Part shown: one piece after another, positions 1 through 64,000 of the stretch
Numbering within the stretch: the first letter of the stretch is position 1
Layout: every line of letters begins with the position of its first letter
Sequence record: OQ845958.1
DNA length: 64,000 bases
Strand: one strand, 5' to 3'
Source of the DNA: Escherichia phage pEC-M719-6WT.2
Notes under the pieces: generated by a model
What the model was told of the DNA's origin: nothing
Seen by the model: only the letters and a program-made list of their open reading frames with translations
Database searches by the model: none
Made by a program: the position numbers and the translations under genes

Positions 1-344
1 TCAACTGGAATACCAAAAATGAAAAATAAAACAGTATCACCAACTCCAGCACCAGAAATAGACCCGGTAAATTTAATTTTATCCGACTGACTGATTGCCG
101 CAGGAGAAAGGTTATTCGTATTAGTAATTACACTGCCAACCGGAAGCTCATATCGAAACGCAATATCATCTATTGCGCTCTGAACTGTTGGATAAAAAAT
201 ACCCTCGGTTGTTTGTGTTGCAGATGGGCCGCCGATTGCTCGTTGACCCATGACAGCCGTAATATTTTTTGATGTATTTTGAAATTCTAAGCAACTAGCA
301 AGGCGGGAAATTACTCCAGCCTTTTTATTCGTTAATGTTTTCAT
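1..344 (-). CDS. 11: baseplate wedge protein gp11, N-terminal part (gene runs off the window at position 1)
   Basis: ATG at 344..342 overlapping gene 10 stop (TAATG); translation MKTLTNKKAGVISRLAS... resembles recalled T4 gp11 N-terminus; synteny after gene 10. Confidence 0.7.
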   Translation of the reverse strand, partial: MKTLTNKKAGVISRLASCLEFQNTSKNITAVMGQRAIGGPSATQTTEGIFYPTVQSAIDDIAFRYELPVGSVITNTNNLSPAAISQSDKIKFTGSISGAGVGDTVLFFIFGIPV

Positions 345-2155
345 TAAGCAATCCTTACCCAGCGATGAGCAATCAAATATGGAGGCATTGTATAAACTGG
401 TTGAGCTTGAGGGTCTTGCGCCTGATTAATGGTGGCTTTGTCTTCTCTGTATTTGGTATAGGCTGGACCTTGTGCATCTGGGTCTACCTGACAACCACCG
501 ACAACAATCGGACCATTATCATCAACAACTAAAACCTTCTCATCAGTTTCAAGTTTAGGTACGTTTATATCTTTAATATGAACTTCAACGCTACCACCTG
601 TACCACCTGCTGTCGCTTGTGGGTTACCACCAGAATCCAGGTCATTATTGTTTGTATGGAAGTTTGAGGCAGGGTCGTCTGACCAGGCAACAATTACACG
701 TTCTTTCAAACGTTTCCATGAACCAAATCCCATATAAGTAACCGGGTTATTTGGGTTAACTGTATTTTCGTAAATTGTACCGACCGGATAGAATAATTCA
801 AAGATAGCGCCAACAGAAGATGGAACAACTTCCTGAAGACCGACTGGTTCAACGTTTGGTGCAAACGGATTATCAAAATCTGTAATACGCACACGACCGG
901 TTAGGCTTAACGTATTTCCCTGAGAAACATAAAGAGTATCAGTCTCATCACGGATTTCATCCATGGTCATAGTTGTGCCGATATCGTTATTGTACCAAAT
1001 GACCGACAGAATATCACCGTCTTCAAATTCACGGTAAATGCTAATGCCTTCGATACGGTTATCATCATCAAATTGCAGCAAATAATCCTGGTTTGATTCA
1101 GACCAGCTACCACCATTTGCACTACATTCTGCAGCAGTAGAACCTTGTGCACCTTCACAATAAAATACTGGAGTTCCCGCAGTACCAGCTTGATGTTGCA
1201 AAATACTGTTAATGAATACCTGACATGCGTTTGGGTTAATTGGGCTACCCGGAGAAATACCAAGTTCTTCAATTGTAAAGGTGTGTTTGGTTGTCAAATC
1301 TGTAACAATCAAAGAACCATTAATTGTTGTTTCTTTGGTCCTGTCTTGACTACGAACAAGTATATCACGACGATTATACGAACTACGCCATTGAGCAATA
1401 CCATCATTAAATGTTCGGATGATAACAGTATCACCTTCAGCACATGGCATTTTCAGACGGATGCTTTTACCATCAAGCGCAACGATTTCACCAGGGTTTG
1501 CACCAGGGGAACCAAATTCAGCATTCACCGGGTCGAAAATATCATCTTTACCATAAAACAGGTCGTTACCACGATGTTTGACTTCTAAGTTCGATACGCT
1601 ATATGGAATAGCACCAAACACATTGATAAAGTCAGTTTGTCCTTCGGTGGCAATAAACTGTTGGGATGCAACTGTGGCAACGTCGTTATTTGAAATTTTA
1701 TCGACTTGTTTATTATCGATATATTCCCAACGACCTGGTGAACAATATACAAGTTCAAGGTCAGCTAAGTTGCGTTTAATTTCTACTGGATTCGGTGAGC
1801 CTTTAATCGTATCCCCAACTGCAGGAACAATTGTCACCGGGTTGATTTGCCAGGTAGCAAACACATCACGCAAGCGAATTACATAATTGTATTCTTGAGT
1901 TGTTCCTTTTGGAAGGATAACTCGAACTGCACCGGCTGATGTATCGATGGTATAGCTTCGACCCATAACAGCGGACAACTCGGTGCCTTCTTGCGTAGTC
2001 CAAGTTTTCCATGCACCAGCTGCATGGGGATTTTCACCGTCCCCTAGCTGATAATAAAGGTCATCAAAGTTATTATTTATTTTTTGACCGCCGAGACGAA
2101 GGTAATCACCAGTACCATCATCAACCATATTGCCAATTTTTAAATTCTGTTTCAT
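344..2155 (-). CDS. 10: baseplate wedge protein gp10
   Basis: 603-aa ORF, length and position (between 9 and 11) as in T4; identity by synteny and recalled similarity, no alignment run. Confidence 0.8.
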   Translation of the reverse strand: MKQNLKIGNMVDDGTGDYLRLGGQKINNNFDDLYYQLGDGENPHAAGAWKTWTTQEGTELSAVMGRSYTIDTSAGAVRVILPKGTTQEYNYVIRLRDVFATWQINPVTIVPAVGDTIKGSPNPVEIKRNLADLELVYCSPGRWEYIDNKQVDKISNNDVATVASQQFIATEGQTDFINVFGAIPYSVSNLEVKHRGNDLFYGKDDIFDPVNAEFGSPGANPGEIVALDGKSIRLKMPCAEGDTVIIRTFNDGIAQWRSSYNRRDILVRSQDRTKETTINGSLIVTDLTTKHTFTIEELGISPGSPINPNACQVFINSILQHQAGTAGTPVFYCEGAQGSTAAECSANGGSWSESNQDYLLQFDDDNRIEGISIYREFEDGDILSVIWYNNDIGTTMTMDEIRDETDTLYVSQGNTLSLTGRVRITDFDNPFAPNVEPVGLQEVVPSSVGAIFELFYPVGTIYENTVNPNNPVTYMGFGSWKRLKERVIVAWSDDPASNFHTNNNDLDSGGNPQATAGGTGGSVEVHIKDINVPKLETDEKVLVVDDNGPIVVGGCQVDPDAQGPAYTKYREDKATINQAQDPQAQPVYTMPPYLIAHRWVRIA

Positions 2156-3024
2156 TATACCGGTACTCCGATTGTTTGGGCGGAAATTACTTTAATAGCG
2201 AGCTTCATGGCAGTGGGTGAGCTTATAGCCGCCTGTATGATGTCCTGGTTATCAATTCTAAAATCGATAGCATATATCTCATCATCGTCGTTAGCTTGTC
2301 CACGTCTGATTACAGCGTATTCTGTGCTATATACCTTGCGGTCCTTAAGGTCGATGTAAAGTAACATTTCTGATGCTTTGTATTTAGTTTCGTCTGTTGA
2401 AATAGCCGTAAGCATCAATTTGATAGTTTTATAATCTGCGCGGTAAGCGATTGGAATATCACGAACAACCGAGCTCATATTGTATGTTTTGTCGAGCAAT
2501 ACAGATTGGTTACCAAACATACTTTCAATTTTGTAGTCCCAGGTCCCTACGCCGTTAGCATCGTCAATACACCACAATGTAATTTTTGTATAAGGCTGAG
2601 TAAATTTCATTTTGTTCGTTGCAGCGGTCAGGAATGAATCCGTGCCTTGTAGTTCAACTTCCAGAGGCATCGAGGTGGATAATGAACCATTGGAGTTAAT
2701 AAAGATAACACCTTCGCCTGCTTTACCTTTTGCAATTCTTGCGGTGATAACACCTTCGGCAGTATTGACATCACGCATAGAACCGAGAGCAACAGTTGAG
2801 TTCCATTCGATGATATTTGTAGCTTTTTGATAGTACCCAGTCGCATGAAGGACCTGGGTGTTTTCTCCATTGTTCACAGAGTACAGACGCTGGTCGCCAA
2901 ATGTATTATACAAACTGTCTAAATCCACGTTCAGTTTACGACCGCCTTCATATAGAATATCACCGGTGCTGGCGTTACCAATCTCGCCGATGTCTACTAA
3001 TAATTTTGGGGTTTGATTAATCAT
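2155..3024 (-). CDS. 9: baseplate wedge protein gp9 (long tail fibre socket)
   Basis: 289-aa ORF, T4-like length and position; preceded on minus strand by TATAAATA late promoter. Confidence 0.8.
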   Translation of the reverse strand: MINQTPKLLVDIGEIGNASTGDILYEGGRKLNVDLDSLYNTFGDQRLYSVNNGENTQVLHATGYYQKATNIIEWNSTVALGSMRDVNTAEGVITARIAKGKAGEGVIFINSNGSLSTSMPLEVELQGTDSFLTAATNKMKFTQPYTKITLWCIDDANGVGTWDYKIESMFGNQSVLLDKTYNMSSVVRDIPIAYRADYKTIKLMLTAISTDETKYKASEMLLYIDLKDRKVYSTEYAVIRRGQANDDDEIYAIDFRIDNQDIIQAAISSPTAMKLAIKVISAQTIGVPV

Positions 3025-3050
3025 AGGTAAGCCTCGTTATTGATATAGCT

Positions 3051-3058
3051 ATATTTAT
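3051..3058 (-). promoter_or_regulatory. late promoter box TATAAATA upstream of gene 9
   Basis: exact T4 late-promoter octamer on minus strand, about 25 nt upstream of gene 9 ATG. Confidence 0.55.
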
Positions 3059-3063
3059 AGAAT

Positions 3064-3085
3064 AAAAAAGGGACCCGAAGGTCCC
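3064..3085 (-). terminator. rho-independent terminator after gene 8
   Basis: GGGACC-CGAA-GGTCCC hairpin followed by U6 on minus strand, between gene 8 stop and gene 9 promoter. Confidence 0.6.
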
Positions 3086-3088
3086 TAG

Positions 3089-4093
3089 TTAGAATTCAAA
3101 AATAATGTTAACTTCTTCTGTCTGGTCCATTGCACGAATAATTGGTGGGCGGTTTTCCATATAAATCATTTCCCCAGAATGACGGTCCAAATCAATTGCA
3201 TCGTAGTATTCTTTGATTGCTTTGACATTTGGGTCATTAGGATGTACTTTAACTTCAAGTGGGTTGGATATAATCGACAGCTGTCGGAAGCCTTTGTTTC
3301 CCGGGAGACTGAATTCTGGGAAGTAAATGGAATCCATAAATGCTTTAAATCTGATTGTATATCCTTTGATTCTATATATTAAACCGAAATCATCTTGTTG
3401 CCAGCTGATATTGTCTTTGTAACCCCAACGTGACGGGTCTTCTTCGATTTCTTCAGGCCATGGAACAACAATATATTCGTTAGTACAGCGGTTGATGGAT
3501 ACATCAGGCGGAATCTCATACAAATATTCCCAGAGATAACCATCGCCCATATCAACTCGTCCTTCAGTGTCGCCAGTCCCTGCTGGAGCTCTCGTCGAGT
3601 TATATTCTGCCGTCCATTTACCACCGAGTTTTAAGCACTCTTCTTTATTGATAATGGAATAAATGGAGCAAGTCCCAACATCAGGAACATCTACACAACG
3701 ATAAACCATCCAACCTTTACCAACATCAGTTCGGTTATATGGAGCACTGTTAGCTACAACAATTTCCCCTACCTGGAAGTTAAGCGGATTAGGATATCTG
3801 ATATCGCCCCAGTCTTTACGTGGGACAACACAATCAAGCATTGATTTATAAACTTTGACTGCCCCCATCATATTGGTCCAAGTATCTTCAACACCTTGTG
3901 CTGTATCAACTGGATAAGGAGGGGCGAACCCCGGGTCATTCTCATTCGAAGCCCAAGGTTCAGCACGACCGAATGTTACATACATCGTATTCTGGTCGGG
4001 CTCGTTACCAATCATTTTATAAAAGTTATACATTTTTTCAGTTCGAAATTTCGAGGTAATTATCGAACGATAAACTACAGATGAATTATTCAT
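3089..4093 (-). CDS. 8: baseplate wedge protein gp8
   Basis: 334-aa ORF; N-terminus MNNSSVVYRSIITSKFRTEKM matches recalled T4 gp8; same length as T4 gp8. Confidence 0.9.
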   Translation of the reverse strand: MNNSSVVYRSIITSKFRTEKMYNFYKMIGNEPDQNTMYVTFGRAEPWASNENDPGFAPPYPVDTAQGVEDTWTNMMGAVKVYKSMLDCVVPRKDWGDIRYPNPLNFQVGEIVVANSAPYNRTDVGKGWMVYRCVDVPDVGTCSIYSIINKEECLKLGGKWTAEYNSTRAPAGTGDTEGRVDMGDGYLWEYLYEIPPDVSINRCTNEYIVVPWPEEIEEDPSRWGYKDNISWQQDDFGLIYRIKGYTIRFKAFMDSIYFPEFSLPGNKGFRQLSIISNPLEVKVHPNDPNVKAIKEYYDAIDLDRHSGEMIYMENRPPIIRAMDQTEEVNIIFEF

Positions 4094-7000
4094 TTACCTT
4101 TACCTGTGTTGGGTCTTTCGGGTCGCGTGGATTACCAATATCATCCTTAAGACGTTGATTAACCAAATTGCGCCAGTTAGCAAAAGTCACGGCAGACTGG
4201 TCAAACAATGGACTGTATTTTTTACGACGTTCAGACGGGAGAGTCCCATGAAAATCTGAAAAATCGTTTTCGGCATCATAATCTGCTGGTAATGGGAATG
4301 GTAAACCTGCATTAGGAGCAATATTATATACCGCTTCACCTGTAACAGGGCTACGCTCAATGTTTCCATCGGCCCCAATAACTGCGATACGGTCGCACCA
4401 TTCTGACGGAATACCTGACGACCAACGATAGTTGTTCAGTTTATTGATAATAGTTTCGGTATGTTTTAATGACAGACCAGCATTAACAAACATTGTCAAT
4501 AATGTAATTCCAACGAATCCAAATCCAACCGGATGAACAAATCGCAATACGTCATTACGATAACGAGATGTTGGGAGACTTGATTTAATGGTCATTACAT
4601 AGTAAGAACGATTTCGGTTGATATAATCGATGTTGTTGCTAAGTAATTCTTTCCCACGAACACCCTGAACAATCATACCTTCAAAGGAAGTCCTTTCGGA
4701 TTTAATTTCTTGCCCAACAATAAAGCGACCAAGTAAGTTATGAATCGTGATACGCCATCTCAATTTCCCCTGTTTGTAGTCACGTTCCATATAAGTAACG
4801 TTACTGCGACCAGTTGGTGTGTAAATTGTTTGTCCAACAATATCTTCGCTGATGTTATCAGATTCGACGATTATATCATACTCGGTTCCGTTCTTGGATT
4901 CAATATCGATTTCAACGTCTTCATTATATAACAATTTGAACAAAAACTTATAGGATGCTTCAGTACCCTTAGTGGACCAAAAATCAGACTGTCTTGCTTC
5001 AAAGAAACGAACTACTTCGTCGCGCTTGGTCTTTGACAAATATATGTTTCTTTTGTACATTTCGCTCCAAAGGTATTCCCATGCATCTTCCTCGCGCGGG
5101 TACTGGTTGCGAATTAAGTTCAAAAGGTTGTTATAATAGGTGCCAGAGCCATCACTGATAAACTGTAAATAATATTCACAGAATTTTTCGAAGTTGCTAT
5201 CCTGGAGCAAATAACTATCCGGAACCATCTTTGTTAAAAGAGGACGCAAGTCTGGGTCTTTCTCTTGTTCGTCATTATCTGGGGTCCATGGAATATCATG
5301 TTCCTGGTTCTGTAATTCTGCAGTGAACATAACTTCTTTCGGTTTCCAGATTAATCTAACTTCATCACGTCTACGATAGTCAAATTCAAAATAGCCAATA
5401 AGCTCTCCAGTATTTTTGTGTAACATAATACCCGAGGCGTATTTTTTAAAGCCATTGAATTCGATGTTAGGAGAAGTAACTTTTACTTGACCTTTATTCC
5501 AGTATTCGTGTACAATACGTTCAGGCGATGAACCACCAAAGGTATCGATAATCTTTTGATATAGCATGTCATTATATACAACCAGAGCTCTGTCTGATGT
5601 GGTAATCCAACAACGAGTATCATCACGACGAGACCAGTTAAAGAACGGTTCAGCGTAATATGACATACGACCAGGTTTAAACTCTTCCCAACCTGAATCT
5701 TTATTCGACCTAAAACTCATCATCAAATAATGCTTGTCATGTATCCATTGTTCGTCATACACATATTTGACTGCTTCATTAACTTCTTCAGGATACTTAG
5801 CAGGGAGTTCAGTATCCGGCTCTACGGAATAACGGAAGTTACTTGAACTGATAAAAAGTTCAATTCCGTCGGTTGACATGCTTGTGTAACCATGTTCAAT
5901 ACGTCGACGTTCATCCTCTGTGTTACCAAAAACTCGTGTCCATGTATCGGTGTCAGCATTTAATTTATAAACGCCCTTTGATAATGAATCGACAACGTTT
6001 TCAGGTTTAGTCGGGTCTTGTCGCTCTTCTTTTACTTCACCCGTGATTAATGCAAATACTTCACCATCAATTGCATCCATCTTATAACAAACAGCTTTGG
6101 GGTTACCACTTATTGTGCTATATCCAGCTTCAAATAATTTTTCACCGAATGTTGGGGAGTTGGGGTCGTTATCAATTGGAGCATCAGAAGATTTAGCTTT
6201 GTACACACGGTCGCGCCCGGCAACGTAAATCATGGAATCGGTCGTAGTGATTGCTTCAGCAATTGTCGAGATATAAGCAGGAAGTCTTGCGTATGTGCCA
6301 AATATTTCAATATCAAATCCAAGATTGATATCCGAACCAATTTTTGCAAATGTTATGTCCTGAGAACTGAATCGAACATCATCAGCAGACCATCTTATGT
6401 CACTTGATTTGCGACCGTAAAAAATTCGGTCATACCCGAGTACATAAGTTGTTGTATCTGATTGATAATAAATTGTGCGCGATACTGGGTTACCGATACG
6501 GTCATTAAACAATTTTACATAATACCAGTTCTGCCCTTTATCATTGGAGACTTTGACAGTTGTCTGGAATCGTTCAAACAAATACAGTACGCCACCGAGT
6601 TCAGCAATCATTGTACGATTAACATCGTTACATACCGGCTGAATGCTACCCTGGATTTCGTGGTATTGGTCTTCTTTTAATACATAGTTTGAAATTGAAG
6701 ACAAATGAGAATACGCAGGAGTAAAGCTAAAATCTTCAGACATCAGCGATGCCATAATTGCATCATTATTAAAGTTGATATAAGCTTGGTTATTGTTTGT
6801 AAATTTTTCTTCGATGAATTTATTTGTTAATGTAAATTCACGCATGTGCTCAAATGTGTATGCGTTAGTTGCAAAGGTTTCAAATTCTTCGGTATAAACC
6901 CAATCAGATTGTTCAAAACCCATTGCTGCAACAGCAACACGCATTTTGTAAAATGATACTGGACGAATAAAATCTTGTTCGAACCATTCATTGTCTGGAG

Positions 7001-7181
7001 TATAACCTAAATTCCTCCATAACAGATTTTCTTCTGGAATAGCAACACCATTTTCTTTTGTCGTAGCAATCTCAACAAAATAATAAAAGTTGGCGCCAAC
7101 ATTATCCCATTTTATGCTAACCTGGTTAGCAGATAGTTTATCAATCCGTAAGCTGGTTACATAAGGGGCTTTAACACTCAT
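4086..7181 (-). CDS. 7: baseplate wedge protein gp7
   Basis: start moved to second of two adjacent ATGs after SD AAGGAA (MSVKAPYVTSL...), giving 1031 aa, T4 gp7-like; ORF-track upstream extension would overlap gene 6. Confidence 0.85.
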   Translation of the reverse strand: MSVKAPYVTSLRIDKLSANQVSIKWDNVGANFYYFVEIATTKENGVAIPEENLLWRNLGYTPDNEWFEQDFIRPVSFYKMRVAVAAMGFEQSDWVYTEEFETFATNAYTFEHMREFTLTNKFIEEKFTNNNQAYINFNNDAIMASLMSEDFSFTPAYSHLSSISNYVLKEDQYHEIQGSIQPVCNDVNRTMIAELGGVLYLFERFQTTVKVSNDKGQNWYYVKLFNDRIGNPVSRTIYYQSDTTTYVLGYDRIFYGRKSSDIRWSADDVRFSSQDITFAKIGSDINLGFDIEIFGTYARLPAYISTIAEAITTTDSMIYVAGRDRVYKAKSSDAPIDNDPNSPTFGEKLFEAGYSTISGNPKAVCYKMDAIDGEVFALITGEVKEERQDPTKPENVVDSLSKGVYKLNADTDTWTRVFGNTEDERRRIEHGYTSMSTDGIELFISSSNFRYSVEPDTELPAKYPEEVNEAVKYVYDEQWIHDKHYLMMSFRSNKDSGWEEFKPGRMSYYAEPFFNWSRRDDTRCWITTSDRALVVYNDMLYQKIIDTFGGSSPERIVHEYWNKGQVKVTSPNIEFNGFKKYASGIMLHKNTGELIGYFEFDYRRRDEVRLIWKPKEVMFTAELQNQEHDIPWTPDNDEQEKDPDLRPLLTKMVPDSYLLQDSNFEKFCEYYLQFISDGSGTYYNNLLNLIRNQYPREEDAWEYLWSEMYKRNIYLSKTKRDEVVRFFEARQSDFWSTKGTEASYKFLFKLLYNEDVEIDIESKNGTEYDIIVESDNISEDIVGQTIYTPTGRSNVTYMERDYKQGKLRWRITIHNLLGRFIVGQEIKSERTSFEGMIVQGVRGKELLSNNIDYINRNRSYYVMTIKSSLPTSRYRNDVLRFVHPVGFGFVGITLLTMFVNAGLSLKHTETIINKLNNYRWSSGIPSEWCDRIAVIGADGNIERSPVTGEAVYNIAPNAGLPFPLPADYDAENDFSDFHGTLPSERRKKYSPLFDQSAVTFANWRNLVNQRLKDDIGNPRDPKDPTQVKVNE

Positions 7182-7197
7182 CATGGTTTCCTTAAAA

Positions 7198-7213
7198 AGC
7201 CTCCGAAGAGGCT
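7198..7213 (-). terminator. hairpin plus U5 between gene 6 and gene 7 (attenuator or mRNA stability element)
   Basis: AGCCTC-TTCG-GAGGCT hairpin followed by UUUUU on minus strand immediately before gene 7 SD. Confidence 0.4.
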
Positions 7214-9159
7214 TATAGTGTAATCGGTTCAAGGTCAATCTTTGTATATTGCGGACGAAGGTCATTCTCAAATACAATCAGTGAACCATCTTGCGTGTAT
7301 ATATTATCTTGGTTGGGACTTGCATAAAGTTCGATTGATTGAACTTCAAAGCGCTCGGATGTCAATCCAATCGCGGCGATATCCCAAAAAATATAGTCAG
7401 AGTAATAGTCAATTTCGCCAATTGCGTAATAAACTGTTTGGTCAGCCGGAGCTTCCATTTTATTAAAGTCATCTTGTAGGTAAGGCTGGATGTTTACGTT
7501 TTCGATAACATCACCCGGACGGAATGGACCAATTACCATTTTGCCATCACCACGAGAATCTTTATCAGTTGCAACAATGCGAACGTTATAGGCTTCACCC
7601 GTAGTCGGAACAAATTCAAATTCGCTTGATTCGACTGAACGGTTGCCATACTGGTTATAGTATTTAATGCCGGATTCCGGAGTCTTAAAGAAGTTCAGGA
7701 CCTCACGCACCATCGAAATGGTTGCAGACGAACCAAGAATACTATGGTCGGTATTATCCACATATGTAAGCATTTTTGACTTAGCAAAACTTCTGTTAAA
7801 GATTTCAACTTCATCGATATAATAACGGTCAATCTGATTAATGATTTGTGCTTGCAACCATTGTTCAGATTCTTGTAATTTGTTCAGCGCATAAGACACT
7901 TTGATATTATGTTTAAGGAACAAATAATCCGGAGAAATTACCGATGGTGTAATTGTTGATACGTTGAACTCGCTAAGGTAGTTCTGGATATCCTCACGCT
8001 GCACTGCAGTGAGATATAAGCCCGATTTAGGCTTAACTGATATAAACGCATACCCTGGTTTATTAGCGTCTGTAAACGTCTGTACGGCTTGCACGATTGA
8101 GCCAAATCTTTCGGATACGAAGGTATCATAATCCGTTCCGGTGACAGCACGCATCTGCGCTTCACGTTTAACAACAGCCAGTTCACGGATACGTTCGATA
8201 TCTTCTGGGTCACCACCACCATCAGCACCGACATAATCAGGGTCGTTATTATAGTTTTCGGTAATTTTATCCACTGTAATATAAGACAAAGTATCAGCAT
8301 AACTAAAATCAACAGCGCCGTTTGCATCTGCCCCGGAAGTACGAAGATACTCAATAACAATTGTTGAATCTTGCACAGGTTTAAGACCGCCAATATAGTT
8401 GGCTTCCATAACGCCACCGGCCACAGATTTAGTGGATTCACCTTCACCGAAGAAAAATTCGGTATAGCCATCAATTGTTTCACGCATATAAAATATGGTG
8501 GAAGTCGAACCAGCATGAACCATTGATTTGTTCGTCCAGTCATCCCACTCAACACCATTCACATATAACTTAACTTCTTTGCGGTCAATATCCGGGTCGC
8601 GGATAAGAATAGGTTGTTTCGGGTCATATAAAAGTTCCGTACGAATAATACGACCCTGTGCCAGAGATACAATCGGAAGGTATTGGTTGTTAATATCTTT
8701 AACCGCGATAACGTTTTCCGTGGTAACAAAAACATAAGGGTCAGCTGATGTATCACGAGCATAAGCCAGGAATTTAGTTCCTCGTGGGATTTCAATATTC
8801 GATGGTTGCAGAGCATGAGAACATGTCAACATAACCGAAGTCTTTGCAGCCGAGCGAGAAGATGGAAGATAACCATTATCCTGTGCAGCCTGAACAACTG
8901 AAGACCTTAAGTTTGCAGTTCCGATAAATGATTCGTAAACCGCCGTGTTAGCAAACTGCTGCATATACAATGTATTATATGCAAGCATATCAATCAGGAT
9001 ATTCATTCGCGAACCTACGAAATCATAATCCTTAAATTCATCCTGGCTTGATAACCAGTCGATGATATTCTTTTTAATTTCTTCAAACGTAGCTCCCACA
9101 AATACTTTTGGGATAGCGTTAACGGTTCTTGTTAATTGGTAATTCGTAGGAGTAGCCAT
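7213..9159 (-). CDS. 6: baseplate wedge protein gp6
   Basis: 648-aa ORF in the T4 position between 5.x and 7. Confidence 0.8.
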   Translation of the reverse strand: MATPTNYQLTRTVNAIPKVFVGATFEEIKKNIIDWLSSQDEFKDYDFVGSRMNILIDMLAYNTLYMQQFANTAVYESFIGTANLRSSVVQAAQDNGYLPSSRSAAKTSVMLTCSHALQPSNIEIPRGTKFLAYARDTSADPYVFVTTENVIAVKDINNQYLPIVSLAQGRIIRTELLYDPKQPILIRDPDIDRKEVKLYVNGVEWDDWTNKSMVHAGSTSTIFYMRETIDGYTEFFFGEGESTKSVAGGVMEANYIGGLKPVQDSTIVIEYLRTSGADANGAVDFSYADTLSYITVDKITENYNNDPDYVGADGGGDPEDIERIRELAVVKREAQMRAVTGTDYDTFVSERFGSIVQAVQTFTDANKPGYAFISVKPKSGLYLTAVQREDIQNYLSEFNVSTITPSVISPDYLFLKHNIKVSYALNKLQESEQWLQAQIINQIDRYYIDEVEIFNRSFAKSKMLTYVDNTDHSILGSSATISMVREVLNFFKTPESGIKYYNQYGNRSVESSEFEFVPTTGEAYNVRIVATDKDSRGDGKMVIGPFRPGDVIENVNIQPYLQDDFNKMEAPADQTVYYAIGEIDYYSDYIFWDIAAIGLTSERFEVQSIELYASPNQDNIYTQDGSLIVFENDLRPQYTKIDLEPITL

Positions 9160-9167
9160 TTTATTTC

Positions 9168-9461
9168 CTATTTTATAAAGACTTTTGATGAGGCTTGAGC
9201 CACAGTATCACCACATGAAATCGGGTCTGCCATTTGAACAGCTTTCTTACCGGTAACGAATACCTTTGATGTACGCGGTTGTGTTACTCCGCCGTGGGTT
9301 TCATATGGTTTTTTAATTTCGGTATGCTCGGTAATAGGGTCTCCGGCAACTAATACTGGAATTCCCCCGGTGAATACTTTACCTTGAGTTGCATTAATTA
9401 CAGTCGGCGGCCATGCTTCGTGGCCTGCTGTAACACATTGATTAAAACTTAATCCAGCCAT
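9168..9461 (-). CDS. 5.4: PAAR-repeat tail spike tip protein gp5.4
   Basis: 97-aa ORF, same length and position as T4 gp5.4; Gly/Val-rich PAAR-like sequence. Confidence 0.7.
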
Positions 9462-9982
9462 TAATCCCTCGCGTATACGTATGAACGCAATTTATCGGCC
9501 CATCTTGACCAGTTGCCAACGATAGTTTTTGTGTAAACTTTTGTCATTGTCTTTCTTACTGGAGCAGGAGGTGGGTCGGTCTCATTACCTGTACGGCTAT
9601 TACTGCCACCAGAGTTCCCTGTGTCTCCACCAGAGCTCTCTTCTTGAAAATCATAGGTTAGGGTTACCGTGTATGAAAAGACCTTCTGGAGGCTCGATGG
9701 GGCCCTCCAGAGATACAATTGAGTACTCTTATCGGTAGGAAGGTCTTCCCATGAACCAGCAGTTTTAAATTCGTCATTAAGCCGATATTTAAGTGCATCA
9801 TCTGCAAATCCGAACACGGATTCATAAACACCATAAAGATGATTTCCCTCAACATTAACGCCAGGGGTGACCTCATATTCAGTTATATTTATTTCGACTA
9901 ATGTTTCGTTTGTTTCTAATTGAGCTGTAAACGTAACATCGATTGAGGCTCCTTCCATGGAGTCTCCTAGGTCAGTGCTCAT
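9461..9982 (-). CDS. gp5.1-like protein downstream of gene 5
   Basis: ORF in position of T4 5.1; start set at first ATG after gene 5 stop (MSTDLGD...); start uncertain. Confidence 0.5.
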
Positions 9983-9992
9983 CGGAAGTATA

Positions 9993-29050: not shown

Positions 29051-29467
29051 ATGACTCGCATTAACTTAACCCTGGTGTCTGAACTCGCTGACCAACATCT
29101 TATGGCTGAATATCGTGAGCTTCCTCGCGTGTTTGGTGCTGTTCGTAAGCATGTACAAAATGGTAAAAAGGTTTCTGACTTTAAAATCCCATCATCTTTT
29201 CTTTTAGGGACTGGTCATGTCACCTTCTTTTATGATAAGCTTTTGTTCCTTAAAAACCGGCATCAAGAACTTATTGCAGAATGTTTAAAGCGAGGGTTTA
29301 ACATAAAAGATATTTCTACCCAAGACTTAACTGATATTCCTGATGAATGGAAGAATGATTATCAACCATCAATCTGGTCAATTGAAATCAGTCAAGCCAG
29401 ACTGAATGAGAAAATTTCTCAAAAGCCTGCTTGGTACAAATACTATGGGAAAGCTGTGTACGCTTAA
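29051..29467 (+). CDS. denV: pyrimidine-dimer DNA glycosylase endonuclease V
   Basis: [34 protein letters not shown] closely matches recalled T4 endo V; 138 aa. Confidence 0.95.
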
Positions 29468-29515
29468 CTAAAAAGGTTGTATAATGATTTTATCAACCAA
29501 ACAATGGAATATAAA

Positions 29516-29815
29516 ATGAAAACTTATCAAGAATTTATCACAGAAGCCAAAGCCCCTAAAGCATTCCAAATTGGGGTCCAAGGTACTTTAGACCAACAAT
29601 ATGTTGATGCTATTGTAGCAAGCCTCGGCAAGCAGGGTGTACAAGTGGATTTGGTTGATTTTACCAAAGGTAATACTTTTAATATTGTTACGTCTAAAGG
29701 CTCTTTAGCTAAAGTTAAAAAGGCTTTTGGTGTAGCACAAGCATACGAAATCGACCATTCTGAATTAGAAAATAAAGGTCGCCAGAACACAATTAAAGGC
29801 TCTGGTTCTTTCTAA
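29516..29815 (+). CDS. internal-protein-like protein with capsid targeting sequence (ipII position)
   Basis: N-terminus MKTYQEFITE| from internal ATG of ORF-track frame. Confidence 0.7.
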   Translation: MKTYQEFITEAKAPKAFQIGVQGTLDQQYVDAIVASLGKQGVQVDLVDFTKGNTFNIVTSKGSLAKVKKAFGVAQAYEIDHSELENKGRQNTIKGSGSF

Positions 29816-29979
29816 TAAAGGCAAGCCGACCCTCTCCTCATGAACGTTGCGTCCTCTGAGTGATGGACCTTTCCCTACCTGTAATAAGGTCGAGCCCAAG
29901 TGCGGTAAAGGGTTTACATACGGATACATGGATGAATTATGTGCCAAGGAATGGCCCCACAACTTAAAAAGAGACAATT

Positions 29980-30507
29980 ATGAAATTTTTAACTCCCATT
30001 TATCTAACCTTAATGCACGCCTTCGCTGAACGCGCCATTGAACGCTTAGATTCAGACCAATACACCTGGTATGAACCCGCTTCAAGAATGCAAGAGTTTG
30101 GTACTCTTAGACTTGACGGCGGAAGGCAAACAGGTAAAACAAGTGCCATTGCACAATTTGCTGCGGATTGGGTTTCTAAGGGTAATGATGTAATTGTTAT
30201 GTCGAGTTCTTCGCATCGCTCACGAGAAATCTGTGATATAATAAAGCGGGTTTCTAAAGCACAGCCACATCTTAATGTTGAACGACCTGGTTTTGTTGTA
30301 TATGATACTGTTCGTTCATTTTTAGATGAAGATCATTTTCACAAATATCGTGGACTGTCTGTTACCCGATTATTGATTATTATTGAAGAGCCTATTCGCC
30401 TACCAGCGATGGATAAGTTCTATGAAGCTTATCAGACAATGATGAATAAATTTATGTGCCAAGGTTCTAAACCTCTGCCACTGTTCTTTGTGATAGGAAT
30501 GCAATGA
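29980..30507 (+). CDS. P-loop (Walker A) protein of unknown function
   Basis: GGRQTGKTSA Walker A motif; 175 aa. Confidence 0.55.
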   Translation: MKFLTPIYLTLMHAFAERAIERLDSDQYTWYEPASRMQEFGTLRLDGGRQTGKTSAIAQFAADWVSKGNDVIVMSSSSHRSREICDIIKRVSKAQPHLNVERPGFVVYDTVRSFLDEDHFHKYRGLSVTRLLIIIEEPIRLPAMDKFYEAYQTMMNKFMCQGSKPLPLFFVIGMQ

Positions 30508-30800
30508 TGACTGATGAAGAACTTTTTGAGTTCTGCTATTTCTCACGTAAGGTCCGAAGAGAGGACCTTACTACAAATTTTGAATATGCTTATTTCTATC
30601 CATTAGAATATGTATTCATGTCAGGGCCCTTTAAGGGCTCTCGTTTTAGATGCCACGCTCCTAGTATCCGATTAATGAAACAGGTTCCTTACTTCACCCT
30701 CGAGTTCATCTCAGGGCCTTGTAAGGGCATTATAACTCGTAGTCTCTTGACGTATGACCAAGAGATTCATATGATTTCTGACTGGAAAAAATATGTCTAA
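30504..30800 (+). CDS. hypothetical protein with internal duplicated SGPxKG motif
   Basis: EYVFMSGPFKG and LEFISGPCKG repeats. Confidence 0.5.
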   Translation: MMTDEELFEFCYFSRKVRREDLTTNFEYAYFYPLEYVFMSGPFKGSRFRCHAPSIRLMKQVPYFTLEFISGPCKGIITRSLLTYDQEIHMISDWKKYV

Positions 30801-31007
30801 ATTGACTATTGAAGGTTCTGAAGAAGCTCTGAAGATGTTTGTTGACTGGTTCCACGAACAGGGCGAACAAGGCTTTATGGAATGTTGGGACGGTGGCCAA
30901 TGGAATGGTAAAGAAATTGTTTATCCGAGTACATATATCTCTGTTCGTGGCGGATATGATGGCCTTCGTTTGGTAGAATATGATAATGCATCTGATGAGG
31001 AAGTGAA

Positions 31008-31011
<4 letters not shown>
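30793..31011 (+). CDS. hypothetical acidic protein
   Basis: 72-aa ORF, overlap with neighbours. Confidence 0.5.
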
Positions 31012-31591
<580 letters not shown>

Positions 31592-31647
31592 TGTACAAGC
31601 AGGTTGAAATGAGTTATGATTATCCCATCAAACAAAAGGAGATAATC

Positions 31648-32106
31648 ATGACTACTATCGATTCAAGTGTTTACATTCGCCGCAATAAACTTCGTCGCAT
31701 TTTTGAAACGGAGTTCCTCAAAATTAATAATGCTATCAACAAGGCTTGTAAAGAAGCAGGCCTTGAGGCATTCTTCATTAAGTACAGTCCGCACCTGTTG
31801 GACCGTGCAATCCAACGTGAAATTGATGAACAATATGTTTTTGACTTGTTTGGAAAAATCACACCACATGTAAAAGAAATCGTTGAATTCCTGGAGATGA
31901 AACCACTCCCGGAAGTTGAAGCACAAATTGACCCGAATGTGAACTATCGTCCACTTCGTCTGGAAATCACAGACAAGAACCTGTGGTTAGGAATGACAGT
32001 TAACCCAGCTCTTCCTGGGAAGTCTCCGACCATGTGTTGTCGTATGGCGTTTGTTAACTCTAATCGTCTGGAAGGAAAAATTAGCACAAAAGTGATTTAT
32101 ATCTAA
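31648..32106 (+). CDS. regB: site-specific endoribonuclease RegB
   Basis: ...VYIRRNKLRRIFETEF...KYSPHLLDRAIQREIDEQYVFDLF... matches recalled T4 RegB; 152 aa. Confidence 0.85.
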   Translation: MTTIDSSVYIRRNKLRRIFETEFLKINNAINKACKEAGLEAFFIKYSPHLLDRAIQREIDEQYVFDLFGKITPHVKEIVEFLEMKPLPEVEAQIDPNVNYRPLRLEITDKNLWLGMTVNPALPGKSPTMCCRMAFVNSNRLEGKISTKVIYI

Positions 32107-32116
32107 TGGGGAATTC

Positions 32117-32659
32117 ATGAAAAAAGTAATCGCCACCTTACTATTGACAGTTAGTATGTCTGCCCATAGCGTAGAGCCTACTTTCAGTAATGAACAAATG
32201 GAGAACCTCCAATATGCTTATGCGTTTGGAGAACAGTTCCAGAAAAATGGTAAGTACAAAGAAAATCCGCACCAACATAATGGTTTGGGATATATCATGG
32301 CTGGTTTAACCTGGCAGGAAAGTTCTGCTGGGATTAATACTGGATTAAATAAAGATAAGCATCATGCATATGGTATATTCCAAAATTATCTTCCAACCGT
32401 GCGCGAACGCGTGAAACAGGTTGGGTGGACAATGACAGATAAAGAAATAATCAAGATGATAAGCAAGAGAGAGAACAGTGCACGCTGGGCTTATATTGAG
32501 CTTTCATATTGGTTGAATATTCATAAGGGGGATATAAGGAAAACACTATCATCATATAACGCAGGGTGGAATGTGAAAGCTGGTAATAAGTATGCTTCAC
32601 AGGTCCTAGAAAAAGCTAACTACTTAAAATCACGAGGCCTATTAAAAACGGTGGATTAA
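32117..32659 (+). CDS. secreted lytic transglycosylase-like protein
   Basis: N-terminal signal peptide; SLT motifs WQESSAG, AYGIFQ, SYNAGWN. Confidence 0.6.
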   Translation: MKKVIATLLLTVSMSAHSVEPTFSNEQMENLQYAYAFGEQFQKNGKYKENPHQHNGLGYIMAGLTWQESSAGINTGLNKDKHHAYGIFQNYLPTVRERVKQVGWTMTDKEIIKMISKRENSARWAYIELSYWLNIHKGDIRKTLSSYNAGWNVKAGNKYASQVLEKANYLKSRGLLKTVD

Positions 32660-32661
32660 AA

Positions 32662-33021
32662 ATGGTAAGAGTTATCACTTTAGCCATAGGGTTAGTATTC
32701 AGCATGGGAGGAATAGCTTCAGTACAGAGCGACGACAACAACAGCATCGTAGAATATGCAACGAGGACGGCTAAAGATTATTGCGCATCAAGCAATGTGG
32801 ATTGTGTAATCCGGTTCAGTGCCAAGCTCACCGCGGCATATAAAGATGGTCAAAATGATGTTGAACATACGCTTTTGAAAAAGAATGTATTATCCAACAA
32901 ATATGAAAAGAAATTATTTGAAATGGATTGCATTCTATCAAGTGCAAAATATAAGGCGGCCTGCACCAGTATGGTTGACAGGTTAGTGGATTCATATAAT
33001 AGAGGATTGAACTCTAAATGA
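32662..33021 (+). CDS. secreted protein of unknown function
   Basis: signal-peptide-like N-terminus MVRVITLAIGLVFSMGGIASVQS. Confidence 0.5.
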   Translation: MVRVITLAIGLVFSMGGIASVQSDDNNSIVEYATRTAKDYCASSNVDCVIRFSAKLTAAYKDGQNDVEHTLLKKNVLSNKYEKKLFEMDCILSSAKYKAACTSMVDRLVDSYNRGLNSK

Positions 33022-33482
33022 TTACCCAGTATATTAAGGGCGATATCGTCGCCCTCTTTCTTAGCGGTAAAAACATTGCTCATGGCTGTAATTGCTTCCA
33101 TACAATGGGCTCTGGAGTAGCTGGACAATTGGCGAAGGCTTATCCAAGGATTTTAGAAATAGACAAAACCACTACTGAATATGGTTCTCGTGATAAATTA
33201 GGCGATATGTCTATTGTTTTCAAATATTCCCGTGGTCCGTCAACTTGCTTTAATCTTTACACCCAATATGAACCAGGACCAAATCTCGACTATCACGCTT
33301 TAGTAAATTGTATGGTAGAATTAAATCGAGTCCTGAGTGAAGGAACACTATTCCGACCAGTGGTTTATATCCCACGGATTGGATGTGGTATTGCAGGTGG
33401 AGATTGGGAAAAGGTCTCTATGTTAATTGATATTTTTACCCCTGACATTGATTTGATAGTGGTGGATTATGAGCCTGAATGA
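33018..33482 (+). CDS. macro-domain protein (ADP-ribose binding/processing)
   Basis: macro motifs: IKGDI, NCFHTMGSGVAGQL (cf. NAANxxLxxGGGVxGAI), PRIGCGIAGG (cf. PAIGTGxxG). Confidence 0.65.
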   Translation: MITQYIKGDIVALFLSGKNIAHGCNCFHTMGSGVAGQLAKAYPRILEIDKTTTEYGSRDKLGDMSIVFKYSRGPSTCFNLYTQYEPGPNLDYHALVNCMVELNRVLSEGTLFRPVVYIPRIGCGIAGGDWEKVSMLIDIFTPDIDLIVVDYEPE

Positions 33483-33645
33483 AGAACAAGAACGTATTGT
33501 TGAAAACTTAGATAAGCTTATTCATTTAGCTAAAAAGGTGGCAGCTTTACAACCCCACGGCAGTAAAGAAGATTATGACCAAGCTGCCGAGGCTCTCAAG
33601 GCCCAACGAAAAAGAATTTTGGCTATGGACGGAATTGAATTATGA
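33469..33645 (+). CDS. small hypothetical protein (58 aa)
   Basis: below ORF-track cutoff; ATG overlapping macro gene 3' end, stop overlaps next ATG (ATGA). Confidence 0.4.
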   Translation: MSLNEEQERIVENLDKLIHLAKKVAALQPHGSKEDYDQAAEALKAQRKRILAMDGIEL

Positions 33646-33848
33646 GCCAAGCCCGAATTCTTAAAACGGCCAAATGTGAAAAATGTGAATGGCCAGTAAT
33701 CGCAGCTTTATGCAACGATGAAATGGAATGTGAATTTGATTACTGGTGGTACTGTTCCAATAAAGGGTGCATTAATCATAAGGGTGAAGGTTTTCATTCT
33801 GGTTATTGCGAACATCCTAAATTTGTGCGATATGGTGAACCGAAATGA
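33642..33848 (+). CDS. small Cys-rich protein
   Basis: 68 aa with CEKCEW...CEFDYWWYC...CINH...YCEHP metal-binding-like pattern. Confidence 0.5.
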   Translation: MSQARILKTAKCEKCEWPVIAALCNDEMECEFDYWWYCSNKGCINHKGEGFHSGYCEHPKFVRYGEPK

Positions 33849-34030
33849 GTTTAAGTATTAGTCAGAAAAGTAGATTGTTTGAGCTTATCCATGAGCTTTT
33901 GGAAGAGCACGCAGAAGCAAACGCTTTTTACGATGAATATGGCCCGATAGACGCCGACCATCAGGAAGAATTTGCTAATCGATTTGATGCGAAAGAAAAC
34001 GAATTAATAGCTTATGTGAATACGCTTTAA
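33845..34030 (+). CDS. hypothetical protein
   Basis: 61-aa ORF, ATGA overlap. Confidence 0.45.
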   Translation: MSLSISQKSRLFELIHELLEEHAEANAFYDEYGPIDADHQEEFANRFDAKENELIAYVNTL

Positions 34031-34039
34031 GAAGGTGAT

Positions 34040-34612
34040 ATGGCGAGTTTAATTTATCATTACGCAGCAATGAATGCAGGCAAAACAGCTTCATTGCTGA
34101 CTGCAGCTTATTCCTATAAAGAGCGTGGAATGAGTGTGCTTTTGCTAAAACCTGTTATTGATAATCGGGACTCGGAATCTGAAATCAAATCACGTATTGG
34201 TATTAGCCAGGAAGCAAACCTGGTAACGGCCGACATGAACCTGTTTGAATTCTATAAATGGGCCGAGTCTCAAAAGGATATCCATTGTGTCCTGGTCGAT
34301 GAAGCTCAATTTTTGTTACCAGAGCAAATTGACCAGTTAGCTCAAGTGGTTGATAATTACAATATCCCCGTTATGTGTTACGGGTTAAGAACAGATTTTC
34401 GGGGTCAATTATTTCCCGGTTCAGCCAGACTTCTGGCTATTTCGGATAAACTGGTTGAATTAAAGGGCGTCTGTCATTGCGGCCGGAAAGCAACCATGAC
34501 CGCGAGAGTAATCGACGGTGCTGCTGTAAAGGACGGCGAGCAAGTGTTAGTCGGTGGGAATGAATCGTACGTATCTTTATGCAGAAAACATTGGCTCGAA
34601 TTAACAAGCTGA
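34040..34612 (+). CDS. tk: thymidine kinase
   Basis: MASLIYHYAAMNAGKTASLL...VCHCGRKATMTARV... matches recalled T4 Tk. Confidence 0.95.
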   Translation: MASLIYHYAAMNAGKTASLLTAAYSYKERGMSVLLLKPVIDNRDSESEIKSRIGISQEANLVTADMNLFEFYKWAESQKDIHCVLVDEAQFLLPEQIDQLAQVVDNYNIPVMCYGLRTDFRGQLFPGSARLLAISDKLVELKGVCHCGRKATMTARVIDGAAVKDGEQVLVGGNESYVSLCRKHWLELTS

Positions 34613-34619
34613 GGTTCGC

Positions 34620-34895
34620 ATGGTATACAAGGTTTGGACGTATATCTCTATTTTTGTTATTGCTGGAATTGCATTTATTCCCACACAAACAGATAGCGAG
34701 AGATATGAAAGGGAAATTGAAATAGTAGCAAGCACGTACCATTCTGTTAATAAAGAATGCCCGAATAAAAATGGAATAAATTTACAAAAATCACATTATA
34801 TGCTGACTGTTACTAGTCCAGTGCAAAGAATATGGGTTGATAGACATTTTTCTGATTTATTTGCAATGTATTGTTTCAAATTTAAAAGATTATAA
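34620..34895 (+). CDS. membrane-anchored hypothetical protein
   Basis: 91 aa, N-terminal TM segment. Confidence 0.5.
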   Translation: MVYKVWTYISIFVIAGIAFIPTQTDSERYEREIEIVASTYHSVNKECPNKNGINLQKSHYMLTVTSPVQRIWVDRHFSDLFAMYCFKFKRL

Positions 34896-34898
34896 ATA
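34891..34898 (+). promoter_or_regulatory. late promoter box TATAAATA upstream of rI
   Basis: exact octamer overlapping upstream stop, about 70 nt before rI ATG. Confidence 0.45.
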
Positions 34899-34970
34899 CA
34901 GTTACTAACTAGTATTCCGCTATGTTAAGGCTGCAAAGCGTAATCATGACCAACAATAAGGAGTCCTTTT

Positions 34971-35264
34971 ATGGACCTTATTCGAGGACTTTCTCTAAGT
35001 CTATTACTAATGGGCTGTTTAGGCCCAAATATGTCCTCTGCTACAGATGGTAAATTTACCCAGTATGCAGATAGTGCGATGCAAATCTATTCGCAATTCA
35101 AAGAACCCAGCGTCGAGCAGTCCGAACAATTTTGGGCTTTTATTAAAACTGAATGGAACAATAAGAGTCAATGTGTAAATGAAATCACATGTCAAATTGA
35201 TGGCCGTGCGGCTGCAGTCGAATACGCTAAATTAATGAAGGTAAAATTGGAAGATGAAATTTGA
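34971..35264 (+). CDS. rI: lysis inhibition regulator RI (periplasmic antiholin)
   Basis: 97 aa as T4 RI; signal-anchor N-terminus; SVEQSEQFWAF and C-terminal KLEDEI resemble recalled T4 RI. Confidence 0.75.
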   Translation: MDLIRGLSLSLLLMGCLGPNMSSATDGKFTQYADSAMQIYSQFKEPSVEQSEQFWAFIKTEWNNKSQCVNEITCQIDGRAAAVEYAKLMKVKLEDEI

Positions 35265-35637
35265 TGATTTCGTAACGGGTCGTGGGTCTGAGGTGGATTC
35301 ATATATTGGGTGGTTGTTAGTCTCTTTGGCTTATTTTAAATCCGCCCATCTTGAAACCAAAAGTTACGCCCGCCATAAAGCTTATGATTTCTACTTCACA
35401 GAAATCCAAGGTCCACTCGACCAGTTCAGTGAGCAATGGTTAGGTTACAGCGGGAAACAATACAAAGCTGCATTACCGTCCGCCTCGGACTTGCCGAAAG
35501 ATACAATTTTGTTTTTAGATGAAATGATTAAAAGCTCGGAAAGAGTCTATAAAGTTGTACCTAAGGCTATTCAATCGACTCTGGACGATATCGTTGGAGT
35601 TTTCTTTCAAACTAAGTATCTGTTAACACTAGAGTAA
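35254..35637 (+). CDS. hypothetical protein
   Basis: 127-aa ORF overlapping rI 3' end; followed by terminator. Confidence 0.5.
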   Translation: MKFDDFVTGRGSEVDSYIGWLLVSLAYFKSAHLETKSYARHKAYDFYFTEIQGPLDQFSEQWLGYSGKQYKAALPSASDLPKDTILFLDEMIKSSERVYKVVPKAIQSTLDDIVGVFFQTKYLLTLE

Positions 35638-35643
35638 TTCAAA

Positions 35644-35673
35644 AGGTCTGCCTTCGGGTGGACCTTTTTTTTT
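35644..35673 (+). terminator. rho-independent terminator
   Basis: 9-bp stem with TTCG tetraloop followed by T9. Confidence 0.75.
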
Positions 35674-35741
35674 CATTTAGGGGGTTTACATCCTCATAAA
35701 AAGGGTGTACTATTATCCCATCAACTACTGAGGAGAATACA

Positions 35742-35945
35742 ATGAGAATTAAAAATATCAAGATTGATGCAGTTAATACTGGTGATGAGGTTGTTATCTA
35801 TCTTAATGATTATGCAATCTTTATGGACAGTGCCACTGATGAAGAAGTTGTTGAACTCTTACAGAAAGCTCCATTTGAACTGTGCGAAGAAGATGCTACT
35901 CATCTTTCATCAGCAATTTTCTCATTATCATATGTGGTGGAATAA
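35742..35945 (+). CDS. hypothetical acidic protein
   Basis: 67-aa ORF behind promoter/leader cassette. Confidence 0.5.
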   Translation: MRIKNIKIDAVNTGDEVVIYLNDYAIFMDSATDEEVVELLQKAPFELCEEDATHLSSAIFSLSYVVE

Positions 35946-36181
35946 TGAAACTTACAAATACCATGGTTTCATTGGAATATGAAACCAATAATCATATTCT
36001 TGAAATTAAGATATTTGATGACAGAAGCATATTTGCTGATTACCGCGGATATAGAATTCGCCTGGAAAAGGACGAGCTCAAAGAACCATGGCTCCTTAAA
36101 GATACCTTAAAGGGTTGTGGGTGTAAGCTGAAGACCACTCAAGCCCAAGAATTAATTTCTACCATCAACAAATACTGGTGA
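35945..36181 (+). CDS. hypothetical protein
   Basis: 78 aa from ATG in TAATG overlap. Confidence 0.5.
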   Translation: MKLTNTMVSLEYETNNHILEIKIFDDRSIFADYRGYRIRLEKDELKEPWLLKDTLKGCGCKLKTTQAQELISTINKYW

Positions 36182-36185
36182 TATT

Positions 36186-36368
36186 ATGTTAACTACTGAA
36201 CAGATTGAACAAATCCTTAAACTTGCTACTGCTATTGAACGCGATTCTTATGATATTGCAGTAGAACATTGTGAAGGCTATTCATATTCCGGAATAGAGC
36301 AGTGTAAACGAGATTTAGCGAATTCTAAAGCAGCATTGGTTGAGTATCTGAATGAGTTGAAAGAATAA
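36186..36368 (+). CDS. hypothetical protein
   Basis: 60-aa ORF. Confidence 0.45.
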   Translation: MLTTEQIEQILKLATAIERDSYDIAVEHCEGYSYSGIEQCKRDLANSKAALVEYLNELKE

Positions 36369-36625
36369 TGGCTGTTGGATTTGCAAAAGACGGAGCTGAA
36401 CAGCTAGAGATGGAAGCGGTTGTACAAGCCGCTATCACCCATGCGAGAGCACAAGTTGCAGTTGAAAGGGAGTCTGCTGAATTCTGTTTTGACTGCGACG
36501 AAAAAATTCCTGAAGCGCGGAGACAAGCGATTAGGGGTGTGATATATTGTGTTGGTTGTCAATCAATGCATGATGAAATTTTTAAACGTGAGCCACGAAA
36601 CTGTTGGCACAGGAGCATGAGATGA
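36368..36625 (+). CDS. TraR/DksA-like C4 zinc-finger protein
   Basis: CFDCDEKIPEARRQA...CVGCQ four-Cys finger. Confidence 0.6.
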   Translation: MAVGFAKDGAEQLEMEAVVQAAITHARAQVAVERESAEFCFDCDEKIPEARRQAIRGVIYCVGCQSMHDEIFKREPRNCWHRSMR

Positions 36626-36717
36626 TTTACTATCTTGAACCTTGGGCTTGGTTAACAATGGCTATAGGGCCTGTTTTAATTGGTTTATTCTTTTCATGGT
36701 TAGCGAGGAAACTGTAA
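36622..36717 (+). CDS. candidate 31-aa hydrophobic peptide
   Basis: MIYYLEPWAWLTMAIGPVLIGLFFSWLARKL; ATG overlaps upstream stop and stop overlaps next ATG; below ORF-track cutoff. Confidence 0.35.
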   Translation: MIYYLEPWAWLTMAIGPVLIGLFFSWLARKL

Positions 36718-36932
36718 TGTTGTATGACCCAAGTGGTAATTTTGAAAATGGTGTGATTGTTCTGGAGCCTGAGCATCCAATTGGTGACGTATACCGCCCA
36801 GTTGAAGTGTGCGAATGTAATTTTGTTGCAGGTAATACTGGTGGGATTTCCATTGAGCAAGATGATGATGTTATTTACCTGGATGCAAGCCAAGTAGAAG
36901 CGCTTTATAGTATTTTAAAACATAACCGTTGA
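36717..36932 (+). CDS. hypothetical protein
   Basis: 71 aa from ATG after SD GAGGAA. Confidence 0.5.
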   Translation: MLYDPSGNFENGVIVLEPEHPIGDVYRPVEVCECNFVAGNTGGISIEQDDDVIYLDASQVEALYSILKHNR

Positions 36933-36942
36933 GGAACAGAAA

Positions 36943-37503
36943 ATGATTATTGAAACAACTGAATTGTTTGGCGAACTGACTGCTGAAGTGGTTAATAACG
37001 CAATCGAGCTTTGTCAAGAAGACGATAAAATCGTACTGACTATCCAAGATATTAAACCACTTTATAATTTAATGGTTTTGGATAGAGCTGACTATCTCAA
37101 TGGACGTAATAGTGCTCCTGTCGATATTAACGATGAGCTATACGCTTATATCTATAAAAATGAAAATGGGTTTAATCTGGAAAATGGTATAGAATGCCTG
37201 AGCATTAGCGATTCTGATAAATTCTTTGATTGTATTTTCAAACTCTTCCAGGAAGAATGTAAACCGGAAGTTGAATGGAAAGTTCCGGGACAAGATGCAC
37301 TGATTCGCTCTAGTGAAACGTTTGAAGGCGATGAAGAGGAACTAGATTATAATACTGAATTAACTGTGCATCAACATAACGGCCGTGACCTGTTATCTAT
37401 TGTCCAAAGACATGACGGCGAAAGTGAAGTGGTATTTACTAAGGACGAGCTAAAAGTTTTAGTCTCTTATCTGAACTCTGTTATCCCAACTATGAACTCT
37501 TAA
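36943..37503 (+). CDS. hypothetical acidic protein
   Basis: 186-aa ORF with SD GAGGAA. Confidence 0.55.
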   Translation: MIIETTELFGELTAEVVNNAIELCQEDDKIVLTIQDIKPLYNLMVLDRADYLNGRNSAPVDINDELYAYIYKNENGFNLENGIECLSISDSDKFFDCIFKLFQEECKPEVEWKVPGQDALIRSSETFEGDEEELDYNTELTVHQHNGRDLLSIVQRHDGESEVVFTKDELKVLVSYLNSVIPTMNS

Positions 37504-37514
37504 GGAAAATTATT

Positions 37515-37967
37515 ATGATTATCAATACAAACTCATGGCACGCTCGTTTCCACGACCGTTTTTATGACCGTCATTCTCGTCCACACTCTTTGTGTGCTTA
37601 TTTCTGGAAAATGGTTTGGGCTTGTTTTGTTTGTGCCGTTTTTATCGGTAGTATGGTTTTTGGATTAACTGTCGCGGGTGCAGGTGTATTAGAGCATTTC
37701 TTTGTATTAAGCACCCCGGTCGGTTTAGGCTTAGGGTTTATTTTAGGACTAGCTACACTGGCTCTTATTCTGACGGTAGCATTTGGTCTAATGTATGGTC
37801 TAATGAATTTATGGGCCTGGTACGATTTACGTAAAGAAGAAAAAGAATGGGAACGCATTAAAGCTAAACGTGAAGGAAAGGAAATTAAAGAAAATGTTTT
37901 CATTCAATATATCAAAGCTCGTAAATCTAAGATGTGCCCAGTAATCCACTTCGAGGACAAAGAATGA
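37515..37967 (+). CDS. membrane protein
   Basis: 150 aa, two long hydrophobic segments. Confidence 0.55.
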   Translation: MIINTNSWHARFHDRFYDRHSRPHSLCAYFWKMVWACFVCAVFIGSMVFGLTVAGAGVLEHFFVLSTPVGLGLGFILGLATLALILTVAFGLMYGLMNLWAWYDLRKEEKEWERIKAKREGKEIKENVFIQYIKARKSKMCPVIHFEDKE

Positions 37968-38974
37968 AAACTATTATGAAAGGCTACTTCGGTAGCCACC
38001 TTTATGGAACAAGCACCCCAGAATCTGATGTTGATTTTAAAGAAATCTTTGTTCCTCATCCGCGAGATATCCTGCTCGGAACCGCGATGAATCATACAAA
38101 CCTGAACACGAATAACACGGCTACCAAAAACACAAAAGACGATATCGATCATGAATTATTCAGTCTGAAATATTTCTTTAAACTGGCTGCCGAAGGCGAA
38201 ACCGTTGCCCTGGATATGATTCACACCCCGGCTGACCTGGTAGTCAAATCCGATTTACCAGATGTATGGAAGTTTATTCAAGACAACCGTTCGCGGTTCT
38301 ATACAACTAACATGAAAGCCTATTTGGGGTACGTCCGTAAGCAAGCTTCCAAATATGGTGTTAAAGGTTCTCGATTGGCTGCACTGCGTGGTGTACTGAC
38401 AATTGTTAACCAGATTCCTGAACAGTGTGTCGATTATCAAGAAGATGGTTCTATTAAACAACGTCGAACTAAAGTAGAAGATATTAAGCACCGGCTCCCT
38501 GAAAACGAGTTCTGTGAATGGGTATTTCATAACCATGAGAAAACAGGTCCTCAAACGTTCTATACTGTTCTTGGACGTAAGTACCAAACCACCCTGTCTT
38601 TAATCGAGCTCAAGCAATCTCTGAATAAACTTGATGCCGAATATGGTGAACGTGCTCGTAAGGCTGAAGCCAATGAAGGTATTGACTGGAAAGCATTGAG
38701 TCATGCTTACCGAGCTGGATATCAGCTGAAGGAAATCTATCAAACTGGTGACCTGGTTTATCCACTTAAAAATGCTTCTATTATTAAAGCAATAAAAGCT
38801 GGTGATATGCCTTTCAAAGTAGTTCAAGGCCTGTTGGAAAATACTGTTGATGAAGTTGAAGTCCTGGCCATCCAGGCTGCTAAGAATGGTATGCCTGCGA
38901 AGGTGGACATGAAGTTCTGGGACAAGTTTGTTGAGGAGGTATATCTTGACAACCACAATTCCTATTATCGATAA
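37964..38974 (+). CDS. Pol-beta superfamily nucleotidyltransferase-like protein
   Basis: GSHLYGTSTPESDVDF fits hG[GS]-x(9-13)-DhD motif; 336 aa; ATGA overlap. Confidence 0.55.
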   Translation: MKTIMKGYFGSHLYGTSTPESDVDFKEIFVPHPRDILLGTAMNHTNLNTNNTATKNTKDDIDHELFSLKYFFKLAAEGETVALDMIHTPADLVVKSDLPDVWKFIQDNRSRFYTTNMKAYLGYVRKQASKYGVKGSRLAALRGVLTIVNQIPEQCVDYQEDGSIKQRRTKVEDIKHRLPENEFCEWVFHNHEKTGPQTFYTVLGRKYQTTLSLIELKQSLNKLDAEYGERARKAEANEGIDWKALSHAYRAGYQLKEIYQTGDLVYPLKNASIIKAIKAGDMPFKVVQGLLENTVDEVEVLAIQAAKNGMPAKVDMKFWDKFVEEVYLDNHNSYYR

Positions 38975-39170
38975 CCAGGAAATCAAGGTCTTCTTATCGT
39001 ATGGAAGACCTAATAAAGGTCGGCGCTGGTATCTCGAAGCAGTCTGTCGGGAAACTGGCAGACGAATCAACAATAAGTACATATGCAAACCAACTCCCAA
39101 ACAAACTCGCAGGTTTGTTAACTGGGCTATCAATACTATAAGATTCCATAATTTTTGGAGTGCAATCTAA
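38946..39170 (+). CDS. candidate small basic protein with TTG start
   Basis: TTG 7 nt after GAGGAGG, overlapping 3' end of upstream gene; no ATG in frame. Confidence 0.3.
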   Translation: MTTTIPIIDNQEIKVFLSYGRPNKGRRWYLEAVCRETGRRINNKYICKPTPKQTRRFVNWAINTIRFHNFWSAI

Positions 39171-39192
39171 GGGCCATCTGGCCCTTTTTTGT
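39169..39192 (+). terminator. rho-independent terminator
   Basis: GGGCCA-tct-GGCCC followed by TTTTTTG. Confidence 0.7.
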
Positions 39193-39939
39193 TTATGAAG
39201 TCACTGTTTGTTCGGCTACTAACAATGCAGAGGTTATTGTAAAGTTGCCGCCATTTGGCATAACAGTTATCGCTGTACCATTGGTTGCCATTGCCCCATC
39301 TTTATCAATGCTAAAGAACGTTGTAAAAGACAAAATATCTGTAGCATTTTCCGGACGATTTTGTATATAAGTGTTTCCGTTGGTTCCAACGAAATTTAAT
39401 GTTATACTTCGAGCTTGCGAGCTTCCTGTAAAATTACCAATAAGGTTGAGTTTAAATAATAGGCTTCTGTCTTGGTTATATGGCCACAACTTATCATCAG
39501 TGGTTCTAAAAAACGGAGATAGAGTCCCTGCTGTCGGCGGAATCCCCTTTAAAACACTAATTATGTTTGACGTCACACCATTAGTTAATAGAACGTTTAT
39601 ACCACTCCAAAACACCTCGGATTTTTCCCTCTTTCCTGCTGTATCAGTTAAAAAATCATCAACAGTTCCTGTATTTCCCAAGTCAAGCCATATCTGATAA
39701 GAAGACTTTCCATCCCCGCCTGGGTCTCCTTTTGGTCCTGGTACACCCGGTTCTCCTTTGGGACCAGGCGGACCCGGTATCTGAGTTTCCGAGCTGGACA
39801 TAGTTTGGAAAAAACGCTCTTTGCTATCTGTAGGAGTATTCGGCAACACCATAGTAGAACCAAACAAATACCAATTATTAGCCAAGGCAGCCTGGACTTT
39901 TTCATTGAGTTCATCAACAGTTCTTCCGGATAAAATCAT
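39193..39939 (-). CDS. collagen-like repeat protein (fibre-like), only minus-strand gene in the early region
   Basis: 248-aa ORF with GPPGPKGEPGVPGPKGDPGGDG (seven G-X-Y triplets); SD AAAGGAG. Confidence 0.7.
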   Translation of the reverse strand: MILSGRTVDELNEKVQAALANNWYLFGSTMVLPNTPTDSKERFFQTMSSSETQIPGPPGPKGEPGVPGPKGDPGGDGKSSYQIWLDLGNTGTVDDFLTDTAGKREKSEVFWSGINVLLTNGVTSNIISVLKGIPPTAGTLSPFFRTTDDKLWPYNQDRSLLFKLNLIGNFTGSSQARSITLNFVGTNGNTYIQNRPENATDILSFTTFFSIDKDGAMATNGTAITVMPNGGNFTITSALLVAEQTVTS

Positions 39940-40056
39940 AAACTTTCTCCTTTATGGTTTTATTAAGTATTTTTATTTAGTATATGTGTACAACCAGATG
40001 GTCATGATGCATAATGATTCCATACTGAGTTACCAAATAAACAAACGGAGAATAAA

Positions 40057-40263
40057 ATGTTAGAATTAATCAAAGCTGCTGGTGAAAAAGGTCTGATGGT
40101 TAACACTCGTGACCCTGAACAACGTCAAGCATTTGGTGAGTTAAAAGCCAAAGGTCTGGTTAAAGCATCCCTTGGTATTGGTAATGCTTTGCGTGTGACT
40201 TTGACCCCTGCAGGTAAAGCAATGTTCTTCCCTAAACCATTACCAAAACGTCGTCGCAAGTGA
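40057..40263 (+). CDS. small basic protein
   Basis: 68 aa, C-terminal KRRRK. Confidence 0.5.
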   Translation: MLELIKAAGEKGLMVNTRDPEQRQAFGELKAKGLVKASLGIGNALRVTLTPAGKAMFFPKPLPKRRRK

Positions 40264-40269
40264 GGAATT

Positions 40270-40572
40270 ATGAAAAAGTATGAACTTGACATGATTGAGG
40301 CATGTCTGAAATCTGCTGACCATTTTAAGTTGAAAATGCACAAGTTAAGAGGAATGGTCAAAACCCCAGAAGAGAAGAAGCGATATGCTCTGAAGGAGAA
40401 ATGTAAAGCTCTTATCATGATGGATAAGTTGCAAATAGTCGCCGCAGAAGCCCACAGGACACGTAAGGCTGAGGCCCTTGGTGTTTATATGGCAGAGCAG
40501 CTACATCGCGCCCAGCAAGCCGTTAAGAGCGTCTGGTTCAGTGGTGAAAATACTGAAAGAACTTTTAATTAA
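40270..40572 (+). CDS. hypothetical protein
   Basis: 100-aa ORF, SD GAGGAA. Confidence 0.5.
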   Translation: MKKYELDMIEACLKSADHFKLKMHKLRGMVKTPEEKKRYALKEKCKALIMMDKLQIVAAEAHRTRKAEALGVYMAEQLHRAQQAVKSVWFSGENTERTFN

Positions 40573-40640
40573 ATGTGTACATGGTATGGGGATAGACGTA
40601 TAATGTTCCCATACTGAGTTACCAAATACTGGAGAATAAA

Positions 40641-41165
40641 ATGGAAGCTAAATCAATCTTTAATCTGATTAATTACAATAATGGTAATTTTAAATCAGAA
40701 GCACAAAGCAAGTTCTTTAATGATGTTGCTTGTGCGGGTGAGATTACAGTATCAGGTGGTCAGACTTATAAAAATGCCTGGAACTGGATTGTGACTGTTG
40801 ATTCAGTTGGTATTGTTGATGTGTATAAAAACACCAACAAAAACCGCTCTTTGTTCTGGTCAAGAGAGACTAATGCAGAATATCAGGCGGCAAGAGCGAA
40901 GAAAAATATGCCTACTGAATCTGATGTACAAAACATCAAATCAGATATCCAATATTATGATGGTCTGATTGCTGAACAACAAGCGGTGCTTGATAAGTTC
41001 AATGAAATCAAAGCATGTAAAGAGATTCCTGAATTCATGAGGGAATCAGTTAATGAACAATACAATCTCACTTCAGAGCGTATTGAAACCTATACCAAAC
41101 AAAGAGCAGAGCGCCAGGTACTCCTTCAGAAGTTTGAAGAGCGTTTAAAGACGGTTCTCGCATAA
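40641..41165 (+). CDS. hypothetical protein
   Basis: 174-aa ORF behind promoter/leader cassette. Confidence 0.55.
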   Translation: MEAKSIFNLINYNNGNFKSEAQSKFFNDVACAGEITVSGGQTYKNAWNWIVTVDSVGIVDVYKNTNKNRSLFWSRETNAEYQAARAKKNMPTESDVQNIKSDIQYYDGLIAEQQAVLDKFNEIKACKEIPEFMRESVNEQYNLTSERIETYTKQRAERQVLLQKFEERLKTVLA

Positions 41166-41228
41166 ACGCTTTATACCAAGGATGGTATAATGGTTCTGAC
41201 CTTTGATTAATCTATTGAGGAAATTATT

Positions 41229-42074
41229 ATGTCACAAGCAATTAATGAAATTCGTTCTGAAGTTAAAAAAGTTGTTAAATTTGGTCGTATACCAAGCACC
41301 AAAGATGTGGTTTTAAATGTTCTATATATGATGTGGAATAAGTTCAATGTTTGTACTAATTCCGCTGAATTCACTAAAATCTTTGAAAAGACCACTGGTC
41401 TTCTTACATTAGAAGACCGAGTCATGAAATCTCTTCATCGTTCAGGTATGTTGTCTCGTGCTAATGCCAAAATTTTACTTAAAAATTATAATAAAGGTTA
41501 TGACCTTTATGGTCGTGCGATTAACACCATGACGTTTGATGAAGTGGTTAAAGACCTTTGGAAAAACCAGCGCCGTTTATTGGCATTAGGCGCTCGTTTA
41601 GCAAGCGGTCAAGATAAACAAATGACCTTTAAAACCAATAATTCTTTAGATTATAAACTATTTAATGTTATTAAAGGTCAAAAAGAAGGTGAATACAGTA
41701 TTTCTTCTTTTAGTGGATGTCAATATGATAATTGGAAATTCCATCTTCGTTTGGCATTGTCTGTACTGGAATGTCACGGTATTCTTACCTTTTATGATGT
41801 TAAAACTGGAGGCGTCCAGCGTATTAAATTATGCCAAATTAAAGACCAATTTGAAGTCAGCCCTTCAGAACAAGCTCCTAAAATGGAACCTGTTCCAGTG
41901 CGAAGCAATGAAAAATATTCAGAGCAAATTGAGCTTTTCACTAAACAGATTGAAGAGCTTAACATCACCATCCAGCAGCAAGATGATGAAATTTTCCGTC
42001 TGTCAGGACTGAATAACGCGGCGAAAGCCGAACGTCAGAAACTGATGAACGTTATTGAATTGCTTAAGGATTAA
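41229..42074 (+). CDS. hypothetical protein with C-terminal coiled coil
   Basis: 281-aa ORF, SD GAGGAA. Confidence 0.55.
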   Translation: MSQAINEIRSEVKKVVKFGRIPSTKDVVLNVLYMMWNKFNVCTNSAEFTKIFEKTTGLLTLEDRVMKSLHRSGMLSRANAKILLKNYNKGYDLYGRAINTMTFDEVVKDLWKNQRRLLALGARLASGQDKQMTFKTNNSLDYKLFNVIKGQKEGEYSISSFSGCQYDNWKFHLRLALSVLECHGILTFYDVKTGGVQRIKLCQIKDQFEVSPSEQAPKMEPVPVRSNEKYSEQIELFTKQIEELNITIQQQDDEIFRLSGLNNAAKAERQKLMNVIELLKD

Positions 42075-42075
42075 T

Positions 42076-42291
42076 ATGACTATTTTGATTATCAGCATTA
42101 TTTTTGGTTATCTTGTGATAGGTTTTATTACTACCCTGTTGCTCCACAAGTTTGATAGTCCCTACGAAAGTGGGGACGAGTATGATGCGGTGTTCACAAC
42201 ATTTTGCTGGCCTATATTCTGGGTAGTCGCTGTTATAATGTGTGTGGCCTGGCCTTTTGCTAAACTCTATAAAAAATTATTTGGATTATGA
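42076..42291 (+). CDS. small membrane protein
   Basis: 71 aa from ATG; two hydrophobic segments. Confidence 0.5.
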   Translation: MTILIISIIFGYLVIGFITTLLLHKFDSPYESGDEYDAVFTTFCWPIFWVVAVIMCVAWPFAKLYKKLFGL

Positions 42292-42292
42292 T

Positions 42293-43174
42293 ATGAACAT
42301 TAAAACACGTAAAGAATATTCTCGATTTGAACAGCGTGAAGGTCGTGCAACCCGTCTTATCGCGATGAATTCTCTGGTTAACTTTGGTAAAATCAAATCA
42401 GGTTCTGCCACCCAGGGGTATGGACAACGTATTGTAAGAATTAACTCTCTGAATGATTACTGCCGCCGCCCTGCGTTTTTGTTTGGTGCCACAGTTCGTA
42501 AGAGCATTAAGGAAATCCTGGCTGCAGGGCTTCGTATTCGCAAGGCTCCGGTTAACATCAAGAACTATAATTTTAACTCCAGTAACTTGATTATCAATAT
42601 CAAGAATGATGGTATACAGATTAAGTTCAAACCAACCACCAAGGGCGACGTTGCTCTTTGTGATACCTTTAAAGAGGTTATGGGTATCGCACTGTTTTAT
42701 ATGCGCCATGCTGTTGAAGCATACACGTTTGAAGAAGATACAAATTATATCCACCAAACGGAAAAATTCCTTAAAACTATAGTCATTGATATTAAATTAA
42801 CTAAAGAATATCTTTTGTCTTATGCACCTTATCAAGAGAAAAAGGAACCAGAAATGGCAGAACATATCCCTACTGCGACATATAACCCAGCAGTTACAGG
42901 TCAGTTTAAATCTTACGACCAGGCTAAAATTTCACCACTGGAAGTTAAAAATATGTATCAATGGAAAATCCAGCCAAACAGCTCTCTTGAAATCTTTAAC
43001 CCACCAATGAAGCCTATTGAGAGCTATCATGCTGATGCTATCCAGGAATCAGTCAACCGCTTAAACGGTCTGATTGAAGATGAGAAAAAGGGTATCCAGG
43101 ATGTTCTGAATCGCATCAAGAACATGGAAAAACAACGCAATAAATTGCAGGCGGCGATTTTAGCATTAAAATAA
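42293..43174 (+). CDS. hypothetical protein
   Basis: 293 aa from ATG (MNIKTRKEY...). Confidence 0.55.
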   Translation: MNIKTRKEYSRFEQREGRATRLIAMNSLVNFGKIKSGSATQGYGQRIVRINSLNDYCRRPAFLFGATVRKSIKEILAAGLRIRKAPVNIKNYNFNSSNLIINIKNDGIQIKFKPTTKGDVALCDTFKEVMGIALFYMRHAVEAYTFEEDTNYIHQTEKFLKTIVIDIKLTKEYLLSYAPYQEKKEPEMAEHIPTATYNPAVTGQFKSYDQAKISPLEVKNMYQWKIQPNSSLEIFNPPMKPIESYHADAIQESVNRLNGLIEDEKKGIQDVLNRIKNMEKQRNKLQAAILALK

Positions 43175-43175
43175 T

Positions 43176-43205
43176 GTTTACTTCCAAGGATGGAGGGGGT
43201 ATAAT
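43176..43205 (+). promoter_or_regulatory. early promoter matching T4 consensus (-35 GTTTAC, -10 TATAAT)
   Basis: GTTTAC-18 nt-TATAAT, 27 nt upstream of ATG 43233. Confidence 0.6.
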
Positions 43206-43232
43206 GAATTCCTACTTTATGAGGAGAACACT

Positions 43233-44222
43233 ATGACACGTAATGAATATATCCAGGCCTTTAACACCACTATCGATGCAAAAGTAAAACCATTAATAGG
43301 TGAATCGGCTATCCTTTTAATTATCAATTACTGGTTAAATCAGATTGACTCGACGATTGTTGCATCCGGTCGCTTCAAGAAAGACATTGCGACTATTGCG
43401 AGTCGTGCCGGTAAAGATGATATCAAGAAAACTTTTAAAGGTTCCCGAGTCCTGGCATACCTAGTTAATAAAGACCTTCTTAATAAGTTTGGTGTTGAAT
43501 CCAGACGTGGTAAAGGTACAATTGGATATCATTGGTTTGGTGATGTTGAAAAATACTACCTTGATAAACAAGGCTATACTGTTTCTGAATTCGCAAATTG
43601 TTGGGCTCGTGAATTCAGAGATAACAAAATGTCTATCATAAAATCAGCGACAAAATTGATGGGCAGCGATTATCGCACTATCTCCCATTTGGCTGAGCAC
43701 ATGATAAATGTTAAAGAGTCTGGTGAAAACCAGGTAATTATTACAGTTAAGTATGAATTCTTTACGCCGGTGGCTACTCCAGAAAATGTCAAAAAGTATC
43801 TTGATGCCGCGAGCACGCTTACTTCACAGCTGCAGTGTGCCCTTAATTATATGCGCACTGTTGAAAAAATTAAAGTAGACCCTATCACCAGTACTCATGG
43901 TTGGAAAGGTTGGAAAATTGTGGTGACATTACGCGAAGTTAAATGTGCAAAGCAACCAACTGTTGCAGAAATTTATAAAAAGAAAAGTGAGGAAATTATG
44001 AATGCTCCGCAAGAAACCACCCTTGAAGACCTGATTGATAATCTGAATAATGAGCCAGTGGAACAAAAAGCGCCTGAAATTGTTGCTCTGGAAATGGCGT
44101 ATAATAAAGCTCTTGCTGTTAATAAAAAGGCAACTGAAGACTATACCAAAGCCAAGCGACTTTGGGAAGAATCAACTAATCGTCTGGATAAACTGGAACA
44201 GGCTCTGGAGCTGCTGAAATGA
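43233..44222 (+). CDS. hypothetical protein
   Basis: 329-aa ORF, SD GAGGAG. Confidence 0.6.
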   Translation: MTRNEYIQAFNTTIDAKVKPLIGESAILLIINYWLNQIDSTIVASGRFKKDIATIASRAGKDDIKKTFKGSRVLAYLVNKDLLNKFGVESRRGKGTIGYHWFGDVEKYYLDKQGYTVSEFANCWAREFRDNKMSIIKSATKLMGSDYRTISHLAEHMINVKESGENQVIITVKYEFFTPVATPENVKKYLDAASTLTSQLQCALNYMRTVEKIKVDPITSTHGWKGWKIVVTLREVKCAKQPTVAEIYKKKSEEIMNAPQETTLEDLIDNLNNEPVEQKAPEIVALEMAYNKALAVNKKATEDYTKAKRLWEESTNRLDKLEQALELLK

Positions 44223-44557
44223 AACAACGTTTAGCTGAAGATATTGCAGAAACTGCATTTCCAGAATGGACCCCCGCAGCGGGGGTTAATAAAGGTCTTT
44301 TAAAATTTATTGAAAACGCTGAGGGTGTTGACCTTGTTCAGTTAGGAAAGATTCATGGCTGTGATGATTATAGTCAGGTTCCTGATTGGGATATGGTAAT
44401 GGCTATGGTTCGTCGGCGTGAACGTGCTTCTAAACGTGTTCCAAACTGTCCAGAATGCGGAACTGAACAGGTCCAGTTAGTCCATTGGCAGACTAGTAAT
44501 CTTCGTTATAAATGCAGACATTGCAAACACAAATTTGAGCGAGAAGAAAATGAATAA
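44219..44557 (+). CDS. zinc-ribbon protein
   Basis: CPECG...CRHCKH four-Cys pattern. Confidence 0.5.
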   Translation: MKQRLAEDIAETAFPEWTPAAGVNKGLLKFIENAEGVDLVQLGKIHGCDDYSQVPDWDMVMAMVRRRERASKRVPNCPECGTEQVQLVHWQTSNLRYKCRHCKHKFEREENE

Positions 44558-44861
44558 TTTAAACCCATTTAAAAGTCAAAATATCATTGAGACTGATGAG
44601 ATGAAAGGCTTGTTTAAAGAACTTCAGGAATTAACGACCCGAATATGTCTCCAATACGTTGAAGATTGCGGTACAACAGTTAGTATAGATTCCATCCATC
44701 GTAATATTCAATCTTCAATTGATTATGCCATTACTGTTTTTAAAATCCGGGCTAATTCGGCTTTAATAAACCAACCAAATACAAATTTACCGTTAGAAGA
44801 GTGTATTGCAATAGCGGCCTATACAGCTTATAATGAGATTGTAGATAATGACAAAGCGTAA
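44550..44861 (+). CDS. hypothetical protein
   Basis: 103 aa from ATG; upstream TTG extension rejected. Confidence 0.45.
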
Positions 44862-45090
44862 AGAATATCTTGAGACTGCTGATAAGGCGGTCCGTGAATT
44901 AACTCTGGCCTATTATAAAGAACACGGTAAACTTCCGGATAGTTATTCAGTATTGAAATCTGCTTTAACTCGTTCATATAATAATATGCGTTCAGAAGTT
45001 TATGGTATTATGGTCAAACATAAAGAACAAACCGGTCAATACCCCGATTATACTGAGACCTTCAAACAAGTATTAGGAATTAAGGAATAA
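44848..45090 (+). CDS. hypothetical protein
   Basis: 80-aa ORF. Confidence 0.5.
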
Positions 45091-45091
45091 T

Positions 45092-45355
45092 ATGTTTAAA
45101 GTATATGGTTATGATTCATCTATTCATCGCTGTGTATTCTGCGATAATGCAAAACGTTTTTTGGATGTTAAAAAACAACCTTACGAGTTCATCAACGTTA
45201 TGCCAGAAAAAGGTGTGTTTGATGATGAGAAGATTGCCCAACTCCTGGCTGCACTTGGTCGCGAATCTCAAATTGGTTTGACCATGCCGCAAGTATTTGC
45301 TCCTGACGGAAGTCATATTGGCGGATTCACTGAACTGCGAGAATATTTTAAATGA
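45092..45355 (+). CDS. nrdC: glutaredoxin/thioredoxin NrdC
   Basis: 87 aa; MFKVYGYDSSIHRCVFCDNAKR...GLTMPQVFAPDGSHIGGF closely matches recalled T4 NrdC. Confidence 0.9.
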   Translation: MFKVYGYDSSIHRCVFCDNAKRFLDVKKQPYEFINVMPEKGVFDDEKIAQLLAALGRESQIGLTMPQVFAPDGSHIGGFTELREYFK

Positions 45356-45519
45356 TTGAATTATTGTTGGGTATTTTGTATCTTATCATCGGTATTGGTT
45401 ATGCTAAGACCCTAGCTAAAATAGATGATTTCGGTGCGGGTGACTTTTGTTGGTGGCTGACGTCTATGATTTGTTGGCCTTTATTTCTGGTTGGTGCTTC
45501 ATTCTGGAACTTTAAATGA
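45352..45519 (+). CDS. small membrane protein (55 aa)
   Basis: ATGA overlap with nrdC stop; hydrophobic; below ORF-track cutoff. Confidence 0.4.
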   Translation: MIELLLGILYLIIGIGYAKTLAKIDDFGAGDFCWWLTSMICWPLFLVGASFWNFK

Positions 45520-45692
45520 CCGAATTTGATATGGCCTATAAAACCTGCGCAAGAGAGTTTGATACTCCTGCGCCTAGTAAAGAAACCGTATTGGCAAATC
45601 TCCCGGATTGGTTAAAAGAAGAAGCCAACGAATGGGGTTGGACTGATACTTGTGTACGCGACCAGTTATTTGAATTTATGGTGGAATTATGA
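45516..45692 (+). CDS. small hypothetical protein (58 aa)
   Basis: ATGA overlaps at both ends. Confidence 0.4.
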   Translation: MTEFDMAYKTCAREFDTPAPSKETVLANLPDWLKEEANEWGWTDTCVRDQLFEFMVEL

Positions 45693-45997
45693 GTGAATTA
45701 GACGGACAAACAATTTATCTGGGCGATGGCAACGAAGACGACCTGGAATATAAACTATACGAATACATGGTCGCCCTGGCAAAGGAAGAAGGTATTGACT
45801 TTGCTGTGGCTAACCCGTATGGTGAGAACACTGTTGTAATTGGTGGCACTGCTTATGAAGTCCAATGGCAATACGTTGGGCTTGAATCTATAGAATATGA
45901 AGAAGATAAGCATGGCGATTGGCATCCGGTGGGTCCCTGGTACTGGGACGACGGTGAGCCTGATTTTGAAGTATCAAGCTATTGGAGTGACCAATGA
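45689..45997 (+). CDS. hypothetical acidic protein
   Basis: 102-aa ORF. Confidence 0.5.
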   Translation: MSELDGQTIYLGDGNEDDLEYKLYEYMVALAKEEGIDFAVANPYGENTVVIGGTAYEVQWQYVGLESIEYEEDKHGDWHPVGPWYWDDGEPDFEVSSYWSDQ

Positions 45998-46314
45998 CTA
46001 TTGAAAATGAATTAGATGTTGATGCTGTTTTAAGCGAAATCATTGAAGACCATGATGCGTTTACTGAATCATACGAGTTTGAATTTTCGGACTACCTGGT
46101 TCCGGTTGAATTAGGCGAATGGACACAATCTGGCAAATACCAATATCGCCAGGCAATTTATTTCAGCAAAAAACATAATGTACATGTGGCTGTAAACGAA
46201 ACTCGTACCGGCTCTTATCATACCGACTGGGACCATATGGTCCCGACTGTTGAACTGGTCAAGCTCCAAGAACGTGTCGTAACCCAAACTATCAGAGAAT
46301 GGATTACGCTATAA
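45994..46314 (+). CDS. hypothetical protein
   Basis: 106-aa ORF, ATGA overlap. Confidence 0.5.
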   Translation: MTIENELDVDAVLSEIIEDHDAFTESYEFEFSDYLVPVELGEWTQSGKYQYRQAIYFSKKHNVHVAVNETRTGSYHTDWDHMVPTVELVKLQERVVTQTIREWITL

Positions 46315-46448
46315 AACCATGGTACACCGCTCGATGGGAAACCGTCGAGCCAGAGGAACCTGTTTACAACGATTCCGAAATAGATTATAATGAACCTTCA
46401 AACAATGATTTAATCGATATGGAGTTTGGATATGAGTACCAAAATTGA
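46299..46448 (+). CDS. candidate small acidic protein (49 aa)
   Basis: fills gap between annotated ORFs; no clear SD. Confidence 0.3.
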   Translation: MDYAIKPWYTARWETVEPEEPVYNDSEIDYNEPSNNDLIDMEFGYEYQN

Positions 46449-46605
46449 AATTGGCCGTCATAAAGGCCGCCTGATTGAAAAATCACTTTATGAACTGTCG
46501 GATTCCCGTAAGTTACCCGATGAAGAATCTGCTTTAATTTTTGCCGCGGCGGATTATATCCATTGGCTTGAAGCTCAACTTCGCTTTGCTGATAAGGCCT
46601 TTTAA
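46432..46605 (+). CDS. small hypothetical protein (57 aa)
   Basis: stop in TAATG overlap with next gene. Confidence 0.4.
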   Translation: MSTKIEIGRHKGRLIEKSLYELSDSRKLPDEESALIFAAADYIHWLEAQLRFADKAF

Positions 46606-46877
46606 TGTTTTTAGAAATTGTTAATATTCATGCGGCTGCTCAATCAGGTTTTATGAAAGAGCTTCAAGACGCAGGATTTAAAAATGGTGATGTTATCCAT
46701 GCGTTAAGACAACGTTTTGACCCTGACGTTGAATGTAATGTTTGGGACGTTGTTGAAACGGATGAATACCTTTTTGATACCATAGAAATTGAAGGGTCAT
46801 GGACCTGTATCACTGAGTATATGATAATTGATAATGGTAACGTTGAATGCCATTATCCTTGTTTTAGGATTGTTTAA
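46605..46877 (+). CDS. hypothetical protein
   Basis: 90-aa ORF. Confidence 0.5.
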   Translation: MFLEIVNIHAAAQSGFMKELQDAGFKNGDVIHALRQRFDPDVECNVWDVVETDEYLFDTIEIEGSWTCITEYMIIDNGNVECHYPCFRIV

Positions 46878-47053
46878 TGAAAACTGCATTAGTCTATACC
46901 GAAAAGTTAAACGGTGACAAGGTCTGGAAACTTCTTATCAAAGGAAGCCCTACTGACCAGTTTATGGCCACCTGTGTGGGATTGTATACTCGTCCTACTA
47001 AAAAGATGATTCGTCAATTTAAACGGTTACACCGCGCGTTTTATAAGATTTAA
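46877..47053 (+). CDS. small basic protein (58 aa)
   Basis: TAATG overlap with upstream gene. Confidence 0.4.
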   Translation: MKTALVYTEKLNGDKVWKLLIKGSPTDQFMATCVGLYTRPTKKMIRQFKRLHRAFYKI

Positions 47054-47088
47054 TAAATACCCTTATCTAATAATGGTAAGGGTTTATT

Positions 47089-47562
47089 ATGTTGTTGACT
47101 GGCAAATTATACAAAGAAGAAAAACAAAAACTTTATGATGCACAAGCTGGTAAGTGTCCAATTTGCCACCGTGATTTGGACTCCGATGTTCAGGCCAACC
47201 ATCTTGACCATGACCACGAATTGAACGGGCCAAAAGCCGGTAAGGTTCGCGGGTTACTATGCAATCTGTGCAATGGGACAGAAGGACAAATGAAGCATAA
47301 GTTCAGCCGTTCGGGTCTGAAAAGTCGCGATGTTGACTACCTGGAATGGTTAGAGAGTTTGCTTGTCTATCTGAAATCTGATTATACCGAAAACAATATT
47401 CACCCCAATTTTGTAACAGACAAAGCCAAAGAGTTCGGTCGTCTGGGGAAAGAAGAAATGATTCGGGAAATGCTTTTGAATGGTATGACTTATAATGAAT
47501 CTGACACCAAAACACAATTAATGGCTTCATTTAAGAAGCAGCTTAGAAAGAGTTTAAAATGA
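47089..47562 (+). CDS. 49: recombination endonuclease VII (Holliday junction resolvase) gp49
   Basis: MLLTGKLYKEEKQK...NHLDHDHELNGPKAGKVRGLLCNLCN...SFKKQLRKSLK nearly identical to recalled T4 endo VII. Confidence 0.95.
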   Translation: MLLTGKLYKEEKQKLYDAQAGKCPICHRDLDSDVQANHLDHDHELNGPKAGKVRGLLCNLCNGTEGQMKHKFSRSGLKSRDVDYLEWLESLLVYLKSDYTENNIHPNFVTDKAKEFGRLGKEEMIREMLLNGMTYNESDTKTQLMASFKKQLRKSLK

Positions 47563-49376
47563 CAATTGAAAACGAAATTGAAGGATTGATTCATAAAACT
47601 AATAAAGACCTTTTAAACGAGAATGCTAATAAAGATTCTCGTGTTTTTCCAACTCAACGGGACCTTATGGCTGGTATTGTATCTAAACACATTGCCAAAA
47701 ATATGGTTGCGCCTTTTATTATGAAAGCACATGAAAGTGGAATTATTCATTTCCATGATATTGATTATTCCCCTGCTCTTCCATTTACTAATTGCTGTTT
47801 AGTAGATTTAAAAGGAATGCTTGAGAACGGATTTAAGCTTGGTAATGCACAGATTGAAACTCCTAAATCAATCGGTGTTGCTACTGCAATTATGGCACAA
47901 ATTACTGCACAGGTTGCTTCTCACCAATATGGCGGAACGACTTTTGCTAATGTAGACAAAGTATTTTCTCCTTATGTTAAACGTACATACGCAAAACATA
48001 TTGAAGATGCAGAAAAATGGCAAATCACTGATGCATTGAATTATGCCCAATCTAAAACAGAAAAAGACGTATACGATGCATTCCAAGCTTATGAATATGA
48101 AGTAAATACTCTCTTTAGTTCAAACGGACAAACGCCTTTTGTAACCATTACATTTGGTACGGGAACTGACTGGACTGAACGAATGATTCAGAAAGCAATT
48201 CTGAAAAATCGTATCAAAGGTCTTGGTCGCGATGGGATAACTCCTATTTTCCCTAAACTTGTTATGTTCGTTGAAGAAGGTGTTAATCTTTATAAAGACG
48301 ACCCGAACTATGATATTAAGCAGCTTGCTCTAGAGTGTGCAAGCAAAAGGATGTATCCTGATATTATTTCAGCTAAGAATAATAAAGCTATCACTGGTTC
48401 ATCTATTCCTGTTTCTCCAATGGGTTGCCGTAGTTTCTTGGGCGTATGGAAAGATTCGACTGGTAATGAAATTCTTGATGGACGTAATAATCTTGGTGTT
48501 GTAACACTGAATCTTCCTCGCATTGCGTTAGATTCTTATATTGGAACACAGTTCAATGAACAGAAATTTATCGAATTGTTCAATGAGCGAATGGATTTGT
48601 GTTTTGAAGCTTTGATGTGTAGAATTAATTCCTTAAAAGGAGTTAAAGCGACTGTTGCTCCTATTCTTTACCAAGAAGGTGCATTCGGGGTTCGTCTTAA
48701 ACCTGATGATGATATAATTGAGTTATTTAAAAACGGTAGAAGTTCAGTGTCTTTGGGATACATTGGTATTCACGAATTGAATATTCTTGCCGGTCGTGAT
48801 ATTGGGCAAGAAATTTTAACTAAAATGAATGCTCGTCTTAAGCAGTGGACTGAAAGAACCGGTTTTGCTTTTAGTTTGTATTCTACACCTGCTGAAAACC
48901 TTTGTTATCGCTTCTGTAAACTTGATACTGAAAAATATGGAAGTGTAAAGGATGTTACTGATAAAGGCTGGTACACTAATAGTTTCCATGTTTCAGTAGA
49001 AGAAAATATCACCCCGTTTGAAAAGATTTCCCGCGAAGCTCCATATCATTTCATTGCGACAGGTGGTCACATTTCTTATGTTGAACTTCCTGATATGAAA
49101 AATAACTTAAAAGGTCTTGAGGCTGTATGGGATTATGCTGCGCAACATTTAGATTATTTTGGTGTTAACATGCCAGTAGATAAATGTTTTACGTGTGGAA
49201 GTACCCATGAAATGACTCCTACTGAAAACGGATTTGTTTGTTCTATTTGTGGAGAAACTGACCCTAAAAAGATGAACACAATAAGAAGAACTTGTGGTTA
49301 TTTGGGAAATCCGAACGAACGCGGATTTAATCTCGGCAAAAATAAAGAAATCATGCATAGGGTTAAACACCAATGA
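47559..49376 (+). CDS. nrdD: anaerobic ribonucleoside-triphosphate reductase NrdD
   Basis: 605 aa as T4 NrdD; C-terminal CxxC...CxxC and glycyl-radical region; uninterrupted (no intron). Confidence 0.9.
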   Translation: MTIENEIEGLIHKTNKDLLNENANKDSRVFPTQRDLMAGIVSKHIAKNMVAPFIMKAHESGIIHFHDIDYSPALPFTNCCLVDLKGMLENGFKLGNAQIETPKSIGVATAIMAQITAQVASHQYGGTTFANVDKVFSPYVKRTYAKHIEDAEKWQITDALNYAQSKTEKDVYDAFQAYEYEVNTLFSSNGQTPFVTITFGTGTDWTERMIQKAILKNRIKGLGRDGITPIFPKLVMFVEEGVNLYKDDPNYDIKQLALECASKRMYPDIISAKNNKAITGSSIPVSPMGCRSFLGVWKDSTGNEILDGRNNLGVVTLNLPRIALDSYIGTQFNEQKFIELFNERMDLCFEALMCRINSLKGVKATVAPILYQEGAFGVRLKPDDDIIELFKNGRSSVSLGYIGIHELNILAGRDIGQEILTKMNARLKQWTERTGFAFSLYSTPAENLCYRFCKLDTEKYGSVKDVTDKGWYTNSFHVSVEENITPFEKISREAPYHFIATGGHISYVELPDMKNNLKGLEAVWDYAAQHLDYFGVNMPVDKCFTCGSTHEMTPTENGFVCSICGETDPKKMNTIRRTCGYLGNPNERGFNLGKNKEIMHRVKHQ

Positions 49377-49843
49377 ATTATGATAGAATTTATCCTTGTG
49401 ATTTTATTAATGGCCCTGGATGCAGGGTCGTTCTTTTCGTCACAGGTTGTTTGCATAAATGCGAAGGGTGTTATAATAAATCAACATGGAATGCTAGAAA
49501 TGGTGTTCCATTCACTGGTGAAACACTAGAACAATTAATTGAATGTTTGGATAATGATTATATAGAAGGATTAACTATAACTGGAGGAGACCCTCTCTAT
49601 CCTGATAACCGAGATGTTATTCAATCTGTGGTTCAAACTGTTAAAAATCTTTATCCAAATAAAAGCATTTGGATGTGGACAGGATATAAGTTTGAAGATA
49701 TTAAACAACTAGAAATGCTTAAATATGTTGATGTTATTATTGATGGGAAGTATGAGAAAAATCTTCCGACCAAAAAACTGTGGCGAGGGTCAGATAATCA
49801 GCGACTTTGGTCAAATACCGATGGGGTGTGGAAACATGATTAA
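49373..49843 (+). CDS. nrdG: anaerobic RNR activating enzyme NrdG (radical SAM)
   Basis: CLHKCEGC radical-SAM cluster motif; downstream of nrdD. Confidence 0.9.
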   Translation: MNYDRIYPCDFINGPGCRVVLFVTGCLHKCEGCYNKSTWNARNGVPFTGETLEQLIECLDNDYIEGLTITGGDPLYPDNRDVIQSVVQTVKNLYPNKSIWMWTGYKFEDIKQLEMLKYVDVIIDGKYEKNLPTKKLWRGSDNQRLWSNTDGVWKHD

Positions 49844-49957
49844 ATTTAATTATATTATGGATACTATAAATGATATGATTTTTCATTTTGGTCCAGAATT
49901 TTATTCGCAGTATAGTTTAGTGCTTATCAATGCTTGGTTAATCAATTAAGGGTAAAT

Positions 49958-50173
49958 ATGAATAAATTTCGTAATGCTGTTTCTGATATCCTGGCCAATA
50001 TTACATTTGTCCTGTTTATTGTGTGCCTTTTAATCCTGGTTATCCCATTTGGATTGCTGTTTGTGATGATTGGTGCCCTGAGTACTGAAAAGGGCCTCGA
50101 AGGGTCTGAGTTCGACAAACGAATCCAGGCTGTGCATAGTGTTATTGCTAAAATGATGAAGGTGAAAGAATGA
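49958..50173 (+). CDS. small membrane protein
   Basis: 71 aa from ATG; long hydrophobic segment. Confidence 0.5.
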   Translation: MNKFRNAVSDILANITFVLFIVCLLILVIPFGLLFVMIGALSTEKGLEGSEFDKRIQAVHSVIAKMMKVKE

Positions 50174-50469
50174 AACGTTTTGAAGAATATGTAGCTACTA
50201 ATTGGACCGCGTGGGACAAGTTCGGTGATGAATGGTACTTCCACGACTGTGACCTGGACCCGAAATTCTTTGCTGATAAAGAAGAAGACCTTAAAGATAT
50301 CTATGCTCTATCTGAGATTCATGGAATCAAACCGACGGTTTATTTCTCTTTCGATGACACAGGTTTCCTTATTCAGATTTATGTCCCGTATGCAACCGCC
50401 AGCGATGAAGAAGTTATTAAAACCTGGAACTACCAAGGAGTGATTTCCTGTGGGCCAAAACTCGACTAA
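50170..50469 (+). CDS. hypothetical acidic protein
   Basis: 99-aa ORF, ATGA overlap. Confidence 0.5.
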   Translation: MKRFEEYVATNWTAWDKFGDEWYFHDCDLDPKFFADKEEDLKDIYALSEIHGIKPTVYFSFDDTGFLIQIYVPYATASDEEVIKTWNYQGVISCGPKLD

Positions 50470-50767
50470 GATTGAAATCTATGGTATCCCCGAAGAAGTC
50501 GGTCGATGCCCTGGTTGTATGCACGTCAGGGGCCTTCTGGGCTCCTTAAACCTTCCTTATACATTCTATTCAGTCCTTAACAAACAAGGCTCTGAAATCG
50601 CTTATGACAGGCCTTTAATCGTGTCTTTGGCTAAGCGTGGTGGATATCCTACTCTTAACATTCGTTACCCGGTGATTTTTGTCAATGATGAAAAAATGAC
50701 CAATATTCCTGCCTTTAAAACAAAACTGATATCCCTGGGGTACGACCAGGACTTAATTGAAGATTAA
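50450..50767 (+). CDS. NrdH-like glutaredoxin (CPGC redox motif)
   Basis: IYGIPEEVGRCPGC thioredoxin-fold motif; GTG start in ORF track, true start uncertain. Confidence 0.55.
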   Translation: MGQNSTKIEIYGIPEEVGRCPGCMHVRGLLGSLNLPYTFYSVLNKQGSEIAYDRPLIVSLAKRGGYPTLNIRYPVIFVNDEKMTNIPAFKTKLISLGYDQDLIED

Positions 50768-50835
50768 AAAAGGGGTGTACAAGCCCCTTTGAACGGTGTA
50801 TCATTATCCCATCAACTACTGATGAGGAAAACAAA

Positions 50836-51012
50836 ATGGTTATTGAAGATAAAGAAATTAAAGTCAACCAGTATTATTCAATCAACGGCAAAGCTGTTTT
50901 AGTAACTGAAATATCTAGCCTGGATGTGTGGTATACCATAATTGACCTTGGTATTAAAATGATTTGTGACCGTGGAGTGTTTTGTTCGATAGCTAAGGAA
51001 ATTAAATTATGA
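50836..51012 (+). CDS. small hypothetical protein (58 aa)
   Basis: ATG behind promoter/leader cassette; stop overlaps next ATG. Confidence 0.4.
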   Translation: MVIEDKEIKVNQYYSINGKAVLVTEISSLDVWYTIIDLGIKMICDRGVFCSIAKEIKL

Positions 51013-51263
51013 GCCTGAAATTACACTCAATGAAAAATATCATTACCCTTAATCTGGATGATGAGCGCCTAATTTTTCTCACCGTCACTGATAAGAATAT
51101 TGAAATTGCAAATGGTCCTAAGACTTATTGCTGCCCAGTGAAGAATTGGAAGCATGTAACCTTTTTGACCCTGTGCGACCGTCTGAAAGACCTTAAGTTG
51201 GATTTGGATGTCAAAGATATCCAGTACATTAAAAATCTTATTGGATACAAACTGTTGAGGTAA
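51009..51263 (+). CDS. hypothetical protein
   Basis: 84-aa ORF. Confidence 0.5.
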   Translation: MSLKLHSMKNIITLNLDDERLIFLTVTDKNIEIANGPKTYCCPVKNWKHVTFLTLCDRLKDLKLDLDVKDIQYIKNLIGYKLLR

Positions 51264-51265
51264 CT

Positions 51266-51559
51266 ATGGGTAAAACTATCCGTCGTAAAGAATTGTCTTC
51301 TAAAGATTTTAATTGCATAGCTAGACGTAAAGCACCTGACGGTGTATCAGAAGAAACTTTGAATAAAAATATCTTCCGTTCGGACAAATGGAAACGTTTT
51401 TGTGGTGTTGATTCTGAAGTCAAGAATGAGATGAATCGTCAACTGCGCAAAGAAGTTCGTCAGTTGAAAAAAGATGTATACGTTGAGGATGATTTGGATT
51501 ATAATACTTCTCACCGTGTTGCAAAACGTAAATCAAACGAATGCTATCGTTACAGCTGA
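51266..51559 (+). CDS. hypothetical basic protein
   Basis: 97-aa ORF. Confidence 0.5.
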   Translation: MGKTIRRKELSSKDFNCIARRKAPDGVSEETLNKNIFRSDKWKRFCGVDSEVKNEMNRQLRKEVRQLKKDVYVEDDLDYNTSHRVAKRKSNECYRYS

Positions 51560-51566
51560 GGAAAAT

Positions 51567-51698
51567 ATGAATATCAAACGTATGCTTTTTAAACAAGGGT
51601 TATACACTTTAAATTCTGCTCCAAAAGGCGATACAACCAAGTGGTCAGTAAATGACTGGATTGAATTTATTGATGAAAACGGTAACTGGAAAATTTAA
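51567..51698 (+). CDS. small hypothetical protein (43 aa)
   Basis: ATG after SD GAGGAA. Confidence 0.35.
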   Translation: MNIKRMLFKQGLYTLNSAPKGDTTKWSVNDWIEFIDENGNWKI

Positions 51699-51896
51699 AT
51701 GAACCCTGAATCTAAATTATCACAACGAATTGCTGAAGCCCGTCGCCAGTTCTTTGAAAATATGATAGCTCAAGGCATTGATGACGAAGTTTTTCTGAAC
51801 TGGTTTTGGAATCACAAATATTCAAGTTGCTCAGGAGCAATATTGATATCAGCCGCAATGATGTATGAAGGCTGGAAAGCGGCTAAAGCGCAATAA
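51699..51896 (+). CDS. hypothetical protein
   Basis: 65-aa ORF. Confidence 0.45.
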   Translation: MNPESKLSQRIAEARRQFFENMIAQGIDDEVFLNWFWNHKYSSCSGAILISAAMMYEGWKAAKAQ

Positions 51897-51968
51897 AAAT
51901 CAACGGGGTCATGGTATAATGACCCCAGGATAATAAAATTTTAATTTAATGAGACTGAGGAATATATC

Positions 51969-52295
51969 ATGACTGCATCTATCACTAACATCATCGCTAA
52001 TTTCGCATTTGCTAAAGTTAACACTCTGATGAAATCTGGTTTTGTTACCCCTGAGATTCTGGACCAGTGGGAAGGCGATGTACAGAAACTGATTATTGCA
52101 GAAGGTCAGACAATGGGTAAAGCGCGTATTCGTGAAAGCCTTGTCCAGTATATCCTGAATGAATTTGATGTAGCAGCGTTTGGTCTGCCGCTTCTGCGCG
52201 AAAACAAAGAAGTTTCTGATAAAGCTATCAAGCGTATGAAGTCCCAGCGCAAGAAAGGTTTTGTTGACCTGAAAATTGTTAAGGGTGCAAAATGA
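51969..52295 (+). CDS. hypothetical protein
   Basis: 108-aa ORF behind promoter cassette. Confidence 0.5.
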   Translation: MTASITNIIANFAFAKVNTLMKSGFVTPEILDQWEGDVQKLIIAEGQTMGKARIRESLVQYILNEFDVAAFGLPLLRENKEVSDKAIKRMKSQRKKGFVDLKIVKGAK

Positions 52296-52555
52296 TGTGC
52301 CCTGCTATTGAATTACCTGAAGGTGTTGCGGTAATAGTATCTTACAAACATACGTATGCTAATGGAATTCGCCGAGCTCATAAAATTAGTCACGGTTACT
52401 ATTTACAAAGGACTTTAAATTATTTCATTTCAATGGGATATGAATTCAGAATCTATCCTATGTGTACTAAAACCAAGTACACTAAAATCGATGCTTGGGA
52501 AGCTTGGGCGGAAGGCATGACATTAGACGAATTCCTGGACTACTTAAATGATTAA
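52292..52555 (+). CDS. hypothetical protein
   Basis: 87-aa ORF, ATGA overlap. Confidence 0.5.
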   Translation: MMCPAIELPEGVAVIVSYKHTYANGIRRAHKISHGYYLQRTLNYFISMGYEFRIYPMCTKTKYTKIDAWEAWAEGMTLDEFLDYLND

Positions 52556-52814
52556 AATAAAACTCTCTAATTACGATAAAAACCTGGAAATGATTACTAT
52601 GAAAGAAGAACTCCTGAATGATGTACGTCTGGCGGGTTATGCAGTTCAATTTAATGATGTTGGTGTTCTCCAGATTGAAGGTGACCACTTTATTATTGAA
52701 TATGAATTCCATCAGTATTGGTTGTATGCCAAAGATGAAGTAGGTGGGATTGATTATGTTGACCAGTTTGATAAGCTTGACGATGTTTTAGAAGCTGCTC
52801 AGATGGTGTACTGA
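52548..52814 (+). CDS. hypothetical protein
   Basis: 88-aa ORF; alternative start 52593. Confidence 0.45.
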   Translation: MIKIKLSNYDKNLEMITMKEELLNDVRLAGYAVQFNDVGVLQIEGDHFIIEYEFHQYWLYAKDEVGGIDYVDQFDKLDDVLEAAQMVY

Positions 52815-53080
52815 TGCACATCAATCATACAATGATATCCGTCCAGGACCTGGGAACGTTTTGGGTGGATGAATTTATGAAAATAACATTCTTCCCGCAC
52901 GCAGAAGGGTATGGCTCTTGGGAGTCCCATATTAGTATGCTGAATGAAGGGCAATACCGCAACAAACATGACCGCCTGATGGAATTCATTAGCGATGCCG
53001 AGGTTATCCCTTATATTGACATTCATGAATTTAAGGCAATTATGGAGAAGGTCTTTCAGGCTTACTGTTTACTTCGCTAA
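52814..53080 (+). CDS. hypothetical protein
   Basis: 88-aa ORF. Confidence 0.5.
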   Translation: MHINHTMISVQDLGTFWVDEFMKITFFPHAEGYGSWESHISMLNEGQYRNKHDRLMEFISDAEVIPYIDIHEFKAIMEKVFQAYCLLR

Positions 53081-53105
53081 TGCTTTGTATTAAGGATGAT
53101 ATAAT
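53079..53105 (+). promoter_or_regulatory. candidate MotA-dependent middle promoter for gene 55
   Basis: TAATGCTTTGTA (MotA-box-like TGCTT) about 12 nt upstream of TATAAT, 24 nt before gene 55 ATG. Confidence 0.4.
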
Positions 53106-53128
53106 ATTCATATACTAAGCGAGGCGAT

Positions 53129-53686
53129 ATGAACGAAATTAAATTAACCAAGAATAACTATGTAAATAATAAAGAGCTTCTGAAAGCTATTTCGGAGTGG
53201 AAACAGAAGCTGAATGCGAACACCGACCCGAATAAAATTATTCGCCAGAACGATGTTATTGGTCTGGCAATTATGCTTATAGCCGAAGGTCTTAGCAAAC
53301 GTTTCAACTTCTCCGGATATACCCAATCCTGGAAGCAAGAAATGATTGCAGACGGAATTGAGGCCGCAATAAAAGGTCTTCATAACTTCGACGAAACAAA
53401 ATACGATAATCCACATGCTTACATAACAATGGCTTGCTTCAATGCTTTCGTTCAGCGTATCAAAAAAGAACGTAAAGAAATGGCAAAGAAATATAGCTAC
53501 TTCGTTCATAACGTGTATGATTCACGTGACGACGATATGGTGGCTCTGGCTGATGAAACATTTATCCAGGACATCTATGACAAAATGACACAGTACGAAT
53601 CCTCTTTAGTTAAAGCGCCAGGGTCTGATAAGAGCGCCAAAGATAAAGAAGGTGATTTGGATTTTTTATATGGAACATCAATTTGA
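53129..53686 (+). CDS. 55: late transcription sigma factor gp55
   Basis: ...[18 protein letters not shown]...[21 protein letters not shown]...[18 protein letters not shown]... closely matches recalled T4 gp55; 185 aa. Confidence 0.95.
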
Positions 53687-53903
53687 TATTACCGATTTTT
53701 TAGATAAAATCGAGGAAGACTTTACTGCGCTCCCATATTTCATTAAACTTTATCTGCGAGACATAAAAGGTCTTCCAATTGATATCGACCCTTTAAACGT
53801 CCGGAATCTGGAATTTACTTCGCCGGATAATAACGTTGATTACCGTTATCATGTGGATAATGCTAATCTATATTTTACAATTGAGTTAACTCCCAAGGAT
53901 TAA
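53670..53903 (+). CDS. hypothetical protein
   Basis: 77 aa from ATG inside ORF-track frame. Confidence 0.45.
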
Positions 53904-53904
53904 T

Positions 53905-54216
53905 ATGCAAGCTCCAGATATTTCTCAACTGACCGATAAGCAGATTGAAGAAGCACAGGAACGTCTCGAAGAAGCGAACGCGCTCGAAGCACAGAGTCAA
54001 GCGGCAAAGATTCTGAAAAAGAATGCTCGTGAAATTGCACGACTGAATAAGCATGCTCAAGGGGCAGTGCTGGAAAACAATTTTGAAGCATACAAATATG
54101 CTTTAGTTAAACTGCGTGGAATTTACCGCCAACCAGTTACGGAAGACCTGATTAAGTTGATGTGGGAAACTACTCGCAAACAAATTTGGGAAATCGTAAA
54201 TGGCATTAGTAAATAA
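53905..54216 (+). CDS. hypothetical protein
   Basis: 103-aa helical ORF. Confidence 0.5.
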   Translation: MQAPDISQLTDKQIEEAQERLEEANALEAQSQAAKILKKNAREIARLNKHAQGAVLENNFEAYKYALVKLRGIYRQPVTEDLIKLMWETTRKQIWEIVNGISK

Positions 54217-54400
54217 ACCTTTTAAACGGCTTCTTGTTGGAGCCGCTTTCAGACTTCGCTCATATGGTAATATCTGTATCAAGCAGACTGAAACCGAATA
54301 TAAAATGGTTGGGCAGTATTCCGATGAAATTTTTCGGATTGAGCCTGTAGCCAAGGTTTGGGTGGATTCACATCAACTTAAGAAGTGGTGGCAACGATGA
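54200..54400 (+). CDS. hypothetical protein
   Basis: 66-aa ORF. Confidence 0.45.
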   Translation: MALVNKPFKRLLVGAAFRLRSYGNICIKQTETEYKMVGQYSDEIFRIEPVAKVWVDSHQLKKWWQR

Positions 54401-54555
54401 TAACATGGACTGCTGGTTAATGAATGACGAATACGAAAAAGTTTAAGAGGTGTATTATGACTATTGATGATGTAGATATTCTTACTTCCGACGAATTAAA
54501 ACGATTGGGTAATATATTTCAAGACGAACATCCTGATTTTTAAGAGGTCATATGA

Positions 54556-54729
54556 ATGACGAATTCGACGGATTTTGATAAGATTAAATCTGATAAAAAT
54601 GAGATGATACTTCAATTTGAAGCCGCTCGTATTAAAGCAGAAAATGAAGGTACTATTAAATATAAGCCTATCAAGTTCAGGTCTTCTCATGAACCTCTGT
54701 ATGGTGTATTAATTGGAAAGGAAGCCTAG
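54556..54729 (+). CDS. small hypothetical protein (57 aa)
   Basis: ATG after SD AAGAGG; followed by terminator. Confidence 0.4.
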   Translation: MTNSTDFDKIKSDKNEMILQFEAARIKAENEGTIKYKPIKFRSSHEPLYGVLIGKEA

Positions 54730-54743
54730 TGCTTCCTTTTTTG
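54720..54743 (+). terminator. rho-independent terminator
   Basis: GGAAGC-ctagt-GCTTCC followed by TTTTTT. Confidence 0.7.
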
Positions 54744-54786
54744 CTTTATATTCGGGATGATAAAATGAACCAACTGAGGAGAGTAT

Positions 54787-54930
54787 ATGGTATTATTTTT
54801 AGGATATGTCGTGTTATTCATGGCATTCTACACATTCACACGAGCTTGTTGGATAGGATTCTTTTCTACTCCCGACGGGTTCATTTCAATAATTTTATTT
54901 TGCACTGCGATAACGGCGCTTGGCTTATGA
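54787..54930 (+). CDS. candidate 47-aa hydrophobic peptide coupled to gene 47
   Basis: ATG after SD GAGGAGAG; stop overlaps gene 47 ATG (ATGA); out of frame with the spurious upstream extension of gene 47. Confidence 0.35.
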   Translation: MVLFLGYVVLFMAFYTFTRACWIGFFSTPDGFISIILFCTAITALGL

Positions 54931-55946
54931 AAATTTTAAATTTAGGCGATTGGCACTTGGGTGTCAAAGCTGACGACCCATGGGCTCAAAACATTCAACG
55001 TGATGGTATTTTACAGGCGATTGCATATTCCAAAGCGAATGGAATTAAAGTCTGGATTCAATATGGTGATATTTTTGACGTCCGTAAGGCCGTAACGCAT
55101 AAGACAATGGAATTCAGCCGCGAGATTATGGAACTCCTTCGTGAAGCAGGAATTACTATGCACACGATAGTCGGGAACCATGACATGAATCTGAAGAATA
55201 AGATTCATCCTAATGCTATCACTGAACTCCTGAATAAGTATGACCATGTTAAAATCTACGACAAGCCAACGACTGTTGATTTTGACGGTTGTCAGATTGA
55301 TATGATTCCATGGATGTGTGACGAGAACGCGACTGACATTCATCAACACATCAAAACTTCTGGTGCCGAATATTGCATCGGTCACTGGGAATTAACCGGG
55401 TTTTATTTCTATAAAGGATTGAAATCCCATGGGCTTGAGCCCGATTTCCTTAAGAAGTACAAGCAAGTTTGGTCTGGGCACTTCCATACCATTTCGGAAG
55501 CTGCGAACGTTAAGTACATAGGGACACCATGGACATTAACAGCAGGTGATGAGAATGACCCGCGCGGATTCTGGGAATTTGATACAGAAACCGAAGAGAT
55601 GAAATTTATTCCGAATGAAACCACCTGGCATCGGAAGATTTTTTATCCAAACGAAACTATTAACTACGACGACTTCAAAGACTTATCAGTCCGTGTTATT
55701 GTAGAAAAAGTCGATAAAGACCTGACCAAGTTCGAATCTGAATTAGAAAAGCGTGTACATGAATTGCGTGTTGTCAATAAGGTTGATAACAGTGTTGATA
55801 CGACTGACTCCGAAGAAGAGTTAGACATAAAACGCTTAACTGATATGATGGCAGAATATATTGATGCATTACCTGACACCAATGAGAAAGAATCAAAAGC
55901 TCTTAAAGCATTGGCCAACAAATTATATCTTGAGGTGCAACCGTGA
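54927..55946 (+). CDS. 47: recombination endonuclease subunit gp47 (Mre11-like)
   Basis: MKILNLGDWHLGVKADD...IQYGDIFDVRK...GNHD... matches recalled T4 gp47; 339 aa from internal ATG. Confidence 0.9.
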   Translation: MKILNLGDWHLGVKADDPWAQNIQRDGILQAIAYSKANGIKVWIQYGDIFDVRKAVTHKTMEFSREIMELLREAGITMHTIVGNHDMNLKNKIHPNAITELLNKYDHVKIYDKPTTVDFDGCQIDMIPWMCDENATDIHQHIKTSGAEYCIGHWELTGFYFYKGLKSHGLEPDFLKKYKQVWSGHFHTISEAANVKYIGTPWTLTAGDENDPRGFWEFDTETEEMKFIPNETTWHRKIFYPNETINYDDFKDLSVRVIVEKVDKDLTKFESELEKRVHELRVVNKVDNSVDTTDSEEELDIKRLTDMMAEYIDALPDTNEKESKALKALANKLYLEVQP

Positions 55947-56206
55947 AACTTTATGATTTTAATGAAGCGGGTCTTGAACATATCCGCGAATGTGATGTGG
56001 TCGACGACGATAATCAACCGAATACTATTAAGTATTGGTTTGAAGCTATCACTGACCGGGAAACCGGTCAACTTATCAAAGTCTATGTAGTCACCGATTG
56101 GGCCGTGGAATTTAGCTTTAATGTAATGGTAGATGATACTCCAGAAACATTAATTCATATGGCTGAATCATGCATCAAGGATGCTTATAATGATGAAAAT
56201 GTATAA
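55943..56206 (+). CDS. hypothetical protein
   Basis: 87-aa ORF with GTG start overlapping gene 47 stop; start uncertain. Confidence 0.45.
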   Translation: MKLYDFNEAGLEHIRECDVVDDDNQPNTIKYWFEAITDRETGQLIKVYVVTDWAVEFSFNVMVDDTPETLIHMAESCIKDAYNDENV

Positions 56207-56405
56207 ACATGATTTTCATATTGGCGATGGCTGGTTCGGTAATGTAGAATGGGACGTGGATGGTTCTTGGTATACCGGAACTATGTATGTCACTTCTGAA
56301 TATTCTGAAGGTGTTTCATGGGCCATGGAACTTGACGACGTGTTTGCTTCTTCCGAAGAAATGCTAGAATATGCTGAACAAACAATTCGTGAGAACAATA
56401 CATGA
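56181..56405 (+). CDS. hypothetical acidic protein
   Basis: 74-aa ORF; several in-frame ATGs (56181, 56190, 56199). Confidence 0.45.
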   Translation: MLIMMKMYKHDFHIGDGWFGNVEWDVDGSWYTGTMYVTSEYSEGVSWAMELDDVFASSEEMLEYAEQTIRENNT

Positions 56406-58084
56406 AAACGTTTAAGCTAAAGAAAGTCATCTACAAAAATATTATGTCGGTTGGTGCTCAACCGATTACTGTTGAACTGGATAAAGTCCAAAAAACTCTG
56501 GTCACCGGCAAGAATGGTGCGGGTAAATCTACGTTCCTTGAAGCGGTTACCTTTGCTATGTTCGGTAAGCCTTTCCGTGATGTAAAGAAAGGCCAGTTGA
56601 TTAACTCGAGCAACAAAAAAGATATGCTCGTTGAATTGTGGATGGAATATGATGGAAAAGAATACTATATCAAACGCGGGCAAAAACCCAATGTTTTTGA
56701 AATCTCTTGTGGCGGTAAACGTCTTGATGAATCTGCCAGCAGTAAAGACTTCCAAGCGGAATTTGAACAGCTTATCGGAATGTCATACGCCAGTTTCAAA
56801 CAAATTGTCGTACTCGGCACAGCTGGATATACCCCTTTTATGGGCCTATCCACTCCTGCCAGAAGAAAGCTTGTCGAAGACCTTTTAGAGGTTTCTGTAC
56901 TGGCCGATATGGATAAGCTGAACAAATCTCTTATCCGCGAAGTCAATAGCCAAATCCAGGTAATGGATGTGCAGCATGATGGTATCGTTCAACAGATTAA
57001 AATCTATCAGGACAACGAAGACCGTCAAAGAAAATTGTCAGGTGATAATCTGTTGCGACTGCAAACGATGTATGATGAACTTGCTACAGAAGCACGTGGA
57101 ATCAAGGCAACTATCGAAGAAGCAACAACAAGACTGACCGAGATAATTTTGGGAGAAGACCCCGAGCACGAACTCACAAAGTTAAAGCAGGAATCATTCC
57201 TGATTAAATCGAAGATTGACGATTACCGAAAGGTTGTTGGTCTGTACGAGAAGGGCGGTTGTTGTCAGACTTGTGCCAGTCAGTTACATCCAGGAGACCC
57301 TATTGTCGCCAGGATTGAGTCAAAGATTGAAGAATGTAATGCATCAGCTGATAAGCATAAAGCTCGCCAGAATGCTGTTCAAGAGCAATTTGATGCGTAT
57401 ACCAAGGCAAGACAAAACCAGCGTACAATAGCTCAAGACATTCAAACTAAGAAACAAACCTTAGTCCAGACTGTCGAAAAAGCTAAAAAGGTTAAAGCAT
57501 TAATTGAGCAGGCCAAGTCAGAATTCATTGACCACGCAGCAGACATTAAAATGCTTCAAGACCAGCTTGATAAAATAGTCAAACAGAAATCTGACCTTGT
57601 GATGGAAAAATATCAACGTGGTATCCTAACGGATATGTTGAAAGATTCTGGTATCAAGGGCGCGATTATTAAGAAATATATTCCCATCTTTAATAAGCAG
57701 ATAAACGCTTATCTTAAAGTTATGGAAGCTGATTATAGCTTTACGTTAGATGAAGAGTTCAACGAAACGATTAAATCTCGTGGGCGTGAAGACTTTAGCT
57801 ATGCATCATTTAGCCAGGGTGAAAAAGCTCGTATAGATATTGCATTGCTGTTTACATGGCGCGATATTGCGGCAAAAGTATCTGGTGTTAATATTAACAC
57901 ATTGATTCTGGATGAAGTTTTTGACTCGGCCACAGATGTAGAGGGTGTTAAAGCAATTGCTACCATCCTGAACAAATTGGAAGACACCAACATCTTTATC
58001 ATCAGTCACCGAGACCATGACCCGGAAGCATACGGACAACATCTCCAGATGAAAAAAGTTGGTCGATTCACTGTTATGGAATAA
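56402..58084 (+). CDS. 46: recombination endonuclease subunit gp46 (Rad50/SbcC-like ATPase)
   Basis: Walker A GKNGAGKST, central coiled coil with CxxC hook, C-terminal signature/Walker B (LILDEVFDS); 560 aa. Confidence 0.9.
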   Translation: MKTFKLKKVIYKNIMSVGAQPITVELDKVQKTLVTGKNGAGKSTFLEAVTFAMFGKPFRDVKKGQLINSSNKKDMLVELWMEYDGKEYYIKRGQKPNVFEISCGGKRLDESASSKDFQAEFEQLIGMSYASFKQIVVLGTAGYTPFMGLSTPARRKLVEDLLEVSVLADMDKLNKSLIREVNSQIQVMDVQHDGIVQQIKIYQDNEDRQRKLSGDNLLRLQTMYDELATEARGIKATIEEATTRLTEIILGEDPEHELTKLKQESFLIKSKIDDYRKVVGLYEKGGCCQTCASQLHPGDPIVARIESKIEECNASADKHKARQNAVQEQFDAYTKARQNQRTIAQDIQTKKQTLVQTVEKAKKVKALIEQAKSEFIDHAADIKMLQDQLDKIVKQKSDLVMEKYQRGILTDMLKDSGIKGAIIKKYIPIFNKQINAYLKVMEADYSFTLDEEFNETIKSRGREDFSYASFSQGEKARIDIALLFTWRDIAAKVSGVNINTLILDEVFDSATDVEGVKAIATILNKLEDTNIFIISHRDHDPEAYGQHLQMKKVGRFTVME

Positions 58085-58119
58085 TGTTTTAAAACAAGGA
58101 TGTTATAATAGAGGCTATT

Positions 58120-58311
58120 ATGGCTGACTTCTTAACCGGGCAGCATTTATTGGCTGTCCCTGAAATTAAACGGTATGTGTTAGTTAATACCTTTTCGAAA
58201 GATGAACACCTTGTCACTGAACGTGACTTGCAAAACGCTTTCGGTGAAGAATATGTTAAAATAATCGCGAACAGACACAATGCCTGGTTCGCATATGAAT
58301 ACTTTGATTAA
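58120..58311 (+). CDS. small protein in 45.2 position
   Basis: 63-aa ORF between 46 and rpbA. Confidence 0.5.
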   Translation: MADFLTGQHLLAVPEIKRYVLVNTFSKDEHLVTERDLQNAFGEEYVKIIANRHNAWFAYEYFD

Positions 58312-58335
58312 TTGATAATGAATAGAGAGAATATT

Positions 58336-58743
58336 ATGAACAACGTAACTGCTAAAGATATCCAAGTTAAAACCATCCGCACCGACGCTAACCCGCATAA
58401 CCAAAACCGTGTTCGTAAATCCTGGGTTCTGGCCTGTGATGAAGCATCTGCTACCCGTCTGCAGTCTCTGCCGCAAGAAATTAAATTTATGCTGTATGGT
58501 GTGATTGATACTGATGTATCTGATAAGTGGATTGAACTGATGCGTAATCACTATAACGATTCACTGGCTGCTGGTGCTAAACTGGTTATCGACCGTGACG
58601 GTTCCGAACGTCTTGAAGATGATTATTGCGTTAACTCTGATGACCATCTGGTGCAAGCTGGTTCTATTATTGCTGCACAACTTCCAGAGTATATTGAATC
58701 TCTTCCGGAAGCTATCCGCAAACAAATGGCAGTTGTTGCTTAA
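58336..58743 (+). CDS. rpbA: RNA polymerase-binding protein RpbA
   Basis: position immediately upstream of gene 45 as in T4; 135 aa from ATG. Confidence 0.6.
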   Translation: MNNVTAKDIQVKTIRTDANPHNQNRVRKSWVLACDEASATRLQSLPQEIKFMLYGVIDTDVSDKWIELMRNHYNDSLAAGAKLVIDRDGSERLEDDYCVNSDDHLVQAGSIIAAQLPEYIESLPEAIRKQMAVVA

Positions 58744-58770
58744 TTTTTGATTTGAATAAAAGGTAATTAA

Positions 58771-59466
58771 ATGAAATTCTCTAAAGACACTATCGCAGTT
58801 CTGAAAAACTTCACTTCCATTTACTCTGGCATTATGCTTAAGCCAGGTAATACCATCCTGACTCGTTCCGTAACTGGAGCGTCATATGGCGAAGCCGAAA
58901 TCAATGATACAATTGACTTTGAAGCTGCAATTTATGACCTAAACGGCTTCTTAAGTATCCTGGGCCTGGTAACTGACCAAGCTGAAGTATCTCTGGCTGA
59001 AGATGCATCAAACATCATTATCAAAGACCAACGTTCAACGATTCACTGGCCTGCTGCAGACCCGAGCACTATCGTGTTCCCTGCTAAGAAGATTCCTTTC
59101 CCGGTAGCTAAGGTTATTTTCGACCTGAAAGGTAGTGACCTGCAACAGCTTCTGCGTGTGGCTGGTGGTTTGTCTCTGGATACTTTTGCAATCACCAACA
59201 AAGACGGTAAGATTGTTATCCATGGTTATAATCAGCTCGAAGATAAAGAGTTAGCGCGTCCATTGTATTCCCTGGTGTGTGGCGATTACGAAGGTGATGC
59301 AGCGTTTAAATTTATCATTAACAAACTGAACATGAAAATGATTCCGGCTGATTATCGTGTTATGCTTTGGGCAAAAGATGATAAATTTGCTACGAAGTTT
59401 GAAGGCACACAAGCAAGCTATGTGATTGCAATGGAACAAGGCTCTAGCCACGAATTCCAAGATTAA
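58771..59466 (+). CDS. 45: sliding clamp gp45
   Basis: MKFSKDTIAVLKNF...WPAADPSTIVFP...LQQLLRV... matches recalled T4 gp45. Confidence 0.9.
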   Translation: MKFSKDTIAVLKNFTSIYSGIMLKPGNTILTRSVTGASYGEAEINDTIDFEAAIYDLNGFLSILGLVTDQAEVSLAEDASNIIIKDQRSTIHWPAADPSTIVFPAKKIPFPVAKVIFDLKGSDLQQLLRVAGGLSLDTFAITNKDGKIVIHGYNQLEDKELARPLYSLVCGDYEGDAAFKFIINKLNMKMIPADYRVMLWAKDDKFATKFEGTQASYVIAMEQGSSHEFQD

Positions 59467-59522
59467 TAAATGGGGCTTCGGCCCCATGGAGTACAAAGTA
59501 GAAACTAATATGAGGAAAATAT

Positions 59523-60482
59523 ATGTTAACGGTTAATGACAAAGAATTCATGTGGGAACAAAAATACCGTCCAGGTACATTATCAGAGTGTATTCTCCCG
59601 GCTCATGATAAAGAAACATTAGAGGCGATTGTTAAAAAAGGTTTAATTCCTAACTTGATTCTGGTCAGTAGTTCCCCTGGTACTGGTAAGACAACAGTTG
59701 CAAAAGCTATGTGCGCAGATACGAATTCTGATATGCTGTTTGTTAACGGCTCCGATTGTCGAATTGACTTTGTGCGTAATGAATTGACTCGCTTTGCATC
59801 ATCTAAATCAATCGAAGGTCGCCGCAAGGTAATTGTTATCGATGAGTTCGACCGCGCGGGTCTGGCTGAATCACAACGACACCTTCGTAGCTTTATGGAA
59901 GCTTATTCGAGCAACTGTTCAATCATTATGACCGCGAACAATATCGATGGCATCATCACTCCGCTGCAGTCTCGTTGTCGCGTAATTAAGTTTGGTGAAG
60001 CAACTCCAGCTGACCAGACCACTATGATGAAAGAAATGATTCATCGTGCAGTCGCGATATGTAAAAACGAAGGCGTTGAAATCGAAGACCTGAAAGTTGT
60101 TGCTGCTCTGGTTAAGCATAACTTCCCGGACCTGCGTAAGACAATTAATGAGCTTGACCGTTACTCTGCAAAGGGTGTTATCGATTCCGGTATTCTGAGC
60201 ATCGTGACAAACAATCGCACGCCAATTGATGATGTGATTGATGCCCTTAAGGACCGTAACTTTAAAGTTCTCCGTGGCCTGGCTCCTAAGCATGCAAATG
60301 ATTATTCAAGCTTCATTGCAAAGCTGGCTGATGAAATGTATGGCAAACTGACTGGTGCAAGCATCATCCGTATGTATGAGATTGTGGGTGAGAATAATCA
60401 GTACCATGGCATTGCAGCCAATACCGAAGTTCACTTGACTTATCTGTTTGCTCAACTGGCTGGGGAAATGAAATGGCTGTAA
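59523..60482 (+). CDS. 44: clamp loader large subunit gp44 (AAA+)
   Basis: Walker A SSPGTGKTT, Walker B VIVIDEFD, SRC-like motif; 319 aa. Confidence 0.9.
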   Translation: MLTVNDKEFMWEQKYRPGTLSECILPAHDKETLEAIVKKGLIPNLILVSSSPGTGKTTVAKAMCADTNSDMLFVNGSDCRIDFVRNELTRFASSKSIEGRRKVIVIDEFDRAGLAESQRHLRSFMEAYSSNCSIIMTANNIDGIITPLQSRCRVIKFGEATPADQTTMMKEMIHRAVAICKNEGVEIEDLKVVAALVKHNFPDLRKTINELDRYSAKGVIDSGILSIVTNNRTPIDDVIDALKDRNFKVLRGLAPKHANDYSSFIAKLADEMYGKLTGASIIRMYEIVGENNQYHGIAANTEVHLTYLFAQLAGEMKWL

Positions 60483-61051
60483 GTCTCTTTGATGATGACG
60501 TTCAATTAAACGAACATGAGGTTGCGTGGAAATCACGCGACTTTAACAAAATTCAGGAATTGTCCGATTCATACAAAGAGAAAGCAGAAAATGAATTGTT
60601 CGCGATTCTTAATGATATAACCGTTAGTAAAAAACCACGAAACCTGATTCAATCGGAAAACTACAATAAATTCTGGTTAGAAAACGCATTGAGCCAGCAT
60701 GTCGATTGCATCATGCAGGTGAACGTGATGAACTTAATCGGTTCCGGGTTAACAGACCAACAGCATTATAATTATTTGCTGCATGCGGTTCCACAAGGCA
60801 AGCGTTATGGCAAATGGGCTAAGGCTGAGCCGGATGTAGTCAGCGTCCAGCTTGTGTTAAAGCTTTTAATGAAATATTATACAATTAATGCAGATGATGC
60901 TTTGATGTATATGGAAACATTGAAAGTCAAAGGTAGTCTTAAAGATGTTTTGAAAAAGACAAAAGGTCTGGTAACGGATGAATTCTTAAAGACCGTTACC
61001 AGTAATGTGAAAGAACAAAAAGAAATTAAAAAACAAATATTGGAATGGTAA
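60473..61051 (+). CDS. 62: clamp loader small subunit gp62
   Basis: overlaps gene 44 stop; length and synteny as T4 gp62. Confidence 0.8.
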   Translation: MAVSLFDDDVQLNEHEVAWKSRDFNKIQELSDSYKEKAENELFAILNDITVSKKPRNLIQSENYNKFWLENALSQHVDCIMQVNVMNLIGSGLTDQQHYNYLLHAVPQGKRYGKWAKAEPDVVSVQLVLKLLMKYYTINADDALMYMETLKVKGSLKDVLKKTKGLVTDEFLKTVTSNVKEQKEIKKQILEW

Positions 61052-61052
61052 A

Positions 61053-61421
61053 ATGATTGAAATTACATTAAAGCAACCTGAAGACTTCCTGAAAGTTAAA
61101 GAAACTCTGACCCGTATGGGCATCGCAAATAATAAAGACCGTGTACTGTACCAGAGCTGCCACATCCTCCAGAAGCAAGGTCGTTACTATATTGTTCACT
61201 TCAAAGAAATGCTGCGCATGGATGGTCGCCAGGTGGATATTGATGGTGAAGACTATCAGCGCCGTGATTCCATCACTCAACTGCTCGAAGACTGGGGCTT
61301 AATCACTATCAAAGAAGAAGAGCGTAATGAATTGTTCGCAGTAACAAACAACTTCCGTGTTATCTCCTTTAAACAAAAAGACGACTGGAAGCTCGTAGCC
61401 AAATATACAATTGGTAATTAA
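61053..61421 (+). CDS. regA: translational repressor RegA
   Basis: 122 aa; MIEITLKQPEDFLKVKETLTRMGIANNKD...YTIGN nearly identical to recalled T4 RegA. Confidence 0.95.
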   Translation: MIEITLKQPEDFLKVKETLTRMGIANNKDRVLYQSCHILQKQGRYYIVHFKEMLRMDGRQVDIDGEDYQRRDSITQLLEDWGLITIKEEERNELFAVTNNFRVISFKQKDDWKLVAKYTIGN

Positions 61422-61430
61422 TTTAAAGCA

Positions 61431-61451
61431 AAGGGACTTCGGTCCCTTTTG
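61431..61451 (+). terminator. rho-independent terminator after regA
   Basis: GGGAC-ttcg-GTCCC followed by TTTTG; TATAAT box 4 nt downstream. Confidence 0.6.
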
Positions 61452-61511
61452 TAGTATAATAGCGTCAAGTCATAAAACAAAAGTCAATCACTCGACTATA
61501 AAGGAAACCAA

Positions 61512-64000
61512 ATGCAAGAATTTTATTTAACTATCGAACAAATCGGTGACAATCTGCTCGAACGATACATTGACAAGAACGGTCATGAACGTGTTCGTGA
61601 AATCCCTTATGCTCCATGCTTGTTTATGCATGCTCGCGAAGACCAGGCTGCAAAGTATACAGACATCTATAATAAAGGTTGTGTGAAAAAAGAATTCGAT
61701 TCCATGCGTGATGCATCCCAGTGGATGAAGCGAATGAATGACATGGGTCTCGAAGCTATGGGTATGGATGACTTTAAACTCGCATACTTGTCCGACCGTT
61801 ACCCGCACGAAATCAAATACGATTCAAGTAAAATCCGTGTGGCTAACTTCGATATCGAGGTGACATCTCCTGATGGGTTCCCTGAGCCGTCTGAAGCACG
61901 TCACCCTATTGATGCCCTGACGCACTATGATTCGGTAGACGATAAATTCTATGTCTTTGACCTTTTGAGCTCACCATACGCCACTGTGGAGCAATGGTCT
62001 ATCGATATTGCTGCTAAGCTGCAAGAAGATGGCGGTGATGAAGTCCCTGAAGAAATCCTGGAAAAAATTGTTTATATGGCTTTCGATTCAGAAGAAGAAA
62101 TGCTCCAGCAGTATTTGGTATTCTGGAACGAGAAAACTCCGGTTATGTTAACTGGTTGGAACATCGAGAAGTTTGATATTCCATATATCTACAACCGCCT
62201 TAAAAATGTATTTGGTGAAGCTACAGCAAAACGACTGAGTCCACATCGTCGTACAAAAGTTAAGGTCATTAACAATGGCTTCGGTGAAGAACAAGAAATC
62301 ATTCAGATTCTGGGTATCTCTGTTCTGGATTATCTGGACCTGTACAAAAAGTTCAGCTTCACAAACCAACCGTCTTATTCGTTGGATTATGTTGCGGAAT
62401 CTGAACTTGGTGTTGGTAAACTCCCGTATGATGGTCCGATTTCTAAACTGCGTGAATCAAATCACCAACGGTATATTTCTTATAACATCATTGATGTTTA
62501 TCGTGTTGTGCAGATTGACCGTAAGCGGCAGTTTATTAACCTGAGTCAGTCAATGGGTTATTACGCAAAAATGCAGATTCAGTCTGTATTCAGCCCAATC
62601 AAAACTTGGGATGCGATTATCTTTAACAGCCTGAAGACTCAAAACAAAGTCATTCCGGAAACCAAATCGCATGTTCGCCAATCGTTCCCTGGTGCATTTG
62701 TTAAGGAACCGATTCCGAACGCATACAAATACGTTATGAGCTGTGACTTAACATCTCTGTATCCGAGCATCATTCGACAGATTAACATCAGTCCAGAAAC
62801 GATTGCCGGGTCATTTGCACCAGCGCCGATGTACGAATACATTGCAGGAACTGCTGACCGTCCATCTGATACATTTAGTTGTGCTCCAAACGGTATGATG
62901 TATTTTAAAGATGTTGCGGGTATTATTCCGACAGAAGTCACCAAGGTGTTTAATCAGCGTAAAGAGCATAAAGGTTATATGCTTGCGGCTCAACGTAATG
63001 GTGAACTGATTAAGGAAGCCCTGCGTAATCCAGGAACTGGTACAACCGAGCCTGAAGTTGATTATCGTTATGACTTTGATGACAATATGAAAACAACCTT
63101 GCATGGTCTGAATCAAACAGTTCTGAATGGTATGTTGTACAAAGCGCAAATGGAAGAAGTTGCAGGCATGACCGCACAGATTAACCGTAAACTGCTTATC
63201 AACAGTTGTTATGGCGCTCTGGGTAATATCTGGTTCCGTTACTTTGACCTGCGAAATGCAACCGCGATTACATCTTTCGGACAACTTGCATTGCAGTGGA
63301 TTGAGCGTAAAGTTAACGAATATTTTGATAGTGTTTGCGGTACAAGTGGTGAAACATATGTATTCTATGGTGATACTGACTCCATTTATATCCAGTGCGA
63401 TAACCTGATTAAAAAGGTTGGTGGTGAATCTAAATTCCGCGATACAAACCACCTGGTTGACTTCATGGACAAGTTTGCGAAAGACCGTCTGGAACCGGCA
63501 ATCGATAAAGCTTTCCGTGAGCTGGCTGAATACATGAACAACAAACAACACCTTATGTTTATGGACCGTGAAGCGATTGCATGTCCTCCGCTGGGTTCTA
63601 AAGGTGTTGGTGGATTCTGGACAGCGAAGAAGCGTTATGCTCTGAACGTGTACGATATGGAAGGCACACGATACGCTGTTCCGAAACTGAAAATCATGGG
63701 CCTGGAAACTCAAAAGTCGAGTACACCAAAAGCATGTCAGAAAGCTCTGAAAGAATGTATCCGCCGTATGCTGCAAGAAGGTGAAGAATCTCTGCAGACA
63801 TACTTCAAGGAATTCAACAAGGAATTTAATGAGCTTAACTACATGACCATCGCAGGTGTATCATCAGTTAACAACATCCAGAAATATAATGAGGGTGGTT
63901 TCCCTGGATTTAAGTGCCCAGCTCATATCAAAGGCGTGCTCGCTTACATGCGTGCAACTAAAGGTATGAAGACTGTTCCACAAATCATGGAAGGGGAAAA
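61512..64000 (+). CDS. 43: DNA polymerase gp43, N-terminal part (3' end beyond window)
   Basis: open frame from ATG 61512 to window end; exonuclease motif FDIEV, polymerase motifs DxxSLYPS and YGDTDS; antisense ORFs here rejected. Confidence 0.95.
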   Translation, partial: MQEFYLTIEQIGDNLLERYIDKNGHERVREIPYAPCLFMHAREDQAAKYTDIYNKGCVKKEFDSMRDASQWMKRMNDMGLEAMGMDDFKLAYLSDRYPHEIKYDSSKIRVANFDIEVTSPDGFPEPSEARHPIDALTHYDSVDDKFYVFDLLSSPYATVEQWSIDIAAKLQEDGGDEVPEEILEKIVYMAFDSEEEMLQQYLVFWNEKTPVMLTGWNIEKFDIPYIYNRLKNVFGEATAKRLSPHRRTKVKVINNGFGEEQEIIQILGISVLDYLDLYKKFSFTNQPSYSLDYVAESELGVGKLPYDGPISKLRESNHQRYISYNIIDVYRVVQIDRKRQFINLSQSMGYYAKMQIQSVFSPIKTWDAIIFNSLKTQNKVIPETKSHVRQSFPGAFVKEPIPNAYKYVMSCDLTSLYPSIIRQINISPETIAGSFAPAPMYEYIAGTADRPSDTFSCAPNGMMYFKDVAGIIPTEVTKVFNQRKEHKGYMLAAQRNGELIKEALRNPGTGTTEPEVDYRYDFDDNMKTTLHGLNQTVLNGMLYKAQMEEVAGMTAQINRKLLINSCYGALGNIWFRYFDLRNATAITSFGQLALQWIERKVNEYFDSVCGTSGETYVFYGDTDSIYIQCDNLIKKVGGESKFRDTNHLVDFMDKFAKDRLEPAIDKAFRELAEYMNNKQHLMFMDREAIACPPLGSKGVGGFWTAKKRYALNVYDMEGTRYAVPKLKIMGLETQKSSTPKACQKALKECIRRMLQEGEESLQTYFKEFNKEFNELNYMTIAGVSSVNNIQKYNEGGFPGFKCPAHIKGVLAYMRATKGMKTVPQIMEGE

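Follow-up and report, generated by a model that had tools for sequence, protein, structure and literature searches.

We consider it reasonably probable that the region between regB and rI.-1 of Escherichia phage pEC-M719-6WT.2 (record OQ845958.1), analyzed here within a stretch of 64,000 nucleotides (the window), encodes four envelope-directed proteins, i.e., a periplasmic enzyme (Vs.1), its periplasmic partner (Vs), a membrane protein (orf91) and the antiholin RI. [quoted passage not shown]

According to this reading, Vs.1 would be a small lytic transglycosylase of family 1 (GH23/SLT), made up of one domain whose active site is intact; after Sec-dependent export and release into the periplasm, it would most likely attack the host sacculus from inside the infected cell by cleaving its glycan strands. 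Vs would be made in tandem with Vs.1, as the vs start lies within a few nt of the vs.1 stop, would be exported as a four-helix bundle with two disulfides, and would most likely have Vs.1 as its partner or target in the periplasm rather than ValRS in the cytoplasm. The orf91 product would be a bitopic inner-membrane protein encoded next to rI, and RI is the exported antiholin, which delays lysis by binding holin T at the holin's periplasmic domain. What is said here on how RI works, on early expression and on the fitness of T4 vs and vs.1 mutants comes from the literature.

Gene order and export signals of the region

The window DNA is 93-97% identical to the T-even phages ECML-359, UPEC07 and SP18 (Gaprivervirus-type). 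The region is a conserved T4-type early-gene block of a Gaprivervirus-like T-even coliphage, with the order regB-vs.1-vs-tk.4...tk-(orf91)-rI-rI.-1; synteny with T4 regB-vs.1-vs-tk.4...tk-rI-rI.-1 covers positions 31591-35637, and the order is also that of SP18. Nearly all of the Straboviridae loci examined have the synteny anchor regB upstream of vs.1. The features are as follows.

31591-32106, plus strand: regB, site-specific endoribonuclease, cytoplasmic (Pfam REGB_T4, E 5.7e-72)
32117-32659, plus strand: vs.1, predicted exported GH23/family-1 lytic transglycosylase, 180 aa (phrog_600, E 1e-67)
32117-32170, plus strand: predicted Vs.1 signal peptide, aa 1-18, MKKVIATLLLTVSMSAHS, n-h-c architecture, cleavage between AHS and VE
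32318-32320, plus strand: codon of E68, predicted catalytic Glu of Vs.1, in the motif W-Q-E-S-S
32662-33021, plus strand: vs, "valyl-tRNA synthetase modifier", 119 aa, with C41, C48, C90 and C101 (phrog_1256, E 2e-32)
32662-32721, plus strand: predicted Vs signal peptide, aa 1-20, MVRVITLAIGLVFSMGGIAS (T4 counterpart MTKILVLCIGLISFSASASA, followed by D)
33018-33482, plus strand: tk.4, macro domain, cytoplasmic (Pfam Macro, E 9e-7; NCBIfam DarG, E 1.3e-6, far under the DarG cut-off)
34040-34612, plus strand: tk, thymidine kinase, cytoplasmic (Pfam TK, E 5.7e-58)
34620-34895, plus strand: orf91, small protein with 2 Cys whose N-terminus bears a transmembrane or signal-anchor segment of 20 residues (phrog_6298, a family without an assigned function, E 2.7e-37)
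34891-34898, plus strand: T4 late-promoter consensus TATAAATA, 72 nt 5' of the rI ATG
34971-35264, plus strand: rI, RI antiholin, 97 aa (Pfam Antiholin, E 2.6e-30; phrog_1246, lysis inhibition; PDB 6PSK/6PSH, E about 3e-9)
35254-35637, plus strand: rI.-1 (DUF5856), final gene of the unit (Pfam DUF5856, E 5.9e-31)
35641-35668, plus strand: intrinsic-terminator-like hairpin (12-bp stem and T run) that closes the unit

The ORFs of the three exported proteins that the earlier note had placed here were recovered on the plus strand at 32117-32659 (180 aa), 32662-33021 (119 aa) and 34971-35264 (97 aa). Shine-Dalgarno-like sequences precede the starts of vs.1 (GGGGA, 4 nt 5' of 32117), vs (GGTGGA, 6 nt 5' of 32662) and rI (AAGGAG, 7 nt 5' of 34971). 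The late-promoter consensus TATAAATA at 34891 is the sole copy within window positions 20-64 kb; across the whole window, 7 copies were found against 5.2 expected, which is not above chance. The first gene interrupting the exported set is tk.4; T4 tk.4 is adfM, and AdfM is an anti-DarTG2 factor (bioRxiv 10.1101/2025.11.20.689424). For T4 rI.-1, a genetic role in LIN modulation has been reported (PMC2962797).

Signal peptides of Vs.1, Vs and RI were called by a heuristic (charge, hydrophobicity and a small-x-small site) combined with conservation, with T4 RI, whose cleavable signal peptide is experimentally proven (PMC8385771), as the positive control. All three N-termini showed a positive charge, a hydrophobic core and a small-x-small site (MKKVIATLLLTVSMSAHS followed by VE in Vs.1, MVRVITLAIGLVFSMGGIAS followed by VQ in Vs, and NMSSA followed by TDG in RI), while the same heuristic found no signal-like N-terminus in seven neighboring cytoplasmic ORFs.

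The assignment of the 34971 product to RI of lysis inhibition, as the earlier note had it, was borne out by the Pfam Antiholin match and by PDB 6PSK (E 2.6e-9), and the family alignment shows both conserved Cys in its mature domain. The RI export signal contains a lipobox-like sequence (LLMG before C16) as well as an SPase-I-type site (between SSA24 and TD), and with C16 a lipid-anchored form is conceivable. Immediately upstream, orf91 is a fourth exported or membrane ORF that the earlier note overlooked; no other N-terminus of the region is as hydrophobic, and it lacks a good cleavage site. Its place between tk and rI is that of T4 rI.1, to which it shows no homology, and it is found in 94 phage records; in Acinetobacter phages, its homologue is located immediately 5' of rI.

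Vs.1 and Vs

The similarity of Vs.1 to SLT was already published in 2006 (PMC1524935), and Vs.1 is present in 2089 phage records. Signal features were found in 36 of 37 Vs.1 homologues despite sequence drift. The earlier note had named beforehand two findings that would speak against its call of an SLT-motif lytic transglycosylase with signal peptide, namely no predicted signal peptide and no catalytic Glu in the SLT motif; neither turned up, the Glu being present as E68. Among the 37 homologues (down to 42% identity), E68, S70, G86, Q89, N90, Y147, N148, G150 and Y159 are invariant, as are the motifs E-S, G-x-F-Q and S-Y-N-A-G, and S69 is nearly so. E68 aligned to the catalytic Glu (the E of RQES) of E. 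coli Slt70 in a weak hhalign match (prob 0.2). Searches of Vs.1 against PDB sequences (phmmer, hmmsearch) gave no match; the AF2 model (pLDDT 87.4), on the other hand, gave 18 best Foldseek matches in the PDB that were all lytic transglycosylases or goose-type lysozymes (prob 0.89-1.0), the top matches being MltD, Slt, Slt70, goose-type lysozymes and the phi6 lysin. Pfam SLT was matched by 35 of the 37 homologues (best E 1.3e-7).

By its motifs and modeled fold, Vs.1 is a GH23/SLT protein with intact catalytic motifs, for which export, cleavage and enzyme activity are predicted. The window protein itself scored below the Pfam SLT gathering threshold (14.5 vs. 21.3 bits) and activity has never been reported, as would agree with a catalytically dead peptidoglycan-binding protein; we regard this as very improbable, since the invariance of all family-1 active-site residues across the homologues argues for selection on catalysis.

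For the 32662 product, described by the earlier note as a second signal-peptide protein, the predicted signal peptide stood, whereas the gene had gone unrecognized as vs, its annotation throughout GenBank. Signal features were found in 23 of 29 Vs homologues and in 4/4 distant Vs-like proteins, the six misses being either just below an arbitrary hydrophobicity cut-off or N-terminally truncated. Of the 29 aligned Vs sequences, 24 have four Cys in the mature part (three others have 5, 5 and 2). By hhalign (prob 96.5%, E 7e-10), Vs has homologues in the Vs-like proteins of Krischvirus, Slopekvirus, Pseudotevenvirus and Acinetobacter phages, and Vs-like proteins of four other T4-like lineages have kept the signal peptide and all four Cys (4/4). 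The AF2 model of Vs (pLDDT 75) has four helices and a disordered signal region; its fold had no match in the PDB, and its structure matches in BFVD were other "Vs" proteins only.

In the window, the vs ATG is located 2 nt past the vs.1 stop, and in 36 of 39 loci the spacing of these genes lies between -8 and +7 nt. Among 80 IMG/VR Vs.1 loci, Vs was present in 61 and directly downstream in 53. The remaining loci (approx. 19/80; Ackermannviridae-like genomes, Felixounavirus and one T4-like genome) carry no exported gene after Vs.1, and Vs is thus no obligate partner. Overall, Vs looks periplasmic and co-translated with Vs.1, at odds with its annotated name, and these features suggest, from sequence, that it is exported and cleaved and that it may be a functional partner of Vs.1.

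In T4, vs.1 and vs give early RNA and middle-phase protein (PMC9697503 supplements). In a T4 HIDEN-SEQ screen in liquid LB, both genes had approx. 10-fold fewer insertion reads than flanking genes (23-27 vs. 179-652). In M9, reads dropped further for vs (log2FC -2.19, padj 0) and vs.1 (log2FC -0.87, p 0.0055, padj 0.155), unlike sp, imm and rI, which were unchanged. The authors of the screen explained the M9 phenotype of vs via host ValRS. As a transposon in vs.1 may also impair vs through polarity, the common phenotype is no proof of a common function.

Alternative explanations for the putatively exported genes

Vs may instead be a cytoplasmic tau factor that binds and modifies host ValRS, with a hydrophobic N-terminus that is unused or confers only partial export and with an accidental adjacency to Vs.1, an explanation we consider rather unlikely. 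The annotation stems from biochemical and genetic studies of Marchin and colleagues; this classical work, as cited in PMC8076793, attributed to gene vs a T4 factor of roughly 10 kDa that binds host ValRS. A T4 vs knockout shows its plaque defect specifically on minimal medium, a condition under which the capacity for translation could be important. The ValRS-modifying factor of Muller and Marchin (1977) was reportedly roughly 10 kDa, near the 11.0 kDa predicted for mature T4 Vs; a size matching the cleaved form, however, implies passage through Sec. Since disulfide bonds are not formed in the cytoplasm of E. coli, it is hard to see why a cytoplasmic Vs would have kept the signal peptide, A-x-A-type site and four Cys in lineages with as little as about 25% identity, the Acinetobacter phages among them. 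Translational coupling to a predicted exported enzyme also points away from the cytoplasm. Moreover, a tie between the genetic locus vs and the 32662-type ORF was not traced (the T4 GenBank records carry no note of one), and other ORFs of roughly 10 kDa are located close by (vs.3 and vs.4). The insolubility of N-terminally His-tagged Vs (PMC8076793) is compatible with a blocked signal peptide, a weak point against the tau factor.

For Vs.1 and Vs as envelope proteins, the significance of their clustering with orf91 and RI was assessed. A crude classifier found 9 signal/TM-like ORFs among the 128 in the window, four of them inside this 9-gene run (hypergeometric P 0.001); a scan statistic, which allows for the post hoc choice of the region, gave P about 0.06, and clustering within the window alone is thus marginal. 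Conservation, in turn, supports the cluster: RI is located within 4.5 kb in 59 of the 80 IMG/VR Vs.1 loci, and in Acinetobacter T4-like phages, which lack the intervening genes, Vs.1, a Vs-like protein, a 141-aa exported ORF, the orf91 homologue and RI are encoded by five consecutive genes. These data, together with a Felixounavirus Vs.1 homologue located after rIIA-rIIB (another lysis-phenotype pair), speak against an explanation to which we give slightly less than an even chance, namely that the exported genes form no functional cluster and adjoin only because gene order is kept among T4-like genomes, with unrelated jobs for Vs.1/Vs and RI. That explanation agrees with the marginal scan statistic, with Vs.1 in Ackermannviridae-like genomes that have no rI nearby and with the differing phenotypes in the T4 screen. 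Between vs and rI lie, in both the window and T4, seven genes for cytoplasmic proteins (tk.4/adfM, tk.3, orf68, tk.2, tk and others), so that the three exported genes form no compact cassette in the window. As T4-like genomes are broadly syntenic, kept order is weak evidence of function, and a functional tie of the Vs.1/Vs pair to RI beyond common gene order is conjectural. The earlier note proposed that Vs.1 and its neighbor may remodel peptidoglycan at entry or contribute to superinfection exclusion; in the latter case they would block superinfecting phages in the manner of Sp and Imm. In T4, the wall is opened at entry by the tail lysozyme gp5. Both proteins are made early and are predicted to reach the periplasm, the compartment of the exclusion protein Sp; their genes share a block of one transcription direction with rI, which needs superinfection for its function. 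Entry fails as a role, however, as T4 Vs.1 is made after infection (PMC9697503 supplements), nothing in the present data places it in the virion, and a Sec signal directs export from the infected cell, so that Vs.1 would be of no help to the phage's own entry. Exclusion fits poorly with a glycan-cutting enzyme, which would sooner weaken the barrier than strengthen it, and with the screen, where vs and vs.1 changed in M9 and sp, imm and rI did not; the proposal as a whole is improbable.

Comparison with known systems

The closest relatives are T4 vs.1, vs and rI (NC_000866, 59202-62271), orthologues in the same order and orientation with identities of 66% (Vs.1), about 45% (Vs) and about 30% (RI) and with common signal peptides, catalytic motifs and Cys pattern. 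The two phages differ in the tk-rI slot (membrane orf91 in the window, soluble RI.1 in T4) and at the vs.1/vs junction (2-nt spacing vs. an 8-nt overlap in T4).

Vs.1 resembles family-1 lytic transglycosylases (GH23, Pfam SLT PF01464; Slt70 C-domain, MltD) in its predicted lysozyme-like fold and in the motifs E-S, G-x-x-Q and (A/S)-Y-N-x-G, and differs from solved enzymes in sequence (about 15% identity). Specialized exported lytic transglycosylases of secretion and conjugation systems (VirB1, P19, EtgA type) are single-domain proteins of approx. 170-200 aa with a Sec signal. Vs.1 shares with them a small single domain after a predicted Sec signal peptide; unlike them, it is phage-encoded, expressed early and without a known envelope-spanning machine.

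For the Vs.1-Vs pair, the likeness to Spackle (Sp)/gp5, Ivy, MliC and PliG is conceptual only, i.e., a small exported protein paired with or acting on a periplasmic muramidase. A PliG-goose-type lysozyme complex (4g9s) was among the Foldseek neighbors of Vs.1, whereas Vs showed no sequence or fold similarity to Spackle, Ivy, MliC or PliG, and, unlike in these pairings, many Vs.1-bearing phages have no Vs.

The window RI matches T4 RI (PDB 6PSH, 6PSK, 6PX4, 6PXE; Pfam PF24205) in family, length, exported N-terminus and two conserved Cys, and its SPase-I-type site aligned with A24 of T4 RI (PMC8385771). In contrast to T4 RI, it carries within its signal sequence the lipobox-like L-L-M-G-C16, a feature common to a minority of the family.

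Gene content and export signals of the rI region

A 4.5-kb query covering the region matched 512 phage records, with best matches in Escherichia phages ECML-359, UPEC07 and EAWsc9 (96-97% identity over 100% of the query) and 93% identity in Shigella phage SP18 (Straboviridae, Tevenvirinae, Gaprivervirus). The block containing vs.1, vs and rI is syntenic, gene by gene, with SP18 and with 58.8-62.7 kb of T4, and the gene identities within it are secure. As these genes are already known, novelty is low, and a fresh description of T4 genes in a phage closely related to sequenced ones would by itself add little. The features discussed are:

31591-35637 (+): block with the order regB, vs.1, vs, tk.4, tk.3, small Cys-rich ORF, tk.2, tk, 91-aa ORF, rI, rI.-1
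32117-32659 (+): vs.1, 180 aa
32662-33021 (+): vs, 119 aa
33018-33482 (+): tk.4, macro-domain protein
34620-34895 (+): orf91, the 91-aa ORF
34891-34898: TATAAATA, the T4 late-promoter consensus, 72 nt upstream of rI
34971-35264 (+): rI, antiholin, 97 aa
35641-35668: strong terminator-like hairpin with a 12-bp stem, 3' of rI.-1, at the end of the block

The tk.4 product is the orthologue of T4 Tk.4, which has been renamed AdfM and shown to be an anti-DarTG2 factor (bioRxiv 10.1101/2025.11.20.689424); the NCBIfam DarG model matched the window protein weakly (E 1.3e-6, far under the cut-off). No NCBIfam model was found for Vs.1, Vs, orf91 or RI. A sigma-70 promoter scan performed at chance level (19 found as compared to 19.1 expected) and thus no promoter map was drawn.

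The earlier note had described three signal-peptide proteins within 3 kb, encoded from 32117, 32662 and 34971. All three ORFs are present, and the N-termini of Vs.1, Vs and RI each combine a charged start with a hydrophobic core and a small-x-small site, while seven neighbouring cytoplasmic ORFs were negative for signal features under the same heuristic. When scored for a positive n-region, an h-region with ≥8 hydrophobic residues and small residues at -3/-1, Vs.1 and Vs showed all three features; RI showed the h-region and cleavage site with an n-region net charge of 0 (D2, R5), which places it under the strict cut-off. A signal-like N-terminus was found, under strict cut-offs, in 36/37 Vs.1, 23/29 Vs, 24/29 RI and 4/4 distant Vs-like sequences, the Vs homologues that missed these cut-offs being marginal or truncated. 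Signal-like character thus survives sequence drift in the Vs.1 and Vs families, and heuristic and conservation together confirm the observation for all three proteins. Export and cleavage have been demonstrated experimentally only for T4 RI (PMC8385771).

Internal-methionine starts in some records hide the export signals of vs.1 and vs. In the SP18 record (GQ981382; 2157-2660 and 2705-3022 of the extracted locus L001), both genes were begun at internal methionines without Shine-Dalgarno sequences; these starts drop 13 (vs.1) and 14 (vs) N-terminal residues, i.e., most of each signal peptide, and the signal peptides are thereby removed. The long starts are preceded by good Shine-Dalgarno sequences, and the longer SP18 ORFs likewise have Shine-Dalgarno sequences and conserved N-termini.

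A crude classifier found 9 signal- or TM-like ORFs among the 128 in the window, four of them in a run of nine genes (P ~0.06 after allowing for post-hoc choice of the region). The clustering proposed in the earlier note is thus only suggestive in the window alone; we take the cluster as real because it is conserved across loci, with RI located ≤4.5 kb from Vs.1 in 59/80 loci (IMG/VR). As T4-like genomes are generally syntenic, this conserved order is no proof of shared function. Strongly hydrophobic N-terminal or internal segments were also observed in further small early-region ORFs (42076-42291, 45352-45519, 49958-50173 and 19906-20460).

The predicted fold and active site of Vs.1

Vs.1, a member of phrog_600, shares 66% identity with its T4 counterpart. 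A resemblance of vs.1 to SLT was published in 2006, when a role in lysis was proposed (PMC1524935), and T4 vs.1 yields an early RNA and a middle-phase protein (PMC9697503). The window protein matched Pfam SLT (PF01464) at 14.5 bits (E 0.026), below the 21.3-bit gathering threshold; 35/37 Vs.1 family members matched the same model at E ≤ 0.01 (best E 1.3e-7), and PF01464 is precomputed for several homologues.

The catalytic Glu of family-1 lytic transglycosylases sits where the first core helix ends, as part of an E-S motif. Such a Glu was looked for on the Vs.1 alignment and is present as E68, within W-Q-E68-S-S, in all 37 homologues; W66, S70, G86, Q89, N90, Y147, N148, G150 and Y159 are also invariant, and the stretches G86-I-F-Q89-N90 and S146-Y147-N148-A-G150 are invariant or nearly so. 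We take the E-S, G-x-x-Q and (A/S)-Y-N-x-G motifs of Vs.1 to be family-1 lytic transglycosylase signatures, with motif II corresponding to G-L-M-Q and motif III being of the A-Y-N-x-G type. Profile alignment placed E68 on the catalytic Glu (RQES) of E. coli Slt70; as this match is weak and local (prob 0.2), it was used only for motif registration.

The AlphaFold (AF2) model of Vs.1 is confident (pLDDT 87.4). Foldseek ranks 1-18 against the PDB were MltD, Slt, Slt70 and goose-type lysozymes (prob 0.89-1.0, TM 0.40-0.53, with weak E-values of 0.05-0.25), and the phi6 lysin appeared lower in the list with a smaller probability; all listed neighbours have a lysozyme-like fold and the first 18 belong to GH23, a family that holds both lytic transglycosylases and goose-type lysozymes. 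PDB sequence searches with Vs.1 (single sequence and profile) and with Vs (single sequence) yielded nothing useful, and their metacaspase and ribosomal L6 matches were noise. The model hence predicts the all-helical lysozyme-like fold of GH23, and the candidate catalytic Glu and motifs II and III point to a family-1 lytic transglycosylase. The SLT-motif assignment that the earlier note had made for the 32117 product holds on invariant motifs, modelled fold and homologue matches.

Few uncharacterised enzymes of large myoviruses infecting Gram-negative bacteria are as widespread as Vs.1, which is found in 2089 phage records (Straboviridae, Ackermannviridae and Felixounavirus). The homologue carries a membrane-lipoprotein annotation in a Vibrio Ackermannviridae phage (L010 3998-4513), where an ORF with a TM helix comes next; in Salmonella phage SP116 (Felixounavirus; L011 3501-4049) it lies directly downstream of rIIA-rIIB.

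As Vs.1 is made post-infection and predicted to be Sec-exported, the peptidoglycan remodelling at entry suggested in the earlier note is implausible. Under the most likely mechanism, Vs.1 would act in the periplasm of the infected cell and cut the host murein from there, with Vs as its co-translated periplasmic companion. Overall, the functional guesses of that note are only partly supported.

Location of Vs and its coupling to vs.1

Vs belongs to phrog_1256 (E 2e-32) and is annotated everywhere as "valyl-tRNA synthetase modifier", a name found among approx. 1,000 or more phage records in three overlapping searches. PF26829 is assigned to all 28 Vs homologues in precomputed tables, and tblastn with Vs matched T4, T2 and RB phages at ~45% identity. 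The T4 Vs N-terminus, MTKILVLCIGLISFSASASA/DTS (slash, cleavage site), is a textbook Sec signal. Cysteines C41, C48, C90 and C101 are invariant or nearly so, and the mature part holds exactly four cysteines in 24/29 aligned sequences. The Vs model is a four-helix bundle with a disordered signal region (pLDDT 75); from its secondary-structure string we infer that each Cys pair would lie at a helix-helix turn, the usual site of a disulfide staple. A PDB fold search with this model returned no informative neighbour, and a BFVD search returned only other "Vs" proteins and one weak phage "lipoprotein".

In Krischvirus, Slopekvirus, Pseudotevenvirus and Acinetobacter (Twarogvirinae) phages, vs.1 is followed by a gene whose product is homologous to Vs (hhalign 96.5%, E 7e-10) and retains the signal peptide and all four cysteines; by these alignments the family is wider than its annotation. 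Signal peptide and cysteines speak, indirectly, against a cytoplasmic location. Against a periplasmic reading, a factor binding valyl-tRNA synthetase (ValRS) has classically been ascribed to gene vs, according to work cited in PMC8076793. The T4 GenBank records hold no note on how locus vs was tied to the Vs ORF. The predicted mature Vs has a mass of 11.0 kDa, close to that of the ValRS-binding factor, which is reportedly ~10 kDa (a value said to go back to Muller and Marchin in 1977); if factor and Vs are the same protein, this size would mean the cleaved form. The widely copied name conflicts with a protein whose sequence says "periplasm", and this conflict is the one point deserving experiment.

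The vs start lies -8 to +7 nt from the vs.1 stop in 36/39 loci, with a 2-nt gap in the window phage as compared to an 8-nt overlap in T4. When tblastn with divergent Vs.1 queries was directed at Aeromonas and Vibrio T4-like phages, it returned enterobacterial phages. In an independent IMG/VR set found through Vs.1, Vs occurred in 61/80 loci and immediately downstream in 53/80. The Vs.1 loci without Vs came mostly from Ackermannviridae-like genomes of 157 kb; a Felixounavirus and a single T4-like genome made up the rest. None of them had an exported gene after Vs.1, and Vs is thus a common companion rather than an obligate one.

Both T4 genes were non-essential in the HIDEN-SEQ transposon screen (bioRxiv 10.1101/2025.11.20.689424), in which vs was the gene most needed in minimal medium; its authors confirmed that deleting vs causes a plaque defect in M9, which they ascribed to ValRS modification. 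Insertions in vs and vs.1 were approx. ten times rarer than in neighbouring genes in LB and both fell further in M9 glucose, while rI, sp and imm were unchanged between LB and M9. The under-representation of vs.1 in LB and its downward trend in M9 drew no comment from the authors of the screen.

HIDEN-SEQ insertions in T4 vs, vs.1 and flanking genes (bioRxiv 10.1101/2025.11.20.689424, Extended Data Table 6, sheet S8)
Gene; mean insertion reads, liquid LB; LB vs M9
vs; 26.6; log2FC -2.19, padj 0
vs.1; 22.6; log2FC -0.87, p 0.0055, padj 0.155
regB; 179
vs.3; 652
vs.4; 265
tk.4; 290

The shared insertion profile fits a common function of vs and vs.1, and could alternatively reflect polarity of vs.1 insertions on vs. 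The idea that Vs is an obligate inhibitor of Vs.1, following a toxin/antidote logic, is down-weighted, as vs.1 insertions were under-represented rather than neutral and many phages carry Vs.1 without Vs. A periplasmic Vs, co-translated with a putative murein-cutting enzyme as its companion, would offer a different and testable explanation of the M9 phenotype.

RI, orf91 and the envelope cassette

The 34971 product matched Pfam PF24205 (Antiholin) at 104.5 bits (cut-off 27; E 2.6e-30), and PDB antiholin chains matched its residues 26-96 (E about 3e-9), in agreement with its earlier identification as RI. All 29 family members share C68 and C74, and the N-terminus is signal-like. In T4, the RI signal peptide is cleaved after A24 and RI binds the periplasmic domain of holin T (PMC8385771); the SSA24/TD site of the window protein, of signal peptidase I (SPase-I) type, aligns with this proven site. 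Within the same export signal, codons 12-16 (L12-L13-M14-G15-C16) satisfy the lipobox rule ([LVI]-x-[GAS]-C, PROSITE PS51257-type), with R5 in the n-region and positions 6-15 uncharged. The lipobox Cys is common to 6-7/29 family representatives in the same alignment column, Acinetobacter phage RI (MLVG/C13) among them; T4 RI does not have it. The window RI is thus possibly lipid-anchored, and if so would behave unlike the soluble, short-lived T4 RI.

The late-promoter consensus upstream of rI is the only copy in 20-64 kb of the window, with the window-wide count at chance; together with the hairpin 3' of rI.-1, it suggests that rI and rI.-1 may also be transcribed late as a short unit. The adjoining orf91, overlooked in the earlier note, has the most hydrophobic N-terminus of all, with no cleavage site, and its product (N-terminal transmembrane segment, two Cys, phrog_6298) is probably a signal-anchored membrane protein. 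It takes the slot of T4 rI.1, whose product is unrelated and soluble. The orf91 family was found in 94 phage records only; in Acinetobacter T4-like phages (L004 3731-4030) a homologue lies directly upstream of rI. Under the most likely mechanism, RI would restrain holin T, whose gene (t) is distant from rI in T4-like genomes, and orf91 would act as a membrane accessory adjoining rI.

We tentatively propose, though we hold it to be rather doubtful, that Vs, which has carried the valyl-tRNA synthetase modifier name for fifty years, is a Sec-exported, disulfide-stapled periplasmic protein that forms with Vs.1 a two-gene wall-remodelling module. Ancestrally, this module would belong to an envelope cassette of Vs.1, Vs, another exported ORF, an orf91-type membrane protein and RI, whose genes are still contiguous in Acinetobacter T4-like phages. 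If the periplasmic module exists, T4 vs mutants would be impaired in minimal medium through an effect on the envelope or on lysis; the link to ValRS would then be a secondary one, or would come about solely when compartments mix at lysis.

In many T4-like lineages, Acinetobacter phages included (L004 3306-3731; L084-L087, L091-L093, L095-L097 and L099), the Vs-like gene is directly followed by a third exported ORF (130-148 aa).

Acinetobacter T4-like phages have none of the genes tk.4 to tk at the position between the Vs-like gene and RI; there, Vs.1, the Vs-like protein, a 141-aa exported ORF, the orf91 homologue and RI are encoded by five consecutive genes. The lineage of the window phage differs in having no such third exported ORF; overall, these arrangements fit an old envelope-directed gene set that may have been split by cytoplasmic genes in T-even phages.

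What the first reader, a model, noticed from the sequence alone, without database searches (positions are those of the whole stretch)
33018..33482. Macro-domain protein inserted between the vs region and tk
The 154-aa protein has the macro-domain signature blocks (IKGDI; NCFHTMGSGVAGQL; PRIGCGIAGG). Macro domains bind or hydrolyse ADP-ribose conjugates. Several bacterial defenses ADP-ribosylate DNA or proteins, so a phage macro domain is a plausible reversal enzyme. I do not recall a macro domain at this locus in T4.
Basis: partly seen in the sequence, partly recalled or inferred. Interest (0 to 1): 0.65.

Follow-up and report, generated by a model that had tools for sequence, protein, structure and literature searches.

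The report
T4 tk.4 (AdfM) macrodomain ortholog
This gene is the counterpart of the phage T4 gene tk.4, which sits in the same place in T4, has been recognised as a macro domain since 2006, and was shown in 2025 to protect T4 from a bacterial defence that ADP-ribosylates DNA, so the finding is real but not new.

Summary
The ORF at 33018-33482 (+, 154 aa) is real and all three quoted motifs are present. It is a macro domain. Pfam Macro scores above its gathering cut-off, PHROG 335 matches at E 1.5e-65, and the AlphaFold model (pLDDT 95.4) matches TARG1, Poa1p, BT1257, DarG and SCO6735.

The claim that it is "inserted" and absent from this locus in T4 is wrong. It is the ortholog of T4 tk.4 (58% identity over the full length), in the same position: regB, vs.1, vs, tk.4, small ORFs, tk. 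About 2,750 phage records carry a homolog.

A 2025 preprint shows that T4 lacking tk.4 becomes sensitive to DarTG2, and renames the gene adfM.

One detail was not stated in the papers read. The family has an invariant Gln (Q83) where DarG has its catalytic Lys80 and TARG1 its Lys84. The His, Asn and Gly that matter in SCO6735 are also conserved. It is therefore a SCO6735/BT1257-like enzyme, distinct from the DarG-like, Lys-type PhiKZ protein that is also called AdfM.

Verdict: already known, low interest.

The parts
33018..33482 (+). tk.4 / adfM ortholog CDS: a 154-aa single-domain macrodomain protein (stop codon included)
   Evidence: ORF list. Pfam Macro at 29.3 bits, above the gathering cut-off of 22. 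PHROG 335 at E 1.5e-65. 58% identity to T4 Tk.4 over the full length. AF2 pLDDT 95.4. Foldseek against PDB gives TARG1, Poa1p, BT1257, DarG and SCO6735, all at probability 1.00.
33081..33131 (+). Loop 1 / catalytic-site block HGCNCFHTMGSGVAGQL (aa 22-38). H22, G23 and N25 correspond to SCO6735 His24, Val25 and Asn27.
   Evidence: H22, G23, N25 and C26 are present in 119 of 121 aligned sequences; the other 2 have a gap there (invariant). The pairwise alignment to SCO6735 (5e3b) places AHGCN on AHVCN. Asn27 is essential in SCO6735 and the equivalent Asn matters in DarG (PMC9411070). The equivalent N23A mutation lowers PhiKZ AdfM activity (PMC13309987).
33252..33266 (+). NLYTQ block (aa 79-83). 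Q83 occupies the position of the catalytic Lys of DarG (K80) and TARG1 (K84), and of the essential Gln85 of SCO6735.
   Evidence: N79, Y81 and Q83 are invariant in 121 of 121 sequences. The profile alignment to TARG1 puts 'tq' on 'TK'. hhalign to PhiKZ gp104 puts Q83 on the K of FPTK. The alignment to SCO6735 puts it on the Q of IGQ. SCO6735 Q85A/E lose all activity.
33372..33407 (+). Loop 2 / diphosphate-binding block PRIGCGIAGGDW (aa 119-130). G124 corresponds to SCO6735 Gly128. A126 sits where TARG1 has its catalytic Asp125.
   Evidence: P119, I121, G122, G124 and W130 are invariant or nearly so. The block aligns to PRIGCGLAGG of BT1257 and SCO6735, and to PRIGCGLDRLQW of TARG1. G128E impairs SCO6735.
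33018..33021 (+). ATGA overlap: the tk.4 start codon overlaps the vs stop codon. This arrangement usually indicates translational coupling within one transcription unit.
   Evidence: Read directly from the sequence. The same 4-nt vs/tk.4 overlap exists in T4 (tk.4 ends at 61389, vs begins at 61386). The 3' end of tk.4 overlaps the next ORF by 14 nt (33469-33482).
32662..33021 (+). vs ortholog (valyl-tRNA synthetase modifier), the upstream neighbour that fixes the synteny
   Evidence: PHROG 1256 at E 2e-32. tblastn to T4 vs gives 45% identity, E 9e-26.
34040..34612 (+). tk ortholog (thymidine kinase), the downstream anchor of the synteny
   Evidence: PHROG 592 at E 6e-85. 71% identity to T4 tk.

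Best explanation
The ORF is the ortholog of T4 tk.4, recently renamed adfM (anti-DarT factor Macrodomain). It is a free-standing 154-aa macrodomain of the ALC1/TARG1-like class. The proposed mechanism is as follows. The protein is made from the regB, vs.1, vs, tk.4, tk gene string. It binds the ADP-ribose that the host toxin DarT2 attaches to thymidine in TNTC motifs of single-stranded phage DNA. It hydrolyses the ribose-thymine bond, restoring replicable DNA and releasing free ADP-ribose. In effect it acts as an orphan antitoxin carried by the phage. The active site is of the SCO6735/BT1257 type, not the DarG type. An invariant Gln (Q83) replaces the catalytic Lys. N25, H22, G23 and G124 match residues studied in SCO6735: Asn27 (essential), Gly128 (important), His24 (tested) and Val25 (proposed). 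Catalysis is therefore probably Lys-independent, using a Gln-positioned substrate and an activated water, as proposed for SCO6735. What is shown here: the fold, the orthology, the synteny and the residue conservation. What is shown by others for T4: the genetic requirement against DarTG2. What is inferred: that the function transfers to this 58%-identical ortholog, that hydrolysis rather than binding is the basis, and the catalytic mechanism.
For: Fold and family: Pfam Macro is above its cut-off. The AF2 model has pLDDT 95.4. The top Foldseek PDB hits are TARG1 (E 2.5e-9, TM 0.77/0.84), Poa1p, BT1257 and the Mtb and Taq DarG macrodomains; SCO6735 also matches, at rank 24 (E 4e-6). The profile search ranks BT1257 1.6e-19, TARG1 1.1e-17, SCO6735 1.3e-16, Poa1p 6.8e-15 and DarG 1e-13. 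Orthology: 58% identity over the full length to T4 Tk.4, with the same neighbours in the same order. Function of the ortholog: T4 tk.4 was the single significant hit of a transposon screen on a DarTG2 host, and a clean knockout became DarTG2-sensitive (10.1101/2025.11.20.689424). Biochemical precedent for the Gln-type site: SCO6735 removes DarT-made thymidine-ADPr from DNA in vitro and rescues cells from DarT, and its Q85A and N27 mutants are dead (PMC9411070). This activity was confirmed on synthetic substrates (PMC12879935). Conservation: Q83, N79 and Y81 are invariant in 121 of 121 sequences; H22, G23 and N25 are present in 119 of 121, the other 2 having a gap.
Against: No experiment exists on this protein or on any Gaprivervirus-type ortholog. 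The T4 result is from a preprint and is genetic only: no catalytic mutant and no in vitro assay was described in the text read. T4 Tk.4 differs in the diphosphate loop (PRIGAGIGKGNW against PRIGCGIAGGDW here), so the tested protein is a minority variant (K at position 127 in 3 of 121 sequences). The long Lys-rich mobile loop that SCO6735 is thought to use as a DNA clamp is 5-6 residues shorter here and carries no Lys (gaps). SCO6735 also acts on proteins, and its catalytically dead mutant inhibits DarT by binding it, so DNA hydrolysis need not be the only activity.
Confidence: 0.75

Rival explanations
1. It is a protein or RNA de-ADP-ribosylase. It would erase or tune the marks made by the phage's own ADP-ribosyltransferases (Alt, ModA, ModB in T-even phages), or by other host ADP-ribosylating toxins. 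DarT2 reversal would be a side activity or one of several.
For: The top structural match is TARG1, a protein Glu/Asp-ADPr hydrolase. SCO6735, which has the closest characterised active site, hydrolyses both protein and DNA substrates. The family is far more widespread in phages than a single defence would seem to require: 2,753 records, including Pseudomonas, Vibrio, Acinetobacter and Bacillus phages. That T-even phages encode Alt, ModA and ModB is from my own knowledge and was not checked in this window.
Against: In the T4 screens read, tk.4 came up specifically with DarTG2. The TARG1 Lys/Asp dyad used for protein substrates is absent: Q83 and A126 occupy those positions.
Confidence: 0.12
2. 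It is an ADP-ribose-1''-phosphate phosphatase (Poa1p-like). This is the basis of the 'phosphatase' label the gene carries in RefSeq and PHROGs.
For: Yeast Poa1p structures are among the best matches (6lfr, E 1.6e-8, TM 0.81; profile E 6.8e-15). Database labels read 'phosphatase' and 'A1pp phosphatase motif'.
Against: The label comes from the old name of the domain (A1pp), not from an assay. From my own knowledge, no source of Appr-1''-p is known in T-even infection. The label does not explain the DarTG2 phenotype of the T4 ortholog.
Confidence: 0.05
3. It protects without catalysis. It would bind and block DarT2 directly, or sequester ADP-ribose-containing molecules, using the macro fold only as a binding module.
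For: Catalytically dead SCO6735 Q85A inhibits DarT by interaction, more strongly than DarG or TARG1 mutants. No catalytic mutant of T4 Tk.4 was reported in the text read.
Against: The residues needed for hydrolysis in SCO6735 (Asn, Gln, Gly) are invariant across 121 diverse homologs, which points to selection on chemistry. A phage protein that had to bind many divergent DarT2 variants would be expected to vary at its surface and would not need an intact active site. The protein lacks the C-terminal DarT-binding domain of DarG (154 aa; NF048014 match covers only profile positions 19-148 of 338).
Confidence: 0.05
4. It is an O-acetyl-ADP-ribose deacetylase or RNase III regulator (YmdB-like), as some metagenome pipelines name its relatives.
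For: JGI names several homologs 'O-acetyl-ADP-ribose deacetylase (regulator of RNase III)'. The PDB depositors call TARG1 OARD1 and Mtb DarG 'RNase III inhibitor'.
Against: These are automatic COG-derived names. No YmdB/MacroD-class structure appears among the 15 sequence-profile hits or above the ALC1-like class in the fold search.
Confidence: 0.03

Closest known systems
Phage T4 Tk.4 = AdfM (anti-DarT factor Macrodomain), NP_049723
   Same: It is the ortholog: 58% identity over the full length, the same size (154 against 155 aa) and the same position between vs and the small tk.x ORFs. It has the same 4-nt overlap with vs and belongs to the same PHROG 335. It shares H22, N25, the NLYTQ block and P/I/G/G/W of loop 2.
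   Different: The loop 2 sequence differs (PRIGCGIAGGDW here, PRIGAGIGKGNW in T4). The small ORFs downstream are partly different. The anti-DarTG2 phenotype has been shown only for T4.
Streptomyces coelicolor SCO6735 (PDB 5E3B) and Bacteroides BT1257 (2FG1/2AFC): Gln-type ALC1-like macrodomains
   Same: These are the best sequence matches in the PDB. Gln sits at the catalytic-Lys position. The His-x-Cys-Asn and PRIGCG(L/I)AGG blocks are the same. All are stand-alone single-domain proteins with no adjacent DarT (bacterial homolog context). SCO6735 is a proven thymidine-ADPr DNA hydrolase.
   Different: Identity is only about 24-29%. The mobile loop after the Gln is 5-6 residues shorter here and lacks the two Lys residues proposed to clamp DNA. 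SCO6735 and BT1257 are cellular proteins, not phage ones.
DarG antitoxin macrodomain (Mtb 5M3I, T. aquaticus 5M31/5M3E; NCBIfam NF048014)
   Same: Same fold class (Foldseek E 2.8e-8, TM 0.75). Same expected substrate, the DarT2 product. The conserved Asn and Gly-rich loops are present.
   Different: Gln replaces the catalytic Lys80. There is no C-terminal DarT-binding domain and no darT neighbour. The NF048014 score is 27.9 bits against a cut-off of 250.
PhiKZ gp104, also named AdfM (Cell Rep 2026, PMC13309987)
   Same: It is a phage-encoded stand-alone macrodomain that counters DarTG2. Removal of DarT2-made ADP-ribose from DNA was shown in vitro.
   Different: It belongs to a different subclass. 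It is 22% identical, carries the DarG-type FPTK Lys motif and matches Mtb DarG at E 9.4e-25, against 6.5e-7 for the window protein. It is imported into the phage nucleus. The shared name hides two separate acquisitions or lineages.
Human TARG1/OARD1 (4J5R/4J5S)
   Same: It is the best structural match (E 2.5e-9, TM 0.77/0.84) and also cleaves thymidine-ADPr DNA.
   Different: TARG1 uses a Lys84/Asp125 dyad. The window protein has Q83 and A126 at those positions. TARG1 lacks the canonical Asn that is present here.
T4 AdfN (gene 30.3, NADAR) and AdfA (61.2)
   Same: Same strategy: a phage-borne orphan enzyme that undoes DarT DNA ADP-ribosylation (PMC11825919).
   Different: The NADAR fold is unrelated. 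AdfN acts on guanine-ADPr made by DarT1, not thymidine-ADPr made by DarT2.

Membership tests
Macro domain superfamily (Pfam PF01661) | Profile score above the curated gathering cut-off | tested here: met
   29.3 bits against a cut-off of 22, E 9e-7, covering profile positions 2-115 of 118.
Macro domain superfamily (Pfam PF01661) | Three-layer alpha/beta/alpha fold with a central mixed beta-sheet | tested here: met
   The AF2 model has pLDDT 95.4 and pTM 0.90, with 7 strands and 5 helices. 175 PDB chains match at E <= 1e-3. The listed matches are macrodomains, plus designed serine hydrolases (OSH55 series).
Macro domain superfamily (Pfam PF01661) | Conserved Asn plus two Gly-rich ADP-ribose-binding loops | tested here: met
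   N25, G31/G33 and G122/G124/G127/G128 are invariant or nearly invariant. They align to the same blocks in ADP-ribose-bound TARG1, and in BT1257 and SCO6735.
Macro domain superfamily (Pfam PF01661) | Binds ADP-ribose or its conjugates | not testable with these tools
   This needs ITC, a crystal soak or an activity assay.
T-even Tk.4 / AdfM orthologous group (PHROG 335) | Full-length similarity to T4 Tk.4 | tested here: met
   58% identity over 154 aligned positions, E 1e-70. PHROG 335 at E 1.5e-65.
T-even Tk.4 / AdfM orthologous group (PHROG 335) | Conserved position immediately downstream of vs and upstream of tk | tested here: met
   The order regB, vs.1, vs, tk.4, small ORFs, tk, rI is seen in the window and in T4, and in UPEC07.
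T-even Tk.4 / AdfM orthologous group (PHROG 335) | Required for phage growth on DarTG2-carrying hosts | not testable with these tools
   This has been shown only for T4.
SCO6735/BT1257-like (Gln-type) ALC1-like macrodomains | Gln in place of the DarG/TARG1 catalytic Lys | tested here: met
   Q83 aligns to SCO6735 Gln85, TARG1 K84 and the FPTK Lys of PhiKZ gp104. It is invariant in 121 of 121 sequences.
SCO6735/BT1257-like (Gln-type) ALC1-like macrodomains | His24, Val25, Asn27 and Gly128 equivalents | tested here: met
   H22, G23 (where the backbone carbonyl is the proposed role), N25 and G124.
SCO6735/BT1257-like (Gln-type) ALC1-like macrodomains | Mobile loop after the Gln that is 5 residues longer, with Lys89 and Lys93 | tested here: not met
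   The window protein has a 5-6-residue gap in this loop relative to SCO6735 and BT1257, and no Lys (QYEPGPN).
SCO6735/BT1257-like (Gln-type) ALC1-like macrodomains | Hydrolysis of thymidine-linked ADP-ribose on ssDNA | not testable with these tools
   This needs a biochemical assay.
DarG antitoxin (NCBIfam NF048014 equivalog) | Equivalog score above the cut-off | tested here: not met
   27.9 bits against a cut-off of 250.
DarG antitoxin (NCBIfam NF048014 equivalog) | Catalytic Lys (K80) in the FPTK motif | tested here: not met
   Q83 is at that position.
DarG antitoxin (NCBIfam NF048014 equivalog) | C-terminal DarT-binding domain and an adjacent darT gene | tested here: not met
   The 154-aa protein matches only profile positions 19-148 of 338. 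Its neighbours are vs and a 58-aa ORF.
TARG1-type protein ADP-ribosyl hydrolase | Lys84/Asp125 catalytic dyad | tested here: not met
   Q83 and A126 occupy these positions.

The most novel reading that the evidence does not exclude
The T-even Tk.4 family is a mechanistically separate, Gln-type (SCO6735-like) eraser that phages acquired independently of the DarG-like, Lys-type AdfM of PhiKZ. Like SCO6735, it might be a dual DNA and protein (or RNA) de-ADP-ribosylase. It could then counter more than DarT2, or also balance the phage's own Alt/ModA/ModB activity. The present 'DarG homolog' description of T4 AdfM would then be incomplete.
Probability: 0.2. Interest if true: 0.45.

Novelty: already known. 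Interest (0 to 1): 0.15.

Why it matters
It matters little as a discovery. The gene, its domain and its conserved position have been in the T4 annotation for two decades. Its likely role as an anti-DarTG2 factor was reported in 2025.

The useful outputs here are corrections and a refinement:
- The gene is not an insertion relative to T4.
- The widespread 'phosphatase' label comes from the old name of the domain (A1pp), with no assay found behind it.
- The T-even AdfM has a Gln-type active site like SCO6735, unlike the Lys-type PhiKZ AdfM and DarG. This predicts different mutational sensitivities (Q83 and N25 rather than a Lys) and possibly a broader substrate range.

Tried and rejected
- Promoter and terminator consensus scan of 30500-35500: 14 promoter-like sites against 14.3 expected from shuffles, so it is uninformative for defining the transcription unit.
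- A terminator-like hairpin flagged inside the CDS (33037-33055) was examined. It is conserved in T4, but the encoded peptide KGDIVAL is conserved too, so no separate role can be claimed.
- DarG membership was rejected on score, on the catalytic Lys and on domain architecture.
- A bacterial toxin-antitoxin origin was checked through two homolog contexts. The Pelagimonas copy stands alone among housekeeping genes with no DarT nearby, and the other sits in a phage-like contig. Neither gives evidence of a cognate toxin.
- A literature search for the Poa1p structure paper did not return it, so the Poa1p comparison rests on PDB titles and scores only.
- NCBIfam gave nothing for the neighbouring small ORFs.

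Full report
**Observation.** The ORF is exactly as described: ATG at 33018, TGA ending at 33482, + strand, 154 aa. All three quoted motifs are present: IKGDI at aa 6-10, NCFHTMGSGVAGQL at aa 25-38 and PRIGCGIAGG at aa 119-128. The start codon overlaps the stop codon of the upstream gene (ATGA, 33018-33021). The 3' end overlaps the next ORF by 14 nt. The gene is therefore embedded in a tightly packed same-strand gene string.

**Is it a macro domain?** Yes.
- Pfam Macro (PF01661) scores 29.3 bits against a gathering cut-off of 22, across nearly the whole profile.
- PHROG 335 matches at E 1.5e-65.
- Sequence search of the PDB finds BT1257 (2FG1/2AFC), SCO6735 (5E3B), yeast Poa1p, the Mtb DarG macrodomain (5M3I) and human TARG1.
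- With a 51-sequence family profile these strengthen to BT1257 1.6e-19, TARG1 1.1e-17, SCO6735 1.3e-16, Poa1p 6.8e-15 and DarG 1e-13.
- An AlphaFold2 model built on that alignment is very confident (pLDDT 95.4, pTM 0.90).
- Foldseek against the PDB returns TARG1 (E 2.5e-9, TM 0.77/0.84), Poa1p, BT1257 and Mtb and T. aquaticus DarG near the top. SCO6735 follows at rank 24, among the viral Mac1-type macrodomains.

**Is it an insertion that T4 lacks?** No.
- The window is a Tevenvirinae genome closest to Gaprivervirus phages: ECML-359 and UPEC07 at about 95% nucleotide identity, SP18 and VR20 at about 91-92%.
- In T4 (NC_000866) the gene directly downstream of vs is tk.4. It encodes a 155-aa protein annotated 'phosphatase; contains A1pp phosphatase motif'.
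- The window protein is 58% identical to T4 Tk.4 over its full length (E 1e-70).
- tblastn of the window's ORFs against T4 56-64 kb gives collinear matches for regB, vs.1, vs, tk.4, tk.2, tk, rI and rI.-1.
- Nolan et al. 2006 already listed tk.4 as a conserved T4-like ORF matching the A1pp (macro) domain (PMC1524935).
- Homologs occur in 2,753 phage records, 2,390 of them near full length. These include Klebsiella, Salmonella, Pseudomonas, Vibrio, Acinetobacter and Bacillus phages.
- What varies in the vs-tk interval is the set of tiny ORFs after tk.4, not tk.4 itself.

- In the HIDEN-SEQ preprint (10.1101/2025.11.20.689424), a T4 transposon library infecting a DarTG2-expressing host gave tk.4 as the single significant hit. 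A clean tk.4 knockout sensitised T4 to DarTG2.
- The authors renamed the gene adfM. By analogy with the NADAR enzyme AdfN, which counters DarTG1 (PMC11825919), they inferred that it removes ADP-ribose from DNA.
- The text read describes no in vitro assay and no catalytic mutant for T4 Tk.4. Hydrolysis is therefore inferred there, and also here.

**Active-site type.** This detail was not stated in the papers read.
- The family alignment has invariant H22, G23, N25, C26, N79, Y81, T82, Q83, P119, I121, G122, G124 and W130.
- In a 121-sequence alignment Q83, N79 and Y81 are present in every sequence. H22 and N25 are present in every sequence that covers them.
- Q83 falls on the catalytic Lys84 of TARG1, on the FPTK lysine of the DarG-like PhiKZ gp104 and on Gln85 of SCO6735.
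- Hlousek-Kasun et al. 2022 (PMC9411070) showed that SCO6735 lacks the Lys and Asp of DarG and TARG1 yet efficiently removes DarT-made thymidine-ADPr from DNA and rescues cells from DarT.
- In that study Q85A/E and the Asn27 mutant are dead and G128E is impaired. A water-mediated mechanism involving Val25 and Gln85 was proposed.
- The window protein carries the equivalents of all of these: H22, G23, N25, Q83 and G124. A126 sits where TARG1 has Asp125.
- It therefore works like SCO6735 and BT1257 rather than like DarG.
- It fails DarG membership on three tested features: an NF048014 score of 27.9 against a cut-off of 250, no catalytic Lys, and no C-terminal DarT-binding domain or darT neighbour.
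- It also departs from SCO6735 in one respect. The 'mobile loop' after the Gln is 5-6 residues shorter and carries no lysine.

**Two proteins named AdfM.** PhiKZ gp104 was independently named AdfM (PMC13309987) and was shown in vitro to remove DarT2-made ADP-ribose from DNA. It is a DarG-type macrodomain. It matches Mtb DarG at E 9.4e-25 and carries the FPTK motif. It is only 22% identical to the window protein. The shared name therefore covers two macrodomain subclasses, Lys-type and Gln-type, that converge on the same defence.

**Context of cellular homologs.** A Pelagimonas chromosomal homolog stands alone among housekeeping genes with no toxin gene beside it. Another distant homolog sits in a phage-like contig with UvsY and an RNA ligase. 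This fits an 'orphan' enzyme rather than half of a toxin-antitoxin pair.

**Rivals.**
- A broader or different substrate, meaning protein or RNA ADP-ribose and possibly the phage's own Alt/Mod marks, is not excluded. SCO6735 is dual-specific and TARG1 is the best structural match. However, the TARG1 dyad is absent and the only genetic phenotype known is against DarTG2.
- The 'phosphatase' label is a historical domain name, and no assay behind it was found in the sources read.
- Binding-only protection is conceivable, because dead SCO6735 inhibits DarT. The strict conservation of the catalytic residues argues for chemistry.
- The 'O-acetyl-ADP-ribose deacetylase / RNase III regulator' names are pipeline artefacts.

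**Verdict.** The functional guess is good but already published for the ortholog. The 'inserted, not in T4' premise is wrong. Novelty: already known. Interest: low. The modest residual value is the recognition that T-even AdfM is a Gln-type, SCO6735-like enzyme.

Noticed in passing
window 33037-33055 (+): There is a perfect 8-bp hairpin, AGGGCGATATCGTCGCCCT, 20 nt into the tk.4 coding sequence, followed by a T-rich run. It was flagged as terminator-like. It is conserved in T4 tk.4 apart from one loop base, and in UPEC07. The RNA fold of 32995-33075 gives -21.1 kcal/mol, z = -2.8. It may only reflect the conserved peptide KGDIVAL. Separately, a 2026 preprint reports that the host sRNA ArcZ contacts the T2 tk.4 transcript in RIL-seq.
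   Followed up: partly
window 33469-33645, 33642-33848 and 34620-34895 (+): Two of the three small ORFs between tk.4 and tk (58 aa and 68 aa) have no tblastn match (E < 0.01) in the T4 vs-mobD interval. The same is true of a 91-aa ORF just after tk, where T4 has rI.1. Only the 61-aa ORF at 33845-34030 matches T4, at tk.2 (48% identity). The 58-, 68- and 61-aa ORFs belong to PHROGs of unknown function; the 91-aa ORF was not scanned. This is the variable part of the interval.
   Followed up: partly
window 27708-28199 (+): A NUDIX hydrolase gene (Pfam E 1.3e-14) sits next to the lysozyme gene e (28226-28717) and denV (29051-29467). This is the position of T4 nudE/e.1, about 5 kb upstream of tk.4 on the same strand. 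T4 NudE.1 is reported to hydrolyse ADP-ribose (Xu et al. 2002, seen in the reference list). It could dispose of the ADP-ribose released by the macrodomain. This is speculation and was not tested.
   Followed up: no
L002 (T4) 4923-5390, compared with window 33372-33407: T4 Tk.4, the only family member with a phenotype, has an atypical diphosphate loop: PRIGAGIGKGNW. The family consensus, which the window protein has, is PRIGCGIAGGDW. Lys at position 127 occurs in only 3 of 121 sequences.
   Followed up: partly
literature: There is a naming collision: 'AdfM' is used for both T4 Tk.4 (Gln-type) and PhiKZ gp104 (DarG-like, Lys-type). These are only distantly related; the window ortholog of Tk.4 is 22% identical to gp104. 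Separately, a 2026 preprint describes T2 tk.4 as a 'putative thymidine kinase', which misreads the gene name.
   Followed up: yes
L001 (UPEC07) 1-9000: The GenBank annotation of the nearest relative carries propagated mislabels. Several unrelated small ORFs are called 'endoribonuclease', 'thymidine kinase', 'valyl-tRNA synthetase modifier' or 'MobD molybdopterin biosynthesis protein'. Product names in this region should not be trusted without checking.
   Followed up: no

Follow-up and report, generated by a model that had tools for sequence, protein, structure and literature searches.

Through TraR-type proteins, plasmids and temperate phages can change the transcription programme of their host and yet leave the stringent response untriggered. 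Lambda Orf73 and P2 Orf82 alter transcription initiation independently of ppGpp, like TraR, and five phage or mobile-element homologues of TraR, two of them with an incomplete DxxDxA motif, were shown to bind RNA polymerase and to complement a dksA deletion (PMC9239242). This tip motif is needed for the activity of both TraR and DksA; P2 Orf82, which has the incomplete version DxxDxI, still binds RNA polymerase and is active, and RSP0166 and SMc00049, proteins of intermediate length that are longer than TraR and have no DxxDxA, display no DksA- or TraR-like activity (PMC9239242). In the globular zinc domain of TraR, R48 binds the β' rim helices and E46, R49 and K50 bind β' Si3, the P45A variant is binding-defective, and the C-terminal helix contacts the β lobe/Si1 (PMC9239242; PMC6970531). 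A further member of the family, the chromosomal YbiI of E. coli, is uncharacterised and sigma-S-dependent (sigma-S regulon paper); at high level it rescued dksA auxotrophy (Blankschien 2009, data not shown; PMC2613031).

That T4-like phages carry a DksA/TraR gene is already known as an observation. Citrobacter phage Moon and further T4-like phages were reported to carry a zinc-finger protein of this family (Genome Announc 2015, PMC4319498), and the domain was recorded for ORF130c of phage 44RR in a survey from 2006 (PMC1524935). The GenBank names are “DksA C4-type domain-containing protein” in EAWsc9 and “zinc finger protein” in Moon, and the JGI label for the gene is TraR family. What we add here, from a copy in a 64,000-nucleotide stretch of phage DNA (the window), is the placement of the protein in the YbiI branch, the lack of a canonical DxxDxA, two frozen termini, and a remnant of the gene in Mosigvirus.

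The zinc-finger gene and its place in the DksA/TraR family

The gene occupies positions 36368..36625 on the + strand, from its ATG to a TGA stop that is included in the end coordinate, and encodes an 85-residue protein (MAVGFAKDGAEQLEMEAVVQAAITHARAQVAVERESAEFCFDCDEKIPEARRQAIRGVIYCVGCQSMHDEIFKREPRNCWHRSMR). A first-pass annotation of the window had set a TraR/DksA-type zinc-finger protein at exactly these positions, and they coincide with an open reading frame found on that strand. We take the ATG at 36368 as the true start because MAVGFAKDGAEQ is invariant at the N-terminus of all full-length homologues. The cysteine-bearing segment, SAEFCFDCDEKIPEARRQAIRGVIYCVGCQ, holds the zinc-binding module C40-x2-C43-x17-C61-x2-C64 (36485..36559, + strand), in which the ligands C40, C43, C61 and C64 fall in columns that are invariant in alignments of 30 and of 34 sequences. 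The annotation had read this four-cysteine pattern as the C4 finger of TraR/DksA, named a cysteine spacing incompatible with that fold as the argument against itself, and proposed a profile comparison with TraR. Its reading stands: the CxxC-x17-CxxC spacing is the same in the phage protein, TraR and YbiI, the Pfam model PF01258 (zf-dskA_traR) matches with 35.7 bits (E=8.5e-9) against a gathering cut-off of 24.9, the fold model agrees, and hhalign gives a probability of 99% for the match with TraR. The ORF is a real gene and not a chance motif.

Within the family, the closest matches lead to YbiI. PHROG 54, “DksA-like zinc-finger protein”, was matched at E=6e-20, and among solved structures phmmer ranked YbiI best (2KGO, E=1.5e-9), with TraR (5W1S/6N57) at about 1e-4. 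BLASTP aligned residues 1–69 to YbiI with 39% identity. The NCBIfam ranking is headed by the YbiI equivalog NF008243, with 75.7 bits under a cut-off of 96 and a match that spans residues 1–71 of the protein and positions 1–70 of the 88 in the profile; the TraR subfamily model TIGR02419 comes second, with 52.3 bits under a cut-off of 59.7, and neither DksA model (TIGR02420/NF008045) was among the NCBIfam matches at E<=0.01. The hhalign probability given above was obtained between an alignment of phage and YbiI sequences and one of TraR, the latter a shallow profile because the homologue search returned close relatives only (at least 66% identity). A profile search of 1.84 billion representatives returned 2,937 clusters at E<=1e-3, of which 380 lay at E<=1e-10, and the top matches were nearly all YbiI-type proteins of 88 residues. 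By these scores the zinc-finger protein is a member of the YbiI branch rather than the TraR branch, yet it falls below the cut-offs of both models.

The alignments resolve two sister groups that have MAxG[WF]AxDGAxQ, IPEARR and the cysteine spacing in common. The bacterial YbiI group ends in YNRRGSKDSQLR and the phage group (84–86 residues) in PRNCWHRSMR. YbiI, at 88 residues against 85, is the best match in both sequence and fold, sharing MAxG[WF]AxD.A, IPxARR and the spacing of the ligands; it is chromosomal whereas the protein described here is phage-encoded. In each, the extreme C-terminus is conserved and basic, with R as its final residue; the two tails share only R77 and the terminal R/K. 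A metagenomic protein, P0144 (…NRKVWHRSMR), has a seemingly intermediate tail. The neighbourhood of bacterial YbiI, considered as a functional lead, was not conserved between the two loci examined.

The likeness to F-plasmid TraR (5W1S, 6N57), lambda Orf73 and P2 Orf82 lies in a common three-part architecture and the CxxC-x17-CxxC site, and all four are small products of mobile elements whose genes are expressed along with the early or lytic ones. The other three belong to temperate phages or a plasmid, whereas the present gene belongs to a virulent T4-like phage. Compared with TraR, the protein has 3 extra residues at the N-terminus, two conserved glycines, and about 12 extra residues at the C-terminus. 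With DksA of E. coli (1TJL, 5VSW, 7KHI) it shares the zinc-finger family PF01258, but the two-helix coiled coil and the residues of the ppGpp site are missing, and it is about half as long.

An AlphaFold2 model built from 34 sequences, of moderate confidence (mean pLDDT 72.7), places a long helix at residues 8–30, a short one at 49–54 amid the zinc knuckles and a third at 62–71; residues 1–7 are coil, and residues 1–5 and the tail are of low confidence. The 85-residue model thus has a single N-terminal helix, unlike the coiled coil of DksA. In a Foldseek search against the PDB, YbiI came first by E-value (E=2.7e-5), followed by RNA-polymerase-bound TraR (5W1S_M, with a TM score of 0.69 and an rmsd of 2.5 Å over 67 columns; also 6N57_M), and the matches to DksA were much weaker (E about 0.2–2). 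The predicted architecture is accordingly that of TraR: a long helix at the N-terminus leads into the globular zinc domain, which is followed by a short helix towards the C-terminus.

A conserved putative contact motif between two invariant termini

Residues I47-P-E-A-R-R52 (36506..36523, + strand) are identical in the alignments to I44-P-E-A-R-R49 of TraR, the segment that includes the glutamate and arginines described above as contacting RNA polymerase and the proline of the binding-defective variant. Throughout the clade I47, P48, R51 and R52 are invariant and E49 nearly so, and position 50 varies in some phage members. This conservation is the best sequence argument for contact with the polymerase rim because the residues are not zinc ligands, and we infer that IPEARR is a putative rim contact. 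[quoted passage not shown]

The N-terminus follows a different pattern. In ungapped register the protein is 3 residues longer than TraR at this end, and codons 1–12 (36368..36403, + strand) encode the clade-invariant motif MAVGFAKDGAEQ, which takes the place of the DxxDxA tip of TraR. Across phage and bacterial members, M1, A2 and G4 of MAxG[WF]AxDGAxQ are invariant, and conservation reaches 90% or more at A6, D8, G9, A10 and Q12; the tip of the clade reads F5-A-K-D8-G-A10, with the conserved glycines at positions 4 and 9. Neither hhalign nor MAFFT comparison with TraR found DxxDxA in its canonical form. The hhalign match begins at residue 19, pairing each residue i with TraR i-3 and leaving residues 1–18 unaligned. 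When the protein is aligned by MAFFT with TraR, lambda Orf73 (taken from a raw, unannotated ORF) and P2 Orf82, residues D3, D6 and A8 of TraR fall on A6, G9 and E11, so that D3-E-A-D6-E-A8 of TraR, D3-I-I-D6-S-A8 of Orf73 and D3-N-V-D6-F-I8 of Orf82 stand above A6-K-D-G9-A-E11, and the partial D8-G-A10 lies one position out of register. An equivalence of D8-x-A10 with D6-x-A8 of TraR is unsupported, given where hhalign starts and the offset of D8 in MAFFT. The segment D8-G-A-E-Q also resembles locally what we take to be the tip of DksA, D74-R-A-A-Q, a likeness supported by none of the alignment tools.

The tip of the phage protein cannot lie exactly like that of TraR because the TraR N-terminus nearly touches the catalytic Mg. 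The glycine-containing segment MAVGFAKDGA may form a non-helical hook that replaces the helical DxxDxA. The lambda gene used in this comparison (orf73, NC_001416, 1593-1814, - strand) is unannotated in that copy of the lambda record.

At the other end, codons 76–85 (36593..36622, + strand) encode the tail PRNCWHRSMR, which is basic, rich in Arg, His and Trp, and near-invariant as RNCWHRSMR in the phage clade, with an occasional K85 or T83. TraR has no such tail, and bacterial YbiI has NRRGSKDSQLR at this position. The C-terminus of lambda Orf73, …SKQRGSK, resembles the start of that YbiI tail over four residues, which we regard as a lead only.

Both ends were compared codon by codon among SP18, EAWsc9, Marfa, CIP9, two Asteriusvirus jumbo phages and Salmonella phage PHA46. 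At the protein level MAVGFAKDGAEQ and PRNCWHRSMR are identical in every phage of the set, while their codons are saturated at synonymous positions, with up to 12–15 synonymous differences over about 13 synonymous sites, including an AGC/TCT serine switch. Whole-gene dN/dS in pairwise comparison with the orthologues in SP18, Marfa and CIP9 is 0.04–0.16; the comparison with the Asteriusvirus jumbo phages shows saturation at synonymous sites, with 64–65% of the residues kept. The gene is under strong purifying selection, and both termini are its most constrained parts. An overlapping downstream gene or ribosome-binding site was considered as the source of the tail conservation and rejected: in the annotated jumbo phages CRJP21 and PHA46 the next gene starts 60–80 bp downstream, and the tail is identical there but written in other codons. 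Since the jumbo phages keep the tail without any overlap, its conservation does not merely follow from the shared bases with the membrane ORF described below. Because both the N-terminal hook and the basic tail are invariant, they probably provide contact surfaces that are either extra or modified.

Genomic setting and distribution

Around the zinc-finger gene, about 4 kb are 97.7% identical to Escherichia phage ECML-359 and 91–95% identical to SP18, VR20, EAWsc9 and other Gaprivervirus (Straboviridae, Tevenvirinae), and on this similarity the window is assigned to a Gaprivervirus-type T4-like phage. The gene lies within a block matching T4 tk – rI – rI.-1 – mobD.5 … mobD.1 – nrdC.11. This tk–nrdC early region is variable and known for gene turnover.

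The T4 mobD.3 orthologue immediately upstream (DUF7438; 36186..36368, + strand) ends in a TAA that shares one base with the zinc-finger ATG (TAATG). On the other side, the ATG of a 31-residue single-pass membrane ORF (36622..36717, + strand) overlaps the zinc-finger TGA (ATGA), and this ORF overlaps its own downstream gene through another TAATG. Because start and stop codons overlap in this way, the arrangement indicates that the zinc-finger gene is translationally coupled to its neighbours. The small membrane protein (MIYYLEPWAWLTMAIGPVLIGLFFSWLARKL) is without annotation in SP18 and EAWsc9; in Mosigvirus ST0 a near-identical ORF of this type is annotated, with an upstream TTG start.

An intrinsic-terminator-like hairpin with a 12-bp stem and a T run (35641..35668, + strand) closes the preceding rI/rI.-1 unit, and just 3' of it stands a promoter-like GTTTACA-17-TACTAT (35685..35713, + strand), a consensus match that is a candidate start of the transcription unit containing the zinc-finger gene. 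The next terminator-like hairpin on the + strand that comes after a gene end (39169..39186) follows the nrdC.11-type nucleotidyltransferase gene and probably ends the unit. Taken with the synteny to T4, these consensus matches agree with an early or delayed-early unit comprising about nine coupled genes. The location in an early region, which the first-pass annotation had also proposed, is borne out by the synteny with the T4 tk-rI-mobD-nrdC block and by the terminator/promoter-like pair upstream.

Several neighbours are worth recording in their own right. The rI.-1/mobD.6 orthologue (35254..35637, + strand) bears the RefSeq name “starvation-inducible transcriptional regulator”, and the T4 mobD.1 orthologue (36943..37503, + strand) is a y05I-like putative transcription factor with the Pfam domains T4_y05I_N and T4_y05I_C. 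The nrdC.11-type nucleotidyltransferase (Pfam RlaP; 37934..38974, + strand) has a GTG start at 37934 in the ORF list, giving 346 codons; its start is annotated later in SP18 and EAWsc9, which also disagree with one another (332 and 336 codons). Right after the hairpin at 39169-39186, a 248-residue ORF lies on the minus strand amid the plus-strand early region (39193..39939, - strand), and its counterpart in EAWsc9 is annotated as “tail-NK domain-containing protein”.

T4 itself has no copy of the gene at the syntenic slot, and a tblastn search of a 7-kb T4 region gave no match. Between mobD.3 and mobD.1, T4 carries mobD.2a and mobD.2, both unrelated to the zinc-finger protein, which is why a link to homing endonucleases suggested by the mobD.x names of the slot was dropped. 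Elsewhere the family is widespread: tblastn found relatives in 770 phage records. Full-length copies are present in Gaprivervirus, Kanagawavirus (CIP9), Marfavirus, Citrobacter phage Moon, Yersinia phages and jumbo phages of 340–366 kb, and distant copies with 40–48% identity in Klebsiella, Enterobacter, Acinetobacter, Aeromonas and Erwinia phages. The Moon protein (P0007) belongs to the same gene family, being 75% identical, equal in length and possessed of the same termini.

A remnant of the gene is found in Mosigvirus ST0 (2459-2626), where a chimera of 55 residues keeps just 28 residues from the C-terminal end of the zinc-finger protein and with them a single CxxC, the second. Its DUF2283-like N-terminus (MLYDYTGKSEDGVLELLPE…DDDMVVIY) is joined to this remnant at “VIY” (compare 36548-36625 and 36717-36932 of the window), and PHROG 25948 corresponds to this Mosigvirus DUF2283-like/zinc-finger chimera. 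Some metagenomic variants of the chimera lack even the cysteine of that CxxC, and all except the truncated P0063 retain RNCWHRSMR.

Proposed role and a second zinc ribbon

Our preferred reading, to which we give a probability of about 60%, is that the protein acts on host RNA polymerase early in infection. It would be made early from the run of coupled small genes in the tk-nrdC region, dock on the β' rim helices of the host enzyme and insert its N-terminal helix into the secondary channel. There, with no need of ppGpp, it would change the kinetics of initiation, for example by lowering the activity of rRNA and ribosomal-protein promoters, to the benefit of the phage. The first-pass annotation had suggested that a phage copy could retune host transcription, which is reasonable in the light of the phage homologues already assayed (PMC9239242), and the rescue of dksA auxotrophy by YbiI (PMC2613031, data not shown) lends indirect support. 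The MAVGFAKDGA hook would give the protein a tip chemistry other than that of TraR, and the basic tail is a further difference.

T4-type phages control host RNA polymerase by other means, through Alc, AsiA/MotA and ADP-ribosylation, and because of this the need for a zinc-finger factor is not obvious. On the preferred reading, virulent T4-like phages would use the TraR lever alongside several dedicated RNA-polymerase modifiers.

The fold of the family could also have been kept without its function, so that the zinc domain serves as a scaffold from which the hook and the basic tail bind another target, be it nucleic acid, the ribosome or a different host or phage protein. The missing canonical DxxDxA and the 18 N-terminal residues that cannot be aligned to TraR speak for this, as do the inactivity as DksA/TraR-like factors reported for family members without DxxDxA (PMC9239242), the Arg/His/Trp-rich composition of the tail, and the fact that constraint is strongest in exactly the parts that TraR lacks. 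We nevertheless consider it doubtful, though a serious possibility: IPEARR is nearly invariant in the clade without being needed for zinc ligation, the overall architecture of the model superposes on RNA-polymerase-bound TraR, overexpressed YbiI rescued dksA auxotrophy (PMC2613031, data not shown), and the two bacterial YbiI loci examined have no conserved neighbourhood hinting at another pathway. If the protein does reach the secondary channel, it might simply occupy it, excluding DksA/ppGpp, GreA/GreB or Rnk without the allosteric effects of TraR, as an anti-stringent or anti-Gre decoy. A conserved rim-binding motif combined with an altered catalytic-site tip is what such a blocker would display, and Rnk, which binds the channel and only competes, is a precedent (PMC9239242); but the altered tip is itself invariant, which argues for a specific contact and not for dispensability, and we rate this reading as improbable. 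The gene might also be a dispensable passenger of a hyperplastic region and play no significant part during infection, an idea in keeping with its absence from the T4 slot, the chimeric Mosigvirus remnant with one CxxC and the gene turnover for which the region is known. We give that idea hardly any credence in view of the strong purifying selection (dN/dS 0.04–0.16) and the retention of the gene, its termini identical, across many T4-like genera as well as unrelated jumbo phages.

A broader and unlikely interpretation is that the whole YbiI-type branch, bacterial and phage, forms a mechanistically distinct class of secondary-channel factors, or that its termini are aimed at a target other than RNA polymerase. 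If the branch were such a class, the MAxGFAxDGA hook and the basic tail would engage the active-site region and the β-lobe or DNA channel in a way unlike TraR or DksA, and the phage tail RNCWHRSMR could suit an RNA polymerase already remodelled by T4-type phages. The clade is widespread and its termini are frozen, which makes it a convenient entry point to the role of the uncharacterised E. coli YbiI.

The window holds a second zinc ribbon, which the first-pass annotation had described at 44219-44557 as unrelated to DksA/TraR. The ORF is indeed present (44219..44557, + strand; 112 residues, CPEC…CRHC), has no relation to the DksA/TraR protein and is the orthologue of T4 nrdC.2, belonging to PHROG 1474; its product reached no Pfam or NCBIfam cut-off. 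Its C-terminal half has a further match, to a PHROG with the label “NrdC-like thioredoxin”. Some GenBank records call the nrdC.2 orthologue a thioredoxin, which looks like spill-over from the annotation of the neighbouring nrdC.

Follow-up and report, generated by a model that had tools for sequence, protein, structure and literature searches.

The DNA analysed here, a window of 64,000 nucleotides from Escherichia phage pEC-M719-6WT.2 (sequence record OQ845958.1), raises the question what a nucleotidyltransferase (NTase) encoded among the hypothetical genes between rI and nrdC does for the phage. From the sequence alone, the open reading frame at 37964–38974 had been proposed to encode an NTase-like protein of the Pol-beta superfamily, on the basis of an hG[GS]-x(9-13)-DhD signature at the start of its 336-aa product. 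Modification of nucleic acids or nucleotides, and the making or sequestering of nucleotide signals, were listed as possible activities, and the family was left to be assigned. The superfamily assignment is now borne out by a profile search, by structure prediction and by comparison of folds, and the protein can be placed in the RlaP family (PF10127), in the orthologous group of T4 NrdC.11. What remains to be weighed is on which substrate such an enzyme would act, and whether it may take part in the repair of cleaved tRNA.

The gene and its orthologues

The coding sequence of this NrdC.11-type ('long') RlaP-family NTase occupies 37964..38974 on the plus strand, with the start codon at 37964–37966 and 336 codons followed by a stop codon that ends at 38974; the protein begins with MKTIMKGYFGSHLYGTSTPESDVDF. 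A mechanical list of open reading frames also offers a GTG further upstream, at 37934. The ATG is preferred since a GAGGA ribosome-binding site (Shine-Dalgarno, 37953..37957, plus strand) lies six bases 5' of it, since it overlaps the TGA of the preceding open reading frame (37515..37967) in an ATGA arrangement, and since homologues including T4 NrdC.11 are likewise 336 aa long and align from residue 1. The ATGA overlap suggests translational coupling to the upstream frame, which encodes a mobD.1-like membrane protein of 150 aa. On the 3' side the neighbour is an open reading frame for a collagen/tail-needle-knob protein on the minus strand.

Transcription of the gene probably starts well upstream, at a T4-early-type promoter-like site (GTTTACA, 17 nt, TACTAT; 35685..35713, plus strand) directly following a terminator at 35641–35668, although the consensus scan found promoter-like sites to be no more numerous than in shuffled sequence. 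The unit that ends with the NTase gene would probably be closed by a GC-rich, terminator-like hairpin with a T-run at 39169..39186 (plus strand), found in the same type of scan 195 nt past the stop codon. With Rfam at gathering thresholds only two tRNAs were detected in the whole window, and nothing close to the NTase gene.

The window gene is the orthologue of T4 nrdC.11. The T4 protein (NP_049709.1; NC_000866.4, 55435–56445; annotated "nucleotidyltransferase") shares 81% identity with the window protein along all 336 aa, without gaps, and its gene has the equivalent map position, with mobD.1 upstream and the nrdC.10-to-nrdC block downstream. The surroundings differ in two respects. In T4 the HNH homing-endonuclease gene mobD is inserted between mobD.1 and nrdC.11, whereas the window lacks mobD and the mobD.1-like frame overlaps with the start of the NTase gene; and nrdC.10 is the next gene in T4, where the window has the minus-strand collagen/tail-needle-knob frame. 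The placement of the gene between rI and nrdC is confirmed by rI itself, at 34971..35264 in the window, and by the Gaprivervirus vB_EcoM_RZ, which is about 90% identical around the gene. There, the copy carries the annotation "nucleotidyltransferase"; it is flanked on one side by the gene for a membrane protein and on the other by the block extending to the gene for the NrdC thioredoxin, about 6 kb downstream. Escherichia phage ECML-359 is closer still, with 99.3% identity over the 3 kb tested (37000–40000). Phage records with a homologue number 1518, and most are of T4-like phages that infect enterobacteria, Aeromonas, Acinetobacter and Vibrio. When 1.84 billion cluster representatives were searched exhaustively, 3067 relatives were obtained with E≤1e-3 and 805 with E≤1e-30.

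The family assignment as such was already known. Apart from the RefSeq annotation, nrdC.11 orthologues were matched to the COG3541 nucleotidyltransferase domain by Nolan et al. 2006 (PMC1524935), and T4 NrdC.11 was named as a member of PF10127 in a preprint of December 2025 (PMC12776372). The label "thioredoxin", which many database entries for NrdC.11-type proteins still carry, is wrong. In a study on reduction of the T4 genome, nrdC.11-mobD.3 was lost as one block (PMC9825161), and in one T4 record of 159.7 kb only the last 39 codons of nrdC.11 are left. Thus, the gene is dispensable in laboratory hosts, as is to be expected for a function in counter-defence.

Active site, fold and constraint

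The signature on which the original prediction was based is located at 37988..38038 (plus strand) and reads F9-G10-S11-x10-D22-V23-D24-F25, in agreement with the pattern hG[GS]-x(9-13)-DhDh. In an alignment of 128 homologues, with identities down to 22%, residues G10, S11, G15, S21, D22 and D24 are invariant in all 128 sequences. A Pfam search returned RlaP (PF10127, "RNA repair pathway DNA polymerase beta family") with E=1.3e-11 and a score of 45.2 bits against a gathering cutoff of 23, and nearly all homologues carry a precomputed match to the same profile. PHROG 388, "nucleotidyltransferase", was matched over the full length (E=1e-129).

A third acidic residue, which is expected to complete the active site, is most likely D62 (codon 38147..38149, plus strand). 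Of the 128 homologues, 122 have D at position 62 and 5 have E. The assignment follows from its place on the predicted strand 61–67 of the structure model and from an hhalign comparison, in which it lies opposite the first D of LDxNGWD ('lDl' in the consensus), an invariant residue of canonical RlaP.

The AlphaFold2 model, made from the 128-homologue alignment, has a mean pLDDT of 92 and shows a Pol-beta NTase core. The solved structures that best match it are all NTases, and Foldseek returned the same families; searches of PDB sequences, with the single protein and with the 128-sequence profile, gave nothing meaningful. We regard it as near certain that the protein is a Pol-beta-fold NTase of the RlaP family.

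According to the model, the N-terminal catalytic domain is of the alpha/beta type and covers about aa 1–112 (37964..38299, plus strand). It is followed by two long helices (aa 118–150) and by a beta-rich subdomain (aa 154–208; 38423..38587, plus strand), which is set between the helices of the C-terminal half and carries a conserved VLGK/R205 motif. The remainder, aa 213–335 (38600..38968, plus strand), is predicted to form a helical bundle in which G228, R230, K243, H247, R250 and P267 are invariant, and D241-W242, which completes a DWK motif, is nearly so. The type of C-terminal helical domain, which had been left to be established, can thus be given as a bundle resembling HEPN and the C-terminal domain of kanamycin NTase, preceded by the small beta subdomain. 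An Rx4-6H motif of HEPN RNases was not seen by eye in this half of the protein. Throughout the family a set of basic residues is invariant or nearly invariant (K134, R137, K/R205, R230, K243, H247, R250 and K278), and together they would fit a surface for binding of nucleic acid or triphosphate.

Comparison with T4 shows where the protein tolerates little change. Between codons 169 and 240 the two genes have 35 synonymous and no nonsynonymous differences, while there are 10 nonsynonymous differences in codons 25–48 and 24 in codons 265–312. The segment of 100% amino acid identity takes in the greater part of the beta subdomain as well as the helix toward the conserved DWKxxSHxxR motif. A recent recombination tract with T4 was considered and is ruled out by the 35 synonymous differences, which point to purifying selection instead. 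This constrained segment is the place where determinants of substrate recognition should be sought.

Long and short forms of RlaP

What is known of RlaP activity stems from two enzymes of Pseudomonas, the genes of which lie between rtcB and rtcA (PMC12776372). These enzymes attach one or two NMP or dNMP residues to the 3'-OH of RNA, accept neither DNA nor protein as substrate, and prefer Mn2+. With a mimic of cleaved tRNA they favour the 5' half, and T4 RNA ligase 1 can seal the products; in addition, restoring a nucleotide to a tRNA that lacked one in the anticodon loop partly recovered aminoacylation (PMC12776372). The authors proposed, as did Burroughs and Aravind in 2016, that RlaP counters nucleases that cut and excise, such as RloC (PMC12776372).

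It is doubtful to what extent the phage protein may be equated with these enzymes. It matches positions 23–141 of the 249 positions of the Pfam profile, and even full-length bacterial relatives match about 19–158, whereas short proteins of 252–278 aa, scanned at four bacterial loci, cover positions 1–249 with E values of 1e-51 to 1e-79. Since all four match the entire PF10127 profile, the short forms are taken here as canonical RlaP. An hhalign comparison of the long with the short set aligned aa 8–140 only (probability 93%, E 2.4e-7). The two forms share an NTase domain with the GS...DxD...D residues and the first helices, an architecture of NTase domain followed by helices, and, in bacteria, an association with RtcB, Pnkp and Ro60. 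On the other hand, for the C-terminal residues of the long form, some 190 with the beta subdomain among them, nothing similar in sequence could be detected in canonical RlaP. In the similarity network of the preprint, T4 NrdC.11 and the assayed Pseudomonas enzymes fall in different clusters (PMC12776372), from which we infer that the latter are of the short type; the proteins of P. fluorescens and P. aeruginosa, from rtcB-rlaP-rtcA operons, would then be exemplars of the canonical class.

In bacteria, the association with repair genes holds for NrdC.11-type proteins themselves, and not just for remote members of the family. A scan of bacteria and archaea, with one genome per species, gave 80 loci encoding proteins that align from residue 1 to about 325 with 34–50% identity; open reading frames were called at these loci, their neighbours clustered and a Pfam scan carried out. 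RtcB was the commonest specific neighbour (10 loci), followed by Ro60/TROVE (6) and Pnkp (5), and Hen1 and RtcA were found too. In 17 of the 80 loci at least one of RtcB, Ro60 and Pnkp was encoded no more than 6 kb away, in most cases on the same strand, whereas by a rough estimate only about 1% of random 12-kb windows would contain one of these genes by chance.

In phages such linkage is rare. Rnl1 or RtcB was found within 8 kb in 3 of 78 phage loci from IMG/VR, and because of this low number local linkage neither backs nor refutes a repair role of the phage gene. No ligase was present among the scanned frames adjoining the NTase gene in the window. RNA-repair genes are scattered in T4-like genomes, and in vB_EcoM_RZ the genes for Pnk (HAD_PNKP and kinase domains) and Rnl1 lie about 85 kb from the NTase gene. 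At a broader level, RlaP and RNA ligases were reported to have parallel distributions in jumbo phages (Iyer et al. 2021; PMC7824862).

A second, short NTase gene of 252–278 codons accompanies the long one in 17 of 68 bacterial loci. In 15 of these 17 it follows immediately downstream on the same strand, and stop and start codons often overlap. The presence of both forms in one operon indicates that they are probably not redundant. Canonical short RlaP was found in 86 phage records, mostly of jumbo phages (phiKZ-like and Caulobacter phages); a host genus of T4-type phages appeared neither in the organism tally nor among the 30 matches listed, and the window contains no short form.

A possible role in RNA repair and alternative functions

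We propose that the NrdC.11 orthologue may supply a nucleotide-restoring step that feeds the tRNA repair carried out by the phage enzymes Pnk and Rnl1, a reading which we consider to have about an even chance of being right. First, a host anticodon nuclease would cleave a tRNA and excise a nucleotide in addition, in the way that RloC takes out the wobble base, whereupon the polynucleotide kinase/phosphatase of the phage would turn the 2',3'-cyclic phosphate or 3'-phosphate into a 3'-OH and phosphorylate the 5' end. NrdC.11, using D22, D24 and D62 with a divalent metal, would next extend the 5' fragment at its 3'-OH by one or two NMP residues in an untemplated reaction, after which RNA ligase 1 would seal the break and some of the repaired tRNA would again have full length. 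Cleavage, end healing and sealing are established for T4 with PrrC (PMC12776372). The addition step, with a long-form phage enzyme having the activity of bacterial RlaP and acting with Pnk and Rnl1 as partners, is the part that we infer. A mismatch with the end chemistry of RtcB, noted in the preprint (PMC12776372), would not be an issue for the phage, since the T4-type ligase needs a 3'-OH and a 5'-phosphate.

Several observations count against this repair role. The likeness to canonical RlaP is limited to about aa 6–140, while the substrate should be held by the C-terminal 190 residues, and the co-occurrence of long and short forms in bacteria argues that their activities differ. The phage gene, furthermore, is rarely near an RNA ligase, and T4 can do without it in the laboratory. 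Finally, untemplated addition leaves unexplained how the correct base would be restored.

A more specific reading is tentative, and we consider it rather doubtful. NrdC.11-type proteins may constitute a distinct long class of RlaP, with a substrate-binding half, made up of the beta subdomain and a different helical bundle, that is unrelated in sequence to that of the assayed short RlaP. The bacterial pairs, situated in operons with Pnkp, RtcB or Ro60, may then carry out two separate, non-redundant additions of nucleotides or form a heteromeric enzyme, in a manner comparable to the split enzymes for CC and A addition. Of the two forms only the long one would have been kept by T4-like phages, as an unrecognised third component of the Pnk/Rnl1 pathway with which the phage could overcome anticodon nucleases that excise a nucleotide, such as RloC.

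Of the functions other than anticodon-loop repair, completion or repair of the CCA ends of phage or host tRNAs deserves attention first, even though it is unlikely. The activity of RlaP, addition of one or two nucleotides to a 3'-OH, would suit such a function, and full-length tRNAs are labelled when total RNA is offered (PMC12776372). The window itself provides a possible substrate, as its tRNA-Met gene ends in ACC with the next tRNA following directly, so that the terminal A is not encoded. The protein bears no similarity to CCA-adding enzymes, however: PolyA_pol (PF01743) was absent from the Pfam results (E up to 1) and from the structural matches listed. Moreover, the neighbours in bacteria are ligase, Pnkp and Ro60 instead of genes for tRNA maturation. 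Those T4 tRNAs whose genes lack the CCA rely on the cca enzyme of the host, which would argue against an activity supplied by the phage.

A short tailing of host or phage RNAs that alters their stability or processing, in regulation or host shutoff and not in repair, is quite improbable. It would agree with the location of the gene in a probable early-type transcription unit and with the broad range of bacterial RlaP, which takes many RNAs, including species of rRNA size, and all four NTPs (PMC12776372). Addition stops after one or two nucleotides, however (PMC12776372), which does not favour tailing. The bacterial association is specifically with repair enzymes, and no RNase or other decay partner was found linked to the gene.

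Of the activities suggested in the original prediction, modification of nucleic acids stood, in the form of probable addition to RNA 3' ends, but the making or sequestering of nucleotide signals found no backing. A role in producing or priming a signal of oligonucleotide or nucleotide type, like that of Hailong HalB or the CD-NTase/OAS enzymes, by which a host defence system would be manipulated, is very unlikely. The match to HalB (PDB 9dbh) is generic: identity is 12% in the 138 residues that align, and HalB, with 217 residues, is shorter than the window protein with its 336. HalB synthesizes poly-dA in a protein-primed reaction, and this product gates the HalA channel, whereas NrdC.11 loci have no conserved channel partner and the bacterial homologues are found in RNA-repair operons without a neighbouring channel gene. 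The upstream membrane protein was considered as a HalA-like partner and rejected, as only 17 of 77 phage loci have it, each with an NTase at least 67% identical to that of the window, and it is missing from phages that are less closely related. PADLOC gave no match (E up to 1), nor did Pfam for SMODS, OAS, Mab-21 or CD-NTase.

Modification of a small molecule, as by the aminoglycoside and lincosamide NTases of the ANT type, can be considered extremely unlikely. Identities to that type are 10–11% and no Pfam family of ANT was matched, the invariant R137, R230, K243, H247, R250 and K278 of the C-terminal half better suit a polyanionic substrate, and a lytic phage would have no clear use for such an enzyme. 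The relatedness in fold to kanamycin nucleotidyltransferase/ANT(4') and to the MNT-HEPN NTases is distant (8–12% identity) and the window protein has the extra beta subdomain; with the MntA model it scored 13.7 bits against a cutoff of 60. The possibility that the N-terminal motif is fortuitous and belongs to an unrelated fold is negligible in view of the conserved catalytic residues and the NTase fold indicated by Pfam, PHROG, conservation, structure model, fold search and hhalign.

With regard to the repair role that we prefer, it should be kept in mind that the C-terminal half of the phage enzyme differs from that of the assayed enzymes, so that their activity and specificity cannot simply be transferred to it. 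The reversal of PrrC cleavage of tRNA by T4 Pnk and Rnl1 is the founding example of RNA repair, and NrdC.11, present in about 1500 sequenced phages, is the obvious candidate for reversing the action of those "smart" nucleases that remove a nucleotide.

Constraint and naming of the nucleotidyltransferase

The most constrained segment of the nucleotidyltransferase (the 336-aa orthologue of T4 NrdC.11, a member of the RlaP family) lies outside the catalytic domain. Over codons 169-240 (window positions 38468..38683), the comparison with T4 reveals no amino-acid changes although 35 synonymous substitutions are present; on either side of this segment, identity to T4 drops to 46-88%. In one record that carries the name Escherichia phage T4 (OL964745.1, 159,752 bp), only the last 39 codons of nrdC.11 remain, as would fit the loss of nrdC.11-mobD.3 that has been reported in genome-reduced T4.

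Many GenBank and UniRef entries for this protein, including the homologues P0001, P0003, P0023, P0064 and P0078, are labelled 'thioredoxin'. Since the protein has no thioredoxin similarity, this label appears to have been propagated from the locus name nrdC.11. Other labels among the homologues are HNH homing endonuclease, in one entry, and ArsR regulator, in another.

Neighbours in the early region

Two genes upstream of the nucleotidyltransferase apparently belong to the same early transcription unit. The product of the first, at 36368..36625, is a C4 zinc-finger protein of the DksA/TraR type (E = 8.5e-9). The second, at 36943..37503, encodes a putative transcription factor resembling T4 y05I, of which the N-terminal domain is matched with an E value of 1e-36 and the C-terminal domain with 1e-19. 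On the downstream side, a gap of 195 nt without a convincing ORF (38975..39168) extends from the stop codon to a strong hairpin terminator at 39169-39186, and no Rfam family was matched in this gap at the gathering threshold.

In T4, nrdC.10 directly follows nrdC.11, whereas in the window this position is taken by a 248-aa ORF on the minus strand (39193..39939). Of 435 records of close phages, only about 10 cover this ORF. Its product matches the Pfam family Phage_tail_NK, the Sf6-type tail needle knob (E = 4.7e-32), and contains a short collagen-like G-X-Y run, GPPGPKGEPGVPGPKGDPGGDGK. The ORF is preceded by a strong AAGGAG ribosome-binding site as well as by TAAATA, a partial, late-promoter-like sequence. 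Its orientation is opposite to that of all early genes around it.

Paired RlaP genes in bacteria

In bacterial genomes, a long, NrdC.11-like RlaP gene (about 305-320 aa) is found in tandem with a following short gene for the canonical PF10127 protein (252-278 aa), as illustrated by loci L013, L016, L035, L036, L054, L055, L063, L068, L070, L074, L077 and L083 among those encoding full-length relatives. The stop and start codons of the paired genes frequently overlap, and several of the tandems are housed in Pnkp, RtcB or Ro60 operons.

tRNA genes of the phage

Two abutting tRNA genes, for tRNA-Met(CAT) and tRNA-Arg(TCT), are located at 18792..18944. The tRNA-Arg gene, the second of the two, includes the CCA, whereas the tRNA-Met gene stops at ACC. 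Because the terminal A of tRNA-Met(CAT) is not encoded, 3'-end completion of this tRNA would be needed after processing.

Follow-up and report, generated by a model that had tools for sequence, protein, structure and literature searches.

Few virus shells have been studied as well as the capsids of T4-like phages, which are in wide use as display platforms. To our knowledge, Hoc and Soc are their only known decorations. Hoc, a monomer with tandem Ig-like domains and a C-terminal capsid-binding domain, occupies the hexon centre in T4. A cryo-EM and proteomics preprint on the Stx phage phi24B identified residues 2-57 of gp84 (vb_24B_21) as the source of density on the central hexon of each T=9 face and concluded that DUF1737 is a capsid-binding decoration domain (bioRxiv 10.64898/2026.04.10.717836, unreviewed and the sole source for this role). 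In gp84, this N-terminal module of about 55 amino acids is followed by a flexible linker and by outward-facing cargo, a NanS-p esterase and a lectin.

A second described system is the tail needle of Sf6 and HS1 (gp9; PF16532; 3RWN, 4K6B), in which the knob is combined with a gp26-type N-terminal tail-plug and a trimeric coiled-coil needle. E146, K200, S248 and D250 of Sf6 were found in intimate contact with L-glutamate at the Sf6/HS1 subunit interfaces, and P22 hybrids with mutated Sf6 knobs or swapped knobs had no host-range phenotype (PMC3741392). The closest described genomic arrangement is the promoter-early stem-loop (PeSL) cassette, known from the hyperplastic regions of T4-type phages (Arbiol et al. 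2010, PMC2839356; Comeau et al. 2014, PMC4122927), in which a stem-loop terminator immediately followed by a strong sigma-70-like early promoter marks a point of insertion, deletion or replacement. ORFans flanked by PeSLs are usually oriented in the early direction.

The gene described here resembles each of these systems in part. With a probability of roughly 0.55, we consider its product to be an accessory virion fibre, made late as a homotrimer and most likely placed on the capsid as a decoration.

A minus-strand gene among early genes

The DNA analysed (the window) comprises 64,000 nucleotides of Escherichia phage pEC-M719-6WT.2 (OQ845958.1), a Gaprivervirus (VR7-like T-even phages, Straboviridae) with ECML-359 (98.9%) and RZ (95%) as best matches. 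The plus strand is the early direction and runs from tk to nrdC, nrdD, genes 46, 45, 44, 62, regA and 43. The late baseplate genes 5-10 (344-12364) are held by the minus strand, and the gene at 39193-39939 therefore points in the late direction. Towards lower coordinates, its neighbours are nrdC.11 (a nucleotidyltransferase gene, 37934-38974) and a small VR7ORF100c-like ORF; towards higher coordinates, its neighbour is an RB69 ORF102c-like gene (40057-40263). The features of the locus are as follows.

39193-39939, minus strand: coding sequence of 248 amino acids plus stop, start codon ATG, with DUF1737-like anchor, collagen stalk, linker and Sf6-type knob
39778-39939, minus strand: residues 1-54, divergent DUF1737 module and putative virion (capsid hexon) anchor (Pfam, profile search, hhalign, AF2)
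39703-39774, minus strand: residues 56-79, eight in-register G-X-Y triplets forming a collagen-like stalk, GPPGPKGEPGVPGPKGDPGGDGKS (read from the sequence)
39646-39702, minus strand: residues 80-98, two-helix linker SYQIWLDLGNTGTVDDFL, a module recurring in many phage fibre proteins
39196-39645, minus strand: Sf6-type knob domain (Pfam and PDB matches)
39947-39953, minus strand: ribosome-binding site AAAGGAG (AAAGGAGA), 7 nt 5' of the ATG (from the sequence)
39968-39981, minus strand: degenerate T4-type late-promoter region ACTAAATAAAAATA, in which ACTAAATA lies 42 nt and TAAAAATA 36 nt 5' of the ATG
39169-39196, no strand assigned: GC stem-loop AAGGGCCATCTGGCCCTT with T-run (terminator scan), terminator of the convergent early plus-strand transcript and 3' hairpin of the knob gene
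39987-40015, plus strand: early sigma-70-like promoter TGTACA-N17-CATAAT (promoter scan), the promoter half of the PeSL
39169-39986, no strand assigned: extent of the variable module relative to Gapriverviruses without the gene (alignments; homology stops at about 39168 and restarts at 39987)

The original prediction, made from the DNA letters, had placed a minus-strand ORF of 248 amino acids here, and its coordinates, strand and length were all confirmed. It had also singled this ORF out as the sole convincing gene on the minus strand from 12.4 to 64 kb, which agrees with the annotated relative RZ, where 1 of 110 features in the equivalent 50 kb lies on that strand. The other minus-strand ORFs of at least 110 amino acids in the window overlap plus-strand genes.

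In seven pairwise comparisons, dN/dS of the ORF ranged from 0.07 to 0.24, indicating that it is a real protein-coding gene under purifying selection. Between the window and RZ, the ratio was 0.235, with 8.5 non-synonymous and 10.5 synonymous changes (binomial P approximately 0.001-0.005). A chance ORF was ruled out by these values together with the domain matches described below. Conservation in related phages was also found, both within the genus and beyond it. Eight Gaprivervirus records encode proteins of 96-98% identity, the ORF is intact in 8/8 carriers at 97.6-98.8% identity, and full-length homologs of the 248-residue protein occur in 41 phage records. The ribosome-binding site of the C6 and AnYang homologs has the same context as that of the window gene. 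In the closest record, ECML-359, the knob gene is absent from the annotation.

We also compared the position of the gene among relatives. A homolog standing alone on the opposite strand was found within a few genes of nrdC.11 in RZ, C6, AnYang, fHe-Yen9-01, PEi20, KLB31, phi1_146015, CfP1 and RB43, and this synteny held in all six Straboviridae genera examined. Moreover, a hairpin follows the stop codon immediately in every homolog examined. Because the lone opposite-strand position near nrdC.11 and the hairpin after the stop recur across genera, comparative evidence identifies the gene as old, roughly syntenic and sporadically retained in Straboviridae.

Knob, shaft and N-terminal module of the protein

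The C-terminal domain had been predicted to be rich in Thr, Asn and Gly, and it is (T 14%, N 9%, G 9%), as a defined domain and not as a low-complexity region. Pfam PF16532 (Phage_tail_NK) matched residues 99-244 with 111.4 bits (E 4.7e-32; gathering cutoff 27), and phmmer searches against the PDB matched 3RWN with an E-value of 2.1e-31 and 4K6B with about 2e-31. Structure was predicted with AF2 as monomer models. An alignment of 10 sequences gave a pLDDT of 63.5, which was too weak, and an alignment of 52 sequences was used instead. In the resulting model, the knob has a pLDDT above 90 and adopts a TNF-like jelly-roll fold that can be superposed on the Sf6 knob. The L-glutamate contacts of Sf6 map to E108, K163, S210 and D212, each of which is invariant or at least 90% conserved in the 52 sequences.

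Neither the knob family nor its occurrence in T4-like phages is new; annotations exist in PHROG (1030, category 'tail') and in RefSeq ('tail needle knob'). The PHROG category speaks for an accessory protein of the tail or baseplate, located at the tail tip or periphery and contacting the outer membrane in adsorption. So does the finding that the same knob caps the tail needle of Sf6/HS1 and, in the metagenomic protein P0104, is the distal domain fused to a T7-type tail-fibre N-terminus. Knob-only proteins have been found in Ackermannviridae virions as well; the knob-only Sajous1 gp119 was detected with 16 spectra in CsCl-purified Kuttervirus virions, in a list that also includes non-structural proteins. 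However, no Pfam or PDB match to the parts of a P22-like needle (tail-plug domain, coiled-coil shaft) was obtained with the window protein. In place of these parts, its shaft is collagen and its N-terminus is DUF1737, and its host virion is a needle-less T4-like myovirus, whose tail has a gp5/gp5.4 spike and no site for a needle. In addition, the neighbourhoods of the homologs in Carvaje and in Aeromonas phage 31 are head modules, not tail modules. By these matches, the window protein is a relative of the Sf6 knob domain and not a tail needle, and we regard a position on the tail as unlikely.

The shaft differs in length among the members of the family. The original prediction had read seven uninterrupted G-X-Y triplets, and these were found at residues 56-79, making eight when the in-register GKS is counted. 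Such a run is expected about 3e-5 times by chance in a protein of the same composition. The tract is rich in Pro and charged residues. It reaches 17.9 bits with the Pfam Collagen model (PF01391; cutoff 27.2), a sub-threshold score explained by the shortness of the tract. If triple-helical, the stalk would be about 7 nm long. The number of triplets is approximately 9 in C6 and AnYang, approximately 11 in PEi20 and approximately 15 or more in fHe-Yen9-01, and it is 0 in RB43, CfP1 and Carvaje.

The stalk is followed by the linker of residues 80-98, the only part shared with the otherwise unrelated collagen-containing fibre proteins P0010-P0014. The AF2 model places its helices at residues 80-86 and 93-101. 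In the homolog P0016, the linker is present in six tandem copies. Between a constant anchor and a constant knob, shaft length thus varies freely, from 0 to about 15 triplets or to six tandem linker units.

The N-terminal module (residues 1-54) is conserved in all full-length homologs. With Pfam DUF1737 (PF08410), the window N-terminus scored 17.7 bits (E 0.0033), which is below the gathering cutoff of 24. All seven N-termini of the family that were compared matched the same model below threshold (7/7; best E 7e-6). When a profile of the N-termini was used in an exhaustive HMM search of 1.84 billion representative proteins, only 12 were returned. Among them, at E 1e-4, were the single-domain, bona fide DUF1737 proteins P0133 and P0134, which score 40.4 and 27.6 bits on the Pfam model, and also a family member, P0129, that exceeds the cutoff with 26.2 bits. 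Likewise, hhalign of 13 N-termini against phi24B gp84(1-57), P0133 and P0134 gave a probability of 98.1% (E 1.2e-13) over 53 columns. The AF2 model of the module, with a pLDDT of 70-82 for most of it, consists of strand 2-5, helix 8-20, strand 24-33 and strand 41-48, that is, the one helix and three antiparallel strands in about 55 residues that characterise the DUF1737 fold. Profile and model comparisons thus identify residues 1-54 as a divergent DUF1737 homolog.

Taken with the Sf6-type, TNF-like knob and the collagen shaft of variable length, this N-terminus bears out the fibre or decoration architecture that had been proposed from the triplets and the C-terminal domain. Since residues 1-54 match DUF1737, to which the phi24B preprint assigns capsid binding, the design appears to be one of anchor, stalk and knob, the anchor having a capsid-binding homolog. 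The likeness to gp84 lies in the homologous N-terminal module and in the sequel of flexible linker and outward-facing cargo, which is an esterase and lectin there and a collagen stalk with a knob here. The two systems differ in their capsid families, Phage_capsid_3 in phi24B and Gp23 here. The aromatic 'tooth' of gp84, its anchor residue Tyr42, is not conserved either. The equivalent loop of the window protein (PNTPTDSKE) holds no counterpart, and the same loop has no aromatic residue in C6 and AnYang and a Y or F in RB43, fHe-Yen9-01 and PEi20.

A capsid protein family common to all DUF1737 carriers was considered and ruled out by sequence comparison. The major capsid proteins of phi24B, Carvaje and the T4-likes are unrelated in sequence, indicating that the binding partner of DUF1737 is not conserved. 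Among the 42 records of isolated phage genomes in which the anchor was found, none joined it to other cargo. These records are the carriers of the knob protein plus vB_Cfr_Xman, where the knob match covers 68% of the query.

The fold of the knob also invites comparison with the PRD1 P5 spike, Bacillus BclA and C1q/adiponectin. Sequence identity to these is only 5-13%, and the resemblance may be one of analogy or of very distant homology. With its 8 triplets, the stalk of the window protein falls far short of theirs, and the anchors are different as well.

Late-promoter motifs and a split early cassette

Late expression had been put forward as an option in the original prediction, with a weak TAAATA-type match upstream as the only motif seen. 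This match is ACTAAATA at 39981-39974, and the motif is degenerate in the Gaprivervirus lineage; RZ has the same late-promoter region, ACTAAATAAAAATA, as the window. A second motif, TAAAAATA, overlaps ACTAAATA and matches at 7 of 8 positions. In five other Straboviridae genera, a late motif, TATAAATA or CATAAATA, is located at -29 to -33. A perfect TATAAATA was found 29-33 nt 5' of the ATG in Dhakavirus (C6, AnYang), Tegunavirus (fHe-Yen9-01) and Kanagawavirus (PEi20, KLB31). Pseudotevenvirus (RB43, CfP1) has CATAAATA at -30, as does phi1_146015, an unclassified Klebsiella phage. With the orientation on the late strand, these motifs make late expression of the gene family a well-supported prediction.

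The strength of late expression in the Gaprivervirus lineage is uncertain, the promoter being non-consensus with a C at -12. We inspected 15 genuine late gene or operon starts in the genus: 14 have a perfect TATAAATA, one has AATAAATA and none has a C at -12. In a previous survey (Nolan et al. 2006, PMC1524935), position -13 was reported to tolerate A or T, Aeromonas phage Aeh1 had CTAAATA as its late consensus, and C at -12 was rare in the other T4-like phages analysed. No canonical late promoter was found on the minus strand between 39940 and 64000, nor did the promoter scan find a sigma-70-like site 5' of the gene on that strand. Expression in this lineage may be weak, because C at -12 is used by no other late gene sampled.

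The gene could even be a poorly expressed or silenced remnant in the lineage of the window, with a decayed late promoter and an ORF that persists through recent insertion. The presence of ACTAAATA instead of TATAAATA, with a C at -12 that is rare in coliphage T4-likes and found at 0/15 late starts, would fit such a fate, as would the lack of an alternative promoter on the strand and the missing annotation in ECML-359. Nevertheless, the ORF is intact in all eight carriers, the ribosome-binding site is intact, CTAAATA functions as the late consensus in Aeh1, and the 7/8 match TAAAAATA overlaps ACTAAATA. The purifying selection within the lineage, seen in the comparison with RZ (dN/dS 0.235, P about 0.001-0.005), argues that the gene is still in use there. 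A remnant is, in our view, quite improbable.

The borders of the gene were defined by alignment with Gapriverviruses that lack it. In P896, UPEC07 and VR7, the sequence reads ...CTAAGGACCCTTCGGGGTCC-T6-ATTTTAAAAAGTAG-TGTACA-N17-CATAAT, so that a stem-loop directly abuts an early promoter identical to that of the window. In the window, the two halves are separated by a module that contains its own hairpin, the gene and the promoter region of the gene. The module hairpin (GGGCCATCTGGCCC, 39169-39186) is located 6 nt past the stop codon of the knob gene. Its sequence differs from that of the stem-loop of the gene-less relatives, indicating that it travels with the module. As its T-run is on the plus strand, the hairpin would stop the incoming early transcript before it runs antisense through the late gene, and the promoter at 39987-40015 is predicted to restart early transcription on the plus strand.

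The terminator and promoter cassette that had been predicted to flank the gene are therefore both present. A stem-loop and a sigma-70-like early promoter at a border of presence and absence place the locus among the PeSLs, with the difference that the cassette is split by a module in the late direction with its own hairpin. Within the genus, the slot holds at least four different contents, and about a third of the close relatives carry the gene (approximately 8 of the 25 records with a best match of 90% identity or more). The idea of an inserted module stood: the module has an exact seat, between the stem-loop and the promoter of a PeSL that is intact in gene-less relatives. A recent foreign insertion as the whole story did not stand, since it is ruled out by the rough synteny beside nrdC.11 in six genera.

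A mosaic homolog and the proposed fibre

The homolog of phage C6 is a mosaic. It is 100% identical to AnYang, a phage of the same genus (Dhakavirus), from -150 to about nt 310, which covers anchor, stalk and linker. The part with knob and hairpin, which begins at about nt 320 and reaches 120 nt beyond the stop, is 92-98% identical to the window. The breakpoint falls at the conserved KSEVFW at the start of the knob. This mosaic suggests that the anchor belongs to the chassis of its virion, with tips being traded across genera.

Outside the T4-like phages, a gene with anchor and knob is present in the Klebsiella siphophages Carvaje and VLCpiS10a (57-60 kb), where it overlaps the stop codon of terL and precedes the portal gene. 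In the Carvaje-type siphophages, the gene is 15-20 kb away from the tail-fibre genes. In Aeromonas phage 31, the genes for the major head protein (gene 23) and the vertex protein (gene 24) enclose a homolog that has a fibre repeat and a knob but lacks DUF1737. Both neighbourhoods speak for a place on the head, and the distal knob of P0104 and the detection of Sajous1 gp119 in virions also count in favour of a virion fibre.

These arrangements bear on whether the protein belongs to the particle at all. The original prediction had offered an accessory virion protein or a moron, and a late, soluble trimeric knob might be released at lysis or act on the envelope from within, for example by blocking competing phages, by preventing the re-adsorption of progeny to debris or by modulating the host. 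A TNF/C1q-like fold is typical of soluble ligand-binding trimers, and a dispensable accessory gene or moron would fit a hyperplastic region of non-essential genes with patchy presence (about 8/25). On the other hand, the sequence contains neither a signal peptide nor a membrane segment, the conserved N-terminus has a homolog that binds to particles, and the gene is translationally coupled to terL in the siphophages. A constant anchor with a swapped tip is, by analogy, the pattern of structural fibres. A soluble product thus appears improbable, in any of these roles, and of the two options offered, the accessory virion protein is favoured over the moron.

For the capsid-decorating fibre that we prefer, we infer a trimer with a triple-helical stalk, a location on the virion and its capsid, and an adhesive role, and we propose the following sequence of events. 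Once gp55-dependent late transcription has set in, the gene would be transcribed from a promoter of its own, against the surrounding early genes, from which it would be insulated by the hairpin terminator on one side and the early promoter on the other. Three chains would trimerise via the C-terminal TNF/C1q-like knob, probably with L-glutamate bound at the subunit interfaces as in Sf6. Knob and two-helix linker would then nucleate the short collagen triple helix of about 7 nm. The fibre would be fixed to the particle by three DUF1737 modules, on the model of gp84 of phi24B at the central pore of the major-capsid-protein hexamer, so that the knob would project outward like the Ig domains of Hoc or the knob of PRD1 P5. 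In that position it may adhere weakly to a ligand on the cell surface or in the environment, as opposed to serving in essential receptor binding.

Several observations count against a fibre on the capsid, among them the sub-threshold Pfam score of the N-terminal module, the missing counterpart of Tyr42, the unrelated capsid proteins, the non-consensus late promoter and the lack of a host-range phenotype of knob mutants and knob swaps in P22. DUF1737 forms a hexamer on the phi24B capsid, and a trimer is expected here, as implied by collagen and knob. Furthermore, Gapriverviruses also encode a Hoc-like protein, whose T4 counterpart sits at the centre of the hexon.

In its proposed role, the fibre would resemble T4 Hoc as a dispensable, late-made, hexon-anchored protein that displays a binding domain outward. 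There is no relationship in sequence or fold between the two, and a Pfam scan detected no immunoglobulin-like domain in the window protein, which sets it apart from the Hoc family. We also considered the fibre as a replacement for Hoc, which was ruled out by the Hoc-like gene of RZ.

A broader proposal can be made, which we put forward tentatively and hold to be somewhat less probable than not. T4-like phages of at least six genera, together with Carvaje-type siphophages, would carry a trimeric, C1q-like head fibre with a collagen stalk and a DUF1737 plug, independent of Hoc. DUF1737 would then be a portable 'hexon plug', adapted to unrelated HK97-fold capsids and coupling esterase or knob cargos to them, and the knob would be a capsid adhesin whose tip is swapped between genera.

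In the literature searched, we found no description of the DUF1737 anchor at the N-terminus, which re-assigns the protein from 'tail' to a probable head decoration, or of the conserved arrangement of a late gene in an early region. Should the fibre reading be wrong, the locus would still be a clean case of a late gene insulated within an early hyperplastic region by a split PeSL, with domain-precise swapping of tips between genera. If it is true, a function would be gained for a family that has been labelled 'function unknown' from 2013 on and whose present RefSeq name, 'tail needle knob', is a misnomer, and the role of DUF1737 (approximately 3000 proteins) would extend to a different capsid lineage. 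The module would also offer a small natural anchor for phage display. Finally, a third, fibre-like decoration would alter the picture of the T4-like virion surface.

Gene content and annotation beside nrdC.11

The slot that carries the knob gene (39193-39939, minus strand) also contains a small reading frame next to nrdC.11:

38928-39170, plus strand: small basic ORF of 80 aa, starting from TTG and overlapping the 3' end of nrdC.11

Homologs of this ORF were found in two Gapriverviruses that lack the knob gene, namely VR7 (VR7ORF100c) and UPEC07 (QUL77658). A third such phage, P896, has no counterpart, and in the close relative RZ none is annotated. As judged from these sequences, the small ORF represents an additional presence/absence polymorphism in the same slot as the knob gene. 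The annotation of related genomes is uneven in this region. The knob gene is present and unannotated in the closest genome, ECML-359 (OL631482.1, 47430-48173), and in several records (PP693301, OL451225 and MW250787) the nrdC.x genes, including that of the nucleotidyltransferase nrdC.11, are named 'thioredoxin', apparently due to name propagation.

Late-promoter motifs and a probably spurious minus-strand ORF

Perfect TATAAATA motifs were found at six positions on the plus (early-direction) strand of the window (12347, 14794, 16092, 18046, 19394 and 34891). The minus strand has a single one, which lies upstream of gene 9 at position 3059. The likely role of the six plus-strand motifs is to drive late transcription within the 12-35 kb block, whose counterpart in RZ is annotated with genes 1/3/57 and with those for internal proteins and lysozyme. 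One further minus-strand frame was considered:

62811-63776, minus strand: 321-aa ORF with a TTG start

In RZ, the equivalent region holds the DNA polymerase gene. A spurious antisense frame is the most likely explanation for this ORF, rather than a second minus-strand gene.

Domain combinations of anchor, shaft and knob

When compared with the Dhakavirus AnYang and with 39193-39939 of the window, the gene of phage C6 (L007, 2501-3256) is recombinant: the anchor and stalk match AnYang exactly, the knob and terminator are of the window type (92-98%), and the sequence switches from one type to the other at KSEVFW, the motif with which the knob begins.

Among metagenomic proteins, P0016 (379 aa) combines the DUF1737-like anchor and the knob of the window protein with a shaft of six tandem 'GKSAYQxW...FxxSL' units. 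In P0127 (520 aa), a tandem pair of DUF1737-like modules precedes IQWR-type repeats, and the knob is absent. The DUF1737-like anchor is therefore joined to other fibre bodies outside isolated phages. In P0104 (405 aa), the Sf6-type knob is directly fused to the N-terminal domain of a T7-type tail fibre (PF03906, E 3e-7), so this knob can also form the distal domain of a true tail fibre.

Aeromonas phage 31 has two extra genes between gene 23 and gene 24 (L018, 1268-2432):

ORF163w, within 1268-2432: fibre-repeat and knob protein
ORF162w, within 1268-2432: 95 aa, no family match

Together, these two may form a head-fibre pair in Biquartavirus.

Follow-up and report, generated by a model that had tools for sequence, protein, structure and literature searches.

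In phage T4, genes 55 and 47 enclose a run of small genes and one large one, in the order 55, a-gt.5, a-gt.4, a-gt.3, a-gt.2, mobB, a-gt, 47.1, 47. RB69 (Mosigvirus) and JS98 (Dhakavirus) carry, at another place in the genome, a cytosine-arabosylation cluster composed of a 5hodCMP synthase gene, one or more arabinosyltransferase genes and arabinose-nucleotide genes; arabosylation of cytosine has been demonstrated in RB69 DNA, and the DNA of Dhakavirus VR5 is glycosylated. The genus Gaprivervirus lacks gene 42, yet 56, alc, denA and denB are kept (PMC8056088; PMC12115623). This absence was already published in 2021 and 2025, and both papers explicitly term the DNA chemistry of the genus unknown. 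One member, VR7, is reported to have DNA with modified cytosines and no glycosylation and to be fully restricted by BREX (PMC6326788). The literature searched yielded neither enzyme assays nor nucleoside analyses for any Gaprivervirus.

Here we compare the 55-47 interval of Escherichia phage pEC-M719-6WT.2 with that of T4 and its relatives and extend the comparison to the genes for DNA modification. The explanation that we consider highly probable as a whole combines a short-form 55-47 module, unglycosylated Gaprivervirus DNA, and the thymidylate synthase Td as the likely source of a replacement chemistry; its parts are graded separately below.

Gene content of the 55-47 interval

Judged by its nucleotide matches, the best of which are all classified as Gaprivervirus, the phage of the window (the whole 64-kb stretch of DNA analysed) is a member of this genus. 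Over positions 53000-56500, EAWsc9 and ECML-359 each share 99.1% nt identity with the window, and SP18 shares 96.2%; over positions 20000-44999 the identity to Gaprivervirus records is 95-97% with 96-98% coverage over 25 kb. The window as such is identical to no record and some of its stretches are uncovered by matches; the genome beyond it was inferred from genus relatives. In effect the same locus, with the same annotated genes, is found in SP18 (a Shigella phage) and in EAWsc9 and ECML-359 (Escherichia phages), and it has been deposited and annotated since 2010 (SP18) and in dozens of relatives.

All features of the interval lie on the plus strand. Gene 55 (53129..53686) encodes the late sigma factor gp55 of 185 aa, with 80% identity to T4 gp55 over 182 aa, and is also annotated at the corresponding position in SP18 and EAWsc9. 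Its end is overlapped by 17 nt by the start of an a-gt.5 homolog (53670..53903; 39% identity to T4 a-gt.5, E 2e-12; Pfam DUF5491, E 2e-12; phrog_1169, E 5e-29; annotated as a-gt.5 in SP18); its length of 77 aa refers to the ATG annotated in SP18, and the ORF listing gives 83 aa from a GTG at 53652. The next two genes are homologs of a-gt.4 (53905..54216, 103 aa; 43% identity to the T4 protein, E 2e-22; Pfam DUF2654, E 9e-25; phrog_951) and a-gt.3 (54200..54400, 66 aa; 43% identity to the T4 protein, E 7e-14; phrog_1648, E 6e-29). An a-gt.2 homolog of 57 aa (54556..54729; 52% identity to T4 a-gt.2, E 1e-17; Pfam DUF5486, E 8e-19; phrog_2140) precedes a hydrophobic 47.1 homolog of 47 aa (54787..54930; 76% identity to T4 47.1 over 46 aa, E 2e-20; phrog_6693, E 4e-30), whose stop codon overlaps the start of gene 47 (ATGA). 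Gene 47 (54927..55946) encodes the SbcD/Mre11-like recombination nuclease subunit of 339 aa, which contains the Pfam domain Metallophos and is 72% identical to T4 gp47 over 338 aa. The Tevenvirinae 55-47 small-gene module of a-gt.5, a-gt.4, a-gt.3, a-gt.2 and 47.1 is thus present and co-linear. The five small ORFs match T4 proteins at E 1e-12 to 2e-22, and on the evidence of these counterparts and of the Pfam and PHROG family matches (E 1e-12 to 1e-40) they are real genes.

Between a-gt.3 and a-gt.2, this phage has an extra ORF compared with T4. It was read from the sequence as 28 codons (54458..54543), or 39 codons from an ATG at 54424, with the Shine-Dalgarno sequence AAGAGGTG upstream, and direct repeats flank it (54420/54552 and 54442/54539). 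Pfam and PHROG searches with this ORF gave no match. It is Gaprivervirus-specific, being kept in SP18 and missing from JS98 and T4; like 47.1, it was left unannotated in SP18 and EAWsc9.

A sequence-only reading of this DNA had described positions 53686-54927 as holding only small ORFs of 57-103 aa and a terminator where T4 has its alpha-glucosyltransferase gene. The content was read correctly (the two sizes correspond to a-gt.2 and a-gt.4), with a MotA-type middle promoter to be added, and the position given for T4 a-gt agrees with the T4 gene order. The absence of a-gt between 55 and 47 also stands, but the small ORFs do not occupy its place or stand in for it: T4 likewise has a-gt.2 to a-gt.5 and 47.1. 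The locus and its small genes are already annotated, and the interval itself holds nothing new.

The terminator-promoter unit and the a-gt cassette

An intrinsic terminator (54715..54741) with an 11-pair stem, a 5-nt loop and a T-run (-12.9 kcal/mol, z = -2.8) contains the a-gt.2 stop codon in its loop. It is followed by a predicted MotA-type middle promoter (54740..54766), read from the sequence as the Mot box TTTGCTTTA at 54740-54748, a 12-nt spacer and the -10 element TAAAAT at 54761-54766. The Mot box and the PmSL have been defined previously (PMC4122927). The arrangement found here, a stem-loop and then at once a promoter (TGCTT Mot box, ~12 nt, -10 element), is that of PmSL/PeSL elements, which lie where gene content changes, and at the level of consensus the two features are predicted to function as a PmSL-type terminator-promoter unit. 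The terminator is kept in SP18, JS98 and RB69, and so is the unit as a whole. A sigma-70 promoter after the terminator was considered and rejected: the scan of the 55-47 interval gave 6 sites against 7.3 expected from shuffled sequence, and the 12-nt spacer fits the MotA middle class instead. The a-gt.5, a-gt.4, a-gt.3, 28-codon and a-gt.2 reading frames follow gene 55 in one series ending at the predicted intrinsic terminator, and the MotA-box promoter most likely restarts transcription into 47.1-47-46.2-46.1-46.

The region shares with T4 the order and strand of 55, a-gt.5 to a-gt.2, 47.1 and 47 (39-80% aa identity) as well as the terminator and Mot-box unit. What T4 has in addition is a 2.1-kb cassette of mobB (a homing endonuclease gene) and a-gt, located at the terminator/promoter junction. 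The unit of terminator and GCTTTATA occurs in T4 in two copies, one on each side of the cassette, whereas this phage has one. No homolog of T4 a-gt (400 aa) was found between a-gt.2 and 47.1 or elsewhere in the window by tblastn at E < 0.1. The spacer between these two genes is 57 nt long and is filled by the terminator and the promoter; given this length and negative tblastn searches with both T4 genes, we rejected the idea that the interval contains decayed remains of a-gt or mobB. JS98 has the same a-gt-less layout, including 47.1, and RB69 has it with 47.1 not annotated; the junction sequence matches in both.

Since two terminator and GCTTTATA units bracket the T4 cassette, a-gt is most simply regarded as a Tequatrovirus-specific insertion rather than as a gene lost here, a direction read from parsimony and the duplicated flanks. 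The reverse history appears unlikely. In it, a-gt would already have stood between a-gt.2 and 47.1 in the ancestor of Gaprivervirus, Dhakavirus and Mosigvirus, and recombination between the two units would have deleted it cleanly to give the short form. The duplicated units of T4 permit deletion as easily as insertion, and PeSL/PmSL units have been described as mediating both (PMC2839356; PMC4122927). Secondary loss is harder to reconcile with the single-unit short junction sequence shared by three genera (RB69, JS98 and Gaprivervirus), with the homing endonuclease gene in the T4 cassette, which suggests mobile DNA, and with the lack of any a-gt remnant detectable by tblastn.

Glycosylation and hydroxymethylation genes

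Next, we searched by tblastn the 64-kb window, EAWsc9 outside the window and 146 kb of SP18 (1-100 kb and 125-170.6 kb). In these targets the best match to a-gt (E 0.05, 66 aa) was at the level of noise, and T4 b-gt had no match. Queries for gene 42 and 5hodCMP synthase (T4 gp42, RB69 p048 and JS98 gp039) matched only td, at E 3e-4 or weaker; the td products of the genus relatives carry Leu143 and Asp169, not the Asp/Glu143 of a hydroxymethylase or the Asn169 of a 5hodCMP synthase, and the lack of gene 42 is in line with PMC8056088 and PMC12115623. The arabosylation queries, comprising arabinosyltransferases, nucleotide kinase, phosphatase, NTP-transferase/kinase and arabinose-5-P isomerase and including RB69 p003 and p046:47, were negative in the window, EAWsc9 and SP18 (E > 0.03). 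The positive controls gp43, uvsX and JS98 gp043 were recovered. Among 30 larger uncharacterised ORFs of the window and EAWsc9, no glycosyltransferase or base-modifying Pfam domain was found; the domains present were DUFs, RegB, a nucleotidyltransferase (RlaP family, nrdC.11), Gp38, MotB-like and Ig-like domains and a tail-needle-knob protein.

Gene order in the relatives agrees with these searches. T4 has b-gt between uvsX and gene 42, and JS98 and RB69 have their arabosylation cluster between uvsX and gene 43; in the sister genus Dhakavirus the cassette sits between uvsX and imm, where JS98 gp038-gp042 are the counterparts of the RB69 arabosylation genes. Gaprivervirus has none of these: in SP18, EAWsc9, VR7 and other Gaprivervirus junction records, a lipoprotein gene and imm come straight after uvsX, and all full-length records of the uvsX-lipoprotein-imm-gp43 junction are without 42 or b-gt in between (in 32 records, 80% or more of the query is covered). 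The second transferase that adjoins rIIA in RB69 is missing from Gaprivervirus as well. We considered whether the lipoprotein gene in the place once taken by 42/b-gt (SP18 gp045, EAWsc9 AJENGE_00770) encodes a replacement enzyme, and rejected this: it has no Pfam domain, and its JS98 homolog, gp043, occurs alongside the arabosylation cluster.

We concluded that Gaprivervirus, as far as the searched sequences represent it, is without a-gt, b-gt, gene 42 and the arabosylation cassette; its DNA is therefore not glycosylated, as has been published for VR7 (PMC6326788). That the phage does glycosylate its DNA, by a transferase unrelated to a-gt, b-gt or the RB69 arabinosyltransferases and encoded among the uncharacterised ORFs or in the ~105 kb beyond the window, seems to us highly improbable. 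Many ORFs have no known function, and the window is 3-5% off every record over 20000-44999, with some stretches uncovered. Such an enzyme would nevertheless have to be reconciled with the negative tblastn and Pfam results above, with the absence of the acceptor-forming enzymes (gene 42 product and 5hodCMP synthase) and of a sugar-nucleotide pathway, and with VR7, whose DNA is reported to be unglycosylated and which is BREX-sensitive like sugar-free T4 (PMC6326788).

The sequence-only reading had proposed that the phage does not glucosylate its DNA by the T4 route, at least not from the 55-47 locus, and had named a glucosyltransferase elsewhere in the genome as the observation that would overturn it. 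T4 a-gt has no match in the window, and the wider search for glycosyltransferases and gene 42 was negative in the window, EAWsc9 and the searched SP18 stretches. The conclusion is therefore right, but it follows from the rest of the genome and not from the interval on which it had been based. Because RB69 and JS98 are also a-gt-less between 55 and 47 yet carry an arabosylation cluster elsewhere, the 55-47 locus is not diagnostic of glycosylation status.

Thymidylate synthase Td and the cytosine of Gaprivervirus DNA

The td gene lies outside the 64-kb window; its residues were read from genus relatives and are given in E. coli ThyA numbering. Td is the sole thymidylate synthase homolog found in the genus, matches Pfam Thymidylat_synt and aligns over its full length with T4 Td (PDB 1TIS). 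T4-type Td is ~65-70% identical to it, and essentially the sole active-site change is an Asp where E. coli ThyA has Asn177, found in EAWsc9, SP18, VR7 and the P8-type Td; Leu143, Cys146, His147, Gln165 and Asp169 are all ThyA-like. Among the 120 closest Td clusters, Asp occupies this position in four Gaprivervirus-type clusters and in one metagenomic T4-like contig (P0067, 5.4 kb), and Asn in the other 115, which include Dhakavirus Bp7, a Tequatrovirus and S16. The switch also appears independently of Gaprivervirus in Acinetobacter phage 133 and in several metagenomic T4-like lineages; the Td of Acj9, Morttis and Kimel has Asn, and phage 133 has been reported to be without gene 42 (PMC8056088).

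The replacement N177D turns thymidylate synthase into a dCMP methylase, as cited in PMC8670742 and PMC13326640. Gaprivervirus Td has the features by which a dCMP C5-methyltransferase is recognised in sequence, namely the thymidylate synthase fold, the catalytic Cys and Asp177. Xanthomonas phage Xp12, a siphovirus (Mesyanzhinovviridae) in which 5mC replaces C, likewise encodes a thymidylate synthase homolog with Asp177 and Cys146, the only such homolog annotated within the first 50 kb of its 63.8-kb genome, beside genes for dCMP deaminase and DHFR. The Xp12 enzyme has diverged (Asn143, Pro147, Leu165); Gaprivervirus Td, which unlike it keeps His147 and Gln165, may retain dUMP activity.

Given this known dUMP-to-dCMP switch, Asp177 predicts DNA with 5-methylcytosine, and we lean towards the view that Gapriverviruses, the phage of the window included, replace cytosine with 5-methylcytosine by means of a Td converted to dCMP methylase through the Asn177-to-Asp change. 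Td would methylate the dCMP supplied by the dCTPase gp56, and 5-methyl-dCMP, once phosphorylated to 5-methyl-dCTP, would be incorporated instead of dCTP; dTMP would come from Cd deaminating 5-methyl-dCMP or from host ThyA. E. coli K-12 MG1655 is given as the host of at least one Gaprivervirus. Because 5mC DNA is attacked by McrA, McrBC and Mrr of K-12, such a phage would need an anti-restriction function as well.

A possible but doubtful alternative is that the DNA contains ordinary cytosine, with Asp177 neutral or conferring dual specificity, gp56 acting mainly as dUTPase, and Alc and DenB diverged or tolerated. Apart from Asp177, Td is a textbook ThyA in which His147 and Gln165 are kept, growth on a K-12 host is on record, and the literature searched yielded no published chemistry for the genus, all of which would suit unmodified DNA. 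E. coli BL21 is without Dcm. VR7 was grown on this strain, and the modified cytosines reported for its DNA can therefore not come from the host (PMC6326788). Ordinary cytosine also fits poorly with the confinement of Asp177 to lineages without gene 42, plus Xp12 (P0067 being known from its 5.4-kb contig), and with the retention of the dC-exclusion set 56/alc/denB/denA.

The Td Asp177 lead is new; the remaining findings are already annotated or published. If replacement by 5-methylcytosine is true, these would be the first T4-like phages with Xp12-type chemistry, and the loss of gene 42 and of the glycosylation genes from a genus that keeps dCTPase, Alc, DenA and DenB would be explained. Asp at Td position 177 together with the absence of gene 42 provides a sequence marker for finding similar phages. 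Gapriverviruses are candidates for phage therapy. Their DNA chemistry, which matters for the predicted risk of transduction too, determines the host defences to which they are exposed: BREX fully restricts VR7, on the 5-methylcytosine reading these phages should be targets of 5mC-recognising type IV enzymes, and sugar-dependent GmrSD-type enzymes may spare them.

Gene content of the 55-47 interval

ORF and stem-loop mapping agreed with the sequence-only reading of the interval between genes 55 and 47 (53686-54927) as ∼1.2 kb with ORFs of 57-103 aa and a terminator. Gene 55 (53129-53686) and gene 47 (54927-55946), both listed on the plus strand, encode proteins with 80 and 72% identity to T4 gp55 and gp47, respectively. 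Between them, also on the plus strand, lie homologs of T4 a-gt.5 (53670-53903, DUF5491), a-gt.4 (53905-54216, DUF2654), a-gt.3 (54200-54400), a-gt.2 (54556-54729, DUF5486), and 47.1 (54787-54930). All five, including a-gt.3 and 47.1, match their T4 namesakes by tblastn (E values 2e-12 to 2e-22), and each matches a conserved PHROG of unknown function. The 57-nt spacer between a-gt.2 and 47.1 contains the terminator (54715-54741; 11 pairs followed by a T-run, −12.9 kcal/mol, z = −2.8).

T4 does carry its alpha-glucosyltransferase gene (a-gt) between 55 and 47, as the reading stated: the order is 55, a-gt.5, a-gt.4, a-gt.3, a-gt.2, mobB, a-gt, 47.1, 47. Compared to T4, the interval lacks only the 2.1-kb mobB and a-gt cassette. 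The view that small ORFs stand where T4 has a-gt is therefore right as to the absence of a-gt, but the ORFs are T4's own neighbor genes; since T4 has both these ORFs and a-gt, they are ruled out as substitutes for it.

Directly 3′ of the terminator is TTTGCTTTA, followed by 12 nt and TAAAAT, which fits a candidate MotA-dependent middle promoter in a PmSL-like unit, a type known from T4-type phages (PMC4122927). The terminator and TTTGCTTTA-type unit is conserved in SP18, JS98, and RB69, and T4 has one copy (stem-loop and GCTTTATA) on each side of mobB and a-gt. The cassette holds a homing endonuclease and is flanked by duplicated, recombination-prone units, so the simplest reading is that it was inserted in the Tequatrovirus lineage; deletion of an a-gt cassette through the same flanking repeats is a possible alternative.

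A short ORF of 28 codons (54458-54543, plus strand; MTIDDVDILTSDELKRLGNIFQDEHPDF) with a strong Shine-Dalgarno sequence is located between a-gt.3 and a-gt.2. It is kept in SP18, is unannotated in both SP18 and EAWsc9, and is missing from JS98 and T4. Within the region 54420-54568, direct repeats bound it (ATGAATGACGAAT(A/T)CGA at 54420 and 54552; TTTAAGAGGT at 54442 and 54539), and this layout points to a small insertion, mediated by repeats, in which the start of a-gt.2 was duplicated.

Over the 3.5 kb that surround the locus, identity is 99.1% to EAWsc9 and ECML-359 (both Escherichia phages) and 96.2% to Shigella phage SP18; for nt 20000-44999 of the window, identity to these phages is 95-97%, with 96-98% coverage. 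The closest matches of the window are all Gaprivervirus (Tevenvirinae). The locus as such is known: a-gt.5, a-gt.4, a-gt.3, and a-gt.2 are already annotated in SP18, and the interval is ordinary. Relatedness is mosaic, with 99.1% identity to EAWsc9/ECML-359 around genes 55-46 and 95.4 and 96.9% over 20000-44999, where several pieces were uncovered in comparison with phage records; the whole window had no identical deposited genome. A 248-aa ORF on the minus strand (39193-39939) matches Pfam Phage_tail_NK (E 5e-32; tail needle knob of the Sf6 type) and contains a collagen-like repeat. It lies on the opposite strand within the early nrdC region, where a protein resembling a tail tip would not be expected in either position or direction; its EAWsc9 annotation is tail-NK domain protein. 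At 42242-43174 a single 310-aa DUF7235 ORF occupies the place of SP18 gp092 and gp093, so that either SP18 carries a frameshift or the two ORFs are fused in the window.

Modification genes elsewhere in the genome

The a-gt-less interval recurs in RB69 (Mosigvirus, with no annotated 47.1) and JS98 (Dhakavirus). RB69 DNA contains arabinosylated 5-hydroxycytosine, and a gene cluster that lies between uvsX and gene 43 predicts the same modification for Dhakaviruses (PMC13326640); DNA of the Dhakavirus VR5 is glycosylated (PMC6326788). Because these phages share the interval yet have, or are predicted to have, arabinosylated DNA, it is not diagnostic of DNA glycosylation, and the inference drawn from it also depends on what the remaining genome encodes.

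Since the window stops within gene 43, it does not include the uvsX-43 region. We searched the window, EAWsc9, assembled around the window, and SP18 (1-100 kb and 125-170.6 kb) with T4 a-gt, b-gt (beta-glucosyltransferase), and gp42 (dCMP hydroxymethylase), RB69 p003, p045-p053, and p055, and JS98 gp038-gp042. No match was found in these stretches except that gp42-type queries hit td weakly (E 3e-4), and the search did detect gp43, uvsX, and JS98 gp043, which served as positive controls. A Pfam scan of 30 larger ORFs of unknown function gave no glycosyltransferase or methyltransferase domain. In SP18 (L003:21866-24096), EAWsc9 (L007:35904-38134), VR7, and other junction-bearing records (a 2-kb query gave 32 records with ≥80% coverage), the gene directly after uvsX codes for a lipoprotein, and a small ORF, imm, and gene 43 come next. 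In JS98 (L011:20694-27245), uvsX is separated from the lipoprotein gene that lies upstream of imm by the 4.2-kb block gp038-gp042, whose five genes belong to the arabosylation pathway. We concluded that the whole cytosine-modification cassette is absent from the Gaprivervirus junction, since uvsX directly adjoins the lipoprotein gene. The cautious claim that T4-route glucosylation does not take place, at least from the interval, is thus supported, on a basis that includes these wider searches; the finding that would have refuted it, a glucosyltransferase gene at another site, did not turn up in the stretches searched. That Gaprivervirus lacks T4-type modification genes is already published.

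Thymidylate synthase and the Gaprivervirus DNA base

Gaprivervirus lacks gene 42 and carries dCTPase (gene 56), Alc, DenA, and DenB, and an unknown non-canonical base has been suggested twice (PMC8056088, PMC12115623). In the restriction analysis of Gordeeva et al., which included T4 b-gt pre-treatment, T4 DNA was glycosylated, as was that of VR5, T4 147 DNA was hydroxymethylated, and VR7 "has modified cytosines"; BREX restricted VR7 as fully as sugar-free T4 (PMC6326788). VR7 belongs to Gaprivervirus and shares its 42-less junction. Our literature search found no paper naming the modified base of VR7 or Gaprivervirus.

In these genomes td is the sole member of the thymidylate synthase family; it adjoins frd and lies outside the window (EAWsc9 PQ341120, 47318-48178, minus strand, L008:37318-38178; SP18, 144065-144925; VR7, 142489-143349). 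Aligned with E. coli ThyA, Gaprivervirus Td keeps Leu143, Cys146, His147, Gln165, and Asp169, but has Asp instead of Asn at position 177 (GLPFDIGSY vs. GLPFNIASY). The alignment places this change at the dUMP-to-dCMP specificity switch site of an otherwise ThyA-like active site. VR7 Td has Asp177; T4 Td (PDB 1TIS) aligns end to end but has Asn177, and Tequatrovirus, Mosigvirus-type, and Dhakavirus Td lack Asp177. In the 120 closest protein clusters, Asp177 is limited to the four of Gaprivervirus type and to one metagenomic T4-like contig; Asn177 is present in the remaining 115, among them Dhakavirus Bp7, a Tequatrovirus, and S16. Acinetobacter phage 133, the other lineage singled out as lacking gene 42 and having DenB, Alc, and dCTPase (PMC8056088), also has Asp177. 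In Acj9, Morttis, and Kimel the residue is Asn177, and 9 of 118 related clusters have Asp177.

Further metagenomic T4-like Td with Asp177 came from a 5.4-kb Logan contig (SRR24146912; L015) and clusters P0122-P0124, P0163, P0171, P0173, P0176, and P0235, with the gene order frd.2-frd.1-frd-td around one of them, and Asp177 thus seems to have a recurrent presence among uncultured lineages of T4-like phages.

We lean slightly toward Gaprivervirus DNA being 5mC DNA. In the proposed pathway gp56 would convert dCTP to dCMP, Td(Asp177) with CH2-THF would reductively methylate dCMP, with Frd recycling the folate, and 5-methyl-dCMP would be phosphorylated and incorporated; Alc, DenA, and DenB would spare the 5mC DNA. 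dTMP could come from Cd acting on 5-methyl-dCMP or from host ThyA. In phage Xp12, where 5mC replaces C, dTMP is reportedly made via a deaminase acting on 5-methyl-dCMP, and the TS homolog, encoded beside dCMP deaminase and DHFR, also has Asp177. The Xp12 enzyme lacks His147 and Gln165, however, and their retention in Gaprivervirus Td is a caveat to the 5mC proposal, as is the listing of at least one Gaprivervirus on a K-12 host, whose McrA, McrBC, and Mrr the phage would have to evade. The value of the interval is as an entry point to the question of the Gaprivervirus DNA base, to which the Asp177 Td may offer a specific, testable answer.

Follow-up and report, generated by a model that had tools for sequence, protein, structure and literature searches.

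Overlapping gene pairs in which translation terminates and reinitiates at an AUGA junction are common in T-even phages and in bacterial operons. In such pairs the genes share 4 nucleotides (nt), the upstream gene has a strong Shine-Dalgarno (SD) sequence, and the downstream gene has none; in classical coupling, a hairpin masks the downstream start. Bacteria also encode small inner membrane proteins beside a larger partner, such as KdpF, CydX, and AcrZ, which are 30 to 50 amino acids (aa) long, consist almost entirely of hydrophobic helix, are linked to their neighbor, and are often missed by gene callers. Phage T4 makes small, hydrophobic membrane proteins with known roles (Imm, Ac, and the holin/antiholin) before or during DNA replication. 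T4 gene 47.1 encodes another small, conserved protein of this phage, probably a membrane protein: its product is annotated as a "hypothetical predicted membrane protein," a second T4 record agrees, and a full-text literature search on T4 47.1/gp47.1 found no paper discussing its function. An omics study of T4 found the 47.1 transcript and assigned it to the early class but did not detect the protein, which has no UniProt identifier in that work (PMC9697503, Table S2).

Here, we examined a 64,000-nt stretch of the genome of Escherichia phage pEC-M719-6WT.2 (OQ845958.1), hereafter called the window, in which an earlier note had claimed a hydrophobic micro-ORF translationally coupled to gene 47 and hidden under a spurious extension of that gene. 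The phage is of the T-even type and belongs with JS98 and VR7 (Dhakavirus/Gaprivervirus); the closest DNA relative of the window is Escherichia phage ECML-359 (99.0%; OL631482.1). Genes are arranged in the order 55, homologs of a-gt.5/.4/.3/.2, 47.1, 47, 46.2, 46.1, and 46, identical to that of JS98. The micro-ORF, with its SD, its 47-aa hydrophobic product, and its ATGA junction, was present as described (Table 1) and lies directly 5′ of gene 47 and 3′ of the a-gt.2 block; its translation is MVLFLGYVVLFMAFYTFTRACWIGFFSTPDGFISIILFCTAITALGL. T4 differs from the window in that mobB and a-gt (alpha-glucosyltransferase) stand between a-gt.2 and 47.1. The window has neither gene (54216-54556 and 54729-54787), and the a-gt.2 stop leads directly into the terminator, the promoter, and 47.1. 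We also observed that several GenBank records, those of UPEC07, RZ RefSeq, P8, and Merlin (CPT_Merlin61), name the a-gt.2 homolog either "head maturation protease" or "prohead core protein protease." The profile bearing the protease name matches it weakly (phrog_17354, E = 8e-8) compared with phrog_2140 (unknown function, E = 3e-31), and the label is probably a propagated misannotation.

Table 1. Coordinates of features at the 47.1-gene 47 locus, of the two other micro-ORFs, and of related elements in other phages (window positions unless a locus is named).
Feature	Coordinates	Strand	Evidence or remark
a-gt.2 homolog, 57 aa	54556..54729	+	PHROG 2140; TAG stop 54727-54729
Terminator-like hairpin GGAAAGGAAGC-CTAGT-GCTTCCTTTTT and T run	54715..54745	+	Directly 3′ of a-gt.2 homolog
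T4-type middle-promoter motif	54742..54766	+	MotA box TGCTTTA 54742-54748, N12, −10 TAAAAT 54761-54766
SD GAGGAGAG of 47.1	54776..54783	+	AGGAG core ends 5 nt before ATG
47.1 homolog, 47 aa	54787..54930	+	ATG 54787-54789, TGA 54928-54930
ATGA stop/start overlap of 47.1 and gene 47, proposed termination-reinitiation site	54927..54930	+	Sequence
Gene 47, Mre11/SbcD-like recombination nuclease subunit, 339 aa	54927..55946	+	Pfam Metallophos, tblastn
Spurious 66-codon GTG extension of gene 47	54729..54926	+	Frame closed in relatives
Second micro-ORF, 31 aa, one hydrophobic segment	36622..36717	+	PHROG 12165
Third micro-ORF, 55 aa, two hydrophobic segments	45352..45519	+	PHROG 6756
Homing endonuclease gene	AndreasVesalius locus 1941-2564; GiZh locus about 1641-2264		Unannotated in GiZh
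Vequintavirinae-like 47.1 copies	Two extracted loci: 601-735; about 1742-1885

The micro-ORF is almost certainly a real ortholog of T4 gene 47.1. About 606 phage genomes carry the ORF intact. By tblastn, its peptide matched 608 phage records, and in 606 of these the alignment covered 80% or more of the peptide, with identities of 74.5% for T4 and 91.5% for JS98, both over 100% of the query; in a codon alignment, window and T4 were 78% identical over 46 shared positions. The T4 protein is of nearly the same length (46 versus 47 aa) and has the conserved core RACWIGFFSTPDG in common with that of the window, and its gene likewise lies directly 5′ of gene 47 with an ATGA overlap, downstream of a terminator and a MotA-box promoter. 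This 13-residue core, RACW[IV]GFFSTPDG, is conserved, with rare changes (R to K, S to F, and D to N) in single relatives, and 24 of the 47 alignment columns are invariant. PHROG 6693 (unknown function) covers the entire protein (E = 3.8e-30, residues 1 to 47 against positions 1 to 47 of a 47-position profile). The JS98 record names the ORF gp47.1, and the Merlin and Virsaitis27 records list a hypothetical protein. Given the T4 reference annotation and a PHROG of its own, 47.1 is already known; since the ORF is catalogued, its detection here is a rediscovery, which matters little as a finding and serves as a useful annotation correction for this genome.

Beyond these phages, the family appears isolated. 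Pfam and NCBIfam models gave no match to 47.1, and a word-indexed search of 5.8 billion proteins returned only six close clusters. When 1.84 billion representatives were searched with a profile, only the cluster of 47.1 itself and two further matches were returned. We rejected these two as spurious because they were fragmentary, spanning 9 to 14 profile residues in much longer proteins. These searches provided no link to any characterized family, which indicates that 47.1 constitutes a compact, phage-restricted family. 47.1 resembles the KdpF, CydX, and AcrZ type in size, hydrophobicity, tight linkage to a neighbor, and frequent omission by gene callers, but shares no sequence similarity with it, and its neighbor gp47 is a soluble nuclease subunit rather than a membrane complex. 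It is likewise small and hydrophobic as are Imm, Ac, and the holins, but homology to characterized families was not detected in PHROGs, Pfam, or NCBIfam.

Conservation of the frame in relatives had been proposed as a check on the micro-ORF. The frame is kept across Tequatrovirus, Dhakavirus/Gaprivervirus, Moonvirus, and Winklervirus under strong amino acid constraint, with 0 stops in all six sequences compared and an intact ORF of 46 to 47 aa in 16 of 16 IMG/VR loci. Pairwise dN/dS, calculated by NG86 with the window as reference, was 0.11 against T4 (dS 1.5), 0.22 against JS98, 0.24 against Virsaitis27, 0.32 against Merlin, and 0.07 against a copy from Vequintavirinae-like phages; the overall in-frame range of 0.07 to 0.36 reflects purifying selection. 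In the same alignments, the two other frames gave values of 1.0 to 3.7, except for one frame in the closest pair, window versus JS98 (0.26). Variable columns were distributed 26/13/42 over codon positions 1/2/3. The gp47 omega for window versus T4 is 0.09, close to that of 47.1, so the microprotein is about as strongly constrained as the adjoining enzyme. From this parity with gp47 in amino acid conservation, we conclude that the 47.1 peptide has a sequence-dependent role of its own.

Gene 47 itself encodes a protein of 339 aa whose true start is MKILNLGDWHLG, with the ATG at 54927-54929. Its product contains a Pfam Metallophos domain (E = 5.9e-7), and tblastn matched it to 2,490 phage records, in which the protein is named gp47, recombination endonuclease subunit, or SbcD-like. 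In a mechanical ORF list, gene 47 instead runs from a GTG (54729..55946, 405 aa), 66 codons longer than this protein. Were this 405-aa form (or a 393-aa form starting at an ATG) the real product, the micro-ORF would be a chance overlapping frame, and in the window the gp47 frame is indeed open for 78 codons 5′ of its ATG. However, the same frame closes after 17 codons in JS98 and after 1 in T4, Merlin, and Virsaitis27, and it contains one to three stops across the 47.1 stretch in these four phages. It is also unconstrained there (omega 1.3 to 3.7 in 4 of 5 pairs); the constraint belongs to the 47.1 frame, and all relatives compared begin gp47 at the pattern MKI..GD.H. The GTG (54729-54731) shares one base with the a-gt.2 stop and stands in the terminator loop, at its boundary with the stem, 5′ of both the promoter motif and the predicted transcript start. 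The chance that the long form is a real product is negligible. The extension is spurious, as had been claimed, and the upstream frame of gene 47 is open by chance in the window.

The 47.1 product is very probably a membrane protein. Its GRAVY of 1.63 is the highest among the 101 ATG-initiated ORFs of 40 to 60 aa in the six frames of the window, and its only charged residues are R19 and D30, with hydrophobic stretches at residues 1 to 17 and 32 to 47. An AlphaFold2 model, built from a seven-sequence alignment and of only moderate confidence (mean pLDDT 70), places helices at residues 2 to 24 and 29 to 44 with an STPDG turn between them. The most likely form of 47.1 would be a hairpin of two helices inserted in the inner membrane of the host. 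The failure to detect the T4 protein in the omics study is weak negative evidence, since 47.1 yields only two tryptic peptides, both very hydrophobic.

We compared the signals upstream of 47.1 with those of T4 and its relatives. The TAG stop of the a-gt.2 homolog sits within the loop of the terminator-like hairpin, and a hairpin with a T run was found at the matching position in T4, JS98, Merlin, Virsaitis27, SSE1, and PhiKpNIH-6; a terminator is annotated at this position in the records of Merlin, PhiKpNIH-6, and GiZh. Middle promoters of T4 follow a consensus of (a/t)(a/t)(a/t)TGCTTtA, 12 ± 1 bp, and -12TAtaaT-7 (PMC2988021). The window agrees with it at 54739-54766 (TTTTGCTTTA-N12-TAAAAT), with a predicted transcript start at about 54773. 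In T4, the motif preceding 47.1 reads aGCTTTA-N12-TATAAT, and the last two bases of its −10 element are the AT of the 47.1 ATG. The start predicted from this motif, 36576, coincides with the mapped P47 start (PMC2988021, Table 1), which identifies the motif as the experimentally mapped P47; this start lies 8 nt inside the 47.1 coding sequence (36584..36444; AF158101). The window motif would be the equivalent of T4 P47, its use as a promoter in this phage being predicted from the sequence. The distance between promoter and gene differs: the −10 element overlaps the 47.1 ATG in T4 and lies 20 nt upstream of it in the window, as it does in JS98, where the MotA-box motif has an 11-nt spacer. With a start at about 54773, the SD and the whole of 47.1 should be included in the window's middle transcript. 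47.1 would thus be present on the middle transcript in the window phage, and only on read-through RNA in T4. A minus-strand sigma-70-like site (TTGACA-17-TAAATT, 54967-54939) was also observed inside the 5′ end of gene 47, directed back over 47.1; it is probably due to chance (1 match versus 3.3 expected in shuffles).

In phages without 47.1 (the Mosigvirus SSE1 and the Marfavirus PhiKpNIH-6), the same terminator, MotA box, −10 element, and SD are followed directly by gene 47. In SSE1, these signals serve gp47 itself, so the position that 47.1 fills is that of the gp47 leader. This arrangement raises the idea that 47.1 is a regulatory upstream ORF in which only the act of translation matters and the peptide is irrelevant: it lies between the promoter and gene 47, the only strong SD is its own, and in many relatives lacking 47.1 the same SD serves gp47. 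Such a leader would not be expected to maintain a dN/dS of about 0.1 over the whole peptide while synonymous sites are saturated, or a conserved 13-residue core. Moreover, some members of the family do not adjoin gene 47. In five Vequintavirinae-like phages (UPEC06, A7_1, LTH01, A73, and A5-4), a 47.1 homolog with the core FTRACWIGFFSTPDG intact is flanked by a 78-aa ORF and a YbiA/COG3236 gene, remote from any gene 47, and each of the 6 sites that vary among these phages is synonymous. In view of the amino acid constraint and the homolog outside the gene 47 context, we rejected the leader-only reading, which we regard as highly improbable. The presence of the homolog next to an unrelated gene further implies that the role of the peptide is not tied to gp47.

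In the Vequintavirinae-like copy, ATG, GTG, and TTG starts were sought in frame, and none was found; an ATC is aligned to the JS98 ATG, with GGGAG 8 nt upstream. Relative to the upstream ORF, the copy is in the −1 frame, and a GAAAAAT run lies beside it. None of the five records annotates it, and in A7_1, A73, and A5-4 a coding sequence in another frame covers it.

The 47.1/47 pair has the features of a coupled AUGA pair: the 4-nt overlap, an upstream gene with a strong SD, and a downstream gene without one. An ATGA junction was found in all 21 loci where 47.1 abuts gene 47 (5 plus 16 from IMG/VR). Expressed as anti-SD pairing energy, SD strength at 47.1 is −9.2 kcal/mol in the window and −6.0 to −9.3 kcal/mol across loci. 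The corresponding value for gp47 is −1.7 kcal/mol in the window, equivalent to no SD, and −1.7 to −3.0 kcal/mol at every locus with 47.1 adjoining (the window, T4, JS98, Merlin, Virsaitis27, and the 16 IMG/VR loci). For reference, the window medians are −2.1 kcal/mol for random positions, only 5% of which reach −6 kcal/mol or lower, and −5.05 kcal/mol for gene starts (n = 96). In seven of eight sampled genera lacking 47.1, gp47 has an SD of −4.0 to −8.2 kcal/mol. The exception is MP1 (−3.0 kcal/mol), in which the conserved MKI start of gp47 lies only 2 nt past the TAA of the upstream gene (TAATTATG).

A third state is provided by phages in which the two genes are separated. AndreasVesalius and GiZh carry, precisely between 47.1 and 47, a homing endonuclease gene of 207 aa (judged GIY-YIG-like by eye). 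This gene takes over the ATGA start, and its 3′ end provides gp47 with the SD AGGATGG (−6.4 kcal/mol). The gp47 SD is thus lost where 47.1 abuts the gene, retained where 47.1 is absent, and resupplied where the endonuclease intervenes, a three-way pattern that is predicted if gp47 depends on ribosomes arriving from 47.1. These comparative states constitute a clean natural experiment on the coupling of an Mre11-like subunit. At its 3′ end, the endonuclease gene shares 23 nt with gene 47. Insertion of this gene at the 47.1/47 junction is seen in some tequatroviruses, and several other records (a51, 121/2022-2B, and REP2) list a homing or HNH endonuclease there.

The window shows a sharp mosaic boundary with JS98 at about 54915-54930. 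Identity between the two is 90 to 97% over a-gt.2, the regulatory region, and 47.1, and 55 to 85% throughout gene 47 (dS saturated); other relatives hold 92 to 100% identity across both sides. The breakpoint coincides with the junction that the homing endonuclease gene occupies in other phages.

Coupling need not be the reason for the overlap. 47.1 could be a real membrane protein whose ATGA junction reflects genome compaction, with gp47 initiated independently and little affected by 47.1 translation. ATGA overlaps are common in the window genome, and about 20% of its gene starts (from a crude ORF map) have an SD of −3 kcal/mol or weaker. The gp47 AUG is not masked by secondary structure: no masking hairpin was predicted there in five phages (folding versus shuffles, z = +0.1 to +1.7), and its surroundings are unstructured and A/U-rich, making some direct initiation plausible. 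The T4 P47 transcript, furthermore, begins 8 nt inside 47.1 and yet must express gp47, so T4 middle transcripts express gp47 without translating 47.1, and coupling cannot be obligatory in T4. All eight sampled genera outside the 47.1-bearing group likewise make gp47 without any 47.1. Against compaction stands the systematic nature of the SD swap: gp47 lacks an SD in 21 of 21 loci abutted by 47.1, but has one in most loci lacking 47.1 and where the homing endonuclease intervenes. We therefore consider independent initiation a possible but less probable account of the overlap. On the sequence comparisons, we lean toward coupling to 47.1 contributing materially to gp47 synthesis. The earlier claim of coupling fits the presence and absence of SDs across relatives.

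Taken together, the observations are likely best explained by a 47.1 ortholog that forms a membrane hairpin and is coupled to gp47. In the window phage, 47.1 would be the first cistron of a P47-type middle transcript and would also be present on RNA that reads through from upstream. 47.1 alone has a good ribosome-binding site 5′ of gene 47, and ribosomes ending 47.1 at the UGA of the AUGA may reinitiate at the gene 47 AUG, which overlaps this UGA and lacks an SD. Because no hairpin masks this AUG, the mechanism would be termination-reinitiation rather than the unmasking of classical coupling. Translation of 47.1 would in this way determine a large part of the supply of gp47, the Mre11-like nuclease subunit.

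We also considered a functional link between the two products, in which 47.1 would tether the gp46/gp47 (Rad50/Mre11-like) nuclease to the membrane or regulate it. If this were true, 47.1, synthesized in cis and concurrently with gp47, would bring the complex to the inner membrane. Presence and absence data make an obligatory tether unlikely: gp46/47 occurs without 47.1 in many T4-like genera, a homing endonuclease gene can separate 47.1 from 47, and the Vequintavirinae-like homolog lies beside a YbiA-like gene. Overall, we judge a role of 47.1 as tether or regulator to be improbable.

Small membrane peptides of this kind had been described as usually missed by annotation. This was partly borne out: roughly half of the sampled records omit 47.1 (a separate feature was present in roughly 26 of 56 annotated records, from 60 sampled and judged by the feature names), but T4, JS98, and Merlin annotate it. 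Some gene callers could extend gene 47 over 47.1. The ECML-359 record annotates neither 47.1 nor gene 47 (locus 1830-3901), with 170 features for 169 kb.

Two similar micro-ORFs had been described elsewhere in the window, and both are present, conserved, and each assigned to a PHROG of unknown function. The 31-aa ORF has an ATGA overlap with an upstream DksA-like ORF (36368..36625) and was found in 103 phage records at 84 to 100% identity (PHROG E = 8e-25). The 55-aa ORF shares ATGA overlaps with both neighbors, an NrdC-like ORF at 45092..45355 on its upstream side and the ORF that starts at 45516 on its downstream side, and was found in about 100 phage records (PHROG E = 7e-30).
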